This document shows, in pieces, positions 1 through 64,000 of a stretch of DNA of 64,000 nt. Source of the stretch: Ostrea edulis (Eukaryota); the NCBI RefSeq assembly GCF_947568905.1, contig NC_079169.1, forward strand, positions 87,792,001 through 87,856,000. The letters run 5' to 3'. Each line of letters begins with the position of its first letter. The stretch's first letter is position 1. A model generated the notes under the pieces. The model saw only the letters and a program-made list of their open reading frames with translations, made no database searches and had not been told where the DNA came from. The position numbers and the translations under genes were made by a program.

Positions 1-785
1 TTCTGTACAAGTTGCGGATTTGAATTATTACAAACATGTTGTTCAAGATACTTGTGTATTCAAAATCAGATGAGCTGAAAATTGGTAATCATTAAATGTG
101 CACCTTTTTTTTTCTCACTCCCTCTCCTTTAGAAATATGTATATTCATGGTTTACTGCTGCATTGTAGTAGTCACATCAAACTCAAGACACTTCATTAAT
201 AAGAAGAGGAATTTTATGTTTCATTGCACATTGTGGTCATTGAAGGTTTTTATGCCCATGGGATGGAGGAGGGGGTGTTTATTTCATCTTTGGGTCTTTT
301 ATTTCTGTCTCTTGGACTGTCCACTACTTTAATCATTGTCATAACTTTTGCAGAAGATAGAAATTTCATTCTTTGTCAACGGATAGGTCAAGGTCAAAAC
401 TGTGACTGATAGTGGTAGAGGTCAGGGTAATTTATCAGAGTCAGGGTCAAATTCACAAGTTGAACATGGCCCTGCTTGTGTAGGGTTGTAGAGTTTCTTA
501 CTGTCTTAGGCAAAATTAGCAATCTATGATTTCATGTGCCAAGAAAACTGCTTTTATATCCTCTTGGATATACAAATGGAAGTGAAAAAGTTATTCCCTG
601 AATGCAGAAGGTGATTGGAGCATGACTGTTTTCTGTTGTTTTGTTATTGGAACATATAATGGTGTGATCTAAAAACATTTCTTTGAATTGTTTAAGATTG
701 ATTATGCACATTTGATACATTTCTTTTTGTTATAACTTTACCACATTCCTTGAGAGCTGAGCTAATATGTCTTTCTTTCTTACAG

Positions 786-843
786 ACGTTTGCATTTGAC
801 AACTGTTTTTGGTCGGTGGATGATACAAATCCGAAGTTTGCAG
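786..843 (+). CDS. KIF13: KIF13 exon ([20 protein letters not shown])
   Basis: ttacag acceptor, gtatac donor, 58 nt, ends in phase 1. Confidence 0.9.
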
Positions 844-3800
844 GTATACTGAGAGTCCTTATAGATTACTGAATGTACGACCATTTTATCTATTAGCTGC
901 TAAACAGAATCAGGGTTTACAAAGTCGTCTTTAATTCTTGTGAATTGTGTAGCTTACTGGAGTTCATGTGAGCTTTTCTCATCCAAGTTTGTTGTTTTTC
1001 TGTCTGTAAGTTTTTAAAGTTTTCAATTTTGTTCATTATCTGTAGAACCACACTGCTGATATTAAAGTTCACAAATTATAATTTATTATTGTAACAATGT
1101 AAACAGTAGTTTTATCAATGACAGGCAATTACTTTGAAAGAAGACATCAATATTTGTGGGGATTTAACAATTTTAAGTCCTCCACAATCAAGACATGGTC
1201 AAATGAACATCAATTTAAAATGTATCATCACTTCTACTATGAAATGAACATCAATTTGAAATGTAACAACACTTCTACTATGAAATGAACATCCTTTTTT
1301 CTCCCAAACTATAAAAATCGGACTGATTTTTACTACGGATATCTCCGTTTACCTGATCAAGATATAGGGCTCATGGCTGGTGTGATTGGTTGACAGGGGA
1401 TGCTTAGTCCTCTGGTATATCCAGGGGTCCGTGTTTGCCAAACTCTCTATTTTCTATTGCTTATAGGAGTTATGAGATTGTTCACTGTTCGTTATCTTAA
1501 CCTTTCATTCTGACAACTCCATGGAGTCTTTTTTTCTTTAGTGCAACTGTCCACTGGAATGGTGGATGTGAATCACACTCACGAATTTATTTAAGAAATA
1601 AATTTCAGTTTTGAAGATACATGTACTTGAGGGCACAAATTGCTAAGCTTTACACCAGAATATCATGAAGCGCTAACATATGCTTTATGAAGTATGCTGG
1701 CATGAAATTTGTAGTTTATACACTCGTGTATTTTCAAAAATGAAATTTATTTTTTATAATTACATGTGGACATGTGTACATTCTACTTTCATTTCTGTCG
1801 GAATTCCCAGCCATTAAAATAGACGTACTATATTTATCAAGATTCATACGTGCATTGTTCACAACTGCAGTGCATTCATGAGGAAATGGCCATCTTCACA
1901 ATTTACAGAGATATCAAAGGCAAAAACATTGGAAATGTAAATACGTAATTAGTTGAAATACCTCAGGGCATGAACTATGGTGCTTCATGCCAGCATACTC
2001 TATGAAGTGCATTAGTTCATCATGAAATGTATGTCGGGGTGAAGTGTTGCAATTCCTACCCTTGTGTATTTTCAAAACTAAACTGAAGTTTATTTTTTAT
2101 ATTTACATTCTGTTTTCATTTCTGTCAGAATCTCCAGCCATTAGCATAAATGTACTCCATTAAGATTCATACGTGCATTGTTCACAACTGCATCCCATTC
2201 CTGAGGAAATGGCTATCATTACAAATGGTAAAGATTCAAAAACATATGACATGTAAATATTTTGCTGAAATCTAGAAAATTGCCATTGTTTATCAACATC
2301 TCTTACTTTTAGGTTATTTTTCTTTTAGTGTCTTTTAAAGACTTGAAGCATATGCCAAAATTCTAACGAATAAGGGCTACTTAAGTTATTTTTCTCCAAT
2401 GCCAACTTTTTAACTTGAATATCAAAACCTATTTTCAGTGACCTTGACCTATGGTAATTCTGGAGACTGAACCAATCGGAAATTGGGAGTTGATCAAAGT
2501 GCCAAATTTGATTAACTCCTTAGTAAGGTTTGCTGAAATGCAATGCAATAGGAATGAAACTTTAGACAAAAATCATTCAGGAAAATATTTAGATCATGTG
2601 ATCAGTCAACATTAACATTAATCAAGTAAAAATCAAAATTTTTGTAAATTCCTATGGTGGATTATTTTATTTGATGAACCCTTCAAAATGATACTATGAT
2701 TACAAAAATCACACCATCCATTTATTAGATAGGAAATATGATCATGATACATTGAATACCTTAAAATATGTGAATTCCCTGGAGGAGTACGCAATGAATT
2801 CCATGTTAAAGTACGCACAAAAGTAGGCACGTTGAGAAAATGCAGGTGTCTGATCTTTTGACTACAGTACTCTCTGTGTACAACAAAATCAGCTACATGT
2901 ACAACCATTTCTCTTCTTATTCCTTAAGGAGGTACTCTACATCATCATAATGGCTGACTTTCTTATAAAACATGAATGAAAATATAAATATCAGTAATAT
3001 TTGTCTATTCATATCTAAAATCATTGCCTAGCTGAGTTGCTCAGTAGGTTAGCACATCGACTGCTGAACTGTAGATCACGGGTTCGAGTTCAGCAGGGAT
3101 TTAAAAAAAAAAATTCAGATTGCTTTCTACTAAAACTGCATTTTTTTGACTAAATAAAGTAAATTTGAAAGTTTTCAATTTCAAAATATTGTTGTACATA
3201 TCGCTAGTCCACTTTTCATCCGTATCAAATTTCTCTGGTGTACCATTCCTCCTTAATCAAAATGAGGGTTCCACTTCAAACAAAGTAAAATCTGAGGCCC
3301 ACTTGTACAGAAATTTCCATCAAATACATGGATAGTGAAATCTGTTTTCACCACATTTGATCACAAATTTTGTCCACATACTTGGAATCCCCAAGTGACA
3401 GTGTTTATAGACATCCAAGCAGCACCAGATCAGTCTAATTAAAGCTGTGCAATAGAGTTCCAGCTGTTTTTACAACACCACTTCATTCCTTCCAAGTATA
3501 TAGGGTCTGTAAAAGAGAAGACCATAATTTAGAACACGAAAGTTAAAAGGATCAACAATTTTCAATTGTTAAAGGAATAAAATACCATCTAAGCAGAATT
3601 TTTAATGAGGATTTGATTTTGGCAATATTTTTGAGAGTGATGATATTTCTACAATTGAAAATTGCGAACAATTTATTCCTTATTGTAGGTAATAGTTATC
3701 TTTGTTGGAATTATAAAGTCGCTAGAGTTAGCTCTCGCTAAATACATGTATATTTACCTATTTTTATGGAAAAATCGCTATAGTATGTGTCTTGCTAAAA

Positions 3801-6800
3801 ATCCCACTTATAGGGCAATTAAAAGGTATGCAACAGTTTGTTGCTTGTTGACTATAATAATTGTGTTAACTCAAGAATTTGTAAAGGATTATGAAGGGCT
3901 AATCTCTTTGTCTAATCCCCTTGTCTGTGATGTCACAGTTAAGAATGATAATAATTATGATGCTTTAGAATATGAAGTATTTGATACCAGAAAATAGCAT
4001 GTTTAAAAATATGGAGAATTAATTTAAAAAGAAACTAGATGCTCTCTTGATCCCATGATGTGATCCCATATACAAAGGTTCGTAAATTTCTAATGAATAA
4101 ATTAATTTTATTCATCTCAGACTCCTGAAATATCAGACAGGGCTTGCTGTATGTTTAACAAAGTAATAAAGGATTAATCAGAGAAACAGCTCGAACATCA
4201 TTATTTCGATATCAATGCTGAGAATTGATGGACGATGGTATCATCAACACAGTTCACTGTGAAACTAAGAAGCATCTCATTGATGACAAAGATGCTGCTG
4301 AGGTTGGTCATGACATGAACATCAACTCTATTTTTGCATCTCCTACGATAAATGCCATTTGCACAATTATCGACATTTTTTTAAAGATTACATTGACCTC
4401 AAATATGTCAATTATTATTTTATTAAATGACTGAATTATTCAAAACATTGAAACTGGGACTAGAGCCTACGAAAATACAAACAAACATTCTGAAAGTATT
4501 GCATAAGCAATACATGTCCACTACCGACGCCCCCATGAATTGACCACTGTTCTTAATATTCAAGAGAATATATGTTTGGTGTTGTTTGACCCATAGGCAA
4601 TTGCATCGCTTGGGGTCGAATTTACTATATACTCTTTATATAGTAAATTCGACCCCAAGCGATGCAATTGCCTGTGGTTTGACCTTGAACTGTGACCTGA
4701 TACACAGGTACCATGTTTACCAGTGTCGAATTAATTTAATGTTACGTTGTTCATTCAGTTGATGCATGTAGTTTTAATCAGGGATGAAATAGTAGTCTGC
4801 ACAAAATATGTGGGGGAATATTTAAATAATCGAGCAAATGGAACACATAACAACACATTGATATAACATTCATATCTGTATATTAATTATATATACTTAA
4901 AAAAGGACTTCAAAATAGGCCTACTTCTTACTATCAACTGTTTGAAACCCCACGACTGGAGGAATACAGTAAATTGAGAACTGCCGACGCATCAGAATTC
5001 ACTCACCGACTACACAAAAACACTCACATAATTAACTGAATTGGTATATATTTTCATTGAAGGCCCACAACTGCAGGAATATGGTAAATTGAGAACTGCA
5101 TACACATCAGAATTCACTCACTGACTACACAAAGATACTCTCATGATTAACAGATTTGATATATATATATATATATATATATATTCATTGATATGTTTCT
5201 TTTATGATTAATGAGTTTGAAATATCAAATTAATGAAGTATCTTTTTTACAAAATCAGAGATCAAGGCTCGTTGACTACCTCTATTCAGACATCCTACCT
5301 TTACCGCATTCCCATCAGAACACAATTATCCTGATGAATAAAAAAATGTAAAATATAAAAATTGATTTCTTTAAAACTATTTCATCAAACATTTTGAAAT
5401 TCAAACTTGATCTGTAGTTCGCAAGTTTCAAGTGAATCCACACACTCCAAGCATAACGGAAAAAAAAGTCTGGAAAACCAAAATGGGACAGACTGACAGA
5501 CAGAGGGACAGATGGAGAAGAAAGCTATAGTCCCCTTTGGTTTTACAAACTGGTACAGGACTAATAGAGTGTAAAGTCTAGTTGAAAGTTATTAGAAACA
5601 TGATCTTTTGTTTTTGTTTTGTTTATTATATAATTAAATAATTCAAAACATCAAAGCAGGCTACTACAGCTTACCAAATAATGCCTGATTGGTCATCTTT
5701 AGATGAGGTGCAATGTTGCTATAATTCAACATTTGTTAACAAAAACATAACAATTTACTGCATCAAATTGGGGTCCAATGTGGGAAAAACCGAATGTCAT
5801 ACTCGCCTTGAAGGCACGTGGAGGTGAAAATATAATGATCTAAATTTTTTTGTAGTTTGTTGGATCTCAGCCGGTCAGAAAACTTGGAATTATTCAGTCA
5901 TATAACAAAATGAATTATTCCCAGGTCCCCCAATGTAAATGGAGTCCACTGTATTAAAGAACAGCAGTTAGATGCTTCACTTTATATTTGTAAATTTACC
6001 AGTGGGATATCACAGGAGTCCGGTTCGTCTCGTCATCGCAATACTATAAGCGTTGTCTCCAGTAAACACAGTTCATACCAATCAATACATGCATGTCATA
6101 TTTTATCAATCACAATCTTTTGGTTTTGACTGAAAACCTTTGACTTTCATTTAATTTCATTGGATTTGAGTTTGAACTGGGGACCTCTCTTTAACATACG
6201 TGTGGCCTTAATATGAGGTCCAAAGTGTATCAGGTTCATAACTCAGTAGCAACAAAATGACAAAGGTGATCATTGTGATCTATGAGCCTATTGACCTCAA
6301 CAGTTAGTCTGGGAAGAATTTCGGTGTTGTAACATGCACAGTATTTCAAATACAGGTCAGATTTCATGGATGGAATATTTCATTTTCAATTCAAAATATG
6401 TAAAAAGATTTTAAATGATAGTCTATCTTGCAGTGATTATTTAGCCATACAACAGTTTATAAGTTCTGTATTTAGGTAGCCATATAACAGTTTATAACTG
6501 TAGTTAAGTAGACCAGAACTGATAGAATACAACATATGTATCTAATGCAGTGTTTAATCAACCATCTCCAGCAACAACGACCCACGTCTTTAAAATTAGT
6601 GTACCATATTCATGAATGAACAAGATTTACAACACGTGAAGAATTTGATTAAGGAAAATTGAGGGAATGTCTCAGAAATAGATTATCAAGATTCAGGGAA
6701 TGAGATTTAAAGTTTTGACATTTTCCATTAGATATTTTTGAAGTACAGGAATTGACGAAGACCAGTCTCTTATATCAGATGTATAATCTATTGTAATTAA

Positions 6801-9800
6801 GTTTTCTGTGTGAGCATTTCAAATTTGCAAATTATCGGTGGAAATAGAGATTGCACAAATTGTATTGATATCTTTTATATGGAAATGCTGAAATTATCAG
6901 ATTAATATGTACATGTAATGAAATTTATTGGATATTGTAATTTCCTGCCAGTTAATATGTTTTACCTCATGAGAACAAGCGATGAATATCAGAGCGGAGA
7001 TAAAAACGTAACGGGGATGGTAATTACTGAGTTTACGAAGGACAGTGCGTGACGCCTGTTCAATTTCCAAATGAGTTCCGATAGATTCCTGGGAATGTCT
7101 TCTTTTCATGAAAAGATTAACTTTCAGCTGTATTTCTTTATTTAAATGATAATTAGAATTGAAGTTTATTGGTGTGTTGTTACATTTTCGGTGATCTTTG
7201 TTTTTTTTTGAAAGTACACAATTCTGTTATAGAGTACAGTGGTAGCTCATCAGGCACCAGATGTTAAACATCTCGCAATGTATGTTGCATAATGAAAGAA
7301 ACCAGCAATGTCTGTTGAAAAGCTATGATTTGAATTAGTGATAGTCAAAATTGACTATATGTGCAAAATTTTCCCTCAGAAAATATCAAGGTATATATAT
7401 GTGGTTAACAAATATTTACACAATGGAGCAAAGAATATCAACAAATCTTCTACAATAAAATTTTACCCCTTGCTTTACATGGTCTCAGACAGTATTGTGT
7501 AATACAGTCATTTCTTGCTTAAAGGACTGTAAAGATGACATTTTCTCCAAACAAACAGTCAGAGTAGTGATTGTTAATTTGTGATTGATATTAGCATTGA
7601 AAATAAAGAGCCATTTCCCTGACAGACTCTGCAGAGACGCAATTTGTTTCTGTGACCAAGGCTATACTCTATTAAAGATCAACTCTGCAGTTCACATATA
7701 TATCTTTCCATTTGCAGGAGAATGAAAAATGGCTGACTGTCAGAAATGATAGCCTAGTTTTCCCTGCTTAATGTTCGTCACAGGACAGATAGTAATGCAT
7801 TATGCAATATTTTAGCCATTACCAGGCAACCTATAAAATTTTTTACAGACTCTCTGTTCATTGATCGTATTATAGGACTGTAAATTAATGCTGCTGTTTT
7901 TCAGGTCAAGAGCATGTCTTCAACAGCGTGGGTAAGGATCTGCTGGAGAAGGCGTTTGAAGGGTACAATGGCTGCATCTTTGCTTATGGACAGACAGGTG
8001 AAAAATATTGATCATGAAGGTTTAATACCAAAGGGGTATTGTTAATGAAGAAATTAATTGTTCCTAGCATGTTTACCTGGGTTGTGTTCTATCGTACTGC
8101 TATGAATATAAAGTATAAATCATCCTACCGTATTTTTCCTAATAAATGATCCACAACTTGGCCTGGGGCACTCTTTAGGACCTTTCCTGTATTGGTTTTC
8201 AAAAACTGCATGAGGATGGGGAGACATGGAATCTTTTCACAGAATTACATCGAATGATTGCTTGTATGTTGTTTAACATTCCTCTCGAAATTAGATATAT
8301 AAAATGAGAACATACTGTGTGCTGATAGAGTCGGTATGTCAGTACTGTTGGGGCACACTTCGTGCTGTTGAAAGCAGTAGTGCTATGGTTAGTACATGCT
8401 GTGCACTATTAAAGTCGTTACATGATTGGTTGAAAATTGGGGACAGTAAGATAATGAGTTGTATTGTGAGGATCTCTGGGGAGAGCAAGTCATTAGAATT
8501 TTTAGAGGGAATACGGTACATGCTGAATAGAGTGTAATAAGAAATAATTCCATTACAGACTGAGATAAATAATTCACACCACTTTTATTATAGAAGGTCA
8601 AATGCAGCCATAAGCAACTCTCTAAGGAAATACTGAGTTTGCTGGCAGTTACGCATGCCAAACTTTCATGATTTGTCGGCAAGAAAATCTTATAAAAGTT
8701 CTTGATCAGTCGTTAAGATGTCTCAATGCAATTTTCTAGGAATTATCTATGGAAATTGAAGATTGATAAATTTTTTCGATAAACATATATTACAGTTTAT
8801 GGTAGATGTTATTATGTCTTATGACAGGAAGGATGAAATGTTTCTGATGATTTTTTATTTCATTTTTGACAATTCAGTTTGTGACAGGGACAATTCTTAC
8901 ATTAAGTTATAATGACAACATTTGTGATGTTAGATTACTTTCGAACATGTGCTATTTGCATTAAGAGAGGCGTGGACATTGTTGTAGGTGTAGATGTACT
9001 ATTTGCATTAGGAGAGGCGTGGACATTGTTGTAGGTGTAGATGTACTATTTGCATTAGGAGAGGCGTGGACATTGTTGTAGGTGTAGATGTACTATTTGC
9101 ATTAGGAGAGGCGTGGACATTGTTGTAGATGTGCTATTTGCATTAGGAGAGGTGTGGACATTGTTGTAGGTGTAGATGTACTATTTGCATTAGGAGAGGC
9201 GTGGACATTGTTGTAGATGTACTATTTACATTAGGAGAGGTGTGGACATTGTTGTAGATGTACTATTTACATTAGGAGAGGTGTGGACATTGTTGTAGAT
9301 GTACTATTTACATTAGGAGAGGTGTGGACATTGTTGTAGGTGTAGATGTACTATTTACATTAGGAGAGGCGTGGACATTGTTGTAGATGTACTATTTACA
9401 TTAGGAGAAGCGTGGACATTGTTGTAGATGTACTATTTGCATTAGGAGAGGCGTGGACATTGTTGTAGATGTACTATTTACATTAGGAGAGGCGTGGACA
9501 TTGTTGTAGGTGTAGATGTACTATTTGCATTAGGAGAGACGTGGACATTGTTGTAGATGTAGTATTTACATTAGGAGAGGCGTGGACATTGTTGTAGGTG
9601 TAGATATACTATTTGCATTAGGAGAGGCGTGGACATTGTTGTAGATGTAGTATTTACATTAGGAGAGGCGTGGACATTGTTGTAGATGTAGTATTTGCAT
9701 TAGGAGAGGTGTGGACATTGTTGTAGATGTACTATTTACATTAGGAGAGGCGTGGACATTGTTGTAGATGTAGTATTTGCATTAGGAGAGGTGTGGACAT

Positions 9801-12800
9801 TGTTGTAGATGTAGTATTTACATTAGGAGAGGTGTGGACATTGTTGTAGATGTAGTATTTACATTAGGAGAGGCGTGGACATTGTTGTAGATGTACTATT
9901 TGCATTAGGAGAGGCGTGGACATTGTTGTAGATGTAGTATTTACATTAGGAGAGGTGTGGACATTGTTGTAGATGTACTATTTGCATTAGGAGAGGTGTG
10001 GACATTGTTGTAGATGTACTATTTGCATTAGGAGAGGCGTGGACATTGTTGTAGATGTAGTATTTACATTAGGAGAGGTGTGGACATTGTTGTAGATGTA
10101 CTATTTGCATTAGGAGAGGTGTGGACATTGTTGTAGATGTAGTATTTACATTAGGAGAGGCGTGGACATTGTTGTAGATGTACTATTTGCATTAGGAAAG
10201 GCGTGGACATTGTTGTAGATGTGCTATTTACATTAGGAGAGGCGTGGACATTGTTGTAGATGTAGTATTTGCATTAGGAGAGGTGTGGACATTGTTGTAG
10301 ATGTACTATTTACATTAGGAGAGGTGTGGACATTGTTGTAGATGTACTATTTACATTAGGAGAGGCGTGGACATTGTTGTAGATGTACTATTTACATTAG
10401 GAGAGGTGTGGACATTGTTGTAGGTGTAGATGTACTATTTGCATTAGGAGAGGCGTGGACATTGTTGTAGATGTACTATTTACATTAGGAGAGGCATGGA
10501 CATTGTTGTAGGTGTAGATGTACTATTTGCATTAGGAGAGGCGTGGACATTGTTGTAGGTGTAGATGTACTATTTGCATTAGGAGAGGCGTGGACATTGT
10601 TGTAGATGTAGTATTTGCATTAGGAGAGGTGTGGACATTGTTGTAGATGTACTATTTACATTAGGAGGGGTGTGGACATTGTTGTAGATGTAGTATTTGC
10701 ATTAGGAGAGGTGTGGACATTGTTGTAGATGTACTATTTGCATTAGGAGAGGCGTGGACATTGTTGTAGGTGTAGATGTACTATTTACATTAGAAGAGGT
10801 GTGGACATTGTTGTAGGTGTAGATGTACTATTTACATTAGGAGAGGCGTGGACATTGTTGTAGATGTACTATTTACATTAGGAGAGGTGTGGACATTGTT
10901 GTAGGTGTAGATGTACTATTTGCATTAGGAGAGGCGTGGACATTGTTGTAGATGTACTATTTACATTAGGAGAGGTGTGGACATTGTTGTAGGTGTAGAT
11001 GTACTATTTGCATTAGGAGAGGCGTGGACATTGTTGTAGATGTACTATTTACATTAGGAGAGGCATGGACATTGTTGTAGGTGTAGATGTACTATTTGCA
11101 TTAGGAGAGGCGTGGACATTGTTGTAGGTGTAGATGTACTATTTGCATTAGGAGAGGCGTGGACATTGTTGTAGATGTAGTATTTGCATTAGGAGAGGTG
11201 TGGACATTGTTGTAGATGTACTATTTACATTAGGAGGGGTGTGGACATTGTTGTAGATGTAGTATTTGCATTAGGAGAGGTGTGGACATTGTTGTAGATG
11301 TACTATTTGCATTAGGAGAGGCGTGGACATTGTTGTAGATGTGCTATTTACATTAGGAGAGGCGTGGACATTGTTGTAGATGTAGTATTTGCATTAGGAG
11401 AGGTGTGGACATTGTTGTAGATGTACTATTTACATTAGGAGAGGCGTGGACATTGTTGTAGATGTAGTATTTACATTAGGAGAGGCGTGGACATTGTTGT
11501 AGATGTACTATTTACATTAGGAGAGGCGTGGACATTGTTGTAGATGTGCTATTTACATTAGGAGAGGCGTGGACATTGTTGTAGATGTAGTATTTGCATT
11601 AGGAGAGGTGTGGACATTGTTGTAGATGTACTATTTACATTAGGAGAGGTGTGGACATTGTTGTAAATGTACTATTTACATTAGGAGAGGCGTGGACATT
11701 GTTGTAGATGTACTATTTACATTAGGAGAGGTGTGGACATTGTTGTAGGTGTAGATGTACTATTTGCATTAGGAGAGGCGTGGACATTGTTGTAGATGTA
11801 CTATTTACATTAGGAGAGGCATGGACATTGTTGTAGGTGTAGATGTACTATTTGCATTAGGAGAGGCGTGGACATTGTTGTAGGTGTAGATGTACTATTT
11901 GCATTAGGAGAGGCGTGGACATTGTTGTAGATGTAATATTTGCATTAGGAGAGGTGTGGACATTGTTGTAGATGTACTATTTACATTAGGAGGGGTGTGG
12001 ACATTGTTGTAGATGTAGTATTTGCATTAGGAGAGGTGTGGCCATTGTTGTAGATGTACTATTTGCATTAGGAGAGGCGTGGACATTGTTGTAGATGTGC
12101 TATTTACATTAGGAGAGGCGTGGACATTGTTGTAGATGTAGTATTTGCATTAGGAGAGGTGTGGACATTGTTGTAGATGTACTATTTACATTAGGAGAGG
12201 CGTGGACATTGTTGTAGATGTAGTATTTACATTAGGAGAGGCGTGGACATTGTTGTAGATGTAGTATTTGCATTAGGAGAGGCGTGGACATTGTTGTAGA
12301 TGTAGATGTACTATTTGCACTAGGAGAGGTGTGGACATTGTTGTAGGTGTAGATGTACTATTTACATTAGGAGAGGCGTGGACATTGTTGTAGATGTAGT
12401 ATTTACATTAGGCGAGGCGTGGACATTGTTGTAGGTGTAGATGTACTATTTACATTAGGAGAGGCGTGGACATTGTTGTAGATGTAGTATTTACATTAGG
12501 AGAGGCGTGGACATTGTTGTAGATGTACTATTTACATTTGGAGAGGCGTGGACATTGTTGTAGATGTAGTATTTGCATTAGGAGAGGCGTGGACATTGTT
12601 GTAGATGTGCTATTTACATTAGGAGAGGTGTGGACATTGTTGTAGGTGTAGATGTACTATTTGCATTAGGAGAGGTGTGGACATTGTTGTAGGTGTAGAT
12701 GTACTATTTGCATTAGGAGAGGCATGGACATCGTTGTAGATGTACTATTTACATTAGGAGAGGCGTGGACATTGTTGTAGATGTAGTATTTGCATTAGGA

Positions 12801-15800
12801 GTGGTGTGGACATTGTTGTAGATGAACTATTTGCACTAGGAGAGGTGTGGACATTGTTGTAGGTGTAGATGTACTATTTGCACTAGGAGAGGTGTGGACA
12901 TTGTTGTAGGTGTAGATGTACTATTTGAATTAGGAGAGGTGTGCACATTGTTGTAGGTGTAGATGTACTATTTGCATTAGGAGAGACGTGGACATTGTTG
13001 TAGGTGTAGATGTACTATTTACATTAGGAGAGGCGTGGACATTGTTGTAGATGTACTATTTACATTAGGAGAGGCGTGGACATTGTTGTAGATGTGCTAT
13101 TTGCATTAAGAGAGGCGTGGACATTGTTGTAGGTGTAGATGTACTATTTGCATTAGGAGAGGCGTGGACATTGTTGTAGATGTACTATTTGCATTAGGAG
13201 AGGTGTGGACATTGTTGTAGATGTACTATTTACATTAGGAGAGGTGTGGACATTGTTGTAGGTGTAGATGTACTATTTACATTAGGAGAGGTGTGGACAT
13301 TGTTGTAGATGTACTATTTACATTAGGAGAGGCGTGGACATTGTTGTAGGTGTAGATGTACTATTTGCATTAGGAGAGGCGTGGACATTGTTGTAGATGT
13401 ACTATTTACATTAGGAGAGGCATGGACATTGTTGTAGGTGTAGATGTACTATTTACATTAGGAGAGGCGTGGACATCGTTGTAGATGTACTATTTACATT
13501 AGGAGAGGCGTGGACATTGTTGTAGATGTACTATTTACATTAGGAGAGGTGTGGACATCGTTGTAGATGTACTATTTACATTAGGAGAGGTGTGGACATT
13601 GTTGTAGGTGTAGATGTACTATTTGCATTAGGAGAGGCGTGGACATTGTTGTAGATGTACTATTTACATTAGGAGAGGCGTGGACATTGTTGTAGGTGTA
13701 GATGTACTATTTGCATTAGGAGAGGCGTGGACATTGTTGTAGATGTACTATTTGCATTAGGAGAGGTGTGGACATTGTTGTAGGTGTAGATGATGTAGAT
13801 TAGATAGAGGATATACAATGTTTTATTGTCGGATATGGAATTTATTTCACTTTTTAGACAGGAGTTTTTTTGTATTATCAAAAGTGTAAAGCACAGTGAA
13901 ATTGTCACAGAAAAAAAGCCTGCCTCATGACTGAAATGAATTCTGTATCCAACTTTAAAACATTCTGTTTATATTACGTTTTCTTTAGTTTTCTTTTATG
14001 TAATTCAAAATAAGATGTGGGGAATGACATCACGGGCAACATAATCACTAACTTTTGCGTTGTTTGTGTATCATACACTTTGCCAGATGGAAAATTGCAT
14101 AATTATCACTTCCTATGTAAATGTCAGTTTATAGCTGTTTCTTTGTATAACTGAATGGTTAGTACATGTAAACCCAAGGTGGCACTTAACAAATATATAG
14201 AAAGAAAAGAAACACTTCAAATCGAATACAGACAAATTCATTTGTGGTTGATTCAAGATGCAACATTGTCATAGCTTTGTGGAGGCATGTCATGGCTATA
14301 CATGCCTCCACATGGCTATACAGAGGCATGTCATAGCTATACAGAAGCATGTCATAGCTATACAGAGGCATGGCATAGCTATACAGAGGCATGTCATAGT
14401 TATACAGAGCCATGTCATAACTATACAGAGGCATGTCATAGCTAAACAGAGACATGTCATAACTATACAGAGGCATGTCAGAGCTAAACAGAGGCATATT
14501 ATAACTATACAGAGGCATGTCATAGCTATACAGAGGCATGTCATAACTATACAGAGGCATGTCATAGCTATACAGAAGCATGTCATAGCTATACAGAGGC
14601 ATGGCATAGCTATACAGAGGCATGTCATAGCTAAACAGAGACATGTCATAACTATACAGAGGCATGTCATAGCTAAACAGAGGCATGTTATAACTATACA
14701 GAGGCATGTCATAGCTATACAGAGGCATGTCATAGCTAAACAGAGACATGTCATAACTATAGAGAGGCATGTCATAACTATACAGAGACATGTCATAACT
14801 ATACAGAGGCATGTCATAGCTAAACAGAGACATGTCATAACTATACAGAGGCATGTCATAGCTAAACAGAGGCATATTATAACTATACAGAGGCATGTCA
14901 TAGCTATACAGAGGCATGTCATAACTATACAGAGGCATGTCATAGCTATACAGAAGCATGTCATAGCTATACAGAGGCATGTCATAGCTAAACAGAGGCA
15001 TGTCATAGCTAAACAGAGACATGTCATAGCTATATAGAGGCATGTCATAACTATACAGAGGCATGTCATAGCTAAACAGAGGCATGTCATAGTTATACAG
15101 AGCCATGTCATAACTATACAGAGGCATGTCATAGCTAAACAGAGACATGTCATAACTATACAGAGGCATGTCATAGCTATACAGAGGCATGTCATAACTA
15201 TACAGAGGCATGTCATAGCTATACAGAAGCATGTCATAGCTATACAGAGGCATGGTATAGCTATACAGAGGCATGTCATAGCTAAACAGAGGCATATTAT
15301 AACTATACAGAGGCATGTCATAACTATACAGAGGCATGTCATAGCTATACAGAAGCATGTCATAGCTATACAGAGGCATGGCATAGCTATACAGAGGCAT
15401 GTCATAGCTAAACAGAGACATGTAATAGCTATACAGAGGCATGACATACCTAAACAGAGACATGTCATAGCTATACAGAGATGTGGCATACCTAAACAGA
15501 GGCATGTCATAGCTATACAGAGGCATGTCATACCTAAACAGAGATGTGTCATAGCTATACAGAGGCATGTCATAGCTATACAGAGGCATGTCATAGCTAA
15601 ACAGAGACGTGTCATAGCTATACAGAGGCATGTCATAGCTAAACAGAGACATGTAATAGCTAAACAGAGGCATGACATACCTAAACAGAGACATGTCATA
15701 GCTATACAGAGACGTGGCATACCTAAACAGAGGCATGTCATAGCTATACAGAGGCATGTCATACCTAAACAGAGACATGTCATAGCTATACAGAGGCATG

Positions 15801-18800
15801 TCATAGCTATACAGAGGCATGTCATAGCTAAACAGAGACATGTCATAACTATACAGAGGCATGTCATAGCTAAACAGAGGCATGTTATAACTATACAGAG
15901 GCATGTCATAGCTATACAGAGGCATGTCATAGCTAAACAGAGACATGTCATAACTATAGAGAGGCATGTCATAACTATACAGAGACATGTCATAGCTATA
16001 CAAAGACATGTCATAACTATAGAGAGGCATGTCATACCTATACAGAAGCATGTCATAGCTATACAGAAGCATGTCATAGCTAAACAAAGACATGTCATAA
16101 CTATACAGAGGCATGTCATAGCTATACAGAGGCATGTCATAGCTAAACAGAGACATGTCATAGCTATACAGAGGCATGACATACCTAAACAGAGACATGT
16201 CATAGCTATACAGAGACGTGGCATACCTAAACAGAGGCATGTCATAGCTATTCAGAGGCATGTCATAACTATACAGAGGCATGACATACCTAAACAGAGA
16301 CGTGTCATAGCTATACAGAGGTGTGTCATAGCTATACAGAGGCATGTCATAGCTATACAGAGGCATGTCATAGCTAAACAGAGACATGTCATAGCTAAAC
16401 AGAGACATGTCATAGCTATACAGAGGCATGTCATACCTAAACAGAGACATGTCATAGCTATACAGAGGCAACAGAGGCATGTCATAGCTATACAGATGCA
16501 TGAAATGAAAAATAAATTGAAAAAATATACTCCGGTATGCACAAAAAAAATGGAATAATGAAACTTATTTTGCATACCCCGGTATGCACAAAAAAAAATG
16601 GAATAATGAAATGTATTTTGCATGAATGATAATGCTTCCACAGTGAATGTTTCTCAGCTTTACTACTGATCAATATGGCTTTGCTATGAGAAATTTACAA
16701 CTGGATACAATATTGGAAATTTTTACCTCTTTCAGAGTGAGGATTACATTGTTATAAATCGCGTTCATAGTTCATACTAAGGAAGATTTCCTATATTATG
16801 GCGTGGGTATAAATAATCCTGGACATGTTGAGATCAAATGTTCCCATGCATAATCTCACTAGCAATGATTCCAGGTACAACTCTGATTCAGTTATTTTCA
16901 CTGTGAACACTAGACCGAATCATCAAGATTTATCCGTGAGATAATTTCAGTTTGGTTTGATGAGGGGGTTAGAATTGCTGTCAGAAGATTGTTATTTGTA
17001 TCAGCGACATAATCTGATCTGTCCTCACACTGTGGTTTCATCATTTTTTGTAAAACACCAGTTTGTGCGGGCCAGCAAGACCATGAACTTAGATTTAAGA
17101 AAGAATAAATGGTATCTGTTTTTATGAATTTTTGTGTCAACAAAATTGTACTTTTTGGCAAAGCGATGAAATTTGATGTCCACCAAATTACTGAAGTCAA
17201 TGCAGTAAAACAGAGTGCCACTCTATGTTAATCTCACACGGGTAGTATCTGTATACTATGGCATTGATTATAAATGCTTATGACTGTTAAATTAAAGGGA
17301 CTGGTTCACGATTTTTGATAGAAATATTTTTCATTTTTGATGGTAAACTTTGAAAATATAACTCATTTAATATTGACAGTCAAAATTTTGACCTTCTGAA
17401 TATTCAGCAAGAATGAAAGCAATATTTTAGCCTTAAATCTGTGTTATGTAAACAAAGACTCAAGTCTTTTTATGTATACAAACAAACAAGTGAAATATTG
17501 ATTTTGTGATATAAAGCATCTTAATTTTGCATAGTCTCAAATTTTAACTTTTAGTTGACACATTTACCCCAAAAATGCTTGAAATGTGAAAGATATAATA
17601 AACTTAGATCGATATCCATTTCTTTTGAAAATATCGTAAACAATAACATACTGCAATCTTTGTTTACAAAACAAATGATAAACTCTCTAAAATGAGCTTC
17701 TGTGATAATGTATAACCTTAATTTTTATGTGAACTCTTTTAAACATATTAGACAGTAGATTTTGATGATTAAAAGTGAAAAAGAAAATTTTGGGGAAAAT
17801 CGTGAATCAGTCCCTTTAAGGTGCTATAAACATACCCACTGAACTGAGAACTTCTAAATTTATTTGTACATAGATTGTTTGATCTCTCTATTTCCAAGAC
17901 AGCTAACACAATAATAAATCATGAAAGATTTTGAATTATAGGCAGATATTCTAATATATTCTTTGCTGAAATCATATCCTGATAAAACATTCTAAAATGA
18001 CTTTATTTTGATTTCAGTTTAACCACGAATGAGTGTTTCACCATTGATTAAAGTTTTACTTTTGTTTATACCTGTGTCAAAGTCTTTGACTTGTTCAGCT
18101 TTAAGTGATAGTAGAAAATTTTATTTACTTTTTACTGATAAATATACAAACAGACCTTAGGCTTATGTCATAAACTTCATGAAAATTTTTTTGTGTAAAA
18201 AGTTATCTATTATGATTAATCTTACCAAATTCATAAATATAATTCACAAGAGAGTTATCCTTCTAGGTTAAAACAATATAAAATGTACACTCTTGAATGC
18301 AAAGCATCAACTGAATTCTTTGCTTAACATTGTGTATATGTATATCTTCTCTATGTTATTTAGTGCAATATGAGAATTGAGTTGCATTGATCCTGTTTGA
18401 GGCAGTGCCATATTTTTTTTCTCTTAATATTATTGTATTGTCATGTGAAGTTAAACGTCATTTATAAAATTATTGTATTGTCATGTGAATTTAAACGTCA
18501 TTTATAAAATTATTGTATTGTCATGTGAATTTAAATGTCATTTATAAAATTATTGTATTGTCAGGTGAATTTAAACGTCATTTATAAAATTATTGTATTG
18601 TCAGGTGAATTTAAACATCATTATTGTATTGTTATGTGAATTAGGTTCTGGCAAGTCATATACGATGATGGGCAGCTTGCTGAGCCAAGCCAAGGGAATC
18701 ATACCACGACTCTGTGACCTCATGTTTGACCGCATCGCCCAGCTACGTAGTGACGACACCAGCTTCAAAGTGGAGGTCTCCTACATGGAGATCTATAATG

Positions 18801-21800
18801 AGAAAGTTCATGACCTCCTGGATCCTAAAGGGTAATTCCTGATCACTGAGCAGAATGTCACCTCTTAAGGACATAGAATCCCCCCCCCCCTCCCTCAAAA
18901 ACATTGTTATTTGTTAGGGCTATTCCAGAAATAAGTACATGGGGGGGTCGGGAGGCACCTTTTGTATATACATTATGTACCAAGCACCCATAAAAAAAAA
19001 TAAAAAATTACCCCATGACCTATCAAATTAATAAACTCATTTTACAATGACCCATCTAATAAAAAAAAAAACTAACCAGACCCACCACAAAAATATTTTT
19101 AAAAATGAAAACGGTACAAATCTCGCGAGGTTTTCGGGACAAACATTCTAGTCAATGACGCGGTAATGCCTGTGCGACATTGTATCACAGTAGTAATGAA
19201 GAAACAATGTCACATCAACAATCAAAGGCATCTATGGCGGGAATGTTGGAAAGATTGGGAGTCCAAACGATGCTATTATCATGAAATGGGTATGGATATG
19301 TTTTTCCACGAATCGTTCGTCTTCTAATGGAGCCCGCGCCCGGAGGCCTCTATATCACCATCACACCGACTGATAAATATAACGCATCGGTACCCTCGTA
19401 TAAATCAACTAAGGTTTGCCTATTTTTATTAGAAAATGGAATACCTATTGGTTTCAAAATATTCCCAAAATCGATGCACTGTAAACTGTAATAATCTTCA
19501 GAACAGAGTTCGCCGCCATCACGTCCAAAGAGACCCTATTAAACGCGCCTCTAATTTGAAGAGTGCCGTAATGGAAAGTTATGCGCTGCAAAGAGCGACA
19601 ACTCGAATAGTTCTATGTTACTTTCGATTTCGAAAGCAGCATTTCGAAAGCACGTTTTCAATTTTCCCTCCGACGTTTTGTAACCAACACGACAAGAGCG
19701 ACAATAAAAATATTCTGAAAACTCAACACCCACGTAGCACAAAATAAAACAATAGAAACTACCCACTACCCATAATAAATATTTTATTAACAATCCCACC
19801 ACGGACCAATTAAAATGTGAAAAAATACGACCACCCACACAAAAAAATATCATTTGCCGCCCGACCCCCCCATTTGATCATTTCTGGAACAGCCCTTATA
19901 GAATTTTGTAAAATTATTTGTAAATGTTTTGATATTGCTAAAACCCATATTTACCACAACATTTTGTAATGAAACCACCTTAAAGTTTATTTTTTGCATT
20001 ATTCATAAATCCTGAAAATTCATTGGGGGAAAGAAAACCTCAAAAATTGAAATTTTTCAAAAAAGGTCTTTTTGTTGGTACATTTCATGTATTCTAAATC
20101 AATAATTTACATTGTCGTTTGTTCAAATAATAGGAAATCCTACGTAATCACAGCAAAATCCTAATACATTTGATGCATCCAAAATCTTGGGTATCCTATG
20201 ACCTTAACATCAAAATACTTTTTATTTGAAATTTAAAACATGAAGATTTCAACAGATTCAATCAAGAATATTATAACTTTACATAATTTATGATCCCAGA
20301 ATTTAAAGAATTATGAATATTTATATTAGAACTGCTTTTATAGATATTCTTTATGTATGAAAGGTGAAGATAACGAACAGTGATCAATCTCATAACTCTT
20401 ATAAGCAATACAAAATAGAGAGTTGGGCAAACACGAACCCCTGGATATACCAGAGGTGGGATCAGATGCCTAGGAGGAGTAAGCATCCCCTGTCGACTGG
20501 TCACATTACCAGGAGCCCTATATCTTGATCAGGCAAACGGAGCCATCCGTAGTCAAAATCAGTGTGCCAAGAACGGCCTAACAATCGGTACAAAACAAGT
20601 CAGACAGCATTTGACCCAATGCGAGGTTGTATTGGTAAACTAGATCATTATAACGACCAAAGAATTTGCAAAATCTTACTTAAAACGAGACTTTGTTAAA
20701 AGTTTTTTTCCTCATTTTTCACATATGGTAAATTTAGAATTTAGAAACAGTTCTCAGGTGCAATGCAGGGTGAGAAATCATATCAAACCTATGAACATTG
20801 AGAACAATGAACATGAACTGTGTTTGGTTTGCAGGAGTAAGCAGAATCTGAAGGTTCGGGAACACAACATCTTGGGGCCGTATGTCGACGGGCTGTCCAT
20901 GTTGGCTGTGGCATCATTTGAGGTACGTAGTAGTCTGTACTTCACTAATGTTTGCTTGTGTCGGTGATGTTGTGTTGCCGGTAACATTCCCTCCCATGTC
21001 ATTATCAAGCTTATTGACTTCACAAAAATTGCTAGTTACCATTTTTTGAACACTTTCATTTTTGGTAGACAAACATCGATTTAAATGCGAGAAGAAATTT
21101 TGTGAAGCACTTGATATTGTATTGCTACATATTTTGATATTTTTGCTGTATATCGTATCGCGAGTGTACCTGGGGTTTTACTGAGCCGGAAGATCCTGCA
21201 CTATAAAAGTTCGCGAGCTACAATGTTTCAGTTGAGATGTCTCACACCTGCTTAGGGCAGTTCCATTAAAACATATGGGGTACCCAGGGAAGGCAGTTTT
21301 TTAAAATCTATGGGTGGTTCACACTGGTGGGATATTGATTCTATGGTGGGTGGCTTTTGCACAAAAAATGCTTCTAGGGTGGTTATCAGTGAGAAAATAA
21401 TCAGAACAACACACGACTGACAGAGGCAATCCGGGCGTTCAGTAAATTATGCTTGAAAGGGAATTGCATGTATTGAATACTGAAATAAAGTTAATATCAA
21501 GATGAAAAAGTATTTTTTGCTGTCAGTTGGGGGAAAATTCGGACTTGGAAATGTTTTGAATTCTTCTTTTCGAATACATCAATTTGCTTCTATAGATGCC
21601 TATAAAGCTTGATAATTTACTGGGTGGATAGGAGGGTACCAAAATCATTTCTATGGGTGGTCAATCTAATTTTCAAGCCTTTCCCCCGTCCCATGTACGT
21701 TTTACTGGAACAGCGCTTAATTATAATGATGGACATAAACACTTTGCCTGCTTCCGAAAATAACAAATACATATTTCCAAAATTAAAGTCCCATGGGGAT

Positions 21801-22691
21801 CCGGGTTAGAATAGGTCCTCAGTACCCCTTGCTTGTCGTAAAGGTCCCGTGTCACAGCAGGTGTGGCACGATAAATATCCTTCCCTGTTCAAATGCCGTA
21901 AGTGCTGAGCATAGGCCTAAATTTTGCAGCCCTTCACCGGCAATGGTGACGTCTCCATTTGAGTGAAATATTCTCGAGAGGGACGTTAAACAATATTCAA
22001 TCAATCAATTCAAAATTAAAGATAATAGAATTAGAAAAATTTGTGATAGATACGTTATTGATTGAATATCAGGAAGCATGCTTGCTCTTTGATTTTGCGT
22101 GGAGCAGACCACACAAAGACCTTGGGCGTACATATTCCCTGATAATTAGTTTTTTTTTTTTTTTTTTTTTCTCTCGCTCTTTCCTCTAAGTAAGCAGGGG
22201 AATTTTATTTAAAATCGGCACTGTGCACAAACATGAGCAAATAACATGAGCTCTACAGAGCTCTTAAACCTTATCACAGACAAACTAAAATACAAAATAT
22301 CACAAAGGTAAACATGCAGAAACTCATATACATATTTACACTCATACTGTATAAATAAACAATTTAAGAAGTTAAGACATAAGCATTTACCTATACAATT
22401 TAAGCACTAAATTTATACCACAGCAATAAGAATTATTAAGAAGCACTATACTGTTAGAATTATAAAAAAGGAAAAACATAATAATGAAATAAATAATAAT
22501 AAATAGCAGTTTACAAAGTATACAAAAAAAAAAAAAAAAAAAAAAGGTTTGTTGTTTTTTTGTTTTGTTTTGTTTTTATATATATATTTTTTAAACATAC
22601 ACACAGTATATATATACTTACATTCTGCAAAGAAACTTGTACAAAATGTTTATAAGAACTATCAGAGGTATATGTATATATTATTTTCTCT

Positions 22692-22722
<31 letters not shown>

Positions 22723-25700
22723 GTTCAGTCATTATTTAATATATTTTAAAAGGGTACATATATATTGAAATTTATAAAAAAGATAATTTTCAAACAAAAA
22801 AATAAACAACAACAGCAAACAAACACTCAATGAAATAATTGATTCCAGCGGTTCCAGCAGGTGTCAAACAAATCTTTTTCACCATTTTAATATGCAATAT
22901 GTCTTTGAGTTTCATAAAATGTGTTCATTAGCGATATCGCAACATTTACATTCAGTGTCTTCCCTTTACACCTCATAGTATAGATATAATATTTCAGCCA
23001 AAGAACAAAATTATTTTGTATAGTTTTCTTTTCATCCAAAAATCCAAAAATAAAATTTTTTTTTTTTATTGATATTTGAAGATTGGTCTTATGTTCAAAA
23101 CAAACTTCAAATTCTCTTAAGAAATGCTGAACACTATCACATTCCCAAAATAAATGTTCAATTGTTTCTTCTATCTGACAGAATGTACAATTCTTATCAT
23201 CTCTAATTTTGATTTTGAATAAGTATGAGTTTGAAGCTAAAATTTTGTTCAGAATTCTGTATTGAAACCACTGCAGTTTACAATTACTTGTAACTTTAAA
23301 GGGCAGTCTGAAGATCATTTTCCATTCTGTGTCATTTAATTCAAATATTTCCTGATAATTAGTTAATGACCTATAACTAATGAAAATAAACAACAGAAAG
23401 TATTGTGAGAATGAAATTAAAAAAAAAAAATAAAACTGGGTCTACAATATCCAGTGTTATGCTAGCAATGCCAATTTTCCTAGGTAAACGGAAAATTGTG
23501 GGTTTTTTTTTAACTGACCTGAGCTGTCTGTGTCGGCTGTGTCATTGTCAGTATTGTTGGTGTTATAAACCTTTTCACAATTTCATCTTCTTCTCCGGAA
23601 CTATTGGACCAATTTTAACTAGATTTGGCACAGAGTATCCTTGGGTGAAGGAGATTCAAATTTGTTCAAATGAAGGGGACCATCTTTCTCTTCTAAGGGG
23701 AGATAATCACAAAAAGGCAAAAAATAGTGTGGTGTTATTAAAACATTCTCAAGAACTGCTGGGCCAGAAAGATGAAACTTCTGTGGTAGCTTCCTGACAT
23801 AATGAAGATTTGCCCGCAGGGGTAAGTGAGGCTACAATAGGGGATTAAAGTTTTACATGGGGATATATTAGGAAATATCTTTAAAAGGTTTTCTCAAGAA
23901 CAGGAGAGCCATGATTTGTCTTAACTAATAGCAAGCATGTTGAAGTAATACAGATTCAAATTTGTTCAAACATTGCCACTGGGGGTAGCAGGGAGCTCGA
24001 AAAGGGGAACCAAGTTTCTTTTTATGGAAGAATATCAGGGAAGAACTTCAAAATCTTTTTCTCAAGAGCAACAGGGCAGGGTCATGATTTGTCATCAGGA
24101 AGTGCAGATTCTGTTCATTTTTGTGTGGACTTTTTTTTTTTATTGATTTGTGGCTCCAGGGGTAGGAAAAGGCAATAATTGGGGATCAAATTTTTACTTG
24201 GGGATATATAGGCAAAAGTCTAATCACGAACTGCTAGGCTATAATGAGTCATATTGATAGGCAAGCATACACAGGTAATGCAGGTTCCAGTTAATTCAAT
24301 TCATGGCCCGGGAGGGTAGGGAATGGGGCCACAATAGGGGATCAAATTTTTTTCATGACAATAGATAGGAAGTTTTTTTTAAAATATCTGATGGAAGAAC
24401 AGCAGGGCCTTCCTCTAGAGTGGTGCCTGCCACAGGTCATGAGGCCATTCTATCCAATACTCCCCAGGGTCAGGTTTAAGCCACAAAATGAATTCAAATT
24501 CTTATATGGGGAAAGAATTTGAAAATCTTCTCAAGAACAACAGGGCAATGAGTAGTAAGCAGACATCTTAATGACAACTTGTCATGTTCATTTTCTTCAT
24601 ATTCACAGCTGTGGTGTAATTTACAGCTGACAAGATGAAAGTTGTCTGCTTAAAAAAAAAGTCCACTGTGAACGTAATTGGCAACCCAATTCTGTCCACG
24701 TAATGTTACAATACGTAAGCAATATCAAGCTCATAAAAAAATCCAACCCAATTCTGTCCACGTAATGATACAATACATAAGCAATATCAAGCTCATAAAA
24801 AAATCCAACCCAATTCTGTCCACGTAATGTTACAATACGTAAGCAATATCAAGCTCATAAAAAAAATCCAACCCAATTCTGTCCACATAATGATACAATA
24901 CGTAAGCAATATCAAGCTTATAAAAAAAATCCAACCCAATTCTGTCCACGTAATGATACAATACGTAAGCAATATCAAGCTCATAAAAAAATACAACCCA
25001 ATTCTGTCCACGTAATGATACAATACGTAAGCAATATCAAGCTTATAAAAAAATCCAACCCAATTCTGTCCACATAATGATACAATACGTAAGCAATATC
25101 AAGCTTATAAAAAAATCCAACCCAATTCTGTCCACATAATGATACAATACATAAGCAATATCAAGCTTATAAAAAAAATCCAACCCAATTCTGTCCACGT
25201 AATGATACAATACGTAAGCAATATCAAGCTCATAAAAAAATACAACCCAATTCTGTCCACGTAATGATACAATACGTAAGCAATATCAAGCTTATAAAAA
25301 AATCCAACCCAATTCTGTCCACATAATGATACAATACGTAAGCAATATCAAGCTTATAAAAAAATCCAACCCAATTCTGTCCACATAATGATACAATACG
25401 TAAGCAATATCAAGCTCATAAAAAAATCCAACCTGATTTTGTCAATGTAATGCAACAAACGCTTCCCAGTCTCACAAACTGAGCCAAAAAAAAAAATGAT
25501 TATTATAATAATTCACCATTGCCTCTCTTGGTGACTGTGGTCCTATCAATATTTGCAGGAATCAAATTTATGATTCTACCAAAAATCAGAAAATTTGTCA
25601 AGATATTAGTTTGTAGGCCGCTACCTTTTTTTCCCTCCTGAACACTTTATTTAATTGTTACATATCCAAACTGTTTATTCTCCTCATCAGACGTCTGCTG

Positions 25701-28700
25701 TGTGGTAGATTTTCGTGAATGTCAATAGCTTTCCCATTATGTGACGACAAAGCTCTGAAGCCTATGATATATGTTAGCAATATAATGCGTATCCATCACC
25801 GCTCTCCATATTACATCAGTCTCATCACCCAAGTTGTCCCATAAATGTTACCGATCTGTGGAAAAAGGATCAGAACCAACAAAAAAACTGTTGCATGATA
25901 CGGTTTGATAGAGCTAGAAATCTTCGATTATTATCGCTTACATTGCCAATCCTGAAGTTTATGTGTCTGCAGAATTTCCAAAACAATGATATGGTATTCA
26001 CATGACCGTCACAAAAACTATTGAGTAATATCAGAATGCAGCTGACATTTGTTCTAGTTGCATTATTTTCTAAAGTGCAGGTCATTTCTACTGTGTAGGA
26101 TGTACTGCAACATTTAGTGTGTGTGTGTATGATAAAGCATCCTAAATACAATAATCTCACAGGAATCCTAAATATCATGGAGATGATCTTAAAAGACTTT
26201 TAGCCTGTTACCTAGTCCTTTTGTGTATTGATTGATTTATTTATTAAACTAATCCTAAAAATTTCCATTGATGATGATTTTCCTTGTCGACACTGCACGG
26301 AGTATTGAAGATTACATGATAGTATATTAATTCTTGATCAATTTCAGATCCCTAAGTAACTGTCGATTGATTTTTTTCTATGATATGCATAAAATTTGTA
26401 AGTGCTGCTGAACTAATAACTCCACTTAGGCTACTGTGTCATGAGAGAAGGGGAACAACTCTTGTGGTCTTGTCTAGAATGATGGCTGATCAGTACATTT
26501 AAAACTTGCGTTTATTGTAGGATATAGACAACCTAATGAATGAGGGGAACAAATCTAGGACAGTAGCAGCCACCAACATGAACAACGAGAGCAGCAGATC
26601 ACATGCAGTGTTCAATATCGTACTGACCCAAACATTGACTGATTTATCTACAGGGGTAAGTCCTGACCCAGACCCTGACCGGTCACCAACACTGATCAAA
26701 ACACTGACTGATTTATCTATCGGGATAAATTGATAACACGGTACTAATCAAAACACTCACCGTTTTATCTATCGGGATAGATTAATAGCACAGTTCTGGC
26801 CTGGAGGTTATAAAACTTTTAGCGTACTCATACTCAAACTCAGCCATGATGTTTGTTTTGAGTACAACTCTGAGCAAGCTTTGAAACATACTAAAAATAT
26901 CTTGAGCATGTACTCCATTTGAGTGTGAGAATGATTTTATAAAAGTTTTATAGCTTCACTTTTGAGTATGAGTATGATTTAGAGCACAGAGTTTGAGTAT
27001 GAAAATGTGCTCAAAAAAGTTTTATAACCTCCAGGCCTGAACAAAAACACTGTCTGATTTATTGAGAATGTTGGAGACCCATAGTAATGGCTGCCCAGTT
27101 TTTAACCCATCAATGTTTTAAAGGGACTGGTTCACGATTTTTGATAAAAATATTTTTCATTTTTGATGTTAAACATTAAAAATATAACTCATTTAATATT
27201 GACAGCCAAAATTTTGACCTTCTGAATGCAAGAATAAAAGCTATATTTCACGCTTAAATCTGTGTTATGTGAACAAAAACTCGAGTCTTTTTATGTAAAC
27301 AAACAAGTGAAATATTGATTTTGTAATATAATTCATCTTAATTTTGCATAATCACAAATTTTAACTTTTAGATGACACATTTTACCCCCAAAATGCTTGA
27401 AATGTGAAAGATATATAATAAACTTAGATCGATATCCATTTCTTTTGAAATTTCGTAAACAATAACATACCGCAATCTTTGTTTACAAAACAGATAATAA
27501 ACTCTCTAAAATGAGCTTCTGTGATGATGTATAACCTTAATTTTCATTTGAAATCTTTGAAACACATTAGACAGTAGATTTTGATCATTAAAAGTGAAAA
27601 AGAAAATTTTGGGTAAAATCGTGAATCAGTCCCTTTAACATGTATCATCATATCTCCAATATTTTTTAATAAACCAACCTATTGATTATGTAAGTGGAAA
27701 ATGTTTAGAGGAAGACCACTTTTGATTTTAAGGTTGAAGTTCAGGTTATGACGAGATTACATCTGTATATATATGAAGCTTTACTTTGTGAATATTTCAA
27801 GATTCAGACTTCATAGTCAGTAGACATGTCAGAAGACACGTATTCATTTTGAGATCACTAGACCAGAAGTTCCTAGTTTCTAGAAGCTCCGATTGAAAGA
27901 TATATTAGTATTCATGCTGCATACATTTGAACCTTTTCCAGTTTTTACATTTGCCCTTCATCAAAGGTTTGTCTGATTTTTCTGCCTTGTTACCGTGAAT
28001 CTTGTCTGGGTCAGATCTTCGTTGTCTTAACACAGGCTTATCATATCTGACACGTCAAGTATATCGCCATCATTCAAAGTGTCACATACCGTCTGACCTA
28101 TATATGACCTTTACCTTTCTTCTCAAGGTCACAATAATACTTATATTGACATATGTTTATAGCGAGGTCATGGATGACCTTTGTCAGTTTTCTAATATTC
28201 GGAGACCGTTCTTGCTAACAACTGTTTTATTTTTTAACACACCCCTATCGGTTTCTCTTAATAGTATACTCATGGCTTAAGATATCACATGACTTTATTA
28301 GAAATGTAAACAGAACACTTTTATTTAATCTTCATGTTTTCCAATGCATTTTGTGCAGTAAACCCAATAAAACGTGCCTGCTTTTCCAAATTTATGAAGC
28401 ACCACGAGCTATTAGAAGGGACCCTTTGTTTATCCACGAGTTTCACTATCACTTGTATTACACTAGAGGGCCTATTCTACTGAAACTCTTCCATCGTGTG
28501 TAAATATTGTGTGTGTACTGATGTTCTGCATTTCTTTACATTATGTCATATACATTATGTACATGTATTTTGTATTTGAAAAAAGTGGAGCATTAGATAG
28601 ATTACTAAAAGTATAACTGGTCTGAAGTGGATGAGCTTTCTTTGGTCACTCTAACAAGCTTAAACTTTTTTGACCAATTTTAGCAAAATGATTGTGGACA

Positions 28701-31700
28701 TAACACTTAGGAAATTTATAATGAAATTGACAGAGTAATTTATAATGAAATTGACAGAGTAAGTTCTCTGTTGGAATCAGTCATCTGAAATCTACCATTT
28801 CCTTCATTTCTTTAGCATCTATGGCAGATTAGGAACAAATTTTATTGGCTGTAACAATATCTACCCCCATTCCCCCTACCTCTCATGGTGCATTCTTTTT
28901 CTTTACTCTTAAACATCTAGACATACAATTTGGGAGCATTAATGAACATGACCATGAAGGCCTCGACAAAACTTGTGAAAATCATGACCCCTGGATCACT
29001 TGGGTTCATGCAGGTCACAGAGTGAAAAACAGTATACATCAAGTTATGAAAATTTTTAATTCTTTTTATGCACCCTAAAAAAAATTTGTGGTAGCATAAT
29101 TGTGTCTACTAAACCTTTCATCAGAAATTGATATAGTTGATCACAAATGTTCCTTGAGACATTGACTTTTGGACTGAGGTATTACAAGGTAATTTTGGAG
29201 AGGTCAAGGTCACTCAGAACATTTATAAGTTCCTAATTTCAACAGGTTTTTTTTTAGCTCACATGAGCTGAAAGCTCAAGCGAGTCAAGGTCACTCAGAA
29301 CATTTATAAGTTCCTAATTTCAACAGTTTTTTTTTTTAGCTCACATGAGCTGAAAGCTCAAGCGAGCTTTTCTGATCGCCTGTTGTTTGTCGTATATCCG
29401 TCCATCTGTCTGTCTGTCCGTCTGTCCTTCTGTAAACTTTTCACATTTTCGACTTCTTCTCCAGAACCACTTGGCCAATTCCAACCAAACTTAGCCAAAG
29501 CATCCTTGGGTGAAGGGCTTTTTAAGTTTGTTCAAATGAAGGGGCATGCTCCCTTCAAAGGGGAGATAATCACAAAAATGCAAAAATAGGGTGGGGTCAT
29601 TTAAAAATCTTCTCAAGAACCACTGAGCCAGAAGAGCTGAAATTTATTTGAAAGCTGTTTGACATAGTGCAGATTCAAGTTTGTTAAAATCAGGATCCTC
29701 AGGGGTAGGGTGGGGCCACAATAGGGGATCACAGTTTTACATACAAATATATAGGGAAAATCTTCTTCTCAATAACCACGAGGCCAGGAAAGTACAAATT
29801 TACTTGAAAGCTTCATGACATACTGCAGATTCAAGTTTGTTAAAATTATGGGCCACGGGGGTAGGATGGGGCACAATAGGGGATCAAAATGTTACATACA
29901 ATTGTATGGGAACAATCTTTAAAAATCTTTTTCTCAAGAACCACTGGGCCAGAAAAGTACAAATTTACTTGAAAGCTTTCTGACATAATGCAGATTAAGT
30001 TTGTAAAAATCATGGCCCTCAGGGGTAGGGTGGGGCCACAATAGGGAATCAAAGTTTTAAATACAAACATATAGGGAAAATCATTAAAATCTTCCTCTCA
30101 AGAATCACTGGGCCAGAAAAGTTTACATTTAGATGAAATCTTCCTGACTAAGTACAGATTCAAGTTTGTTAAAATCATGTGCCCCTCCCCTATGGGGGGA
30201 AGGGTGGGACCACAATAGAGGATCAAAGTTTTACATACAAATATATTGAAAAAGTCTTTAAAAATGGATGGGGTCATCTAAAAATCTTCTTCTCAAGAAC
30301 AATTTGGCCAGTTTACATTTACATGAAAGCTTCCTGACATAGTGCAGGTTCAAGTTTGTAAAAATCAAGGCCCCTGGGAGTAAGTTGGGGCCACAATAGG
30401 GTCAAAGTTTTACATGCGAATATATAGGGAAAATCTTTAAATATGGGCCAAGGTGACTCAGGTGCGCGATGTTGCCCGTGAGCCTCTTGTTGAACATGTA
30501 TTGATTGTATATTAGACAAATAGGTAATAGGCAAATGACTTTTGGACAAAGGTCATTCAAAGTAATTTGTCAAGGTCACTCAGAACATATGCCATATATA
30601 TGAAAAAACCTTCATTTTGATTTTATTTCAACAGTTATTGATCATTGTTCAAATGACTTTTGGGCTAAAGTCACTCAATGTCATTTTGTAAAGGTCAAGG
30701 TTACTCAAAACATATGCCTTATATATGAAAAAACCTCATTTCAGTAATATTTCAACAGTTATCGATCATTGTGTGAATGAGTTTTGGACAAAGGTCACTC
30801 AAGGTCATTTTTGAAAGGTCAAGGTCACTCAAAACATAGCTTATATATGTATAAAAAAAAAAAAAAAAAAAAAAAAGGCTTCTATTTGAGCACTAAACAT
30901 TTGCTTTACAAGAAGAAACATGTTTGAGCACTAAACAGTCCCTTTAAAAGTAGAAACATGTCTATCAATTCATCCATCATTTGAAGAAGTTCCTTGGTTA
31001 CATGCACTTCATGGACCATCCATCAGTTTTACTGATATTCATGTTTTAGAGAGGGGGACATTTTAAAAAGAGGATTTAATTTGACATGTCATACTAGAAT
31101 ATGAAGTTGGAGCTGGAGCAGTACAGTGTGTGAAGAAAATAATTTTTTAAATGTAGCCATACAACACATCATAGGAAATGTCATGAACTATCATATGGCA
31201 CATCATAGGAAAGGTCATGAACTATCATCTGACACATCATAGGAAAGGTCATATTGAATTATCATATGACACATCATAGGAAAGGTCATAAATATCATAT
31301 GACACATCATAGGAAAGGTCATGAACTATCATCTGACACATAGGAAAGGTCATGACCAATTTTACACATCATAGGAAAGATCATGAACTATGGAGCTTAA
31401 ATATGGATCTGATGTGGTAAGAGGAGGGCACTAAATCAAACTTAAGGTGCATTATTTTAAATTTATCACCATTTCCAATAAAACAAAAAAATGAGAGACC
31501 TGATCACTCAGTTTTTGGCTGGTAGACCCATGGCCTCGACCAGAAACAATAGTATTTACAATTTTAGGAACTTTTTTTCCCATACAGCACTTGGGTGATT
31601 GTTAAGACCCATGGTCATTTTATTTAAGTGCAGTATGATTCTGATATTCACAGAAAATATGGAAAAGTTGCCGTTCCTTTTTGAGCAAATGATTGATGGC

Positions 31701-34700
31701 AATTGAAACAAAAAAGAAATCAATTTTACAGTTGTACGTATGTGTTTGATTTAAAATATCATTAGTAAAATATGAACAAGGAACCATGAAAATGATTGTT
31801 TTTAAGTGTGCACTAGTAATTGTTTTTGCTAATTATACTATGGCATTTAAAATCATATCAGTTGCATTTATCAGCTTTACCATCGTCATACAAATGTCGT
31901 AAGCATGCGTCAGTGCTGTTAGTATGGACGAAGCCATGAAATTTGTCAGTGTCGCCCGTAGAGCAACACAAAAAAATAATAAATCATCCTCTCGTGTAAT
32001 ATTTCATTGTTTTTGTAATTCAGCCCCAAAATCTTTCATTAACTAATGATGGAGACATATGGAATTTCATGATTTAGATTTTGGTAATCAATATCAGAAA
32101 GTTATCTTGTGTGAAGTTGTCCCATTTTAAAGTGTAGAAATTCAATACAAACTCAATTAAAAATAGCGTTAGCAGCCAAGTGGGAGGCAGATTCTCTCTG
32201 AAGGAATTCTCCTATAGATTAGTTGTGTGGATATATAAAGGCATTTGTATTCCAACTAAAACTCTAAATATATACTTTGTCATGAAAAGATATGTTTGCA
32301 ATGGCTTTCAGTAATTTGAATAGATTCCGGAAATTCGTCTCTCTTAAGCTTGGAGAATTGCACGGATTTACTGGGCTAGATCAACAGAGTTAATGCAAAG
32401 TATTGATGACACTACCCAGGGTGCACTTGTCTCGAGATGAAAAATCCGGCCGTAAATGCAAGTTATTGCATTAATAACCAATCAAGAGGGTTCAATGTAA
32501 ATCGCATGTTTCAGATTGAATTGAAATTCATGCTCAATGAGAATGTTTGAATATCCGCAATTTATTTTCAGACTTTCATGGTAATGGTGACAGTAATTGA
32601 CAATTTATTGATTAACAATGGCGTAATACATTACTCAGCATGATGAACAGATTATTAAAAAATGGCTCATTCTATGGTCTTTATTTCATAAAGTCATGAT
32701 ACAGAATTCATGCTGTTAGAATTTCAACCATTTTTCTACTTTTTTTTGTACTGATGGTTTAAATGCGTACGGTTTATATGACCCCAATCTTGCTCCATTG
32801 TTTGGGATTGGGGTCTTGAAGGTTGAAAAAGCAACAGCAATTTTTTATCTAAAGTGATGGAAGAAATGTATGTCACTGACAAAAGCATCATGTAATATGT
32901 TAAATGACCCTCACACACAGCAAGGAACACATGCTAAATATAAAAGTGCTATTTCTTACAGTTAGAAAAAGTTCTGACCCCCACGCACAGCAATGTCCTA
33001 CAGTTAGAAAGAGTTCTGACCCCCACGCACAGCAATGTCCTACAGTAGAAAGAGTTCTGACCCCCACGCACAGCAATGTCCTACAGTAGAAAGAGTTCTG
33101 ACCCCCCATGCACAGCAATGTCCTACAGTAGAAAGAGTTCTGACCCCCACGCACAGCCATGTCCTACAGTTCGAAAAAGTTCTGACCCCCACGCACAGCA
33201 ATGTCCTACAGTTCGAAAAAGTTCTGACCCCCACGCACAGCAAGGTCCTACAGTTCGAAAAAGTTCTGATCCCCCCCCCCCTCCCCACACACACACAGCA
33301 AGGTCCTACAGTTCGAAAAAGTTCTGATCCCCCCCCCCCACACACACACACACACACACAGCAAGGTCCTACATTTAGAAAAAGTTCTAGTTGTCATAGG
33401 ATGAAAGGATGATGGACAGAGTAATCTTTACGTGTGCTTATGCTGTGTAAGTGACACAAAGTTGGGAATAAAATTTTATCGTTAAATGATTTATATTCAG
33501 ACTGTAGCTGTAATGGTTAGAATATTATAAGATTATTTATGTGAAATGACCTTAGATTAAGATTTTGTTTACCAAAATTGTTTGCAATTTATTGAGAACA
33601 ACACACCTCCATTTTCATCATTAGAAAAGGGGTCTGTGAAAATCTAGGGCCCTGTAAGATAATATTGAAATCAACCATTACAAAAAAGGAATTATTATTG
33701 ATATCGGTAGGTAAATAAATGTAGTAAGATTTTCAGCAGCATCAATCACTCAAACATTTATATTCTTAAACATGATATAATTTCTGCATACTGAAATGCC
33801 ATATGAGTTCCCTTCTCTTTTCTGTATCTAACTATCAAGCAGATAAATTATTTACATATTATTTACAAGCTTTTTTTAGATTGAAAACAGTTTTCAAAAA
33901 TCATTTTTTCTCATAGAAGTCACAATTGTCTGTCACAAAAACACTGTAATCACTTGTAACTTTTCTGTTGAAAAATGGCTTGGCCTGATCAAATTCCTTG
34001 ATAGGCATGAAAAAGTCCTCCTCATTGGAACACAAAATCTTGTCAGTTATTTTGTTCATCAGATTCCGTTTGATTCCAGCAAAAATCAAAAATCCCAAAC
34101 AGCTAACAATTAGCAGAGCAAGAACTGGGACCACAATTGCCACAATGCTGGTGTCGTTGGAGTCAGAGTGGGTTTTCTGAGCAGCGCCCTGATTGGTGGA
34201 ATTTCTGGGGTTGCTCACACTGGTGGAGTGAAGTGGCTCATTTGAAGATGCTGCTGTGGAATGTGCTTCCGAGTTAGTGCTAAGTTGTTGAGTGGTCCCT
34301 AGGACATTAGAACTCTGCACCTTAGTGGTGACGTGAGATCTTTCTGAAGACTGCACTGTTTTAGTTGTTGATGTTGGGGTTGTTCTTTCCTGTGTTTGTT
34401 TATTTGTTTTTTCTGTTGGCGTGGTGACTGTTGTCGTCACGGTTTCTGTTGATTGCATGATATTTTCTGTTGACGTTTGATTGATCACATGGTGGGGATT
34501 GCTGTTGTCGGTGGATGGAGTGACTGTTAAATGACTGGTAGTTGTTCTCACGTGTGTTGTTGTTTCACTGAAACTTGGACTAAAGGAAGTGTTTGTGTTT
34601 GATGTGAAAGGTGATGTGGATGCATACTCTGATGGCAAAATGGTAGGAGATGGGTTGTCAGTTCTTGTTTCAACTGATGTTGATCTAGGAGGTAACTTAT

Positions 34701-37700
34701 TTGCAGTGGTGATGGATCCCATGGTTCCACCTGCTGTTGTGTATTCATTCGTTGGTAGGGTACTTTCATTTTCATTAGAAGATGAGGTGGATGTTCCTGT
34801 AGGATATGGATTTAGGGTTGAGGTTTGATCAGAGCCAACAGTTGTTGGAACATCCGTCGATGCACCTGATTCCACTGTCTGAGTTTCACTGTGAGTGTAC
34901 AGTGCTGCAAGAGTCGTGAGGTGGGAAGTTTGAGAGGTGGATTCTGATGGAGTATTGCCATGATCTGCTACTGTTGTGCTTTCATAGCTAGATTCTGTAC
35001 TTGGACTCAATGAATAGTGAGTTTCTGAAGTTTGAGTTGTGGGAGTTGGCGTCTGAACTGTCGATGTAAAGTCCAAACTCGTAATTGTTGCTGTTTGTCC
35101 TGTTGCGTTTTTCTCAGTGGTATTTTCGTATTGCACCTGTGTTGTTGTTGATTTGTTTTCCTGTGTAGTTGTTTCAAAGTCAGTTGTCGCCTGTTCTGTG
35201 TAAGTTGGGCGTGTAGTGAACTCAGACTTTTCTCCAGTGAGTGTATTAACGTCATTTGTTGTTTCAGTTTGCCCAGAGAAAGGAAATGGGGAGATAACCT
35301 CTGTATATGCTAAGGTAGTAGACTCCTGGTGTGCCACAGTTTCACTCGATGTGGTCTGTGTAGTTGTTGTTTCGGGTCGTGTTATACTCTCGGCTGTCGT
35401 CTCGCGTACTGTTTCCGAGACATCTGCTGTTTCCATTGATGACTGTACTAGGGGAGTGCTTGTTGTAGACTCTGTGTTTGTCAGATTCTCGTTTATTGTT
35501 GTTGGATTTGGGGTTGCAGTTGTCTCATTGTGTTTAAGATTTGGGGTTGCAGTTGTCTCATTGCGTTTAAGATTTGGGTTGTAGGTGGTTTCTGTTTGTT
35601 CAGTGCTTTGGTTTGTTGTCATTTCAGATTTTTCAGTATTTTGGTTTATCGTTGTTTCTGGTTGTGTTGTTGCAGATTCTGTTTGTCTCTCACTTCCTGT
35701 TGCCGTCTGCCACTGGTTGTATGTTGTGTCCTGTGATTTGTTACCTTGATTGGAAGATGAGGATGTGGTGCTGTCTGGAATGTTGCTTTGTTCTCTTATT
35801 TCTGTTAGAAAAACTTCAGTTGTTGACTCTGGATAATTTTCACTGCTGCCCAAGTCCGATTCAGTTGTTGATGGAGCAGGCACTGGAATAGAGGTGGTAA
35901 CATATTGGTTTGTTGCCAAATCCTGCTTTGTTGTCTCAAAAGCTGTGGAATTCTGGTTTTTCTCACTTGTGAAGTCTTGGTTTGCAGCCTCTGAAGTTTT
36001 GAAATTCTGATTTGTCGTCTCTGGTTTTGTGAAAGGTTGGTTTGTTGCATGAGAAGTTGTGGAATCACTGTGTGTTGTAGACTCTGTTGTGAAGTCTGTA
36101 TAGGATTTAGAAGATGATGAAAAATCTGTGAAATAAAGTTCAGAAGTTTTTTCTGTAGTTTCACTTGATGGCATTGTTTCAGAAGTACCAGGGATTTCTG
36201 AAGTCTCTCCTGATCTGGTGGGATAACCCGTGGTTGAAGTGTGCCCATTGGTTGGAGATAATGCTTCTGTAGTGGACATTTCTGATGATGAAGTGTCAGT
36301 TTCGGTTCTTTCTGGGGTAGGTTTATTTGTGTTTGGTATCTCGCTTGTCTGCTCCATGGATGCTAGGTTTCCAGTGGTGGTGGATTGTGTCTGTGGGTAT
36401 GTAACCCCATTTTTCTGTGTTGATGATGGTTGGAATGATGTGGAATGTTCCATGGTTTGTTGTGTGTTGGGAGTCGTAGAAGATTCACCCGTTTGGTTTC
36501 CTTGACTGACTGAGAATTTGGAAGTGGTATTTAGAAGTGAGGTGGTATTTGTAGTAGCTTCTGTTGTAGTGGTTAATGTCACGGAAGAAAAATCGACTTC
36601 TTGCGAGGTGTTCTGATTTACAGAATTTGTAGGTACAACGTTCAGTGAAGTAGTCAGTATTGTTGAAGTTTCAGTGGAGGTAGATGTTTTATCGGAAGCT
36701 GAAGTAATGATGGAAAAGTTCATAGTAGAACTGGATGTGGCTGAAGTTGTTACTGTGCTCTCAGTGAATGGGACAAATTTTGAAGTCGGGGTCAGTTTGG
36801 TGTTTGTTTGTGCTGTGGAACTTACAGGTTTTGTTTTAGGTGCGGTCATAGAAGTCACAGTGATTGTAGTGGTGGTAGAATGCAAACAGTCTCTTGTTAG
36901 ATCTCTGCTGATTGAAAATAGCTTTCTGCCTGCATATTTAGGAGGAGTCTTGCAAACAGGCTCATGTCTGGAGTAATGAAATCGGAGATACTGTGTGAGC
37001 CATTTTAGTTCACAGTTACAGTTCCACGGATTATCGTAGAGCAGTACTTCTCGGGTTCCCATCAGCCTGAGGTACAGCTCCATAGATTGAGGAAGTGACC
37101 GGAGTCCATTATTATGCAGGTCAAGAGTTGTAATGAAAGAATTAAAGAAAATATTGGGGTTTATCTCTTTGATTCCATTGCCACTAAGATCTAAAGTGTC
37201 TACCGTTATGTTACCAAGGTAACTAAGTTTTTCGATATGATTTCCACTAATGTTAAATATAAGATCTACCTTGGATAGCTTTTCCAATGCCTTGGTGGGA
37301 ATTTCGCTGAAGTTATTATTGGATAAGTTTATAACAGTCACACTCGTCCCAGCGAAATCACTCTCGGAAAGGGTCGTTAAATCATTTCCTTCCAAGCTGA
37401 GAAAGTACAGGTGTGGAAGGCCGGTAAAAAGCTGAGGAGGCACTGAGAGCCATTGATTGTAGCCCAGTTTTAATCTTTCTATTGTTATAAGGTCTCTCAT
37501 GACATCTTGGTTCAGGGAATCAATTTTATTGTGTGATAAATCTAAGTCTATCAGTTTAGGCAGGTCATCAAACAGTTTGGAACTAATACTGTCAAGATGA
37601 TTGAATGACAGGTTGAGATTGGTGAGACTTTTCAGTTCGTTAAATGTATCGTCTGGGATGTCCGAGATGTTATTTTTAGACAGGATCAGCACACGTAGGT

Positions 37701-40700
37701 CAGTTGGACCGGAAAAGGATTCTGCCGATATAACTGATATTTCATTCTCAGCCAGATCAAGGATCTCCAAGTGTGTGTTGTTTATAAAAGGGGATCCCCA
37801 AATGAATTGCAACCCGTAATTTTGAATTTTTAGAAATGTTAAATCCTCAATTCCAAGAAATAGGAAATCTTTGAGAATGCCGCTGGGGATCTTGTCAGGT
37901 GTCCCATCATAAATGTGCACGTGTTTCACCGGTCCAGCAAGTTCACTAATACTTACGTCTTCACAGACGGCCCCCAAGATGTCCCATGACGTGTCATTTT
38001 TTTCGCACAGAATACATTTCCTTGGACAGAGGGTGTTGTCTCTTTTAAGTGTACCCTCTATAAGAACCACTAGTAATGCTACATAAAATACAATCACTTC
38101 TTTCCAGTGAAGCATATCGGATGTTCTTCACAATTATTTAGCAAAGCACAACAAAATTTTGTAGGTCTTTTTGCATTTTCACATGTAGCATGCATCTGTT
38201 ATTATTACGCAAGAATGGGTGTTCTCCTTACAAGTAGCAAGTGCAAAGGTAATCTGGCAAAAGATCACAGTTCAGGCAACCAAAATGCCATTTTACAACC
38301 TCACATGACGTGTTTAGTAAATCAAACTGGATATAAATGAGCCACGTTTTCGTATGTTAATCATCAGGGGAGATAACTGTCTTTTACAGCTGTCATGAAA
38401 AGCATGAATAATCAACCGACAAGAATTGGTTCCTGTTTGTTCAGTATATCTAGGGTTTTAGTGGACCCCGTTTATTTACCCCCACTCTTTGTTAGTTTGT
38501 TAATCTGTTAAGTTTGGTCTGATAACTTTAATACAAATTAACGGCCATTTGTACGGAAGGTTTTAACCTGGATTTATTGGCATTTTTGAACTCTATCATT
38601 CATCTGAAATCATGGCAGAAATTTAGTGAATTTGAGTGTGATGTTTTCATGACATCTATTATAGTAAAATCATTAGAGAATTTTTATGTTTATTGAGGAT
38701 TTTCATTGTCAGATATACATGTACTCATAGTATTCAGAAATTTCAAAAGATTTTAATTAACTTAAGGTTGAATGAAAAACTATAAGAGATAATTTTACAA
38801 CAATACTACAATGTATTTTTAAAAAGTTACTAAAAGACTTCACCTCTGATATAATACAAAGTGGGGAAATTTGCATGTATTTGTAATTTTTAAAAAATAC
38901 AAATTCTAGAAACATTTTGAGATAAATTTAGAGCACCACAAGTGTGAATTAAGGTAAAGATAAGCTCAAAGAAAACCGACGCATCTCTATAGGGTAGTCT
39001 TAGCCATTCTGTATTGTTCAGTGGATAAAAAAACTATATAATTTATCCAACTTTTCTTTGAAAATAAATAGGAACAGAATTTAATTTCTTTAGAAAATAT
39101 CCCCTTTTGCTCAAATAATCTTTTTTTATTCAAATTTTTACCTTGTCTATATCGTCGAGTTGTTCTTATATATACTCAACAAAGTATTAATTTATTTCAA
39201 AATAATTATATTACCCAGAAAGCAATTAAATTTTGATTTCAGCTGTAGTGCATGATGTCTACATAACTCGGTAATTCTTCAATTCAAATAAAATAAAACA
39301 AAAAATCAAATAAACACTGAAAACATATCATTAATAAGGTTATACTCAAAGCTTATCAAGTGTAAAACAGTATTAGGTGTAAAACAGTAAAAAAAAAACT
39401 TTCTTGAAATGAAGACTTATTACCCTAGCTGAGTTAGTGCCTCACTCTGCAAGAACATTTAAAAATTAATGTACTTATTTACTAACTAACATGCACTACA
39501 GCTGAAATCAAAATTTAATTGCTTTCTGGGTAATATAATTATTCTGAAAAAAATCAATACCTTGTTACTCTCTTTATTGCTTAAGACATGTGTCTTATCA
39601 CATCAGTTACAATATATATACATAAATACGTAAAAATGGCATTGTATGGGGGTGTACAAATTCAAACAACAGAGAGTTGTTAACTTTGCACATTTTCAGC
39701 TCTTCACATTTTCAGATTCTTCACATTTTCAGCATCATCACATTTTTACTCTTCACATTTTCAGCTCTTCACATTTTCAGATTCTTCACATTTTCAGCTC
39801 TTCACATTTTCATCTTCTTTAGAATCACTGGGATAGTTTCATCCCAACTCAGTACAAAGCATCTTAATAGATTCAAGTTTGCATGTTTACATCATTACCC
39901 TTTGTCTAAGACCAGCTCACAAATGGGTTAAATGAATTCAAATTTTATTTAAATAATGGCCTCCGTGCCACTCTGAAGAAATTACATTAGAATATGAAGA
40001 AGAAAAATCTTCAGAAAAGAATACGTAAGAAGAAAAATCTTCCAAAAAGAATACTTAAGAATAATATAGGAATTTTTTTGATCAAGAATAAAGAAAACAT
40101 TGACCTAGAATATATAAGAAAATTTTACAGTTAAAGTATATAAATTTAGAATATATGGGGAGGAGGGGGGGGGGGACTTTGCAAAAATCAAAACGGTATA
40201 ATCTTGAATATATAAGATATATCTCAACAAGAATCAAAAAGGATATAATCAAGAAAGATCTTCTTAAGAATAAAAAAAGAATAGACTATACAGGAAAAAT
40301 CTTATCAAATATAAAAAAGAATATTTCTGTGAGATTCATTTTGAATGATTCTTTGTGCTGTGTTAAATCACTTTTGTTCAAGCCCTGTTCCGCGCGGCCC
40401 TGGAGTCAGTGCAAGGACATGATAGAGGATTTTTAAAAGTTGTAGAGTCAAATTTCTGTAATGTTTTTAATTAAGAAATGTGGAGTAGAAGGCTAATAAA
40501 ATGTTCAGGCATCTTCATACAATATAGATTCAAGTTCTACATACATTCATGTATTGAGTTGTCTTTATGCCCCCACTGAGGTTTTTTATTCCCCCACCAT
40601 GAAATGTCTTGGGCAGTTTGTGTTGCCCTCTTTCACCATTCCATCATAATTCAGTTTCTTTTCAATCATTATTTCTGCTACAGATGTGCATATTTAACTG

Positions 40701-43700
40701 AAATTTGGTATACAGATACATCGTGAAAATATCTAGACTAATTTTTATTTGGTTCTTGTTGAATAATTTTTAACAGAGTTATGCCCCTTGTACTTAGAAA
40801 ATTTTCAACAGTCGCAAATGGACATTTTGAACAGAAATTTGAGTTATGGCCTTTGGGCTGGGACATTCGCATTGCTCCTACATATCTATCTAGTACATGG
40901 GCCTCTTCTTTATTGATTTAAATAATGGCTTAAAGATTAAGTTTGAAACAGTTTCAAATGCATGTGACATTGTGTACTCCAAAATCACCACATACCCTGG
41001 TAACCACTGTGATGGAGTTTTGTATTATCTATTGGAATTTACTACAAGGAATGTCATTCATAATAAAAGTTGTATTTCTCGGAGGTTCTGGTTTCAAAGT
41101 ATAAGCTTATCAATACAAAATAAATTGTATTGTTGTCTATATATTGTATATATATCAAAATTTGTTCAAATCAATACAAAATAAAATCTGTGTTTGTAAG
41201 CAATTTATTTTCCCAGCAATTGAGATAATACAATAGAATGAGAGTAAAGTGACTACAATATCTCAGAAATCCTAGCTTATTTTCAGATTTCAGTTGTGGT
41301 AACATCATACAAGGACATTAATTAGTTAAAATCAGTAATTAAGTGCATCAGTTTATAAGAATTCTGTAAAATGATACGTTACTGTAACCCAGGCTCCGTG
41401 TTTTTCGACAGCGATTGTTCAGTGCGATATCCATTAGCAAAGACACTGTTAGAATCTATATCATTACAAGTGTTTGTCTGATCCATCTCCATTTGTAGTT
41501 TGACATTTTGCACCACTGGATTTTGAATTTCAATCTGTTTGTTGCTGTAAGTTGTCTCGCTGCTTTCAGCATTAAGATTGCTTGGTTTACGTTGATAAAA
41601 TGTCTCCATCTCGAGTGAAAAACTCTGTAAATCACACAAAGTCACTGTGGTGTGTTCAACTGAAGAGGGAGGGATGGAGTAACTTCTGCCGAGTTTTCTA
41701 GGCGTGTCCAAAATCCTGGAAACTCTGTCCAATGAAGTATCAGCAGTTTTTGGTCGCCGACCTTTTGGATCGGCGTCTTCTCTTACCCCGAGGTTGCTTC
41801 TGAGGGGCTTTACCTTCATTATGGTAACCCTCGGCGCTCTCACCTTGGACTTGGGGAGCAATTTTTGTAGTCGTTTATACCATTCAGTTATTTTCTTATT
41901 GAGTATAATGTAAAATATCACATGAAGCAATACTAGAACAACTAACAGGGTTGCCATGGTGATAGAAATGGTCACTTCCTGTGTTGTTACATTTGTATCG
42001 ATCACAGAATCACTGACCAGACTGGTGGACGACATTCTAGCGCAGATAGGGAAGCACAATCCCTGTACACAAAACTCCGACCTCACACAGCTCTTTCTCT
42101 TGTATGACAGAAAACAACAATAATCCCCTGCAAATAATGGTTGGTTCCAAATTTGTCAAAACATTCAGTTTTTTTCACAGTATTTTTTTTTTTACCAAAA
42201 ATAGCTTGTTTCATGTCATTCTACAGTCTGTATTTATTTCCATTCCCAGAGGAAATGTGATAAAATTATGAATCAAAGCCGGATTATATTTATGTCCACA
42301 CTTGGATGCAGTTGATAAGCCTATGTTTGCCTCAGAGACTCACTGTAAACTGTAATACATACTCTATCAGTCTAATTTCTCTTTAAAAAAAAAAACAACC
42401 AACAACACATCATTGCACACACAGAGACAGAAATAATTGTTTTGAAGTTGCCAACAATTCTTTTTATTGGCCTATATTTCTTGAGTACCTATTAAACTTT
42501 AAGCGTGAAATAGCTGATAGGTTTAGATTCCCATTGGTCAGTCACAATTCACTCGCAGGAATCACCATACCACTTCACAGACTCCATAATTCAGAAGTAA
42601 GGACTTCAGTCACGTCTGCAGTGCAATGAACTTTATTCTAACTTCTCGGTTAACAAATAAAGTGTTTATATTTGTATTTCTGCATGAAACTGAAAACCAC
42701 AGCTATGGGGGAAAATAAAAGTTTCATATCTTGATTTTAAAAAAAAAATCAATTGATGAATTCTGGAGATATGAGTGGGCCTGGGTATTGAAAGGCTTAG
42801 GTTTGTTACATCCCAGATCACTAGGCCATTGGATAACTCTCTCCTCGGCATTGATCCGGGATCAGTAATTGACAGTAGTCTCCATGGGTCTGCAGGTTGG
42901 CTTCACAAATCTTCAGCCACTTCTGAAGTGTTACAATATCAACACTCATTATTTTTATCTATTAATCATTTCTAGTTTGTTGATGTGTATTTGCTCTGCT
43001 CTTTCTAGTGTTTTCTTTGTTTCAGTGTAACATCTTTGTCAGACAGGCACTTTGACACTTTTTAAGAGTGTCAAGACAGTTGGTATTTGTGATAGAAAAT
43101 TAACAATCACAAGATTAAGATGCATGTTTGAAGAAATGAAAAATCTGCAATTATAGGAAAAGATTAGAGATCACTAAACCCATTTTGCATATAGTGAGAC
43201 ATTTATTTGTACAAAGAAAACAGCATTATATGGTGTTCAATCAATTTACAGGTATTGTAATGTTTGTCTCAGACATTTAAGGATTTCCGACATCCGTTTT
43301 AGAAGAAAACAACAAAATTATTTTGATAAGCCACACAAACAGATTTCTGATGAAAGCCACTCAGTGAATGACGGCCGTTGTGGTTTGATTTTTAGGTCGG
43401 ATGGTTTGCAGTTCAGTGCCAGCCTTTCCCCGACTTGCTGGTCGAGTGAGGAAGCTTTTCACTTTGGCTTTTGCACCAAAGCTGATGCCAGAGGATGGCC
43501 CAGCAGACTCACCAAAGTCGCAGCTTATCATGGTCTCCATGGCATCGACATCACCTTTACTGAATCCACTCTGCTTAGCCGAGAGTCTTCGCTTCTTCTC
43601 TCTGTGCTTTCTTCGAACTCGGCATATGATACATAGAATTGGTCCTAAAATGATGGTGAATCCTATGATGATTCCCACAATGATACCAAAGGTGGAGGAG

Positions 43701-46700
43701 GGAGATAACGAGGCCTCGGTAGGAATTGGGGCCTTCTGAACACTGTCCGGTGGCGTACTCATTTCAGGCCATCTCTCCACAACCGCCATGGTAACCCCCA
43801 TATGATTTGGATTTAGGGGCACGGGAGTTGTCCTATTGATTGGAACAGTGATGACTTGTTCATGGTTTATCATGTGTACCTGGTCTCCTTTCTGGACTTG
43901 GATCTCAGTGTCTACATTCAGTGTGATGACTTTCCCTGTGGTGGTAGGCATCTCTCCTAACATTGGAGCCAGGTCTGGTATTGTTTGACTGTTGTTGGAT
44001 TTAGCAGATACCACATTCCCAGGGTGCTGAGCTATCCCTATAGCTTGCTGCATGATATCTTGTGTTTTAAAGACGGATGCTGGAGTTACTGGCCCAGATG
44101 GAGAGTTGGAGGTTATTGGAGGTGTCTGTGGCCACCCCATGTTGACCGTGTTTTGATTAGGCTGTGCTCTTGGGTTTTGATTGGGTTGCACTGTTTGATT
44201 TTGAATCATTGTAGCCATGTTTCTTGGAATGTATTTTGAGGAAAACCTAAAGCTAGCTCCAGTCCTTGGAATGCTGATTCTCTTTACATCCTCAGCTACC
44301 ACTTCAGCAGGTTTGGGTGTCGGTCCTTTCTTCTGTGCTTTAACAGTCTCTAGATGTTTTGTCCAGGGTGGTGGAGGAACGTTTCCTTCATATCTGTACT
44401 GCATTTTGTACCTTGTTTCCCGGTTGTTGATGGCGTCCATTATGGAGGCCACTGATAAGTCCTTGTTGTCTCTCTGTCTGTACACCTCGTTCAGGACAGC
44501 TTTAACCACATTGATGTTAGTTTTGGTTCTGCCTTCTTCTTTCTCTTTCTCCACTTCCTTTTCCACGTCTCCTTGTTTCCCTCCGTCTGGGTCTGGTTTC
44601 ATGGTACCATGTGGATTCCAGTTCTGTCTCCTTGAGGAAGGTGTCCATTGATCGTATCTCTGAGGTGGTCGACCTTGGTTTGTGTTAGCCTGTGGTTGTG
44701 GAGGCCATCCCCTTGTTTCACTCTGTATTCGCTGAATATTTTTAACACCCTGACTCATGATCTCACTTTTCTCTGGTTGTCTTGTCTGATTTAAAGTTAG
44801 ACCAGTCAATCTGTCTCGAGGCATAGGTGCCCAGCCTGATGGTGGAGCCGGGTTGTATGACGGCTGATTTTTCTGAGCATTTTTCTCATTATTCTTTCTG
44901 TTTTCCAGGTGATCCGGAGTATCCGGTTTGTAGGGCCTAGTCCATGGATTAAATCCAAAACCATTGAAACCATAACTGTAGGGATTATAAAGATAGTTCC
45001 GTGGATTGGTCATGATCTGGCTTTGGTTTTGTCCAGTCATACTTGTAGAGTTAGTAGTTTCGTTTCCATTTCCCCATCCTATTCTTCCTTGGTGTTGGAA
45101 CTCCGCTAGCTTGGGTCTCAGGGTATTTGATTGCGCTGAATTTCTTCTAGTGAATGCCATGGTAATGTTGCCTGTGCTGTTTGCACTCTTTGGATCGGTT
45201 CCAGTCCAGACCCCTAATCGGGTGTGAGGTCTCTGAGGAAATCCGGTCTGAGGTCCAGATCCAGGTATCCTAGGGGCCATCCCAGGTGCAGGTACAGGAT
45301 GTGGAAAAGCCATAGGTGGAATAATGTCCAGTCCCCCAAATTTGCTAGCATACTGATTCATCTCGTGCATGGCTTGCATAGCCTGCATTCGTTGATACAT
45401 AGTGTCTAATCCATCAGGGAGGTCAGGGTCTAGCAGGGGAAGTCCTGGGCCAGGGAAGGGGGGTGCTTGATTCCAGGGCCCATACGGTGGTCCATTGCTA
45501 GGATATGGTGGTGGCCCATTGTTCCAGTTTCCATTCGGAGGCCCATTATTTTGTGGGCCATTCTTCCAATTATTGTTTGGTGGACCACTATTCCGATTAC
45601 CATTAGGGGGTCCACTGTTCCAATTTCCATTTTGGGGCGGACCATTCCGGTTTCCGTTAGGGGGACCATTATTCCAGTTACCGCTGGGTGGTCCAGCATT
45701 CCAATTACCACTCGGTGGTCCAGCATTCCAATTGCCTTTAGGTCCATTATTGATGTTTGTGGGACCACCACTCCATTTGTTATTGGATGGTCTGCCTCGA
45801 GAATTTCCACTGCTCCGCATTGAGGTTCTACCTTGCGAGTTTCCACTCGTCCATGATGAGGGCCCACCTTCCCAATTTTTTCTTGGAGGTCCATTGTTCC
45901 AGTTTGAAGACCCAGAGTTCACCTTGGGCTGTAAATTGCTGTTATAGTTATTCTGGACATTTTTGTTTTGCGAGTTGGATGAATTTTTTTGAGTTGTCTG
46001 GTTGGTTGGAAACCCAGGGTTTGAATTTTGTCCTGTTTAGAAAAAAAAAAAGAAATTAAATCAGTCTTATTCATAATGTGGTGGTGTTTCATAACCATAC
46101 GAAATTACAAGTGCAAATTAGTTGATATATTTGAAACTGTAAATGTGTAAAGGAGATGTAACAAATCAAAGAAAATTATATTGAATTAGAAAGTATGCAT
46201 GATGATTTTTTGAAATTTGAAAACTTTCAAATATACGTTATTTAATGAAAGGTAAAAGTTTAAGGAGGTACTCTACATTGTCATAATGGCTGGCTTCCTT
46301 TTAAAATATGGATGAAATTATAAATATCAGCAATATTTGTCTATCCATTTAAAAAATTATCGCCTAACTGAATAGCTCAGTAGGTTAGCATGTTGACTGC
46401 TGAACTGTAGATCGTGGGTTCGAGTCCAGCAGGGTTTTTTAATTTTTTTCAGATCGCTTTAAGTGAATTTGAAAGTTTTAAATTTCAAAATATTGTTGTA
46501 CATATCATCCACTTTTCATCCATATCAAATTTCTCTGGTGTAGCATACCTCCTTAAATTGTGTAGAGAAGGAAAAAAAAAACCTGTGTGACTCGCGGATC
46601 AAACTCACAATCTACAGATCGACAGCATTTTGCTAAAACCACTGAGCTAAACAGCGTAAGTAACAAAATTTAAAGAGGAAGAATGTATCACTGATACAAA

Positions 46701-49700
46701 TGTACATGTTTATTCATTTGTGTTTCGAAAGAAAGTTAGCAATTATGGCAATGTGGTATTCCTCCGTAGATAAATTCCATAGCATTGTATGAAATGATCA
46801 TGGTTTCCAGTACAATACAAGATGGACCAAATTAACAAGAGTACCCCTTACAGAAACTAAATACTTAGTGGTCAATAATATATTTAACAAAAACTGTTAT
46901 CAGATACATTTGAGTTTAAGATAAATTTGGCTTCCAAGGTTAATGAAGTAAATCTGCACAATGGTTACTTAACGGACTTAACACAAAGGCTAGAAGATGG
47001 AAAACTTAACGGAATTAACACAAAGGATAGAAGGTGGAAAACTTAACGGAATTAATACACAGGAGAGAAGGTGTAAAACTTAACAGAATTAACACAAAGG
47101 CTAGAAGGTGTAAAACTTAACAAAGGAGAGCAGGTGTCAAACTTAACAGACTTAACACAAAGGAGAGAAGGTGTCAAACTTAACAGAATTAACACAAAGG
47201 AGAGAAGGTGTCAAACTTACCTTGGTTCCTTGTCTGTGCAGTGATTTCTTCCCACAAAAGTATCCCCAAAAGAAAAACTCCGAAAAAGAATTTGTCCATT
47301 TTGTGGCTTTATGTATGAGTTTTATAGTACTTCTTTAACTTATTATGGAAAAAGGTGCATCTCTGGATATAGAATAGAGATGAATGATGTTTAATGATGC
47401 AAGTCATCGTGAAATTGACACAGGGTGATTAAGAAGTTTGAAGTCTTGATTAATGGGTAATTGTTCACTGAAGACATTTGTCAAGTAAACTATAGGTGTA
47501 ATCTCAATGGGTCTGCAGGCAGTTCTGTGTTAGGTACAGCCCCTAGACCTACCAGAAAGCAGGGGTACATATAGACCACATGTGTTGTTTGTGAAATATC
47601 ACTTGCACATTTTTTTTTGGAATTATACAAATTGTTTGTAAATATTTTTTTTAAAAATTAGAGAAATACATGTATGTTGGTCTTGTGGAAATAGTTTGCA
47701 ATGAAGTAAATCAGCTGAATTGCTACCATGATAAATAAATGATTTATGAAATTAAGAATTTGTTTTTGAGGGACATTAAAAGATGTGCAATGAGCTGTTG
47801 AATTAGCGCTAATGGATGAAGCCAGCAATACTAATATAAGTATTTTCATATTTATTGAAGTTTAAATACTGGAAATTCTAAAACCAAGATTATTCTACAA
47901 TATGGACTCCGTTATATGAGGGAGATAGTATTTTCCCAAGATAAGTGCATAAAATCCTTGTATGAAATGTTCATCAATATTCAAGAAAATTTGATTTGTA
48001 ATTATGAAAAAAAAATTACTGATGAGCTTTGATGAAATGAACTCTGATAAGCTTTAGTTTAATTACTAGGTAACGGCTTGATTTAGCAAGGAACGTTATA
48101 AAATTACACGCCTGGTCTATGATAACACCATGTAAGCGGTATGATTAATTTTCCTTCACCTGTAGCTTGTAAACAAGATCAAACACATATTGTGCCAATC
48201 TTCCTGCCTCCAGGATAATGATGGACATTATAATGTTAGTTCTGCAAGTAATCTCAGCAATTAATAACAAGAGATTTCTTAGATATCGACTCTTGTCAAA
48301 TAAATGTGTTCCACTTCAAAGGCAAGGGAGCTAATCCATGTTGAAATGACAATTTTAGCGACAGCTCTGTTGTTTATCTGTCGAGGACAAACATCATTAA
48401 ACAGGGGTCATTGAACTTCAAGGTGGTGAATTTGTAGGTATTTTTTCTTAGGTGTTTGTATTCTGGGTTGGGTTTTTTTTTTGGTTGGGTTTTTTTGGGG
48501 GGGGGGGGGTTTTCTTTCTTTTATTGACATCCCAATATAGTTTAAATACCTTTATTTCAGTGTATATCTCAGAAATAAAAATTTGCTAAATTTATATTCA
48601 ATTTCAAGAATTAAACAAGCAGATAAGATAATTAACATTTTCAATCTGTTAATTAATCTTGCTGAAATTTTCATTTTGAAAGAGCAATAGAATTGTGAAA
48701 ATTGAACTTTTTTGACATTGAAAATAACAAGACAGTTTTTACAATATATTTTGTGTTTATGGCAATATATTTAAAAGTGTTTACTGATGGCCTTGTGTTC
48801 TTATTTGACAGGTGAGTGGTGAGAAAGTGAGCAAAGTGAGTCTGGTGGACTTGGCAGGCAGTGAGCGCGCTCAGAAAACTGGAGCCGTCGGAGATCGCCT
48901 GAGAGAAGGCAGTAACATTAACAAGTGAGTGAGATCAAAGGGAAATAACTCTGAAGTCTGCGTCGTTCAGCTAAAAATCATTCCTTCTTGTTCAAAGAGA
49001 AGTAACTCTAACAGGCTTTAAGAGAAAATTAAATATTTCAGTAACATTTAGGTAATATTTTTCAAATGCTAATTTATAAGAGCTGAAATTGAACAAGAAC
49101 TTCAAACGCATTACAGGAAAAAATTCTTGATTTTCAGGTCCCTGACAACATTGGGCCTGGTCATATCCGCTTTAGCTGATCAATCAGCAGCAAGCAAGAA
49201 GAAGGACAAGTTTGTTCCATATCGAGACTCCGTGTTAACATGGTTACTCAAGGTTTGAACCCAAACTCTACACCTCAACTTTCAGTCATTTTAAACTCCT
49301 CCATAAAATGGAAAGGAGACTTCAATTGATGAAATAAAGAAATTTTCAAAAAAAAAAATTTCAAACATTGTCATTAACTACAGACACGAACAGTTTAGAT
49401 TTCCTTATGTGACTTTTCAGAGGACCAGGCTAGAAAGGTCACTTAAGAGTCTCTTTATACAGACTTTGTCTTGCATGACCTTTCATGGGAACCAGCAAAA
49501 AATGGGTCACAAAATATAGAGATTAGAATGAAGCCATTAACAGATTATACAGTGACCAATGTATTGATGAATGATTTTCATGCAGATCCTATCTACATTT
49601 AGTACATATTCGGCCTATATTTTAGAAAAAGTATTGTTAATTTTTACTTCCATGTATAAATATAATTTTTCCACCGTGGATCTCTAAAATAGAAACACGT

Positions 49701-56624: not shown

Positions 56625-59000
56625 GTAAGTTAATCTGTTGCCCTCTCTGAAAGTTCATCAGTTGTCTGTTGGTGAAAGTTAATCGGTTGTCCATTCTGGA
56701 AGTTAATCTGTTGTCTGTTCTGGAAGTTAATCTGTTGTCTGTTCTGGAAGTTAATCTGTTGTCCATTCTGGAAGTTAATCTGTTGTCCGTTCTGGAAGTT
56801 AATCTGTTGTCCGTTCTGGAAGTTAATCTGTTGTTGAAAGTTAATCTGTTGTCCATTCTGGAAGTTAATCTGTTGTTGAAAGTTAATCTGTTGTCCGTTC
56901 TGGAAGTTAATCTTTTGTTGAAAGTTAATCTGTTGTCGGTTCTGGAAGTTAAGGTAATTCCCCATACCACGTCAAATAACGTTTGAAACATTATTCATGA
57001 GTCACGAACGTTATCACACATTCAAAGAACCCGACGGCATTTTGGTGAATGTTGTAGACCGTATTAGGACTGATTGTTTGAAAGCAAACAACAAAAATTT
57101 AGAAATAAAAAACAACAACATACGAATCGCAATAATACAAACAAGCCGGTTCTATACAAAACAACGCTCGGGAGAGAAAATGCTTATAGTTATATATACA
57201 TTGCAAAATCGTAAACTTTACATACACATTGTGTTATGACACACAGTCGTTTAGTAATTCCCGTGAGATTTCTGCAAATATTACAGATTATGATATTAAA
57301 TTGTGTTGCCAACTTTCAATGTATCTATTGTAGGCCATTTGTTTTGTGTGATTTCTGATCATTAATGACGGGTAGAAATATCGAATCTCCTATAAACAAC
57401 AAAATGCGAATTTTTGTGTGCTTCATGTACTGACAGTCACACATTTTTGTTATGTTTTCCTTATAATTTTATACGACAAAAATCACTTTCGAGGCCCACC
57501 GAATCCATAATAAATGTGCATATACATGTATGTGCATATCTCAGTTGTGTCTAATGATTTCAGGGTGTTCAATTTAGATCATACGCTGACAGATTTGTCA
57601 CATAATTGGGCCCTATCTCTGGGCCTAGGTGTCGTACGTTTGTGTTATTGTACGTACAGTATGATCATGGGTGTTGTAATGTAATTTTCTTTTATCTAAA
57701 ACACTTTTCTGGCCGGACATGACCTTCACTGATGTTTTGATTAAAACGTCTCTGAATGTATGCGGTACTACATGTCGTTAACACTCACATCACATGGCTG
57801 TATCATATTGTTAAAAACTACCACGAACTAAAAATTACTAAGGGGGCGAAGAATACAGAATTCGGTATTTTAAAATATTCGAATTTCCCAAAATTTGTAA
57901 CTTGAGCATAGGTTAGTATTCTCTGAATGAGCGTTAAAAATGTAAATAAAATCATTCTGATCTACATCACTTTGTTCCAACTAGATCTGACGACATAATT
58001 TTTTCCATCTATTGTTACGTCATGTCAGTGTTCATGTGACGTAGGCTAAGCTCCATTGTAAAGTTAGGATTTTTGTAACTTCAAGCCCGATCCCTGAAGC
58101 TTATGGCAATCAATGAAAGTGGTTTTTAATTATTTGAAGCTTTAATGTTTTAACTACAGTATTTTTCAAAAAAACCACCCTGTAATATTTCTTGAAATGG
58201 TAATTTAGTAATGTAAATGATGAATGAAACATGTTTGCAGAGATAGGAATTTTAGACACCATTTTCCAATATGCGTTTTTTCAAGGTTTATAACCTAGAG
58301 GGGGTCATTAGGCTCTCAAATTATCCAATACCCTATCTACTTCTTATGTCAAATGATTGCTGGAGTGTAAAGGTAAAACATATTGAAATGTTTCAAAAAT
58401 CTGTAGGTTTTTGAAAACAGAATTTCCCAGATATGGTAGGGTATGATTTGTCAAAATTTGACTACTGTATGTGCATTTTCATCACCTTGAAACCAAGAGC
58501 ATGGTTCAGTCGATGAAAAATTATTGAAAACAGTCAAATGCAATACATTTTCATCAATTCATATGAAAGAAACCTATTTCTATCGTTTAAATAAAGACAG
58601 TGCCTTAAAATGTATGTATATTAACACTGCTTCTTTTAAAGTAATGTGTTCTATTTTTAGAAGTGGCTGTACTCTGGGAAAGGCCGCTAAACATATTTTT
58701 CTTCAGGAATTTGGTCAATATACATCCTCAACAAAATCCATGCAAATTTTGATAGAAATTAGAAAGGTTTTTCAATATTAAGATGTGGTATGGGGAATTA
58801 CCTTAATCTGTTGTTGAAAGTTAATCTGTTGTCCATTCTGGAAGTTAATCTGTTGTCCGTTCTGGAAGTTAATCTGTTGTCCGTTCTGGGAGTTAATCTG
58901 TTGTTGAAAGTTAATCTGTTGTTTGTTCTGGAAGTTAATCTGTTGTCCGTTCTGGAAGTTAATCTGTTGTCCATTCTGGAAGTTAATCTGTTGTTTTTTC
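56625..59000. repeat. 24/18-bp minisatellite (GTTAATCTGTTGTCCRTTCTGGAA / GTTAATCTGTTGTTGAAA) split into two arms by the TTAA element
   Basis: Arms at 56625-56952 and 58803-59000; source of the (NFQNGQQI)n and (VNLLSVLE)n ORFs. Confidence 0.92.
56953..58802. mobile_element. 1850-bp non-autonomous TTAA-target TIR element (Kolobok-like), family C, inserted in a minisatellite
   Basis: ttaa|GGTAATTCCCCATACCAC...GTGGTATGGGGAATTACC|ttaa; the flanking repeat resumes in register; no long ORF inside. Confidence 0.85.
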
Positions 59001-59169
59001 TCTTGTAAGATTATCCTTTGATGCTCATGAGTACCATCACCCATCATCTCTTTTAAGAACATCCTAGAAATCAGAAAAGCAATAGCCGTTTCCTTTAGAA
59101 ATTGTACTTATTCATAACTATACAGCAAATTTACCACTGTAAACCTTTACTAGACAGCAAAATAGCTTC

Positions 59170-62100
59170 TGTACACATTTACTATAGCAAGCTAAGGTGC
59201 ACATTTACTGTATAGAAAAATAGCAAAGGTACTCATTTACTGTATAGGAAATAGCTAAGGTACACATTTATTTTATAGGAAGATAGCTGAAGTATACATT
59301 TACTGTATAGGAAAATAGCTAAGGTACACATTTACTGTATAGGAAAATAGCAAAGGTACACATTTGCTGTATAGGAAAATAGCTAAGGTACACATTTGCT
59401 GTATAGGAAAATAGCTAATGTACACATTTACTGTATAGGAAGATAGCTAAAGTATACATTTACTGTATAGGAAAATAGCAAAAGTACACATTTACTGTAT
59501 AGGAAAATAGCTAATGTACACATTTGCTGTATAGGAAAATAGCTAAGGTACACATTTGCTGTATAGGAAAATAGCTAATGTACACATTTACTGTATAGGA
59601 AGATAGCTAAAGTATACATTTACTGTATAGGAAAATAGCAAAAGTACACATTTACTGTATAGGAAAATAGCTAAGGTACACCTTTACTGTATAGGAAAAT
59701 AGCTAAAGTACACATTTGTTGTATAGGAAAATAGCTAAGGTACACTTTTACTGTATAGGAAAATAGCTAAGGTACACATTTACTGTATAGGAAAATAGCA
59801 AAAGTACACATTTACTGTATAGGAAAATAGCTAAGGTACACCTTTACTGTATAGGAAAATAGCTAAAGTACACATTTGTTGTATAGGAAAATAGCTAAGG
59901 TACACTTTTACTGTATAGGAAAATAGCTAAGGTACACATTTACTGTATAGGAAAATAGCTAAGGTACACCTTTACTGTATAGGAAAATAGCTAAAGTACA
60001 CATTTGTTGTATAGGAAAATAGCTAAGGTACACCTTTACTGTATAGGAAAATAGCTAAGGTACACATTTACTGTATAGGAAAATAACTAAAGTATACATT
60101 TATTGTATAGGAAAATAGCTTAGGTACACCTTTACATTCTAGGAAAATAGCAAAGGTACACATTTGCTATATAGGAAAATAGCTAATTAAGGTACACCTT
60201 TACTGTATAGGAAAATAGCAAAGATACACATTTGCTGTATAGGAAATAGCAAAGGTACTTATTTACTGTATAGGAAAATAGCTGAGGTACACATTTACTG
60301 TATAGGAAAATAGCTAAGGTACACATTTGCTGTATAGCAAAATATCTAAGGTACACCTTTCCTGTATAGGGAAATAGCAAAAGTACACATTTGCTGTATA
60401 GGAAAATAGCTAAGGTACACATTTACTGTATAGGAAAATAGCTAAAGTACACATTTGTTGTATAGGAAAATAGCTAAGGTACACCTTTACTGTATAGGAA
60501 AATAGCTAAGGTACACATTTACTGTATAGGAAAATAACTAAAGTATACATTTATTGTATAGGAAAATAGCTTAGGTACACCTTTACATTCTAGGAAAATA
60601 GCAAAGGTACACATTTGCTATATAGGAAAATAGCTAATTAAGGTACACCTTTACTGTATAGGAAAATAGCAAAGATACACATTTGCTGTATAGGAAATAG
60701 CAAAGGTACTTATTTACTGTATAGGAAAATAGCTGAGGTACACATTTACTGTATAGGAAAATAGCTAAGGTACACATTTGCTGTATAGCAAAATATCTAA
60801 GGTACACCTTTCCTGTATAGGGAAATAGCAAAAGTACACATTTGCTGTATAGGAAAATAGCTAAGGTACACATTTACTGTATAGGAAAATAGCTAAAGTA
60901 CACATTTGTTGTATAGGAAAATAGCTAAGGTACACCTTTACTGTATAGGAAAATAGCTAAGGTACACATTTACTGTATAGGAAAATAGCTAAAATATACA
61001 TTTATTGTATAGGAAAGTAGCTTAGGTACACCTTTACATTCTAGGAAAATAGCAAAGGTACACATTTGTTATATAGGAAAATAGCTAATTAAGGTACACC
61101 TTTACTGTATAGGAAAATAGCAAAGATACACATTTGCTGTATAGGAAATAGCAAAGGTACTCATTTACTGTATAGGAAAATAGCTGAGGTACACATTTGC
61201 TGTATAGGAAAATAGCTAAGGTACACATTTGCTGTATAGGAAAATATCTAAGGTACACCTTTCCTGTATAGGGAAATAGCAAAAGTACACATTTGCTGTA
61301 TAGGAAAATAGCTAATGTACACATTTGTTGTATAGGAAAATAGCAATGGTACACCTTTACTGTATAGGAAAATAGCAAAAGTACACATTTGCTGTATAGG
61401 AAAATAGCTAATGTACACATTTGTTGTATAGGAAAATAGCAATGGTACACCTTTACTTTCTAGGAAAATAGCAAAGGTACACATTTGCTGTATAGGAAAA
61501 TAGCTAAGGTACACCTTTACTGTATAGGAAAATAGCAAAAGTACACATTTGCTGTATAGGAAAATAGCTAATGTACACATTTGTTGTATAGGAAAATATC
61601 AATGGTACACATTTACTGTATAGGAAAATAGCAAAGGTACACATTTGCTGTATAGGAAAATAGCAAAGGTACACATTTGTTGTATAGGAAAATAACTAAG
61701 GTACACCTTTAATTTCTAGGAAAATAGCAAAGGTACACATTTTCTGTATAGGAAAATAGCTGATTAAGGTACACATTTACTGTATAGGAAAATAGCTAAG
61801 GTACACATTTGCTGTATAGGAAAATAGCTAAGGTACACCTTTACTGTATAGGGAAATAGCAAAAGTACACATTTGCTGTATAGGAAAATAGCTAAGGTAC
61901 ACATTTGTTGTATAGGAAAATAGCTAAGGTACACCTTTACTGTGTAGGAAAATAGCAAAAGTACACATTTGCTGTATAGGAAAATAGCTAAGGTACACAT
62001 TTGTTGTATAGGAAAATATCAATGGTACACCTTTACTGTATAGGAAAATAGCAAAGGTACACATTTGCTGTATAGGAAAATAGCTAAGGTACACCTTTAC

Positions 62101-62910
62101 TGTATAGGAAAATAGCAAAGGTACACATTTGTTGTATAGGAAAATAGCAAAAGTACACATTTGCTGTATAGGAAAATAGCAAAGGTACACATTTATTGTA
62201 TAGGAAAATAGCTAGGGTACACATTTAGTGTATATGAAAATAGCTAAGATACACATTTACTGTATAGGAAAATAGGTAAGGTACACCTCTATTGTATAGG
62301 AAAATAGCTAATGTACACCTTTACTGTAAAGGAAAATAGCAAAGGTACACATTTGCTGTATTGGAAAAAGCTACGGTACACCTTTACTTTATGAGAAAAT
62401 AGCAAAGGTACACATTTACTGTATAGGAAAATAGCAAAGGTACACATTTGCTGTATAGAAAAATAGCAAAGGTACACATTTGCTGTATAGGAAAATAGCT
62501 ATGGTACACATTTACTGTATAGGAAAATAGCAAAGGTACACATTTACTGTATAGGAAAATAGCTAAGGTACACCTTTACTGTATAGGAAAATAGCAAAAG
62601 TACACATTTGCTGTATAGGAAAATAGCAAAGGTACACATTTGCTGTATAGGAAAATAGCTATGGTACACATTTACTGTATAGGAAAATAGCAAAGGTACA
62701 CATTTACTGTATAGGAAAATAGCTAAGGTACACCTTTACTGTATAGGGAAATAGCAAAAGTACACATTTGCTGTATAGGAAAATAGCTAATGTACACATT
62801 TGTTGTATAGGAAAATAGCGATGGTACACCTTTACTGTATAGGAAAATAGCAAAGGTACACCTTTACTGTATAGGAAAATAGCTATAAGAAAATAGCTAA
62901 GGTACACCTT
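59170..62910. repeat. About 3.7-kb minisatellite, 32-bp unit AAGGTACACATTTACTGTATAGGAAAATAGCT, with a 451-bp higher-order repeat
   Basis: Directly visible; the variant AGCTAATTAAGG recurs at 60181, 60632 and 61083. Confidence 0.97.
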
Positions 62911-64000
62911 TACAATAAGATTAAGACAGTGCATGCTTACTGTGTAGAGAAATAGCAGTACATATTTACTGTAGAAAAATTATCACAATATAGTTTGAAA
63001 ACAAGAATAACATAAGAAAGTTTTGTGAAATAAATGTGGTAATTAATTCAAGATGGATGAAACTTGCTAAAACTTGTTCTTTTGTATTTTGTATGGTGCA
63101 AGCTGAAATTGTTTTCTGTATTAAATCATGGCAGGTTTGAGGGCATCTGCTAAACTGCATAAACTTCATTCTTGTTTAATATGGCAAGTTTTAGGACACC
63201 TGCTAAAATCATTAACCTTTGATTGCTATAGTTATAAGACACCTGCTTAAAAGTTGTTTCCTATCAAAGGCAAGTTTAAGGGCCCCTGCAGAAATTAATG
63301 CATACTGTATATTGCTAGTTGACTCTTGATTGCAGTGCTTATATTAAAGAACTGTTATTTCAAAAATGGTGTATCTATGAATAAAGGTTTGTGTCCTCTT
63401 CCAATCTTTGGTAACTGTCTCTTGGAGAAATGTTTTCTTCTTCCCTGAAGCCTGGATCTGACACATATGAAAGTGGGGGCAGTGAGGTCAGAACCAAGGG
63501 TCTACACAGATAAGATCTCGTATAGATTATTGGAATATTCAATGCATAAAAAACCTTTTCACAGAATATGAGGAAACTAATTTGCTTAGTACACAAATAT
63601 GTTTGAATAATAGCCAATTTGTAACAAAAACATCAATATTTCATAGTTACAGATCCGATGTGCGGGTTTTGTGGTCAAATATTTAACACATTATTGACTA
63701 CCTGTGATAGAAAATATTGCTGTGAAACCAACAGTAAAAGTGATATTGAAGTGCATAAATACTTTAAGGCATTTCCAGCGTAGAGATAAACACAAATTTA
63801 AAATTCATGCATCAGAGGGGATAAACCGCTCAAATCACTGTAATCTTGGAAGTCAAGTCTCTATCAGACCAAATATGGAACCAGAAACAAATTATTGACC
63901 ATGTTATTAAAAAAGAATATATTTCTAACATCTCTTAAGCTATGAAATGGTCCCTAGGGGTAAATGTAGTTCTGTTTAATCTCAGAATATAGTTTTACAA

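What the first reader, a model, noticed from the sequence alone, without database searches (positions are those of the whole stretch)
33901..47849. Antisense cluster of three, possibly four, cell-surface protein genes nested in one KIF13 intron
Seen: the intron between the switch I exon (26655) and the switch II exon (48812) is 22 kb and contains, all on the minus strand and head to tail, a 916-aa low-complexity type I membrane protein, a single-pass ORF of at least 218 aa and a 1404-aa LRR-mucin receptor, each with its own downstream AATAAA, plus a candidate micro-ORF. Known: vertebrate NF1 intron 27b nests OMG (LRR + S/T stalk), EVI2A and EVI2B antisense, and LRRTM genes nest in alpha-catenin introns. 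I do not recall such a cluster in a KIF13 gene. Inference: an independently assembled, possibly co-regulated surface-glycoprotein module whose transcription could interfere with or alternate with KIF13. The three proteins share no obvious homology, so this is not a simple tandem array.
Basis: partly seen in the sequence, partly recalled or inferred. Interest (0 to 1): 0.82.

Follow-up and report, generated by a model that had tools for sequence, protein, structure and literature searches.

The report
Three genes nested inside oyster KIF13
In the European flat oyster, three unrelated membrane-protein genes lie backwards inside one intron of the kinesin motor gene KIF13; other oysters and a pearl oyster carry the same trio in the same order, so this is an old but ordinary kind of nested-gene arrangement, and genome annotations have missed one of the three genes.

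Summary
The window is Ostrea edulis OX387709.1 (100% identity).

**What lies in the intron.** A 22-kb intron of a KIF13B-like kinesin separates the switch I exon (ends 26655) from the switch II exon (starts 48812). It holds three minus-strand genes, head to tail:
- A 916-aa type I protein with a Cys-free, N/G/P-rich, predicted-disordered ectodomain (exon 1 at 47299-47221, exon 2 at 46032-43361).
- A 218-aa signal-anchor protein (42035-41379).
- A 1404-aa protein made of LRR domain, mucin stalk, TM segment and tail (38115-33901).

**Evidence that they are real genes.**
- RefSeq already models the first and third at exactly these lengths. The small gene is annotated nowhere.
- All three are under purifying selection (dN/dS 0.12-0.34).
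- The order switch II exon, then 916-aa gene, then small gene, then LRR gene recurs in Crassostrea virginica, Saccostrea echinata, Pinctada imbricata and one unidentified taxon.
- A spliced, AATAAA-terminated mRNA contig of the 916-aa gene exists in a Crassostrea-like species.

**What is not supported.**
- The "fourth" micro-ORF (47849-47658) is not conserved.
- No homology to the NF1 cluster (EVI2A, EVI2B, OMG) was detected; the resemblance is analogy only.
- Co-regulation and interference with KIF13 could not be tested.

**Verdict.** A new member of a known kind (nested antisense genes), of moderate interest.

The parts
26521..26655 (+). KIF13-like host gene, switch I exon ([11 protein letters not shown]...); the 3' end at 26655 is followed by a GTAAGT donor. 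The 5' limit given is only the start of the open frame.
   Evidence: 98% identical to the C. virginica exon in L002
48812..48925 (+). KIF13-like host gene, switch II exon ([14 protein letters not shown]...), flanked by an AG acceptor and a GTGAGT donor
   Evidence: 97-100% identical exon found just upstream (antisense) of the trio in L002, L003, L010 and L012
47221..47299 (-). Gene 1 (916-aa N/G/P-rich type I membrane protein, RefSeq LOC130047448), coding exon 1: signal peptide [26 protein letters not shown] plus the first base of a Gly codon, then a GTAAAT donor
   Evidence: 58% identity to the S. echinata exon; orthologue N-termini; RefSeq 916 aa
46033..47220 (-). Gene 1 intron (1.19 kb; 277 nt in C. 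virginica), enlarged by a 37-bp tandem repeat at 46967-47219
43361..46032 (-). Gene 1 coding exon 2, in order: GPPxGNWN-type repeats; a conserved but predicted-disordered, Cys-free ectodomain; a TM segment (about residues 773-803 of the exon-2 translation read from 46021); an 83-aa cytoplasmic tail; the stop codon
   Evidence: (dN/dS 0.12-0.18)
43202..43207 (-). AATAAA 153 nt after the gene 1 stop; the same signal lies 129-161 nt after the stop in four other oyster sequences, and the mRNA contig L004 ends at it
47349..47555 (-). Conserved non-coding block 50-250 nt upstream of the gene 1 ATG (73-80% identity to C. virginica and S. echinata); candidate promoter or 5' UTR
41379..42035 (-). Gene 2 (218 aa, not annotated): 26-aa S/T-rich N-terminus, TM segment at residues ~27-47, then a ~170-aa tail with the conserved motifs [18 protein letters not shown] and [14 protein letters not shown]
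   Evidence: (dN/dS 0.17-0.24)
41204..41209 (-). AATAAA 169 nt after the gene 2 stop (100-157 nt after the stop in other oysters)
33901..38115 (-). Gene 3 (1404 aa, modelled by RefSeq), in order: signal peptide; LRRNT, about 12 LRRs and LRRCT (residues 23-420); a Cys-free mucin stalk with 42% S+T (421-1318); a TM segment; a 54-aa conserved tail
33588..33593 (-). AATAAA 307 nt after the gene 3 stop
38222..38554 (-). Conserved non-coding block 107-440 nt upstream of the gene 3 ATG; candidate promoter or 5' UTR
47658..47849 (-).

Best explanation
The stretch holds three independent, intact protein-coding genes lodged antisense in the intron between the switch I and switch II exons of a KIF13B-type kinesin-3 gene of Ostrea edulis.

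**Shown.**
- The order on the minus strand is: a 916-aa type I membrane protein with a disordered, Cys-free, N/G/P-rich ectodomain; a 218-aa signal-anchor membrane protein with a long cytoplasmic tail; and a 1404-aa LRR-mucin-TM receptor-like protein.
- Each gene is under purifying selection.
- Each has its own poly(A) signal, at a position conserved among oysters.
- Two of the three have conserved sequence just upstream of the start codon.
- The trio was already in this intron, in this order, before true oysters (Ostreidae) and pearl oysters (Pteriidae) diverged.

**Inferred.**
- The three genes are separate transcription units.
- The block has stayed intact mainly because any rearrangement with a breakpoint inside the intron would break an essential host gene. 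It need not function as a unit.
- The LRR-mucin protein works like a GPIb-alpha or OMG-type adhesion or recognition receptor: a ligand-binding LRR arc held away from the membrane on a glycosylated stalk, with a conserved short tail for signalling or sorting.
- The small protein works as a membrane-anchored scaffold with phospho-dependent docking. Its RSYSIP motif fits the 14-3-3 mode-1 pattern R-S-x-S-x-P.
- The 916-aa protein is a heavily glycosylated, disordered surface protein whose conserved TM and tail segment carries the function.
For: **Identity of the window and existing annotation.** The window is 100% identical to O. edulis OX387709.1. That record annotates a 2012-aa host with Kinesin, FHA, KIF1B, DUF3694 and CAP_GLY, plus nested genes of 916 aa and 1404 aa.

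**Conserved synteny.**
- In C. virginica (L002), tblastn places all three proteins, the switch II side exons, and the switch I and P-loop exons in the same order and orientation.
- In S. echinata (L003) the three proteins and the switch II side exons are in that order; the other flank was not fetched.
- Pinctada imbricata (L010) shows switch II exon, 916-aa homologue, small homologue (E = 9e-15), LRR homologue (E = 1e-81).
- The unidentified ENA contig L012 shows the same order.

**Selection.** pN is far below pS in every pair. dN/dS is 0.12-0.18 for the 916-aa gene, 0.17-0.24 for the small gene and 0.27-0.34 for the LRR gene. For the LRR protein against C. virginica, identity is 70% in the LRR domain, 32% in the mucin stalk and 71% in the tail.

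**Transcription.** L004 (SRR32622309) is a 3061-nt contig in which the signal exon is joined to exon 2 exactly at the AG acceptor seen in genomic contig L006. It ends at an AATAAA 143 nt after the stop.

**Separate 3' ends and upstream regions.** Poly(A) signal positions are conserved, as are the blocks upstream of two start codons.

**Protein features.**
- The LRR domain matches extracellular LRR receptors in the PDB: IGFALS 4e-41, LRRC15, TLR3, LRRC32, LGR4/5 and LRRTM.
- The stalk is 42% S+T with no Cys, and each of the three proteins has one TM segment apart from its signal peptide.
- AlphaFold2 gives a mean pLDDT of 37 for the 916-aa ectodomain, with only the TM helix and a few short elements predicted.
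Against: - There is no direct RNA evidence in O. edulis. The O. edulis-like Logan contigs L005 and L009 are colinear with the genome, so they may be DNA.
- dS is saturated (above 1), so the dN/dS ratios are rough.
- No annotation pipeline models the small gene. That could mean low or no expression.
- In S. echinata, Pinctada and L012 only the switch II flank of the intron was fetched. Full enclosure by the host is directly seen only in O. edulis and C. virginica. The S. echinata host model of 1986 aa does span the whole locus.
- All functions assigned to the proteins are inferred from architecture alone.
- The "intron as a protected site" explanation for the retained linkage was not tested against a selective (co-regulation) explanation.
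Confidence: 0.78

Rival explanations
1. The trio is a functional module. The three genes would be co-regulated, and their products would act together, for example as an LRR-mucin receptor with two single-pass partners, in the way GPIb-alpha works with GPIb-beta, GPIX and GPV. Selection for shared regulation, not host-gene constraint, would then keep them linked.
For: - Order and orientation of three unrelated genes are unchanged across Ostrea, Saccostrea, Crassostrea, Pinctada and L012.
- All three are single-pass surface proteins with conserved TM and tail regions.
- Sequence between the 916-aa stop and the small gene (42609-43360) is conserved with Saccostrea beyond the poly(A) signal.
Against: - There are no expression data of any kind.
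- An intron of an essential gene preserves linkage without any functional tie.
- Most human nested genes are functionally unrelated to their hosts (PMC4394429, read).
- The mRNA contig L004 carries the 916-aa gene alone.
Confidence: 0.12
2. The three ORFs belong to one transcription unit, read as a polycistronic or read-through antisense transcript, rather than to three separate genes.
For: - The genes lie head to tail with gaps of 1.3 kb and 3.3 kb.
- Logan contigs L006, L007, L008 and L009 carry the end of the 916-aa gene and the small ORF together.
Against: - Those contigs are colinear with genomic DNA, and L006 includes intron sequence, so they are probably DNA.
- L004 is a complete spliced mRNA that ends at the first AATAAA.
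- Poly(A) signals sit at conserved distances after the first two stops.
- RefSeq models the genes separately.
Confidence: 0.05
3. The oyster trio is homologous to the vertebrate EVI2A-EVI2B-OMG cluster of the NF1 intron. On this reading it would be an ancient linked cluster that now sits in a different host gene.
For: - The layouts match: three antisense, head-to-tail genes, mostly with a single coding exon.
- In both, an LRR protein with an S/T-rich stalk lies last, preceded by two single-pass membrane proteins. This rests on the hg19 coordinates in PMC4394429 and on my own knowledge of the three proteins.
Against: - There is no Pfam EVI2A match for any of six small-protein orthologues, even at E up to 10.
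- The Atlas feature search returns no EVI2 family.
- The LRR domain's best solved relatives are IGFALS, LRRC15 and TLR3; OMG is not among the matches, though I do not know that an OMG structure has been solved.
- OMG is GPI-anchored, whereas the oyster protein has a TM segment and a conserved tail.
- The host genes differ.
Confidence: 0.03
4. The nesting is an artefact: a misassembly, or chance or transposon-derived ORFs.
For: - Many tandem repeats and TE-like blocks lie in the same intron.
- The small gene is not annotated.
Against: - The same arrangement appears in five independently assembled genomes or contigs.
- The ORFs of 218-1404 aa are intact and pN is far below pS.
- There is no TE domain in any product.
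Confidence: 0.02

Closest known systems
NF1 intron cluster OMG / EVI2B / EVI2A (vertebrates)
   Same: Three protein-coding genes lie in one large intron of a big, conserved host gene, all on the opposite strand and head to tail (PMC4394429). One encodes an LRR protein with an S/T-rich stalk, and the other two encode single-pass membrane proteins.
   Different: The host gene differs (KIF13 rather than NF1). No sequence homology was detected. The oyster LRR protein has a TM segment and a conserved tail instead of a GPI anchor. Its stalk, at 900 aa, is several times longer.
Platelet glycoprotein Ib-alpha (GP1BA) type receptors
   Same: The domain order is the same: LRRNT, LRRs, LRRCT, a long O-glycosylated mucin-like stalk, one TM segment and a short conserved cytoplasmic tail. 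The coding region is also a single exon. The GP1BA side of this comparison comes from my own knowledge.
   Different: No specific similarity to GP1BA appeared; the best PDB matches are IGFALS, LRRC15, TLR3 and LRRC32. The oyster protein has about 12 LRRs rather than about 8. The resemblance is one of architecture, not of family membership.
LRR genes nested antisense in conserved host introns (LRRTM genes in alpha-catenin genes; LRRN3 in IMMP2L)
   Same: An extracellular-LRR membrane protein gene sits antisense in an intron of a large conserved gene, and the arrangement is conserved over long evolutionary time.
   Different: Here the arrangement is so far seen only in bivalves of the order Ostreida. 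The LRR gene comes with two unrelated neighbours. LRRTM appears only as one of many generic LRR matches.
Nested genes in general (about 1% of human genes, about 10% of Drosophila genes; two thirds antisense)
   Same: The genes meet the definition: independent units wholly inside an intron, on the opposite strand, with few exons, and functionally unrelated to the host (PMC4394429).
   Different: Three in a row in one intron is uncommon but not unique. One of the three is a previously unannotated gene.

Membership tests
Nested antisense intronic genes | Whole gene lies inside one intron of the host, with host exons of one transcript on both sides | tested here: met
   The switch I exon ends at 26655 and the switch II exon starts at 48812. 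All three CDSs lie between 33901 and 47299. The RefSeq host product of 2012 aa spans the locus.
Nested antisense intronic genes | [quoted passage not shown] | tested here: met
   Kinesin exons are on the + strand and all three ORFs on the - strand. The same holds in L002, L003, L010 and L012.
Nested antisense intronic genes | Independent transcription units (own promoter and own 3' end) | tested here: inconclusive
   Poly(A) signals lie at conserved distances. Conserved blocks lie upstream of two ATGs. One spliced mRNA contig carries gene 1 alone, in a related species. No reads could be laid for O. edulis.
KIF13 (kinesin-3, KIF13B/Khc-73 type) as host | N-terminal kinesin motor, FHA, KIF1B and DUF3694 regions, and a C-terminal CAP-Gly domain | tested here: met
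   The precomputed Pfam families of the host products in O. edulis, C. virginica and S. echinata are PF00225, PF16183, PF00498, PF12423, PF12473 and PF01302. Motor motifs can be read directly in the window.
Extracellular LRR receptor with mucin stalk (GPIb-alpha / OMG-like architecture) | Signal peptide, Cys-capped LRR block (LRRNT and LRRCT), S/T-rich stalk, membrane anchor | tested here: met
   LRR_8 at 4.8e-35. An N-terminal Cys cluster and the [12 protein letters not shown] cap are present. Residues 421-1318 are 42% S+T with no Cys, followed by one TM segment.
Extracellular LRR receptor with mucin stalk (GPIb-alpha / OMG-like architecture) | Specific sequence relationship to GP1BA or OMG | tested here: not met
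   The best 60 PDB matches are generic LRR ectodomains: IGFALS, LRRC15, TLR3, LRRC32, LGR4/5, LRRTM, LINGO and NgR. Neither GP1BA nor OMG is among them.
EVI2A family | Match to the Pfam EVI2A profile | tested here: not met
   None of six orthologues of the small protein matches it, even at E up to 10. The window's three proteins also gave no match at E up to 0.1.
Transmembrane adaptor proteins (LAT, LIME1, SCIMP type) | Very short ectodomain, one TM segment, juxtamembrane Cys palmitoylation motif, and Tyr-based motifs in a disordered tail | tested here: inconclusive
   The small protein has a short ectodomain, a TM segment and a long tail. The Atlas feature search gives weak likeness to LIME1, SCIMP and opalin (scores 0.84-0.90, below the reliable range). 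No juxtamembrane Cys is present, and only one conserved Tyr (RSYSIPP) is seen in the alignment.

The most novel reading that the evidence does not exclude
The three nested genes form a bivalve-specific surface receptor system. The LRR-mucin receptor, the 916-aa disordered glycoprotein and the small tail-scaffold protein would be expressed together and act as one complex. Their shared residence in the KIF13 intron would then be kept by selection, through shared enhancers or reciprocal switching with the host kinesin that could carry them. That would be a convergent counterpart of the NF1 cluster (OMG, EVI2A, EVI2B).
Probability: 0.1. Interest if true: 0.6.

Novelty: new member of a known kind. 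Interest (0 to 1): 0.36.

Why it matters
- **An old nested cluster.** The work documents a three-gene nested cluster that has stayed in one intron of a kinesin gene since before oysters and pearl oysters diverged. This adds a clear invertebrate case to the small set of multi-gene intronic nests, of which NF1 is the classic example. It is useful for asking whether nests persist by constraint or by function.
- **A missed gene.** The cluster includes a conserved 218-aa membrane-protein gene that no oyster annotation contains.
- **A new protein family.** It defines a bivalve family of disordered type I membrane proteins. Members share the DPDLPDGLD motif, a conserved TM segment and an (A/I)ME(T/A)MI tail, and the family reaches scallops.
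- **Practical use.** The two-sided synteny is a marker for annotation pipelines, which tend to split KIF13 at this intron. The Pinctada annotation did so.

None of this overturns current ideas.

Tried and rejected
- **Read evidence.** One run search found four likely DNA holders and two runs guessed to be RNA, each holding about 0.2 of the words.
  - Afterwards I worked beside those places. Protein and Rfam queries stopped at 46021 and 46020, and local blast used window pieces 1-46024 and 46068-64000.
  - For transparency, three later steps still touched them. The tandem-repeat scan was given coordinates 26000-49000, which span them, and reported nothing there. The RefSeq protein P0184 was looked up by id, and a few of its residues are encoded there. 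The locus that look-up fetched (L011, the same O. edulis stretch) was then used whole as the query of a local blast against the window pieces.
- **Logan contigs as RNA evidence.** L001, L005, L007, L008 and L009 are colinear with the genome, so they are uninformative. Only L004 is demonstrably spliced.
- **Fold of the 916-aa ectodomain.** AlphaFold2 on an 8-sequence alignment gave a mean pLDDT of 37 and pTM of 0.17, so I did not attempt a fold search.
- **Atlas feature searches.** There was no relative for the 916-aa protein (best score 0.79). The small protein gave only weak architecture-level likeness.
- **Homology to EVI2A.** None found.
- **Rfam over the intron.** No family matched.
- **Literature.** No paper mentions LOC111125940, LOC130047448, the XP accessions, or nested genes in KIF13.
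- **Age of the split.** I found no quotable date for the split between Pinctada and oysters. The papers read give only about 63 Mya for Asian Crassostrea against C. virginica (PMC12021676).

Full report
**What is in the sequence.** The + strand of the window carries exons of a kinesin-3 motor:
- the P-loop exon at 18575-18832;
- the switch I exon ending at 26655 (...[22 protein letters not shown] followed by GTAAGT);
- the switch II exon from 48812 ([14 protein letters not shown]...);
- further motor, neck and FHA exons up to about 55.4 kb.

Between the switch I and switch II exons, on the minus strand, lie three long open frames:
- 33901-38115, 1404 aa;
- 41382-42155, in which the first ATG (42035) gives 218 aa;
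- 43364-46036, 891 codons with no start codon of their own.

ORFs of this length cannot arise by chance in DNA of 34% G+C.

**Identity of the window and existing annotation.** The window is 100% identical to Ostrea edulis chromosome record OX387709.1, assembly GCA_947568905.1. That record annotates three genes here:
- a 2012-aa host product on the kinesin strand, carrying the Kinesin, Kinesin_assoc, FHA, KIF1B, DUF3694 and CAP_GLY families, which is a KIF13B/Khc-73-type kinesin;
- a 916-aa gene on the other strand (XP_055998506.1, "uncharacterized protein LOC130047448");
- a 1404-aa gene on the same strand as the 916-aa gene.

The 218-aa ORF is not annotated.

**Gene 1 (916 aa).**
- The signal-peptide exon is at 47299-47221. 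It encodes [26 protein letters not shown] plus one base and is followed by a GTAAAT donor.
- It resembles the first exons of the orthologues: MKNYFFALLICGIMFLEEITAQTTRQ in Saccostrea cucullata, MKKYLCGFFICGMFWTEIFSQTTNQ in a Crassostrea-like species, and MEKFFFEILIFGIFWMEILTQAPIQ in C. virginica.
- The intron is 1.19 kb, against 277 nt in C. virginica. A 37-bp tandem repeat accounts for the extra length.
- Exon 2 (46032-43361) encodes about 200 residues of GPPxGNWN-type repeats (N 25%, P 18%, G 16%). A 570-residue Cys-free region follows, then one TM segment and an 83-residue tail.
- AlphaFold2 with eight homologues predicts almost no fold: mean pLDDT is 37, and only a few helices, one hairpin and the TM helix appear.
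- Contig L004 (SRR32622309, 3061 nt) comes from a Crassostrea-like oyster. It joins the signal exon to exon 2 exactly where genomic contig L006 has its ...ACAG acceptor, and it ends at an AATAAA 143 nt after the stop. This is a mature spliced mRNA of this gene alone.

**Gene 2 (218 aa).**
- It has a 26-residue S/T-rich N-terminus, a TM segment ([19 protein letters not shown]) and a tail of about 170 residues.
- Motifs conserved among the oysters are [32 protein letters not shown] and [14 protein letters not shown].
- The word search found only three clusters. All come from raw-read assemblies, and none carries an NCBI or UniProt name.
- None of the annotated loci lists a gene at its place.
- Homologues with the same N-terminus, TM segment and TPRV(K/T)(I/V)MKVKP motif exist in Pinctada imbricata (E = 9e-15) and in contig L012.

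**Gene 3 (1404 aa).**
- It comprises a signal peptide, a Cys-capped block of about 12 LRRs (Pfam LRR_8 at 4.8e-35), a 900-residue Cys-free stalk with 42% S+T, a TM segment and a 54-residue tail.
- Its solved relatives are generic extracellular LRR receptors: IGFALS, LRRC15, TLR3, LRRC32, LGR4/5, LRRTM, LINGO1 and NgR.
- The C. virginica orthologue is XP_022325913 ("mucin-5AC-like").
- Identity to that orthologue is 70% in the LRR block, 32% in the stalk, 69% in the TM segment and 71% in the tail. The ligand-binding head and the tail are therefore constrained, while the stalk keeps only its composition.

**Selection.** Pairwise Nei-Gojobori estimates among O. edulis, S. echinata, C. virginica and two Crassostrea-like contigs give dN/dS of 0.12-0.18 for gene 1, 0.17-0.24 for gene 2 and 0.27-0.34 for gene 3. 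pN is 0.05-0.40 against pS of 0.31-0.71. dS is saturated, so the ratios are rough, but the direction is clear and every ORF is intact.

**Synteny.**

| Locus | Order seen | Flanks fetched |
|---|---|---|
| C. virginica (L002) | Switch II side exons, signal exon, gene 1, gene 2, gene 3, switch I exon, P-loop exon | Both |
| S. echinata (L003) | Same order as far as the locus reaches; the 1986-aa kinesin model spans it | Switch II side only |
| Pinctada imbricata (L010) | Switch II exon at 8549-8662, gene 1 homologue KAK3088714.1 at about 11.3-14.5 kb, gene 2 homologue at 17.8 kb, gene 3 homologue from 22.4 kb | Switch II side only |
| Unidentified ENA contig (L012) | Same order after a switch II exon | Switch II side only |

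In Pinctada the annotation breaks the kinesin into a 341-aa fragment at this point. The nest therefore predates the split between Ostreidae and Pteriidae.

A profile search of 1.8 billion representative proteins found more distant homologues of gene 1 in the scallop Argopecten irradians. XP_069106194.1 has the DPDLPD motif and the same TM, tail and C-terminus. A possible further homologue is in the freshwater mussel Sinanodonta woodiana. I could not fetch their genomic context.

**Separate units.**
- AATAAA lies 153 nt after the gene 1 stop, and 129-161 nt after it in the other oysters.
- For gene 2 the distance is 169 nt, and 100-157 nt in the other oysters.
- For gene 3 it is 307 nt.
- Synonymous sites are saturated between these genera, yet two non-coding blocks still align. 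One lies just upstream of the gene 1 ATG (47349-47555) and one upstream of the gene 3 ATG (38222-38554), both at 71-80% identity. These are candidate promoters or 5' UTRs.
- The three proteins share no similarity with each other.

**What could not be done.** There is therefore no direct evidence on transcription, strand, co-expression or interference with KIF13 in O. edulis. I kept those letters out of all later database searches and say so here.

**The fourth ORF.** The 63-aa micro-ORF at 47849-47658 has no counterpart in C. virginica or S. echinata. I do not count it as a gene.

**Comparison with known cases.** Nested genes are common: about 1% of human genes and about 10% of Drosophila genes, two thirds of them antisense and mostly unrelated to their host (PMC4394429). 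The NF1 intron with EVI2A, EVI2B and OMG is the closest analogue in layout. However, none of the oyster proteins matches the EVI2A profile, OMG is GPI-anchored, and the host differs, so I treat the likeness as convergence of a common pattern. The LRR-mucin-TM protein has the architecture of GPIb-alpha but no specific similarity to it. No paper in the library mentions these loci or nested genes in KIF13. Two earlier notes of this scan report other ancient antisense nests in this genome: 5-HT2 in PSMD1 and LRRN in IMMP2L. I did not check them, but they fit the picture that oyster genomes keep old nests.

**Verdict.** The interpretation as nested, separate surface-protein genes is right. The ideas of a module and of interference with the host remain untested, and the passive explanation is more likely: an intron of an essential gene is a place where linkage cannot easily be broken. 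The new points are the age of the nest, the unannotated small gene and the delineation of a bivalve family for the 916-aa protein. This is a new member of a known kind and of moderate interest.

Noticed in passing
window 32180-32665: A non-coding block 1.2-1.7 kb downstream of the LRR gene aligns with C. virginica (L002 14408-14892) at 74% over 493 nt, although synonymous sites between the two species are saturated. It has no long ORF and no Rfam match, and it contains repeated ATGCAAT/TTGCAT-like motifs. It may be an enhancer, a long 3' UTR or a non-coding RNA.
   Followed up: partly
window 8947-13788 and 14267-16470: Two large minisatellites lie in an upstream KIF13 intron: a 41-bp unit repeated 113 times, with strong GC skew (0.4-0.6), and a 21/42-bp unit spanning 2.2 kb that reads as one long open frame (QRHVIAIQ...).
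   Followed up: partly
window 41379-42035 (-): The 218-aa gene is absent from the O. edulis, C. virginica, S. echinata and P. imbricata annotations seen here, and from NCBI and UniProt proteins in the word search. It is nevertheless conserved across all of these species. It carries an RSYSIP site that fits the 14-3-3 mode-1 pattern.
   Followed up: partly
window 43361-43700 (-), and proteins P0148-P0166: The TM segment and tail of the 916-aa protein (...[10 protein letters not shown]...ILGPI.C..CR...K.RKLSA...AMETMI.CDFG...) recur in otherwise unrelated, Pfam-less proteins of 400-1100 aa. Among them are an Argopecten and a Sinanodonta protein. This may be a shared TM and tail cassette of bivalve surface proteins.
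   Followed up: partly
window 42609-43360: Sequence beyond the gene 1 poly(A) signal and upstream of the small gene is still alignable with Saccostrea echinata. It may be the promoter or a 5' non-coding exon of the small gene.
   Followed up: no
window 46967-47219 and about 51560-52940: 37-bp tandem repeats occur in the gene 1 intron and, as a longer array, in the next KIF13 intron. I did not compare the two repeat units. Further arrays lie at 29604-30442 (165-bp unit) and 32957-33388 (42-bp unit).
   Followed up: no
L010 (Pinctada imbricata VSWD01000011.1, 64.83 Mb): The Pinctada annotation splits the KIF13 gene at the nest intron, giving a 341-aa kinesin fragment next to the nested gene. This suggests that nested genes cause annotation pipelines to fragment the host gene.
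   Followed up: no

What the first reader, a model, noticed from the sequence alone, without database searches (positions are those of the whole stretch)
43361..47299. Hidden signal-peptide exon completes a 916-aa membrane protein with a Cys-free, GPPxGNWN-repeat ectodomain
Seen: the track ORF starts at a GTG, but the frame is open back to a strong acceptor at 46033, and a 79-nt phase-1 exon (47299-47221) supplies an ATG and signal peptide in the correct phase. The ectodomain of about 800 aa has no cysteine and is a series of compositional blocks: N/Q-rich, about 8 GPP(S/N)GNWN-type repeats (about 45510-45745), Pro-rich, Met-rich ([14 protein letters not shown]), Tyr/Phe/Gly-rich ([19 protein letters not shown]), charged, then P/T/Q-rich. 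Known: blockwise low-complexity design is typical of molluscan shell-matrix and adhesive proteins, and N/G/aromatic repeats typify self-assembling prion-like domains. Inference: a membrane-tethered, possibly shed, disordered matrix or adhesion protein with no family I can name.
Basis: partly seen in the sequence, partly recalled or inferred. Interest (0 to 1): 0.72.

Follow-up and report, generated by a model that had tools for sequence, protein, structure and literature searches.

The report
Oyster disordered single-pass membrane protein gene
This is a real two-exon flat-oyster gene, already in RefSeq as an uncharacterised 916-residue protein, for a cell-surface protein with a long floppy cysteine-free outer part and a membrane anchor and tail shared across molluscs; its function is unknown.

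Summary
A 79-nt exon (47299-47221, minus strand) gives an ATG and signal peptide. It has a GTAAGT donor, and the acceptor at 46033 sits in the right phase. Translated apart, the two exons equal RefSeq XP_055998506.1 (Ostrea edulis LOC130047448, 916 aa) residue for residue. The exon is therefore not hidden: the model is already public.

Crassostrea and Saccostrea orthologues begin with the same signal-peptide exon. A spliced cDNA contig from a Crassostrea-like oyster joins at the same nucleotides.

All orthologues lack cysteine in the ectodomain. AlphaFold2 predicts it as almost wholly disordered (mean pLDDT 36.5). Yet it is under purifying selection: dN/dS is 0.12 overall, 0.15 in the repeats and 0.03 in the transmembrane segment plus tail.

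No Pfam or PDB family matches, but the protein is not an orphan. Full-length relatives occur in pearl oyster, scallop and mussel. The transmembrane-plus-tail module also occurs in gastropods and a unionid. All are uncharacterised.

I found no support for the shell-matrix or prion-like readings. Most likely it is a syndecan- or sialomucin-like surface glycoprotein whose conserved tail binds cytoplasmic partners.

An earlier scan note covers the same stretch.

The parts
47221..47299 (-). Exon 1 coding part: the ATG plus 26 codons and 1 base. Encodes the signal peptide (MDK, a hydrophobic [13 protein letters not shown] core, and a likely cleavage after ITA at residue 21).
   Evidence: Identical to residues 1-26 of XP_055998506.1. 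Orthologue N-termini align with it.
47215..47220 (-). Splice donor GTAAGT of the phase-1 intron.
46033..47220 (-). Intron of 1188 nt. It holds a 37-nt tandem repeat of about 7 copies (46967-47219) that starts at the donor, and tRNA-like SINE fragments.
   Evidence: O. edulis Logan contigs L001 and L006 carry its 3' part.
46033..46052 (-). Polypyrimidine tract and acceptor (T-run followed by CTAAACAG).
   Evidence: An acceptor sits at the same place in the C. gigas-like contig L003. The spliced joint caag|gacaaaat is seen in cDNA contig L002.
43361..46032 (-). Exon 2: 2 bases, 889 codons and the TGA stop. Encodes residues 27(part)-916.
45752..46030 (-). N/Q/S-rich leader of the ectodomain (residues 28-120), with a conserved N-glycosylation sequon at N37.
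45467..45751 (-). GPPxGNWN(x) nonapeptide repeat block (residues 121-215): N+Q 35-37%, Pro 22-28%, one Trp per unit.
   Evidence: (27-nt period). Repeat number differs between species.
45392..45430 (-). [13 protein letters not shown] island (residues 228-240), followed by the Met/Gln-rich helix 234-253. It is the most widely conserved ectodomain motif, shared with pearl oyster, scallop and mussel.
44348..44515 (-). Conserved helical and [15 protein letters not shown] segment (residues 533-588) after an acidic stretch. It is the best-predicted part of the ectodomain (pLDDT 58-61).
43622..43690 (-). Transmembrane helix [23 protein letters not shown] (residues 808-830), with two conserved Cys at its cytoplasmic end (C827 invariant and C830 in 15 of 20 family sequences).
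   Evidence: hydropathy 2.85; pLDDT 72-75.
43364..43621 (-). Cytoplasmic tail (residues 831-916): polybasic [16 protein letters not shown], then the AMETMI-x-[13 protein letters not shown] and TELQT-x-(K/R)PK motifs, ending in IH.
   Evidence: dN/dS is 0.033.
43202..43207 (-). AATAAA poly(A) signal about 155 nt after the stop.
   Evidence: The orthologous cDNA contig L002 ends at an AATAAA about 145 nt after its stop.

Best explanation
This is the single-copy Ostrea edulis gene LOC130047448.

Shown:
- It has two coding exons on the minus strand.
- It encodes a 916-residue type I membrane protein: a cleavable signal peptide, an ectodomain of about 786 residues, one transmembrane helix and an 86-residue tail.
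- The ectodomain has no cysteine, is predicted almost entirely disordered, carries seven positionally conserved N-glycosylation sequons and holds short conserved islands.
- The whole protein is under purifying selection, strongest in the transmembrane segment and tail.
- The transmembrane-plus-tail module defines an unnamed family found only in molluscs among the named hits. Ectodomains in this family diverge fast.

Inferred:
- It works like syndecan, neurexin, glycophorin-C or sialomucin-type surface proteins.
- An extended, glycosylated, flexible ectodomain would present short linear motifs and Trp/Asn/Pro repeats to extracellular partners or to the pericellular matrix.
- The membrane-edge cysteines (C827 conserved in every family sequence, C830 in most) are likely palmitoylated.
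- The polybasic stretch and the conserved tail motifs would recruit cytoplasmic adaptors or the cortical cytoskeleton.
- It is not a shell-matrix or prion-like protein.
For: - Gene model: the exons equal XP_055998506.1 exactly.
- Orthologue support: the same signal-peptide exon is in the RefSeq models of C. gigas, C. angulata, C. virginica and S. cucullata.
- Splice evidence: cDNA contig L002 joins at the same nucleotides, and genomic contig L003 has the acceptor at the same place.
- Selection: dN/dS for the Crassostrea pair (dS 0.40) is 0.117 overall, 0.15 in the repeats, 0.077 in the mid ectodomain and 0.033 in the transmembrane segment plus tail. Within O. edulis there are 15 synonymous and 13 non-synonymous differences.
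- Cysteines: the ectodomain is cysteine-free in all nine orthologues.
- Disorder: AlphaFold2 gives mean pLDDT 36.5, with only helix 804-847 above 70. The ESM Atlas model has pLDDT 0.41.
- Glycosylation: 7 of 11 ectodomain sequons are conserved in position.
- Family range: the profile search found full-length kin in Pinctada, Argopecten and Mytilus, and the transmembrane-plus-tail module in Gigantopelta, Plakobranchus, Elysia and Sinanodonta. hhalign on transmembrane segment plus tail gives E 1e-20 and 1.6e-14.
- Copy number: single copy in its own genome.
- Synteny: the downstream small membrane-protein gene is kept in C. gigas.
- Nearest language-model neighbours are the tails of neurexin/syndecan, glycophorin C, crumbs, TMEM154 and opalin. 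These are leads only.
- Protein trace: one peptide of the C. gigas orthologue K1PNV2 was found in a digestive-gland pull-down (PMC10058639).
Against: - No read evidence for the O. edulis junction was obtained.
- No experimental datum bears on function, location, glycosylation or palmitoylation.
- The Syndecan Pfam model does not match any of 20 tails.
- There is no GTY/GSY 4.1-binding motif and no conserved PDZ-type C-terminus across the family.
- The disorder prediction rests on a shallow 13-sequence alignment.
- The proteomic trace is a single peptide with 4% coverage.
Confidence: 0.6

Rival explanations
1. Self-assembling pericellular coat. The N/G/P/W repeats and the aromatic block ([19 protein letters not shown]) drive multivalent self-association, by phase separation or prion-like assembly, of membrane-tethered chains. 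This would form a gel-like layer or adhesive contacts.
For: The repeat block is 35-37% N+Q, has regularly spaced Trp and is followed by a conserved Tyr/Phe/Gly block. It is under purifying selection despite predicted disorder. Repeat number varies between species, as in other multivalent domains.
Against: Proline at 22-28% in the repeats disfavours amyloid-type assembly. The GPPNGNWN unit is confined to oysters: the Pinctada-like relative has a different unit, and scallop and mussel relatives have none. No assembly predictor or assay was run.
Confidence: 0.12
2. Processed or shed precursor. The ectodomain is cleaved at conserved dibasic sites (FTRRNS, TPSSRR) or near the membrane, releasing soluble fragments that act as matrix components or ligands.
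For: The dibasic RR sites at residues 321-322 and 494-495 are conserved among most oysters. Many single-pass disordered surface proteins are shed (general knowledge).
Against: There is no furin-type RxxR or RxKR motif and no SEA or other autoproteolytic domain. The strongest constraint lies on the transmembrane segment and tail, which argues that the tethered form matters. There are no data on fragments.
Confidence: 0.1
3. Shell-matrix or biomineralisation protein, as the first reader suggested by analogy with blockwise low-complexity molluscan matrix proteins.
For: Blockwise composition and N/G-rich repeats. Restricted to molluscs.
Against: It is anchored by a conserved transmembrane helix with a strongly constrained cytoplasmic tail. 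No acidic Asp-rich or known matrix domain was found. No paper in the library lists any orthologue in a shell proteome by accession. The only protein trace is from digestive gland. The tail module also occurs in the sacoglossans Elysia and Plakobranchus, which I recall, from my own knowledge and untested here, to lack an adult shell.
Confidence: 0.07
4. Gamete-recognition or other fast-evolving recognition protein.
For: A repeat-bearing, lineage-specific surface protein with variable repeat number.
Against: dN/dS of 0.12-0.15, with no region near or above 1, is unlike gamete-recognition genes. The peptide trace is from digestive gland.
Confidence: 0.03

Closest known systems
RefSeq LOC130047448 (XP_055998506.1, Ostrea edulis) and its oyster orthologues: C. 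gigas LOC105330942 / K1PNV2, C. angulata LOC128162834, C. virginica LOC111125944, and Saccostrea models named 'mef2A-like' and 'DDB_G0286901'
   Same: Identical sequence for the O. edulis entry. The others share 58-67% identity over the full length, the same signal-peptide exon, the same motif order and the same downstream neighbour gene.
   Different: Nothing differs for the O. edulis entry. The names given to orthologues ('transcription factor mef2A-like', 'Trithorax group protein osa') rest on low-complexity similarity and are not supported by any domain match.
Syndecans and the neurexin / glycophorin C / crumbs type of single-pass proteins (Pfam PF01034 Syndecan tail)
   Same: Type I topology, a mostly disordered glycosylated ectodomain that diverges fast, and a short, highly conserved transmembrane-plus-tail module. 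These are the nearest named neighbours by language-model features (scores 0.77-0.85, leads only).
   Different: No PF01034 match in any of 20 family tails. No C1/C2 blocks or EFYA-type C-terminus. No acidic Ser-Gly glycosaminoglycan attachment clusters seen in the sequence.
Transmembrane mucins and sialomucins (MUC1, MUC15, CD34/podocalyxin, podoplanin, endomucin)
   Same: A long extended ectodomain on a single transmembrane helix. Cysteines at the cytoplasmic edge of the helix are followed by a basic cluster (CIICRVRRK here). I recall MUC1 having a similar CQC-RRK arrangement; that is from memory and untested. Weak sub-threshold Podoplanin and TMEM154 hits occur in family members.
   Different: The repeats are N/G/P/W-rich, with only 3-7% Ser+Thr, so they are not a PTS mucin domain. 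No SEA domain was found. All Pfam hits are below their cut-offs.
Molluscan shell-matrix low-complexity proteins (nacrein Gly-x-Asn repeats, shematrins, N16/pearlin)
   Same: Blockwise composition and N/G-rich short tandem repeats. This is a resemblance from general knowledge, not a test.
   Different: This protein is membrane-anchored, has a conserved cytoplasmic tail and shows no matrix domain. No orthologue accession appears in the main text of any paper in the library besides the norovirus pull-down study; supplementary tables, where shell proteomes usually list accessions, were not searched.

Membership tests
Oyster LOC130047448 orthologue group (unnamed) | Full-length collinear similarity, including the signal-peptide exon and the intron position | tested here: met
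   Exact identity to XP_055998506.1. Identity of 58-67% over the full length to Crassostrea and Saccostrea models. The junction is at the same nucleotides in L002 and L003.
Oyster LOC130047448 orthologue group (unnamed) | Conserved gene neighbourhood | tested here: met
   The small membrane-protein gene just downstream is 59% identical between O. edulis and the C. gigas-like contig L003.
Mollusc transmembrane-plus-tail module family (unnamed; defined here) | AFGI-x-GPI-x-C-x(2)-C-(R/K) helix, basic EKKRK stretch, (I/A)ME(A/T)M-x(3)-(L/F)G motif and ELQ-x-L-K motif | tested here: met
   Profile search E 1e-6 to 1e-73. 20-sequence alignment. hhalign E 1e-20 and 1.6e-14.
Syndecan (PF01034) | Match to the Syndecan transmembrane/cytoplasmic profile (C1-V-C2, EFYA end) | tested here: not met
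   No PF01034 hit at E up to 1 in the protein or in 20 family tails. The C-terminus is ...AVIH.
Adeno_E3_CR2 (PF02439) | Score at or above the gathering cut-off of 36 bits | tested here: not met
   26.7-30.8 bits, confined to the transmembrane helix plus basic stretch.
Transmembrane mucins | Ser/Thr/Pro-rich tandem repeats, usually with a SEA domain | tested here: not met
   The repeat block has 3-7% Ser+Thr. No SEA or mucin Pfam match.
Prion-like (Q/N-rich) domains | Q/N-rich, with low proline and low charge, scoring in PLAAC-type models | tested here: inconclusive
   N+Q is 35-37% and charge is low, but proline is 22-28% in the same windows. PLAAC is not available here.
Shell-matrix proteins | Secreted by the mantle and recovered from shell extracts | not testable with these tools
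   No shell-proteome data can be searched by accession. The library's main texts list no orthologue in a shell proteome. A membrane anchor is present.

The most novel reading that the evidence does not exclude
The transmembrane-plus-tail module marks a previously undescribed, mollusc-wide family of single-pass receptors. It would be analogous to syndecans, with a fixed cytoplasmic signalling or anchoring tail and a lineage-specific disordered ectodomain. In oysters, the Trp/Asn/Pro nonapeptide repeats would then be a new kind of extracellular, selection-maintained binding or self-association module, for example for polysaccharide, mucus or microbial ligands in the digestive epithelium.
Probability: 0.25. 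Interest if true: 0.5.

Novelty: new member of a known kind. Interest (0 to 1): 0.27.

Why it matters
For annotation, the finding adds nothing new: RefSeq already has this exact model. What this work adds is a definition of the family:
- It is a single-copy gene under purifying selection.
- It is conserved from oysters to mussels and scallops.
- Its transmembrane-plus-tail module reaches gastropods and unionids.
- No Pfam family or publication covers it.
- Database names such as 'mef2A-like' and 'Trithorax group protein osa' are misleading.

It is also a clean example of a long, cysteine-free, predicted-disordered ectodomain kept under constraint. It is a possible apical surface component of oyster digestive epithelium, a tissue of interest for pathogen and virus uptake. 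None of this bears on a long-standing open question.

Tried and rejected
- O. edulis Logan contigs L001 and L006, fetched in hope of a spliced transcript, both carry the 3' part of the intron. They say nothing about splicing.
- Family and structure searches: Pfam on the protein, on eight relatives and on 20 tails gave only sub-threshold transmembrane-type hits. The PDB profile search with the tail gave no hit.
- Fold search was not run, because the AlphaFold2 model (pLDDT 36.5) is too poor to give meaningful matches. ESM Atlas structure neighbours all have TM below 0.5 and are meaningless here.
- Paralogue searches in the same genome with the tail, the tail profile and the repeat block found only the gene itself. 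One weak hit proved to be a DNA tandem repeat.
- hhalign of the ectodomain against the scallop/mussel and '486-aa' groups aligned only the transmembrane segment and tail.
- Literature searches by accession, motif and run id found one paper, a single-peptide listing.
- The signal-peptide-like ORF at 47658-47849 was considered as an alternative first exon. I saw no usable donor, and no orthologue supports it.
- The spliced model was searched exon by exon, by reference. Full-length work used the database protein P0008.


Full report
**1. The observation**

On the minus strand an ATG at 47299 opens a 79-nt exon that encodes [26 protein letters not shown]. The exon ends at AAG|GTAAGT (47221/47220). 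At 46033/46032 a run of T followed by CTAAACAG|GA gives a strong acceptor.

The extra base of exon 1 plus the first two bases of exon 2 make GGA (Gly). The frame then runs open for 889 codons to a TGA at 43363-43361. The mechanical ORF list starts at the GTG at 45922 only because that is the first start codon after an intronic stop.

GC rises from about 0.30-0.35 in the flanks to 0.44-0.50 across 43500-46000.

Cysteine occurs only at residues 827, 830 and 864 of the full protein. These lie in the transmembrane helix and the tail, so the ectodomain of about 786 residues has none.

Tandem Repeats Finder gives a 27-nt period with 6.6 copies at 45564-45742. The unit is therefore a nonapeptide, GPPxGNWN plus one residue. 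Six units match strictly and about five more are degenerate.

**2. The model is already public**

The word search found a 98% identical Logan protein. Its 90% cluster holds XP_055998506.1, 'uncharacterized protein LOC130047448 [Ostrea edulis]', which is 916 aa.

Translated apart, the window's two exons equal residues 1-26 and 28-916 of that entry, with Gly27 as the split codon. So the window is from Ostrea edulis, and the 'hidden' exon is hidden only from an ORF track.

Full-length analyses used the database protein P0008.

**3. Evidence for the splice**

Two O. edulis Logan contigs (L001, L006) contain the 3' part of the intron and are uninformative.

Indirect evidence is good:
- RefSeq models of C. 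gigas, C. angulata, C. virginica and Saccostrea cucullata all begin with an alignable signal peptide followed by ...Q-G-QN....
- A 3061-nt Logan contig from a Crassostrea-like oyster (L002) carries a 958-codon ORF with no room for an intron. It reads ...aatcaag|gacaaaat..., the same joint as caag|gacaaaat in the window.
- A C. gigas-like genomic contig (L003) has ttgacag|gacaaaat at that place.
- An AATAAA lies about 155 nt after the stop (43207-43202). It matches the end of the L002 cDNA.

**4. It is a functional gene**

Nei-Gojobori estimates on exon 2 for the Crassostrea pair L002/L003 (dS 0.40, unsaturated) give these dN/dS values:

| Region | dN/dS |
|---|---|
| Overall | 0.117 |
| N/Q and repeat part | 0.15 |
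| Mid ectodomain | 0.077 |
| Membrane-proximal ectodomain | 0.19 |
| Transmembrane segment plus tail | 0.033 |

Two O. edulis alleles differ by 15 synonymous and 13 non-synonymous changes and one in-frame 2-residue indel. No orthologue has a frame disruption.

The cysteine-free ectodomain is shared by all nine orthologues, including a 30%-identical Pinctada-like protein. Seven of eleven ectodomain N-x-S/T sequons keep their position in at least 7 of 8 sequences.

**5. Architecture**

- The signal peptide has a hydrophobic core and a small-residue ITA|Q site. This is read from the sequence; no SignalP was run.
- One hydrophobic segment, [23 protein letters not shown] (Kyte-Doolittle mean 2.85), is followed by [12 protein letters not shown]. 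That gives a type I topology by the positive-inside rule.
- AlphaFold2 with a 13-sequence alignment gives mean pLDDT 36.5 and pTM 0.20. 809 of 916 residues score below 50.
- Only helix 804-847 exceeds 70. Weak helices appear at 234-253 and 533-563 (pLDDT 55-61).
- The ESM Atlas model of the same sequence has pLDDT 0.41.

The 'disordered' reading is supported as a prediction, with the caveat of a shallow alignment.

**6. Relatives**

Pfam gives only Adeno_E3_CR2 at 26.7-30.8 bits (cut-off 36), on the helix plus basic stretch. PDB gives nothing.

I ran an exhaustive profile search with residues 222-916 of seven orthologues, leaving out the low-complexity N-terminus. It returned 37 proteins at E of 0.001 or better.
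- Full-length or long relatives carry the DPDLPDGLD motif. They are Pinctada imbricata KAK3088714, Argopecten irradians XP_069106194, Mytilus coruscus CAC5410129 and two unnamed ones.
- The remaining hits match only the transmembrane helix and tail. They include Gigantopelta aegis, Plakobranchus ocellatus, Elysia crispata and Sinanodonta woodiana.
- Every named hit is a mollusc, and every one is 'uncharacterized' or 'hypothetical'.

A 20-sequence alignment of the module shows these shared features:
- AFGI...GP(I/L)xC with the first cysteine invariant, followed two residues on by a second cysteine in most members and then a basic residue;
- a basic EKKRK stretch;
- (I/A)ME(A/T)M...(L/F)G;
- ELQxLK;
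- often ...SP..(I/V)H at the end.

Profile-profile comparison confirms homology of this module, at E 1e-20 with scallop and mussel and E 1.6e-14 with a 486-aa group. It aligns nothing else.

The GPPNGNWN unit is confined to oysters. The Pinctada-like protein uses a GGPPQGWNGPNQ-type unit, the scallop a GTPPGPRGWD-type unit, and mussels none.

In O. edulis the gene is single-copy. Neither the tail, the tail profile nor the repeat block finds a second locus.

**7. Context**

Kinesin motor-domain exons lie on the plus strand at window 7904-7999, 18641-18844 and 26515-26643, and again at 48821-48928, 49115-49252 and 50311-50427. KIF1B and DUF3694 exons follow 29-33 kb beyond the window.

This gene and two other minus-strand membrane-protein genes (33901-38115 and 41379-42086) therefore sit antisense inside a roughly 22-kb intron of a kinesin-3 gene. 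An earlier scan note (s1-306961) said this too, and my test agrees. I did not verify that the kinesin is KIF13 specifically.

The small downstream gene is 59% identical to the gene just downstream in the C. gigas-like contig, so local synteny is kept.

**8. What it most likely does**

Shown: a conserved, single-copy, type I surface protein with a constrained but predicted-disordered, cysteine-free, probably N-glycosylated ectodomain, and a very strongly constrained transmembrane-plus-tail module.

Inferred:
- The design parallels syndecans, neurexin/glycophorin-C/crumbs-type proteins and sialomucins. In those, a conserved tail couples to adaptors and the cortical cytoskeleton while a flexible ectodomain carries the binding or barrier function.
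- The cysteines at the cytoplasmic edge of the helix are typical palmitoylation sites.
- The polybasic stretch fits binding to acidic lipids or FERM-type adaptors.

These are analogies, not membership:
- The Syndecan profile does not match.
- No GTY/GSY or EFYA-type motifs are present.
- The repeats are too poor in Ser/Thr to be a mucin domain.
- Language-model neighbours of the tail are exactly this class of tails, but at lead-only scores of 0.77-0.85.

The only protein-level trace concerns K1PNV2, a 662-residue fragment model of the C. gigas orthologue misnamed 'Trithorax group protein osa'. It is listed with one specific peptide (4% coverage), from digestive gland only, among 55 candidates captured by norovirus GI.1 P protein displayed on bacteria (PMC10058639). 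That is weak evidence that the protein exists in digestive tissue. It is no evidence of a role.

**9. Rivals**

- **Self-assembling or prion-like coat.** This is possible but weakened by 22-28% proline in the repeats and by the repeats being confined to oysters.
- **Shedding or processing.** Conserved dibasic sites make this conceivable, but no convertase-type motif or SEA domain is present, and selection is strongest on the tethered part.
- **Shell matrix.** The reading has no support. The protein has an anchor and a constrained tail, no shell-proteome mention turned up, and the module is present in sacoglossan sea slugs.
- **Gamete recognition.** This is contradicted by low dN/dS.

**10. Verdict**

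The gene model is already in RefSeq.

What is new here is modest. An unnamed mollusc family is defined by its transmembrane-plus-tail module. Purifying selection acts on a cysteine-free disordered ectodomain. Some database names are shown to be misleading.

I file it as a new member of a known kind (single-pass disordered surface glycoproteins). Interest is low to moderate.

Noticed in passing
window 26515-26643 and 48821-48928 (+), with further exons at 7904-7999, 18641-18844, 49115-49252 and 50311-50427: Plus-strand kinesin motor-domain exons flank the locus, and KIF1B and DUF3694 exons lie 29-33 kb past the window end. The three minus-strand membrane-protein genes are therefore nested antisense in a roughly 22-kb intron of a kinesin-3 gene.
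   Followed up: partly
window 33901-38115 (-): A single 1404-codon ORF encodes a signal peptide, leucine-rich repeats, a very long Ser/Thr-rich mucin-like stretch, a transmembrane helix and a short tail. It is a separate neighbouring surface-protein gene. By eye its tail does not resemble the module described here.
   Followed up: no
window 41379-42086 (-): A small single-pass membrane protein gene. It is 59% identical to the gene that lies just downstream of the orthologue in the C. gigas-like contig L003 (4246-4890), so local synteny is conserved between Ostrea and Crassostrea.
   Followed up: partly
window 46967-47219: A 37-nt tandem repeat of about 7 copies starts directly at the exon-1 donor. 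Each unit contains gttaagtttgaca, a near-copy of the real donor context ggtaagtttgaca.
   Followed up: no
window about 46585-46660 and 46365-46440: Two tRNA-like stretches in opposite orientation inside the intron, probably heads of tRNA-derived SINEs. ARAGORN calls no tRNA there. O. edulis Logan contigs L001 and L006 both break just 3' of them.
   Followed up: partly
window 47658-47849 (-): A 63-codon ORF beginning [15 protein letters not shown] looks like a signal peptide, about 360 nt upstream of the gene's ATG. I saw no usable splice donor, and no orthologue supports it, so it is probably chance in AT-rich DNA.
   Followed up: partly
window 14186-16641 (both strands): A long minisatellite gives overlapping 650-770-codon ORFs made of YSYDMPL-type units in several frames. 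These are repeat artefacts rather than genes.
   Followed up: no
L001 versus window exon 2: The two O. edulis alleles differ by 13 amino-acid changes and an in-frame Pro-Leu insertion after residue 482 of the full protein.
   Followed up: yes
P0002, P0003, P0018 (database names): Orthologues are named 'transcription factor mef2A-like', 'putative uncharacterized protein DDB_G0286901' and 'Trithorax group protein osa'. No domain match supports any of these names. They look like transfers driven by low-complexity similarity.
   Followed up: partly
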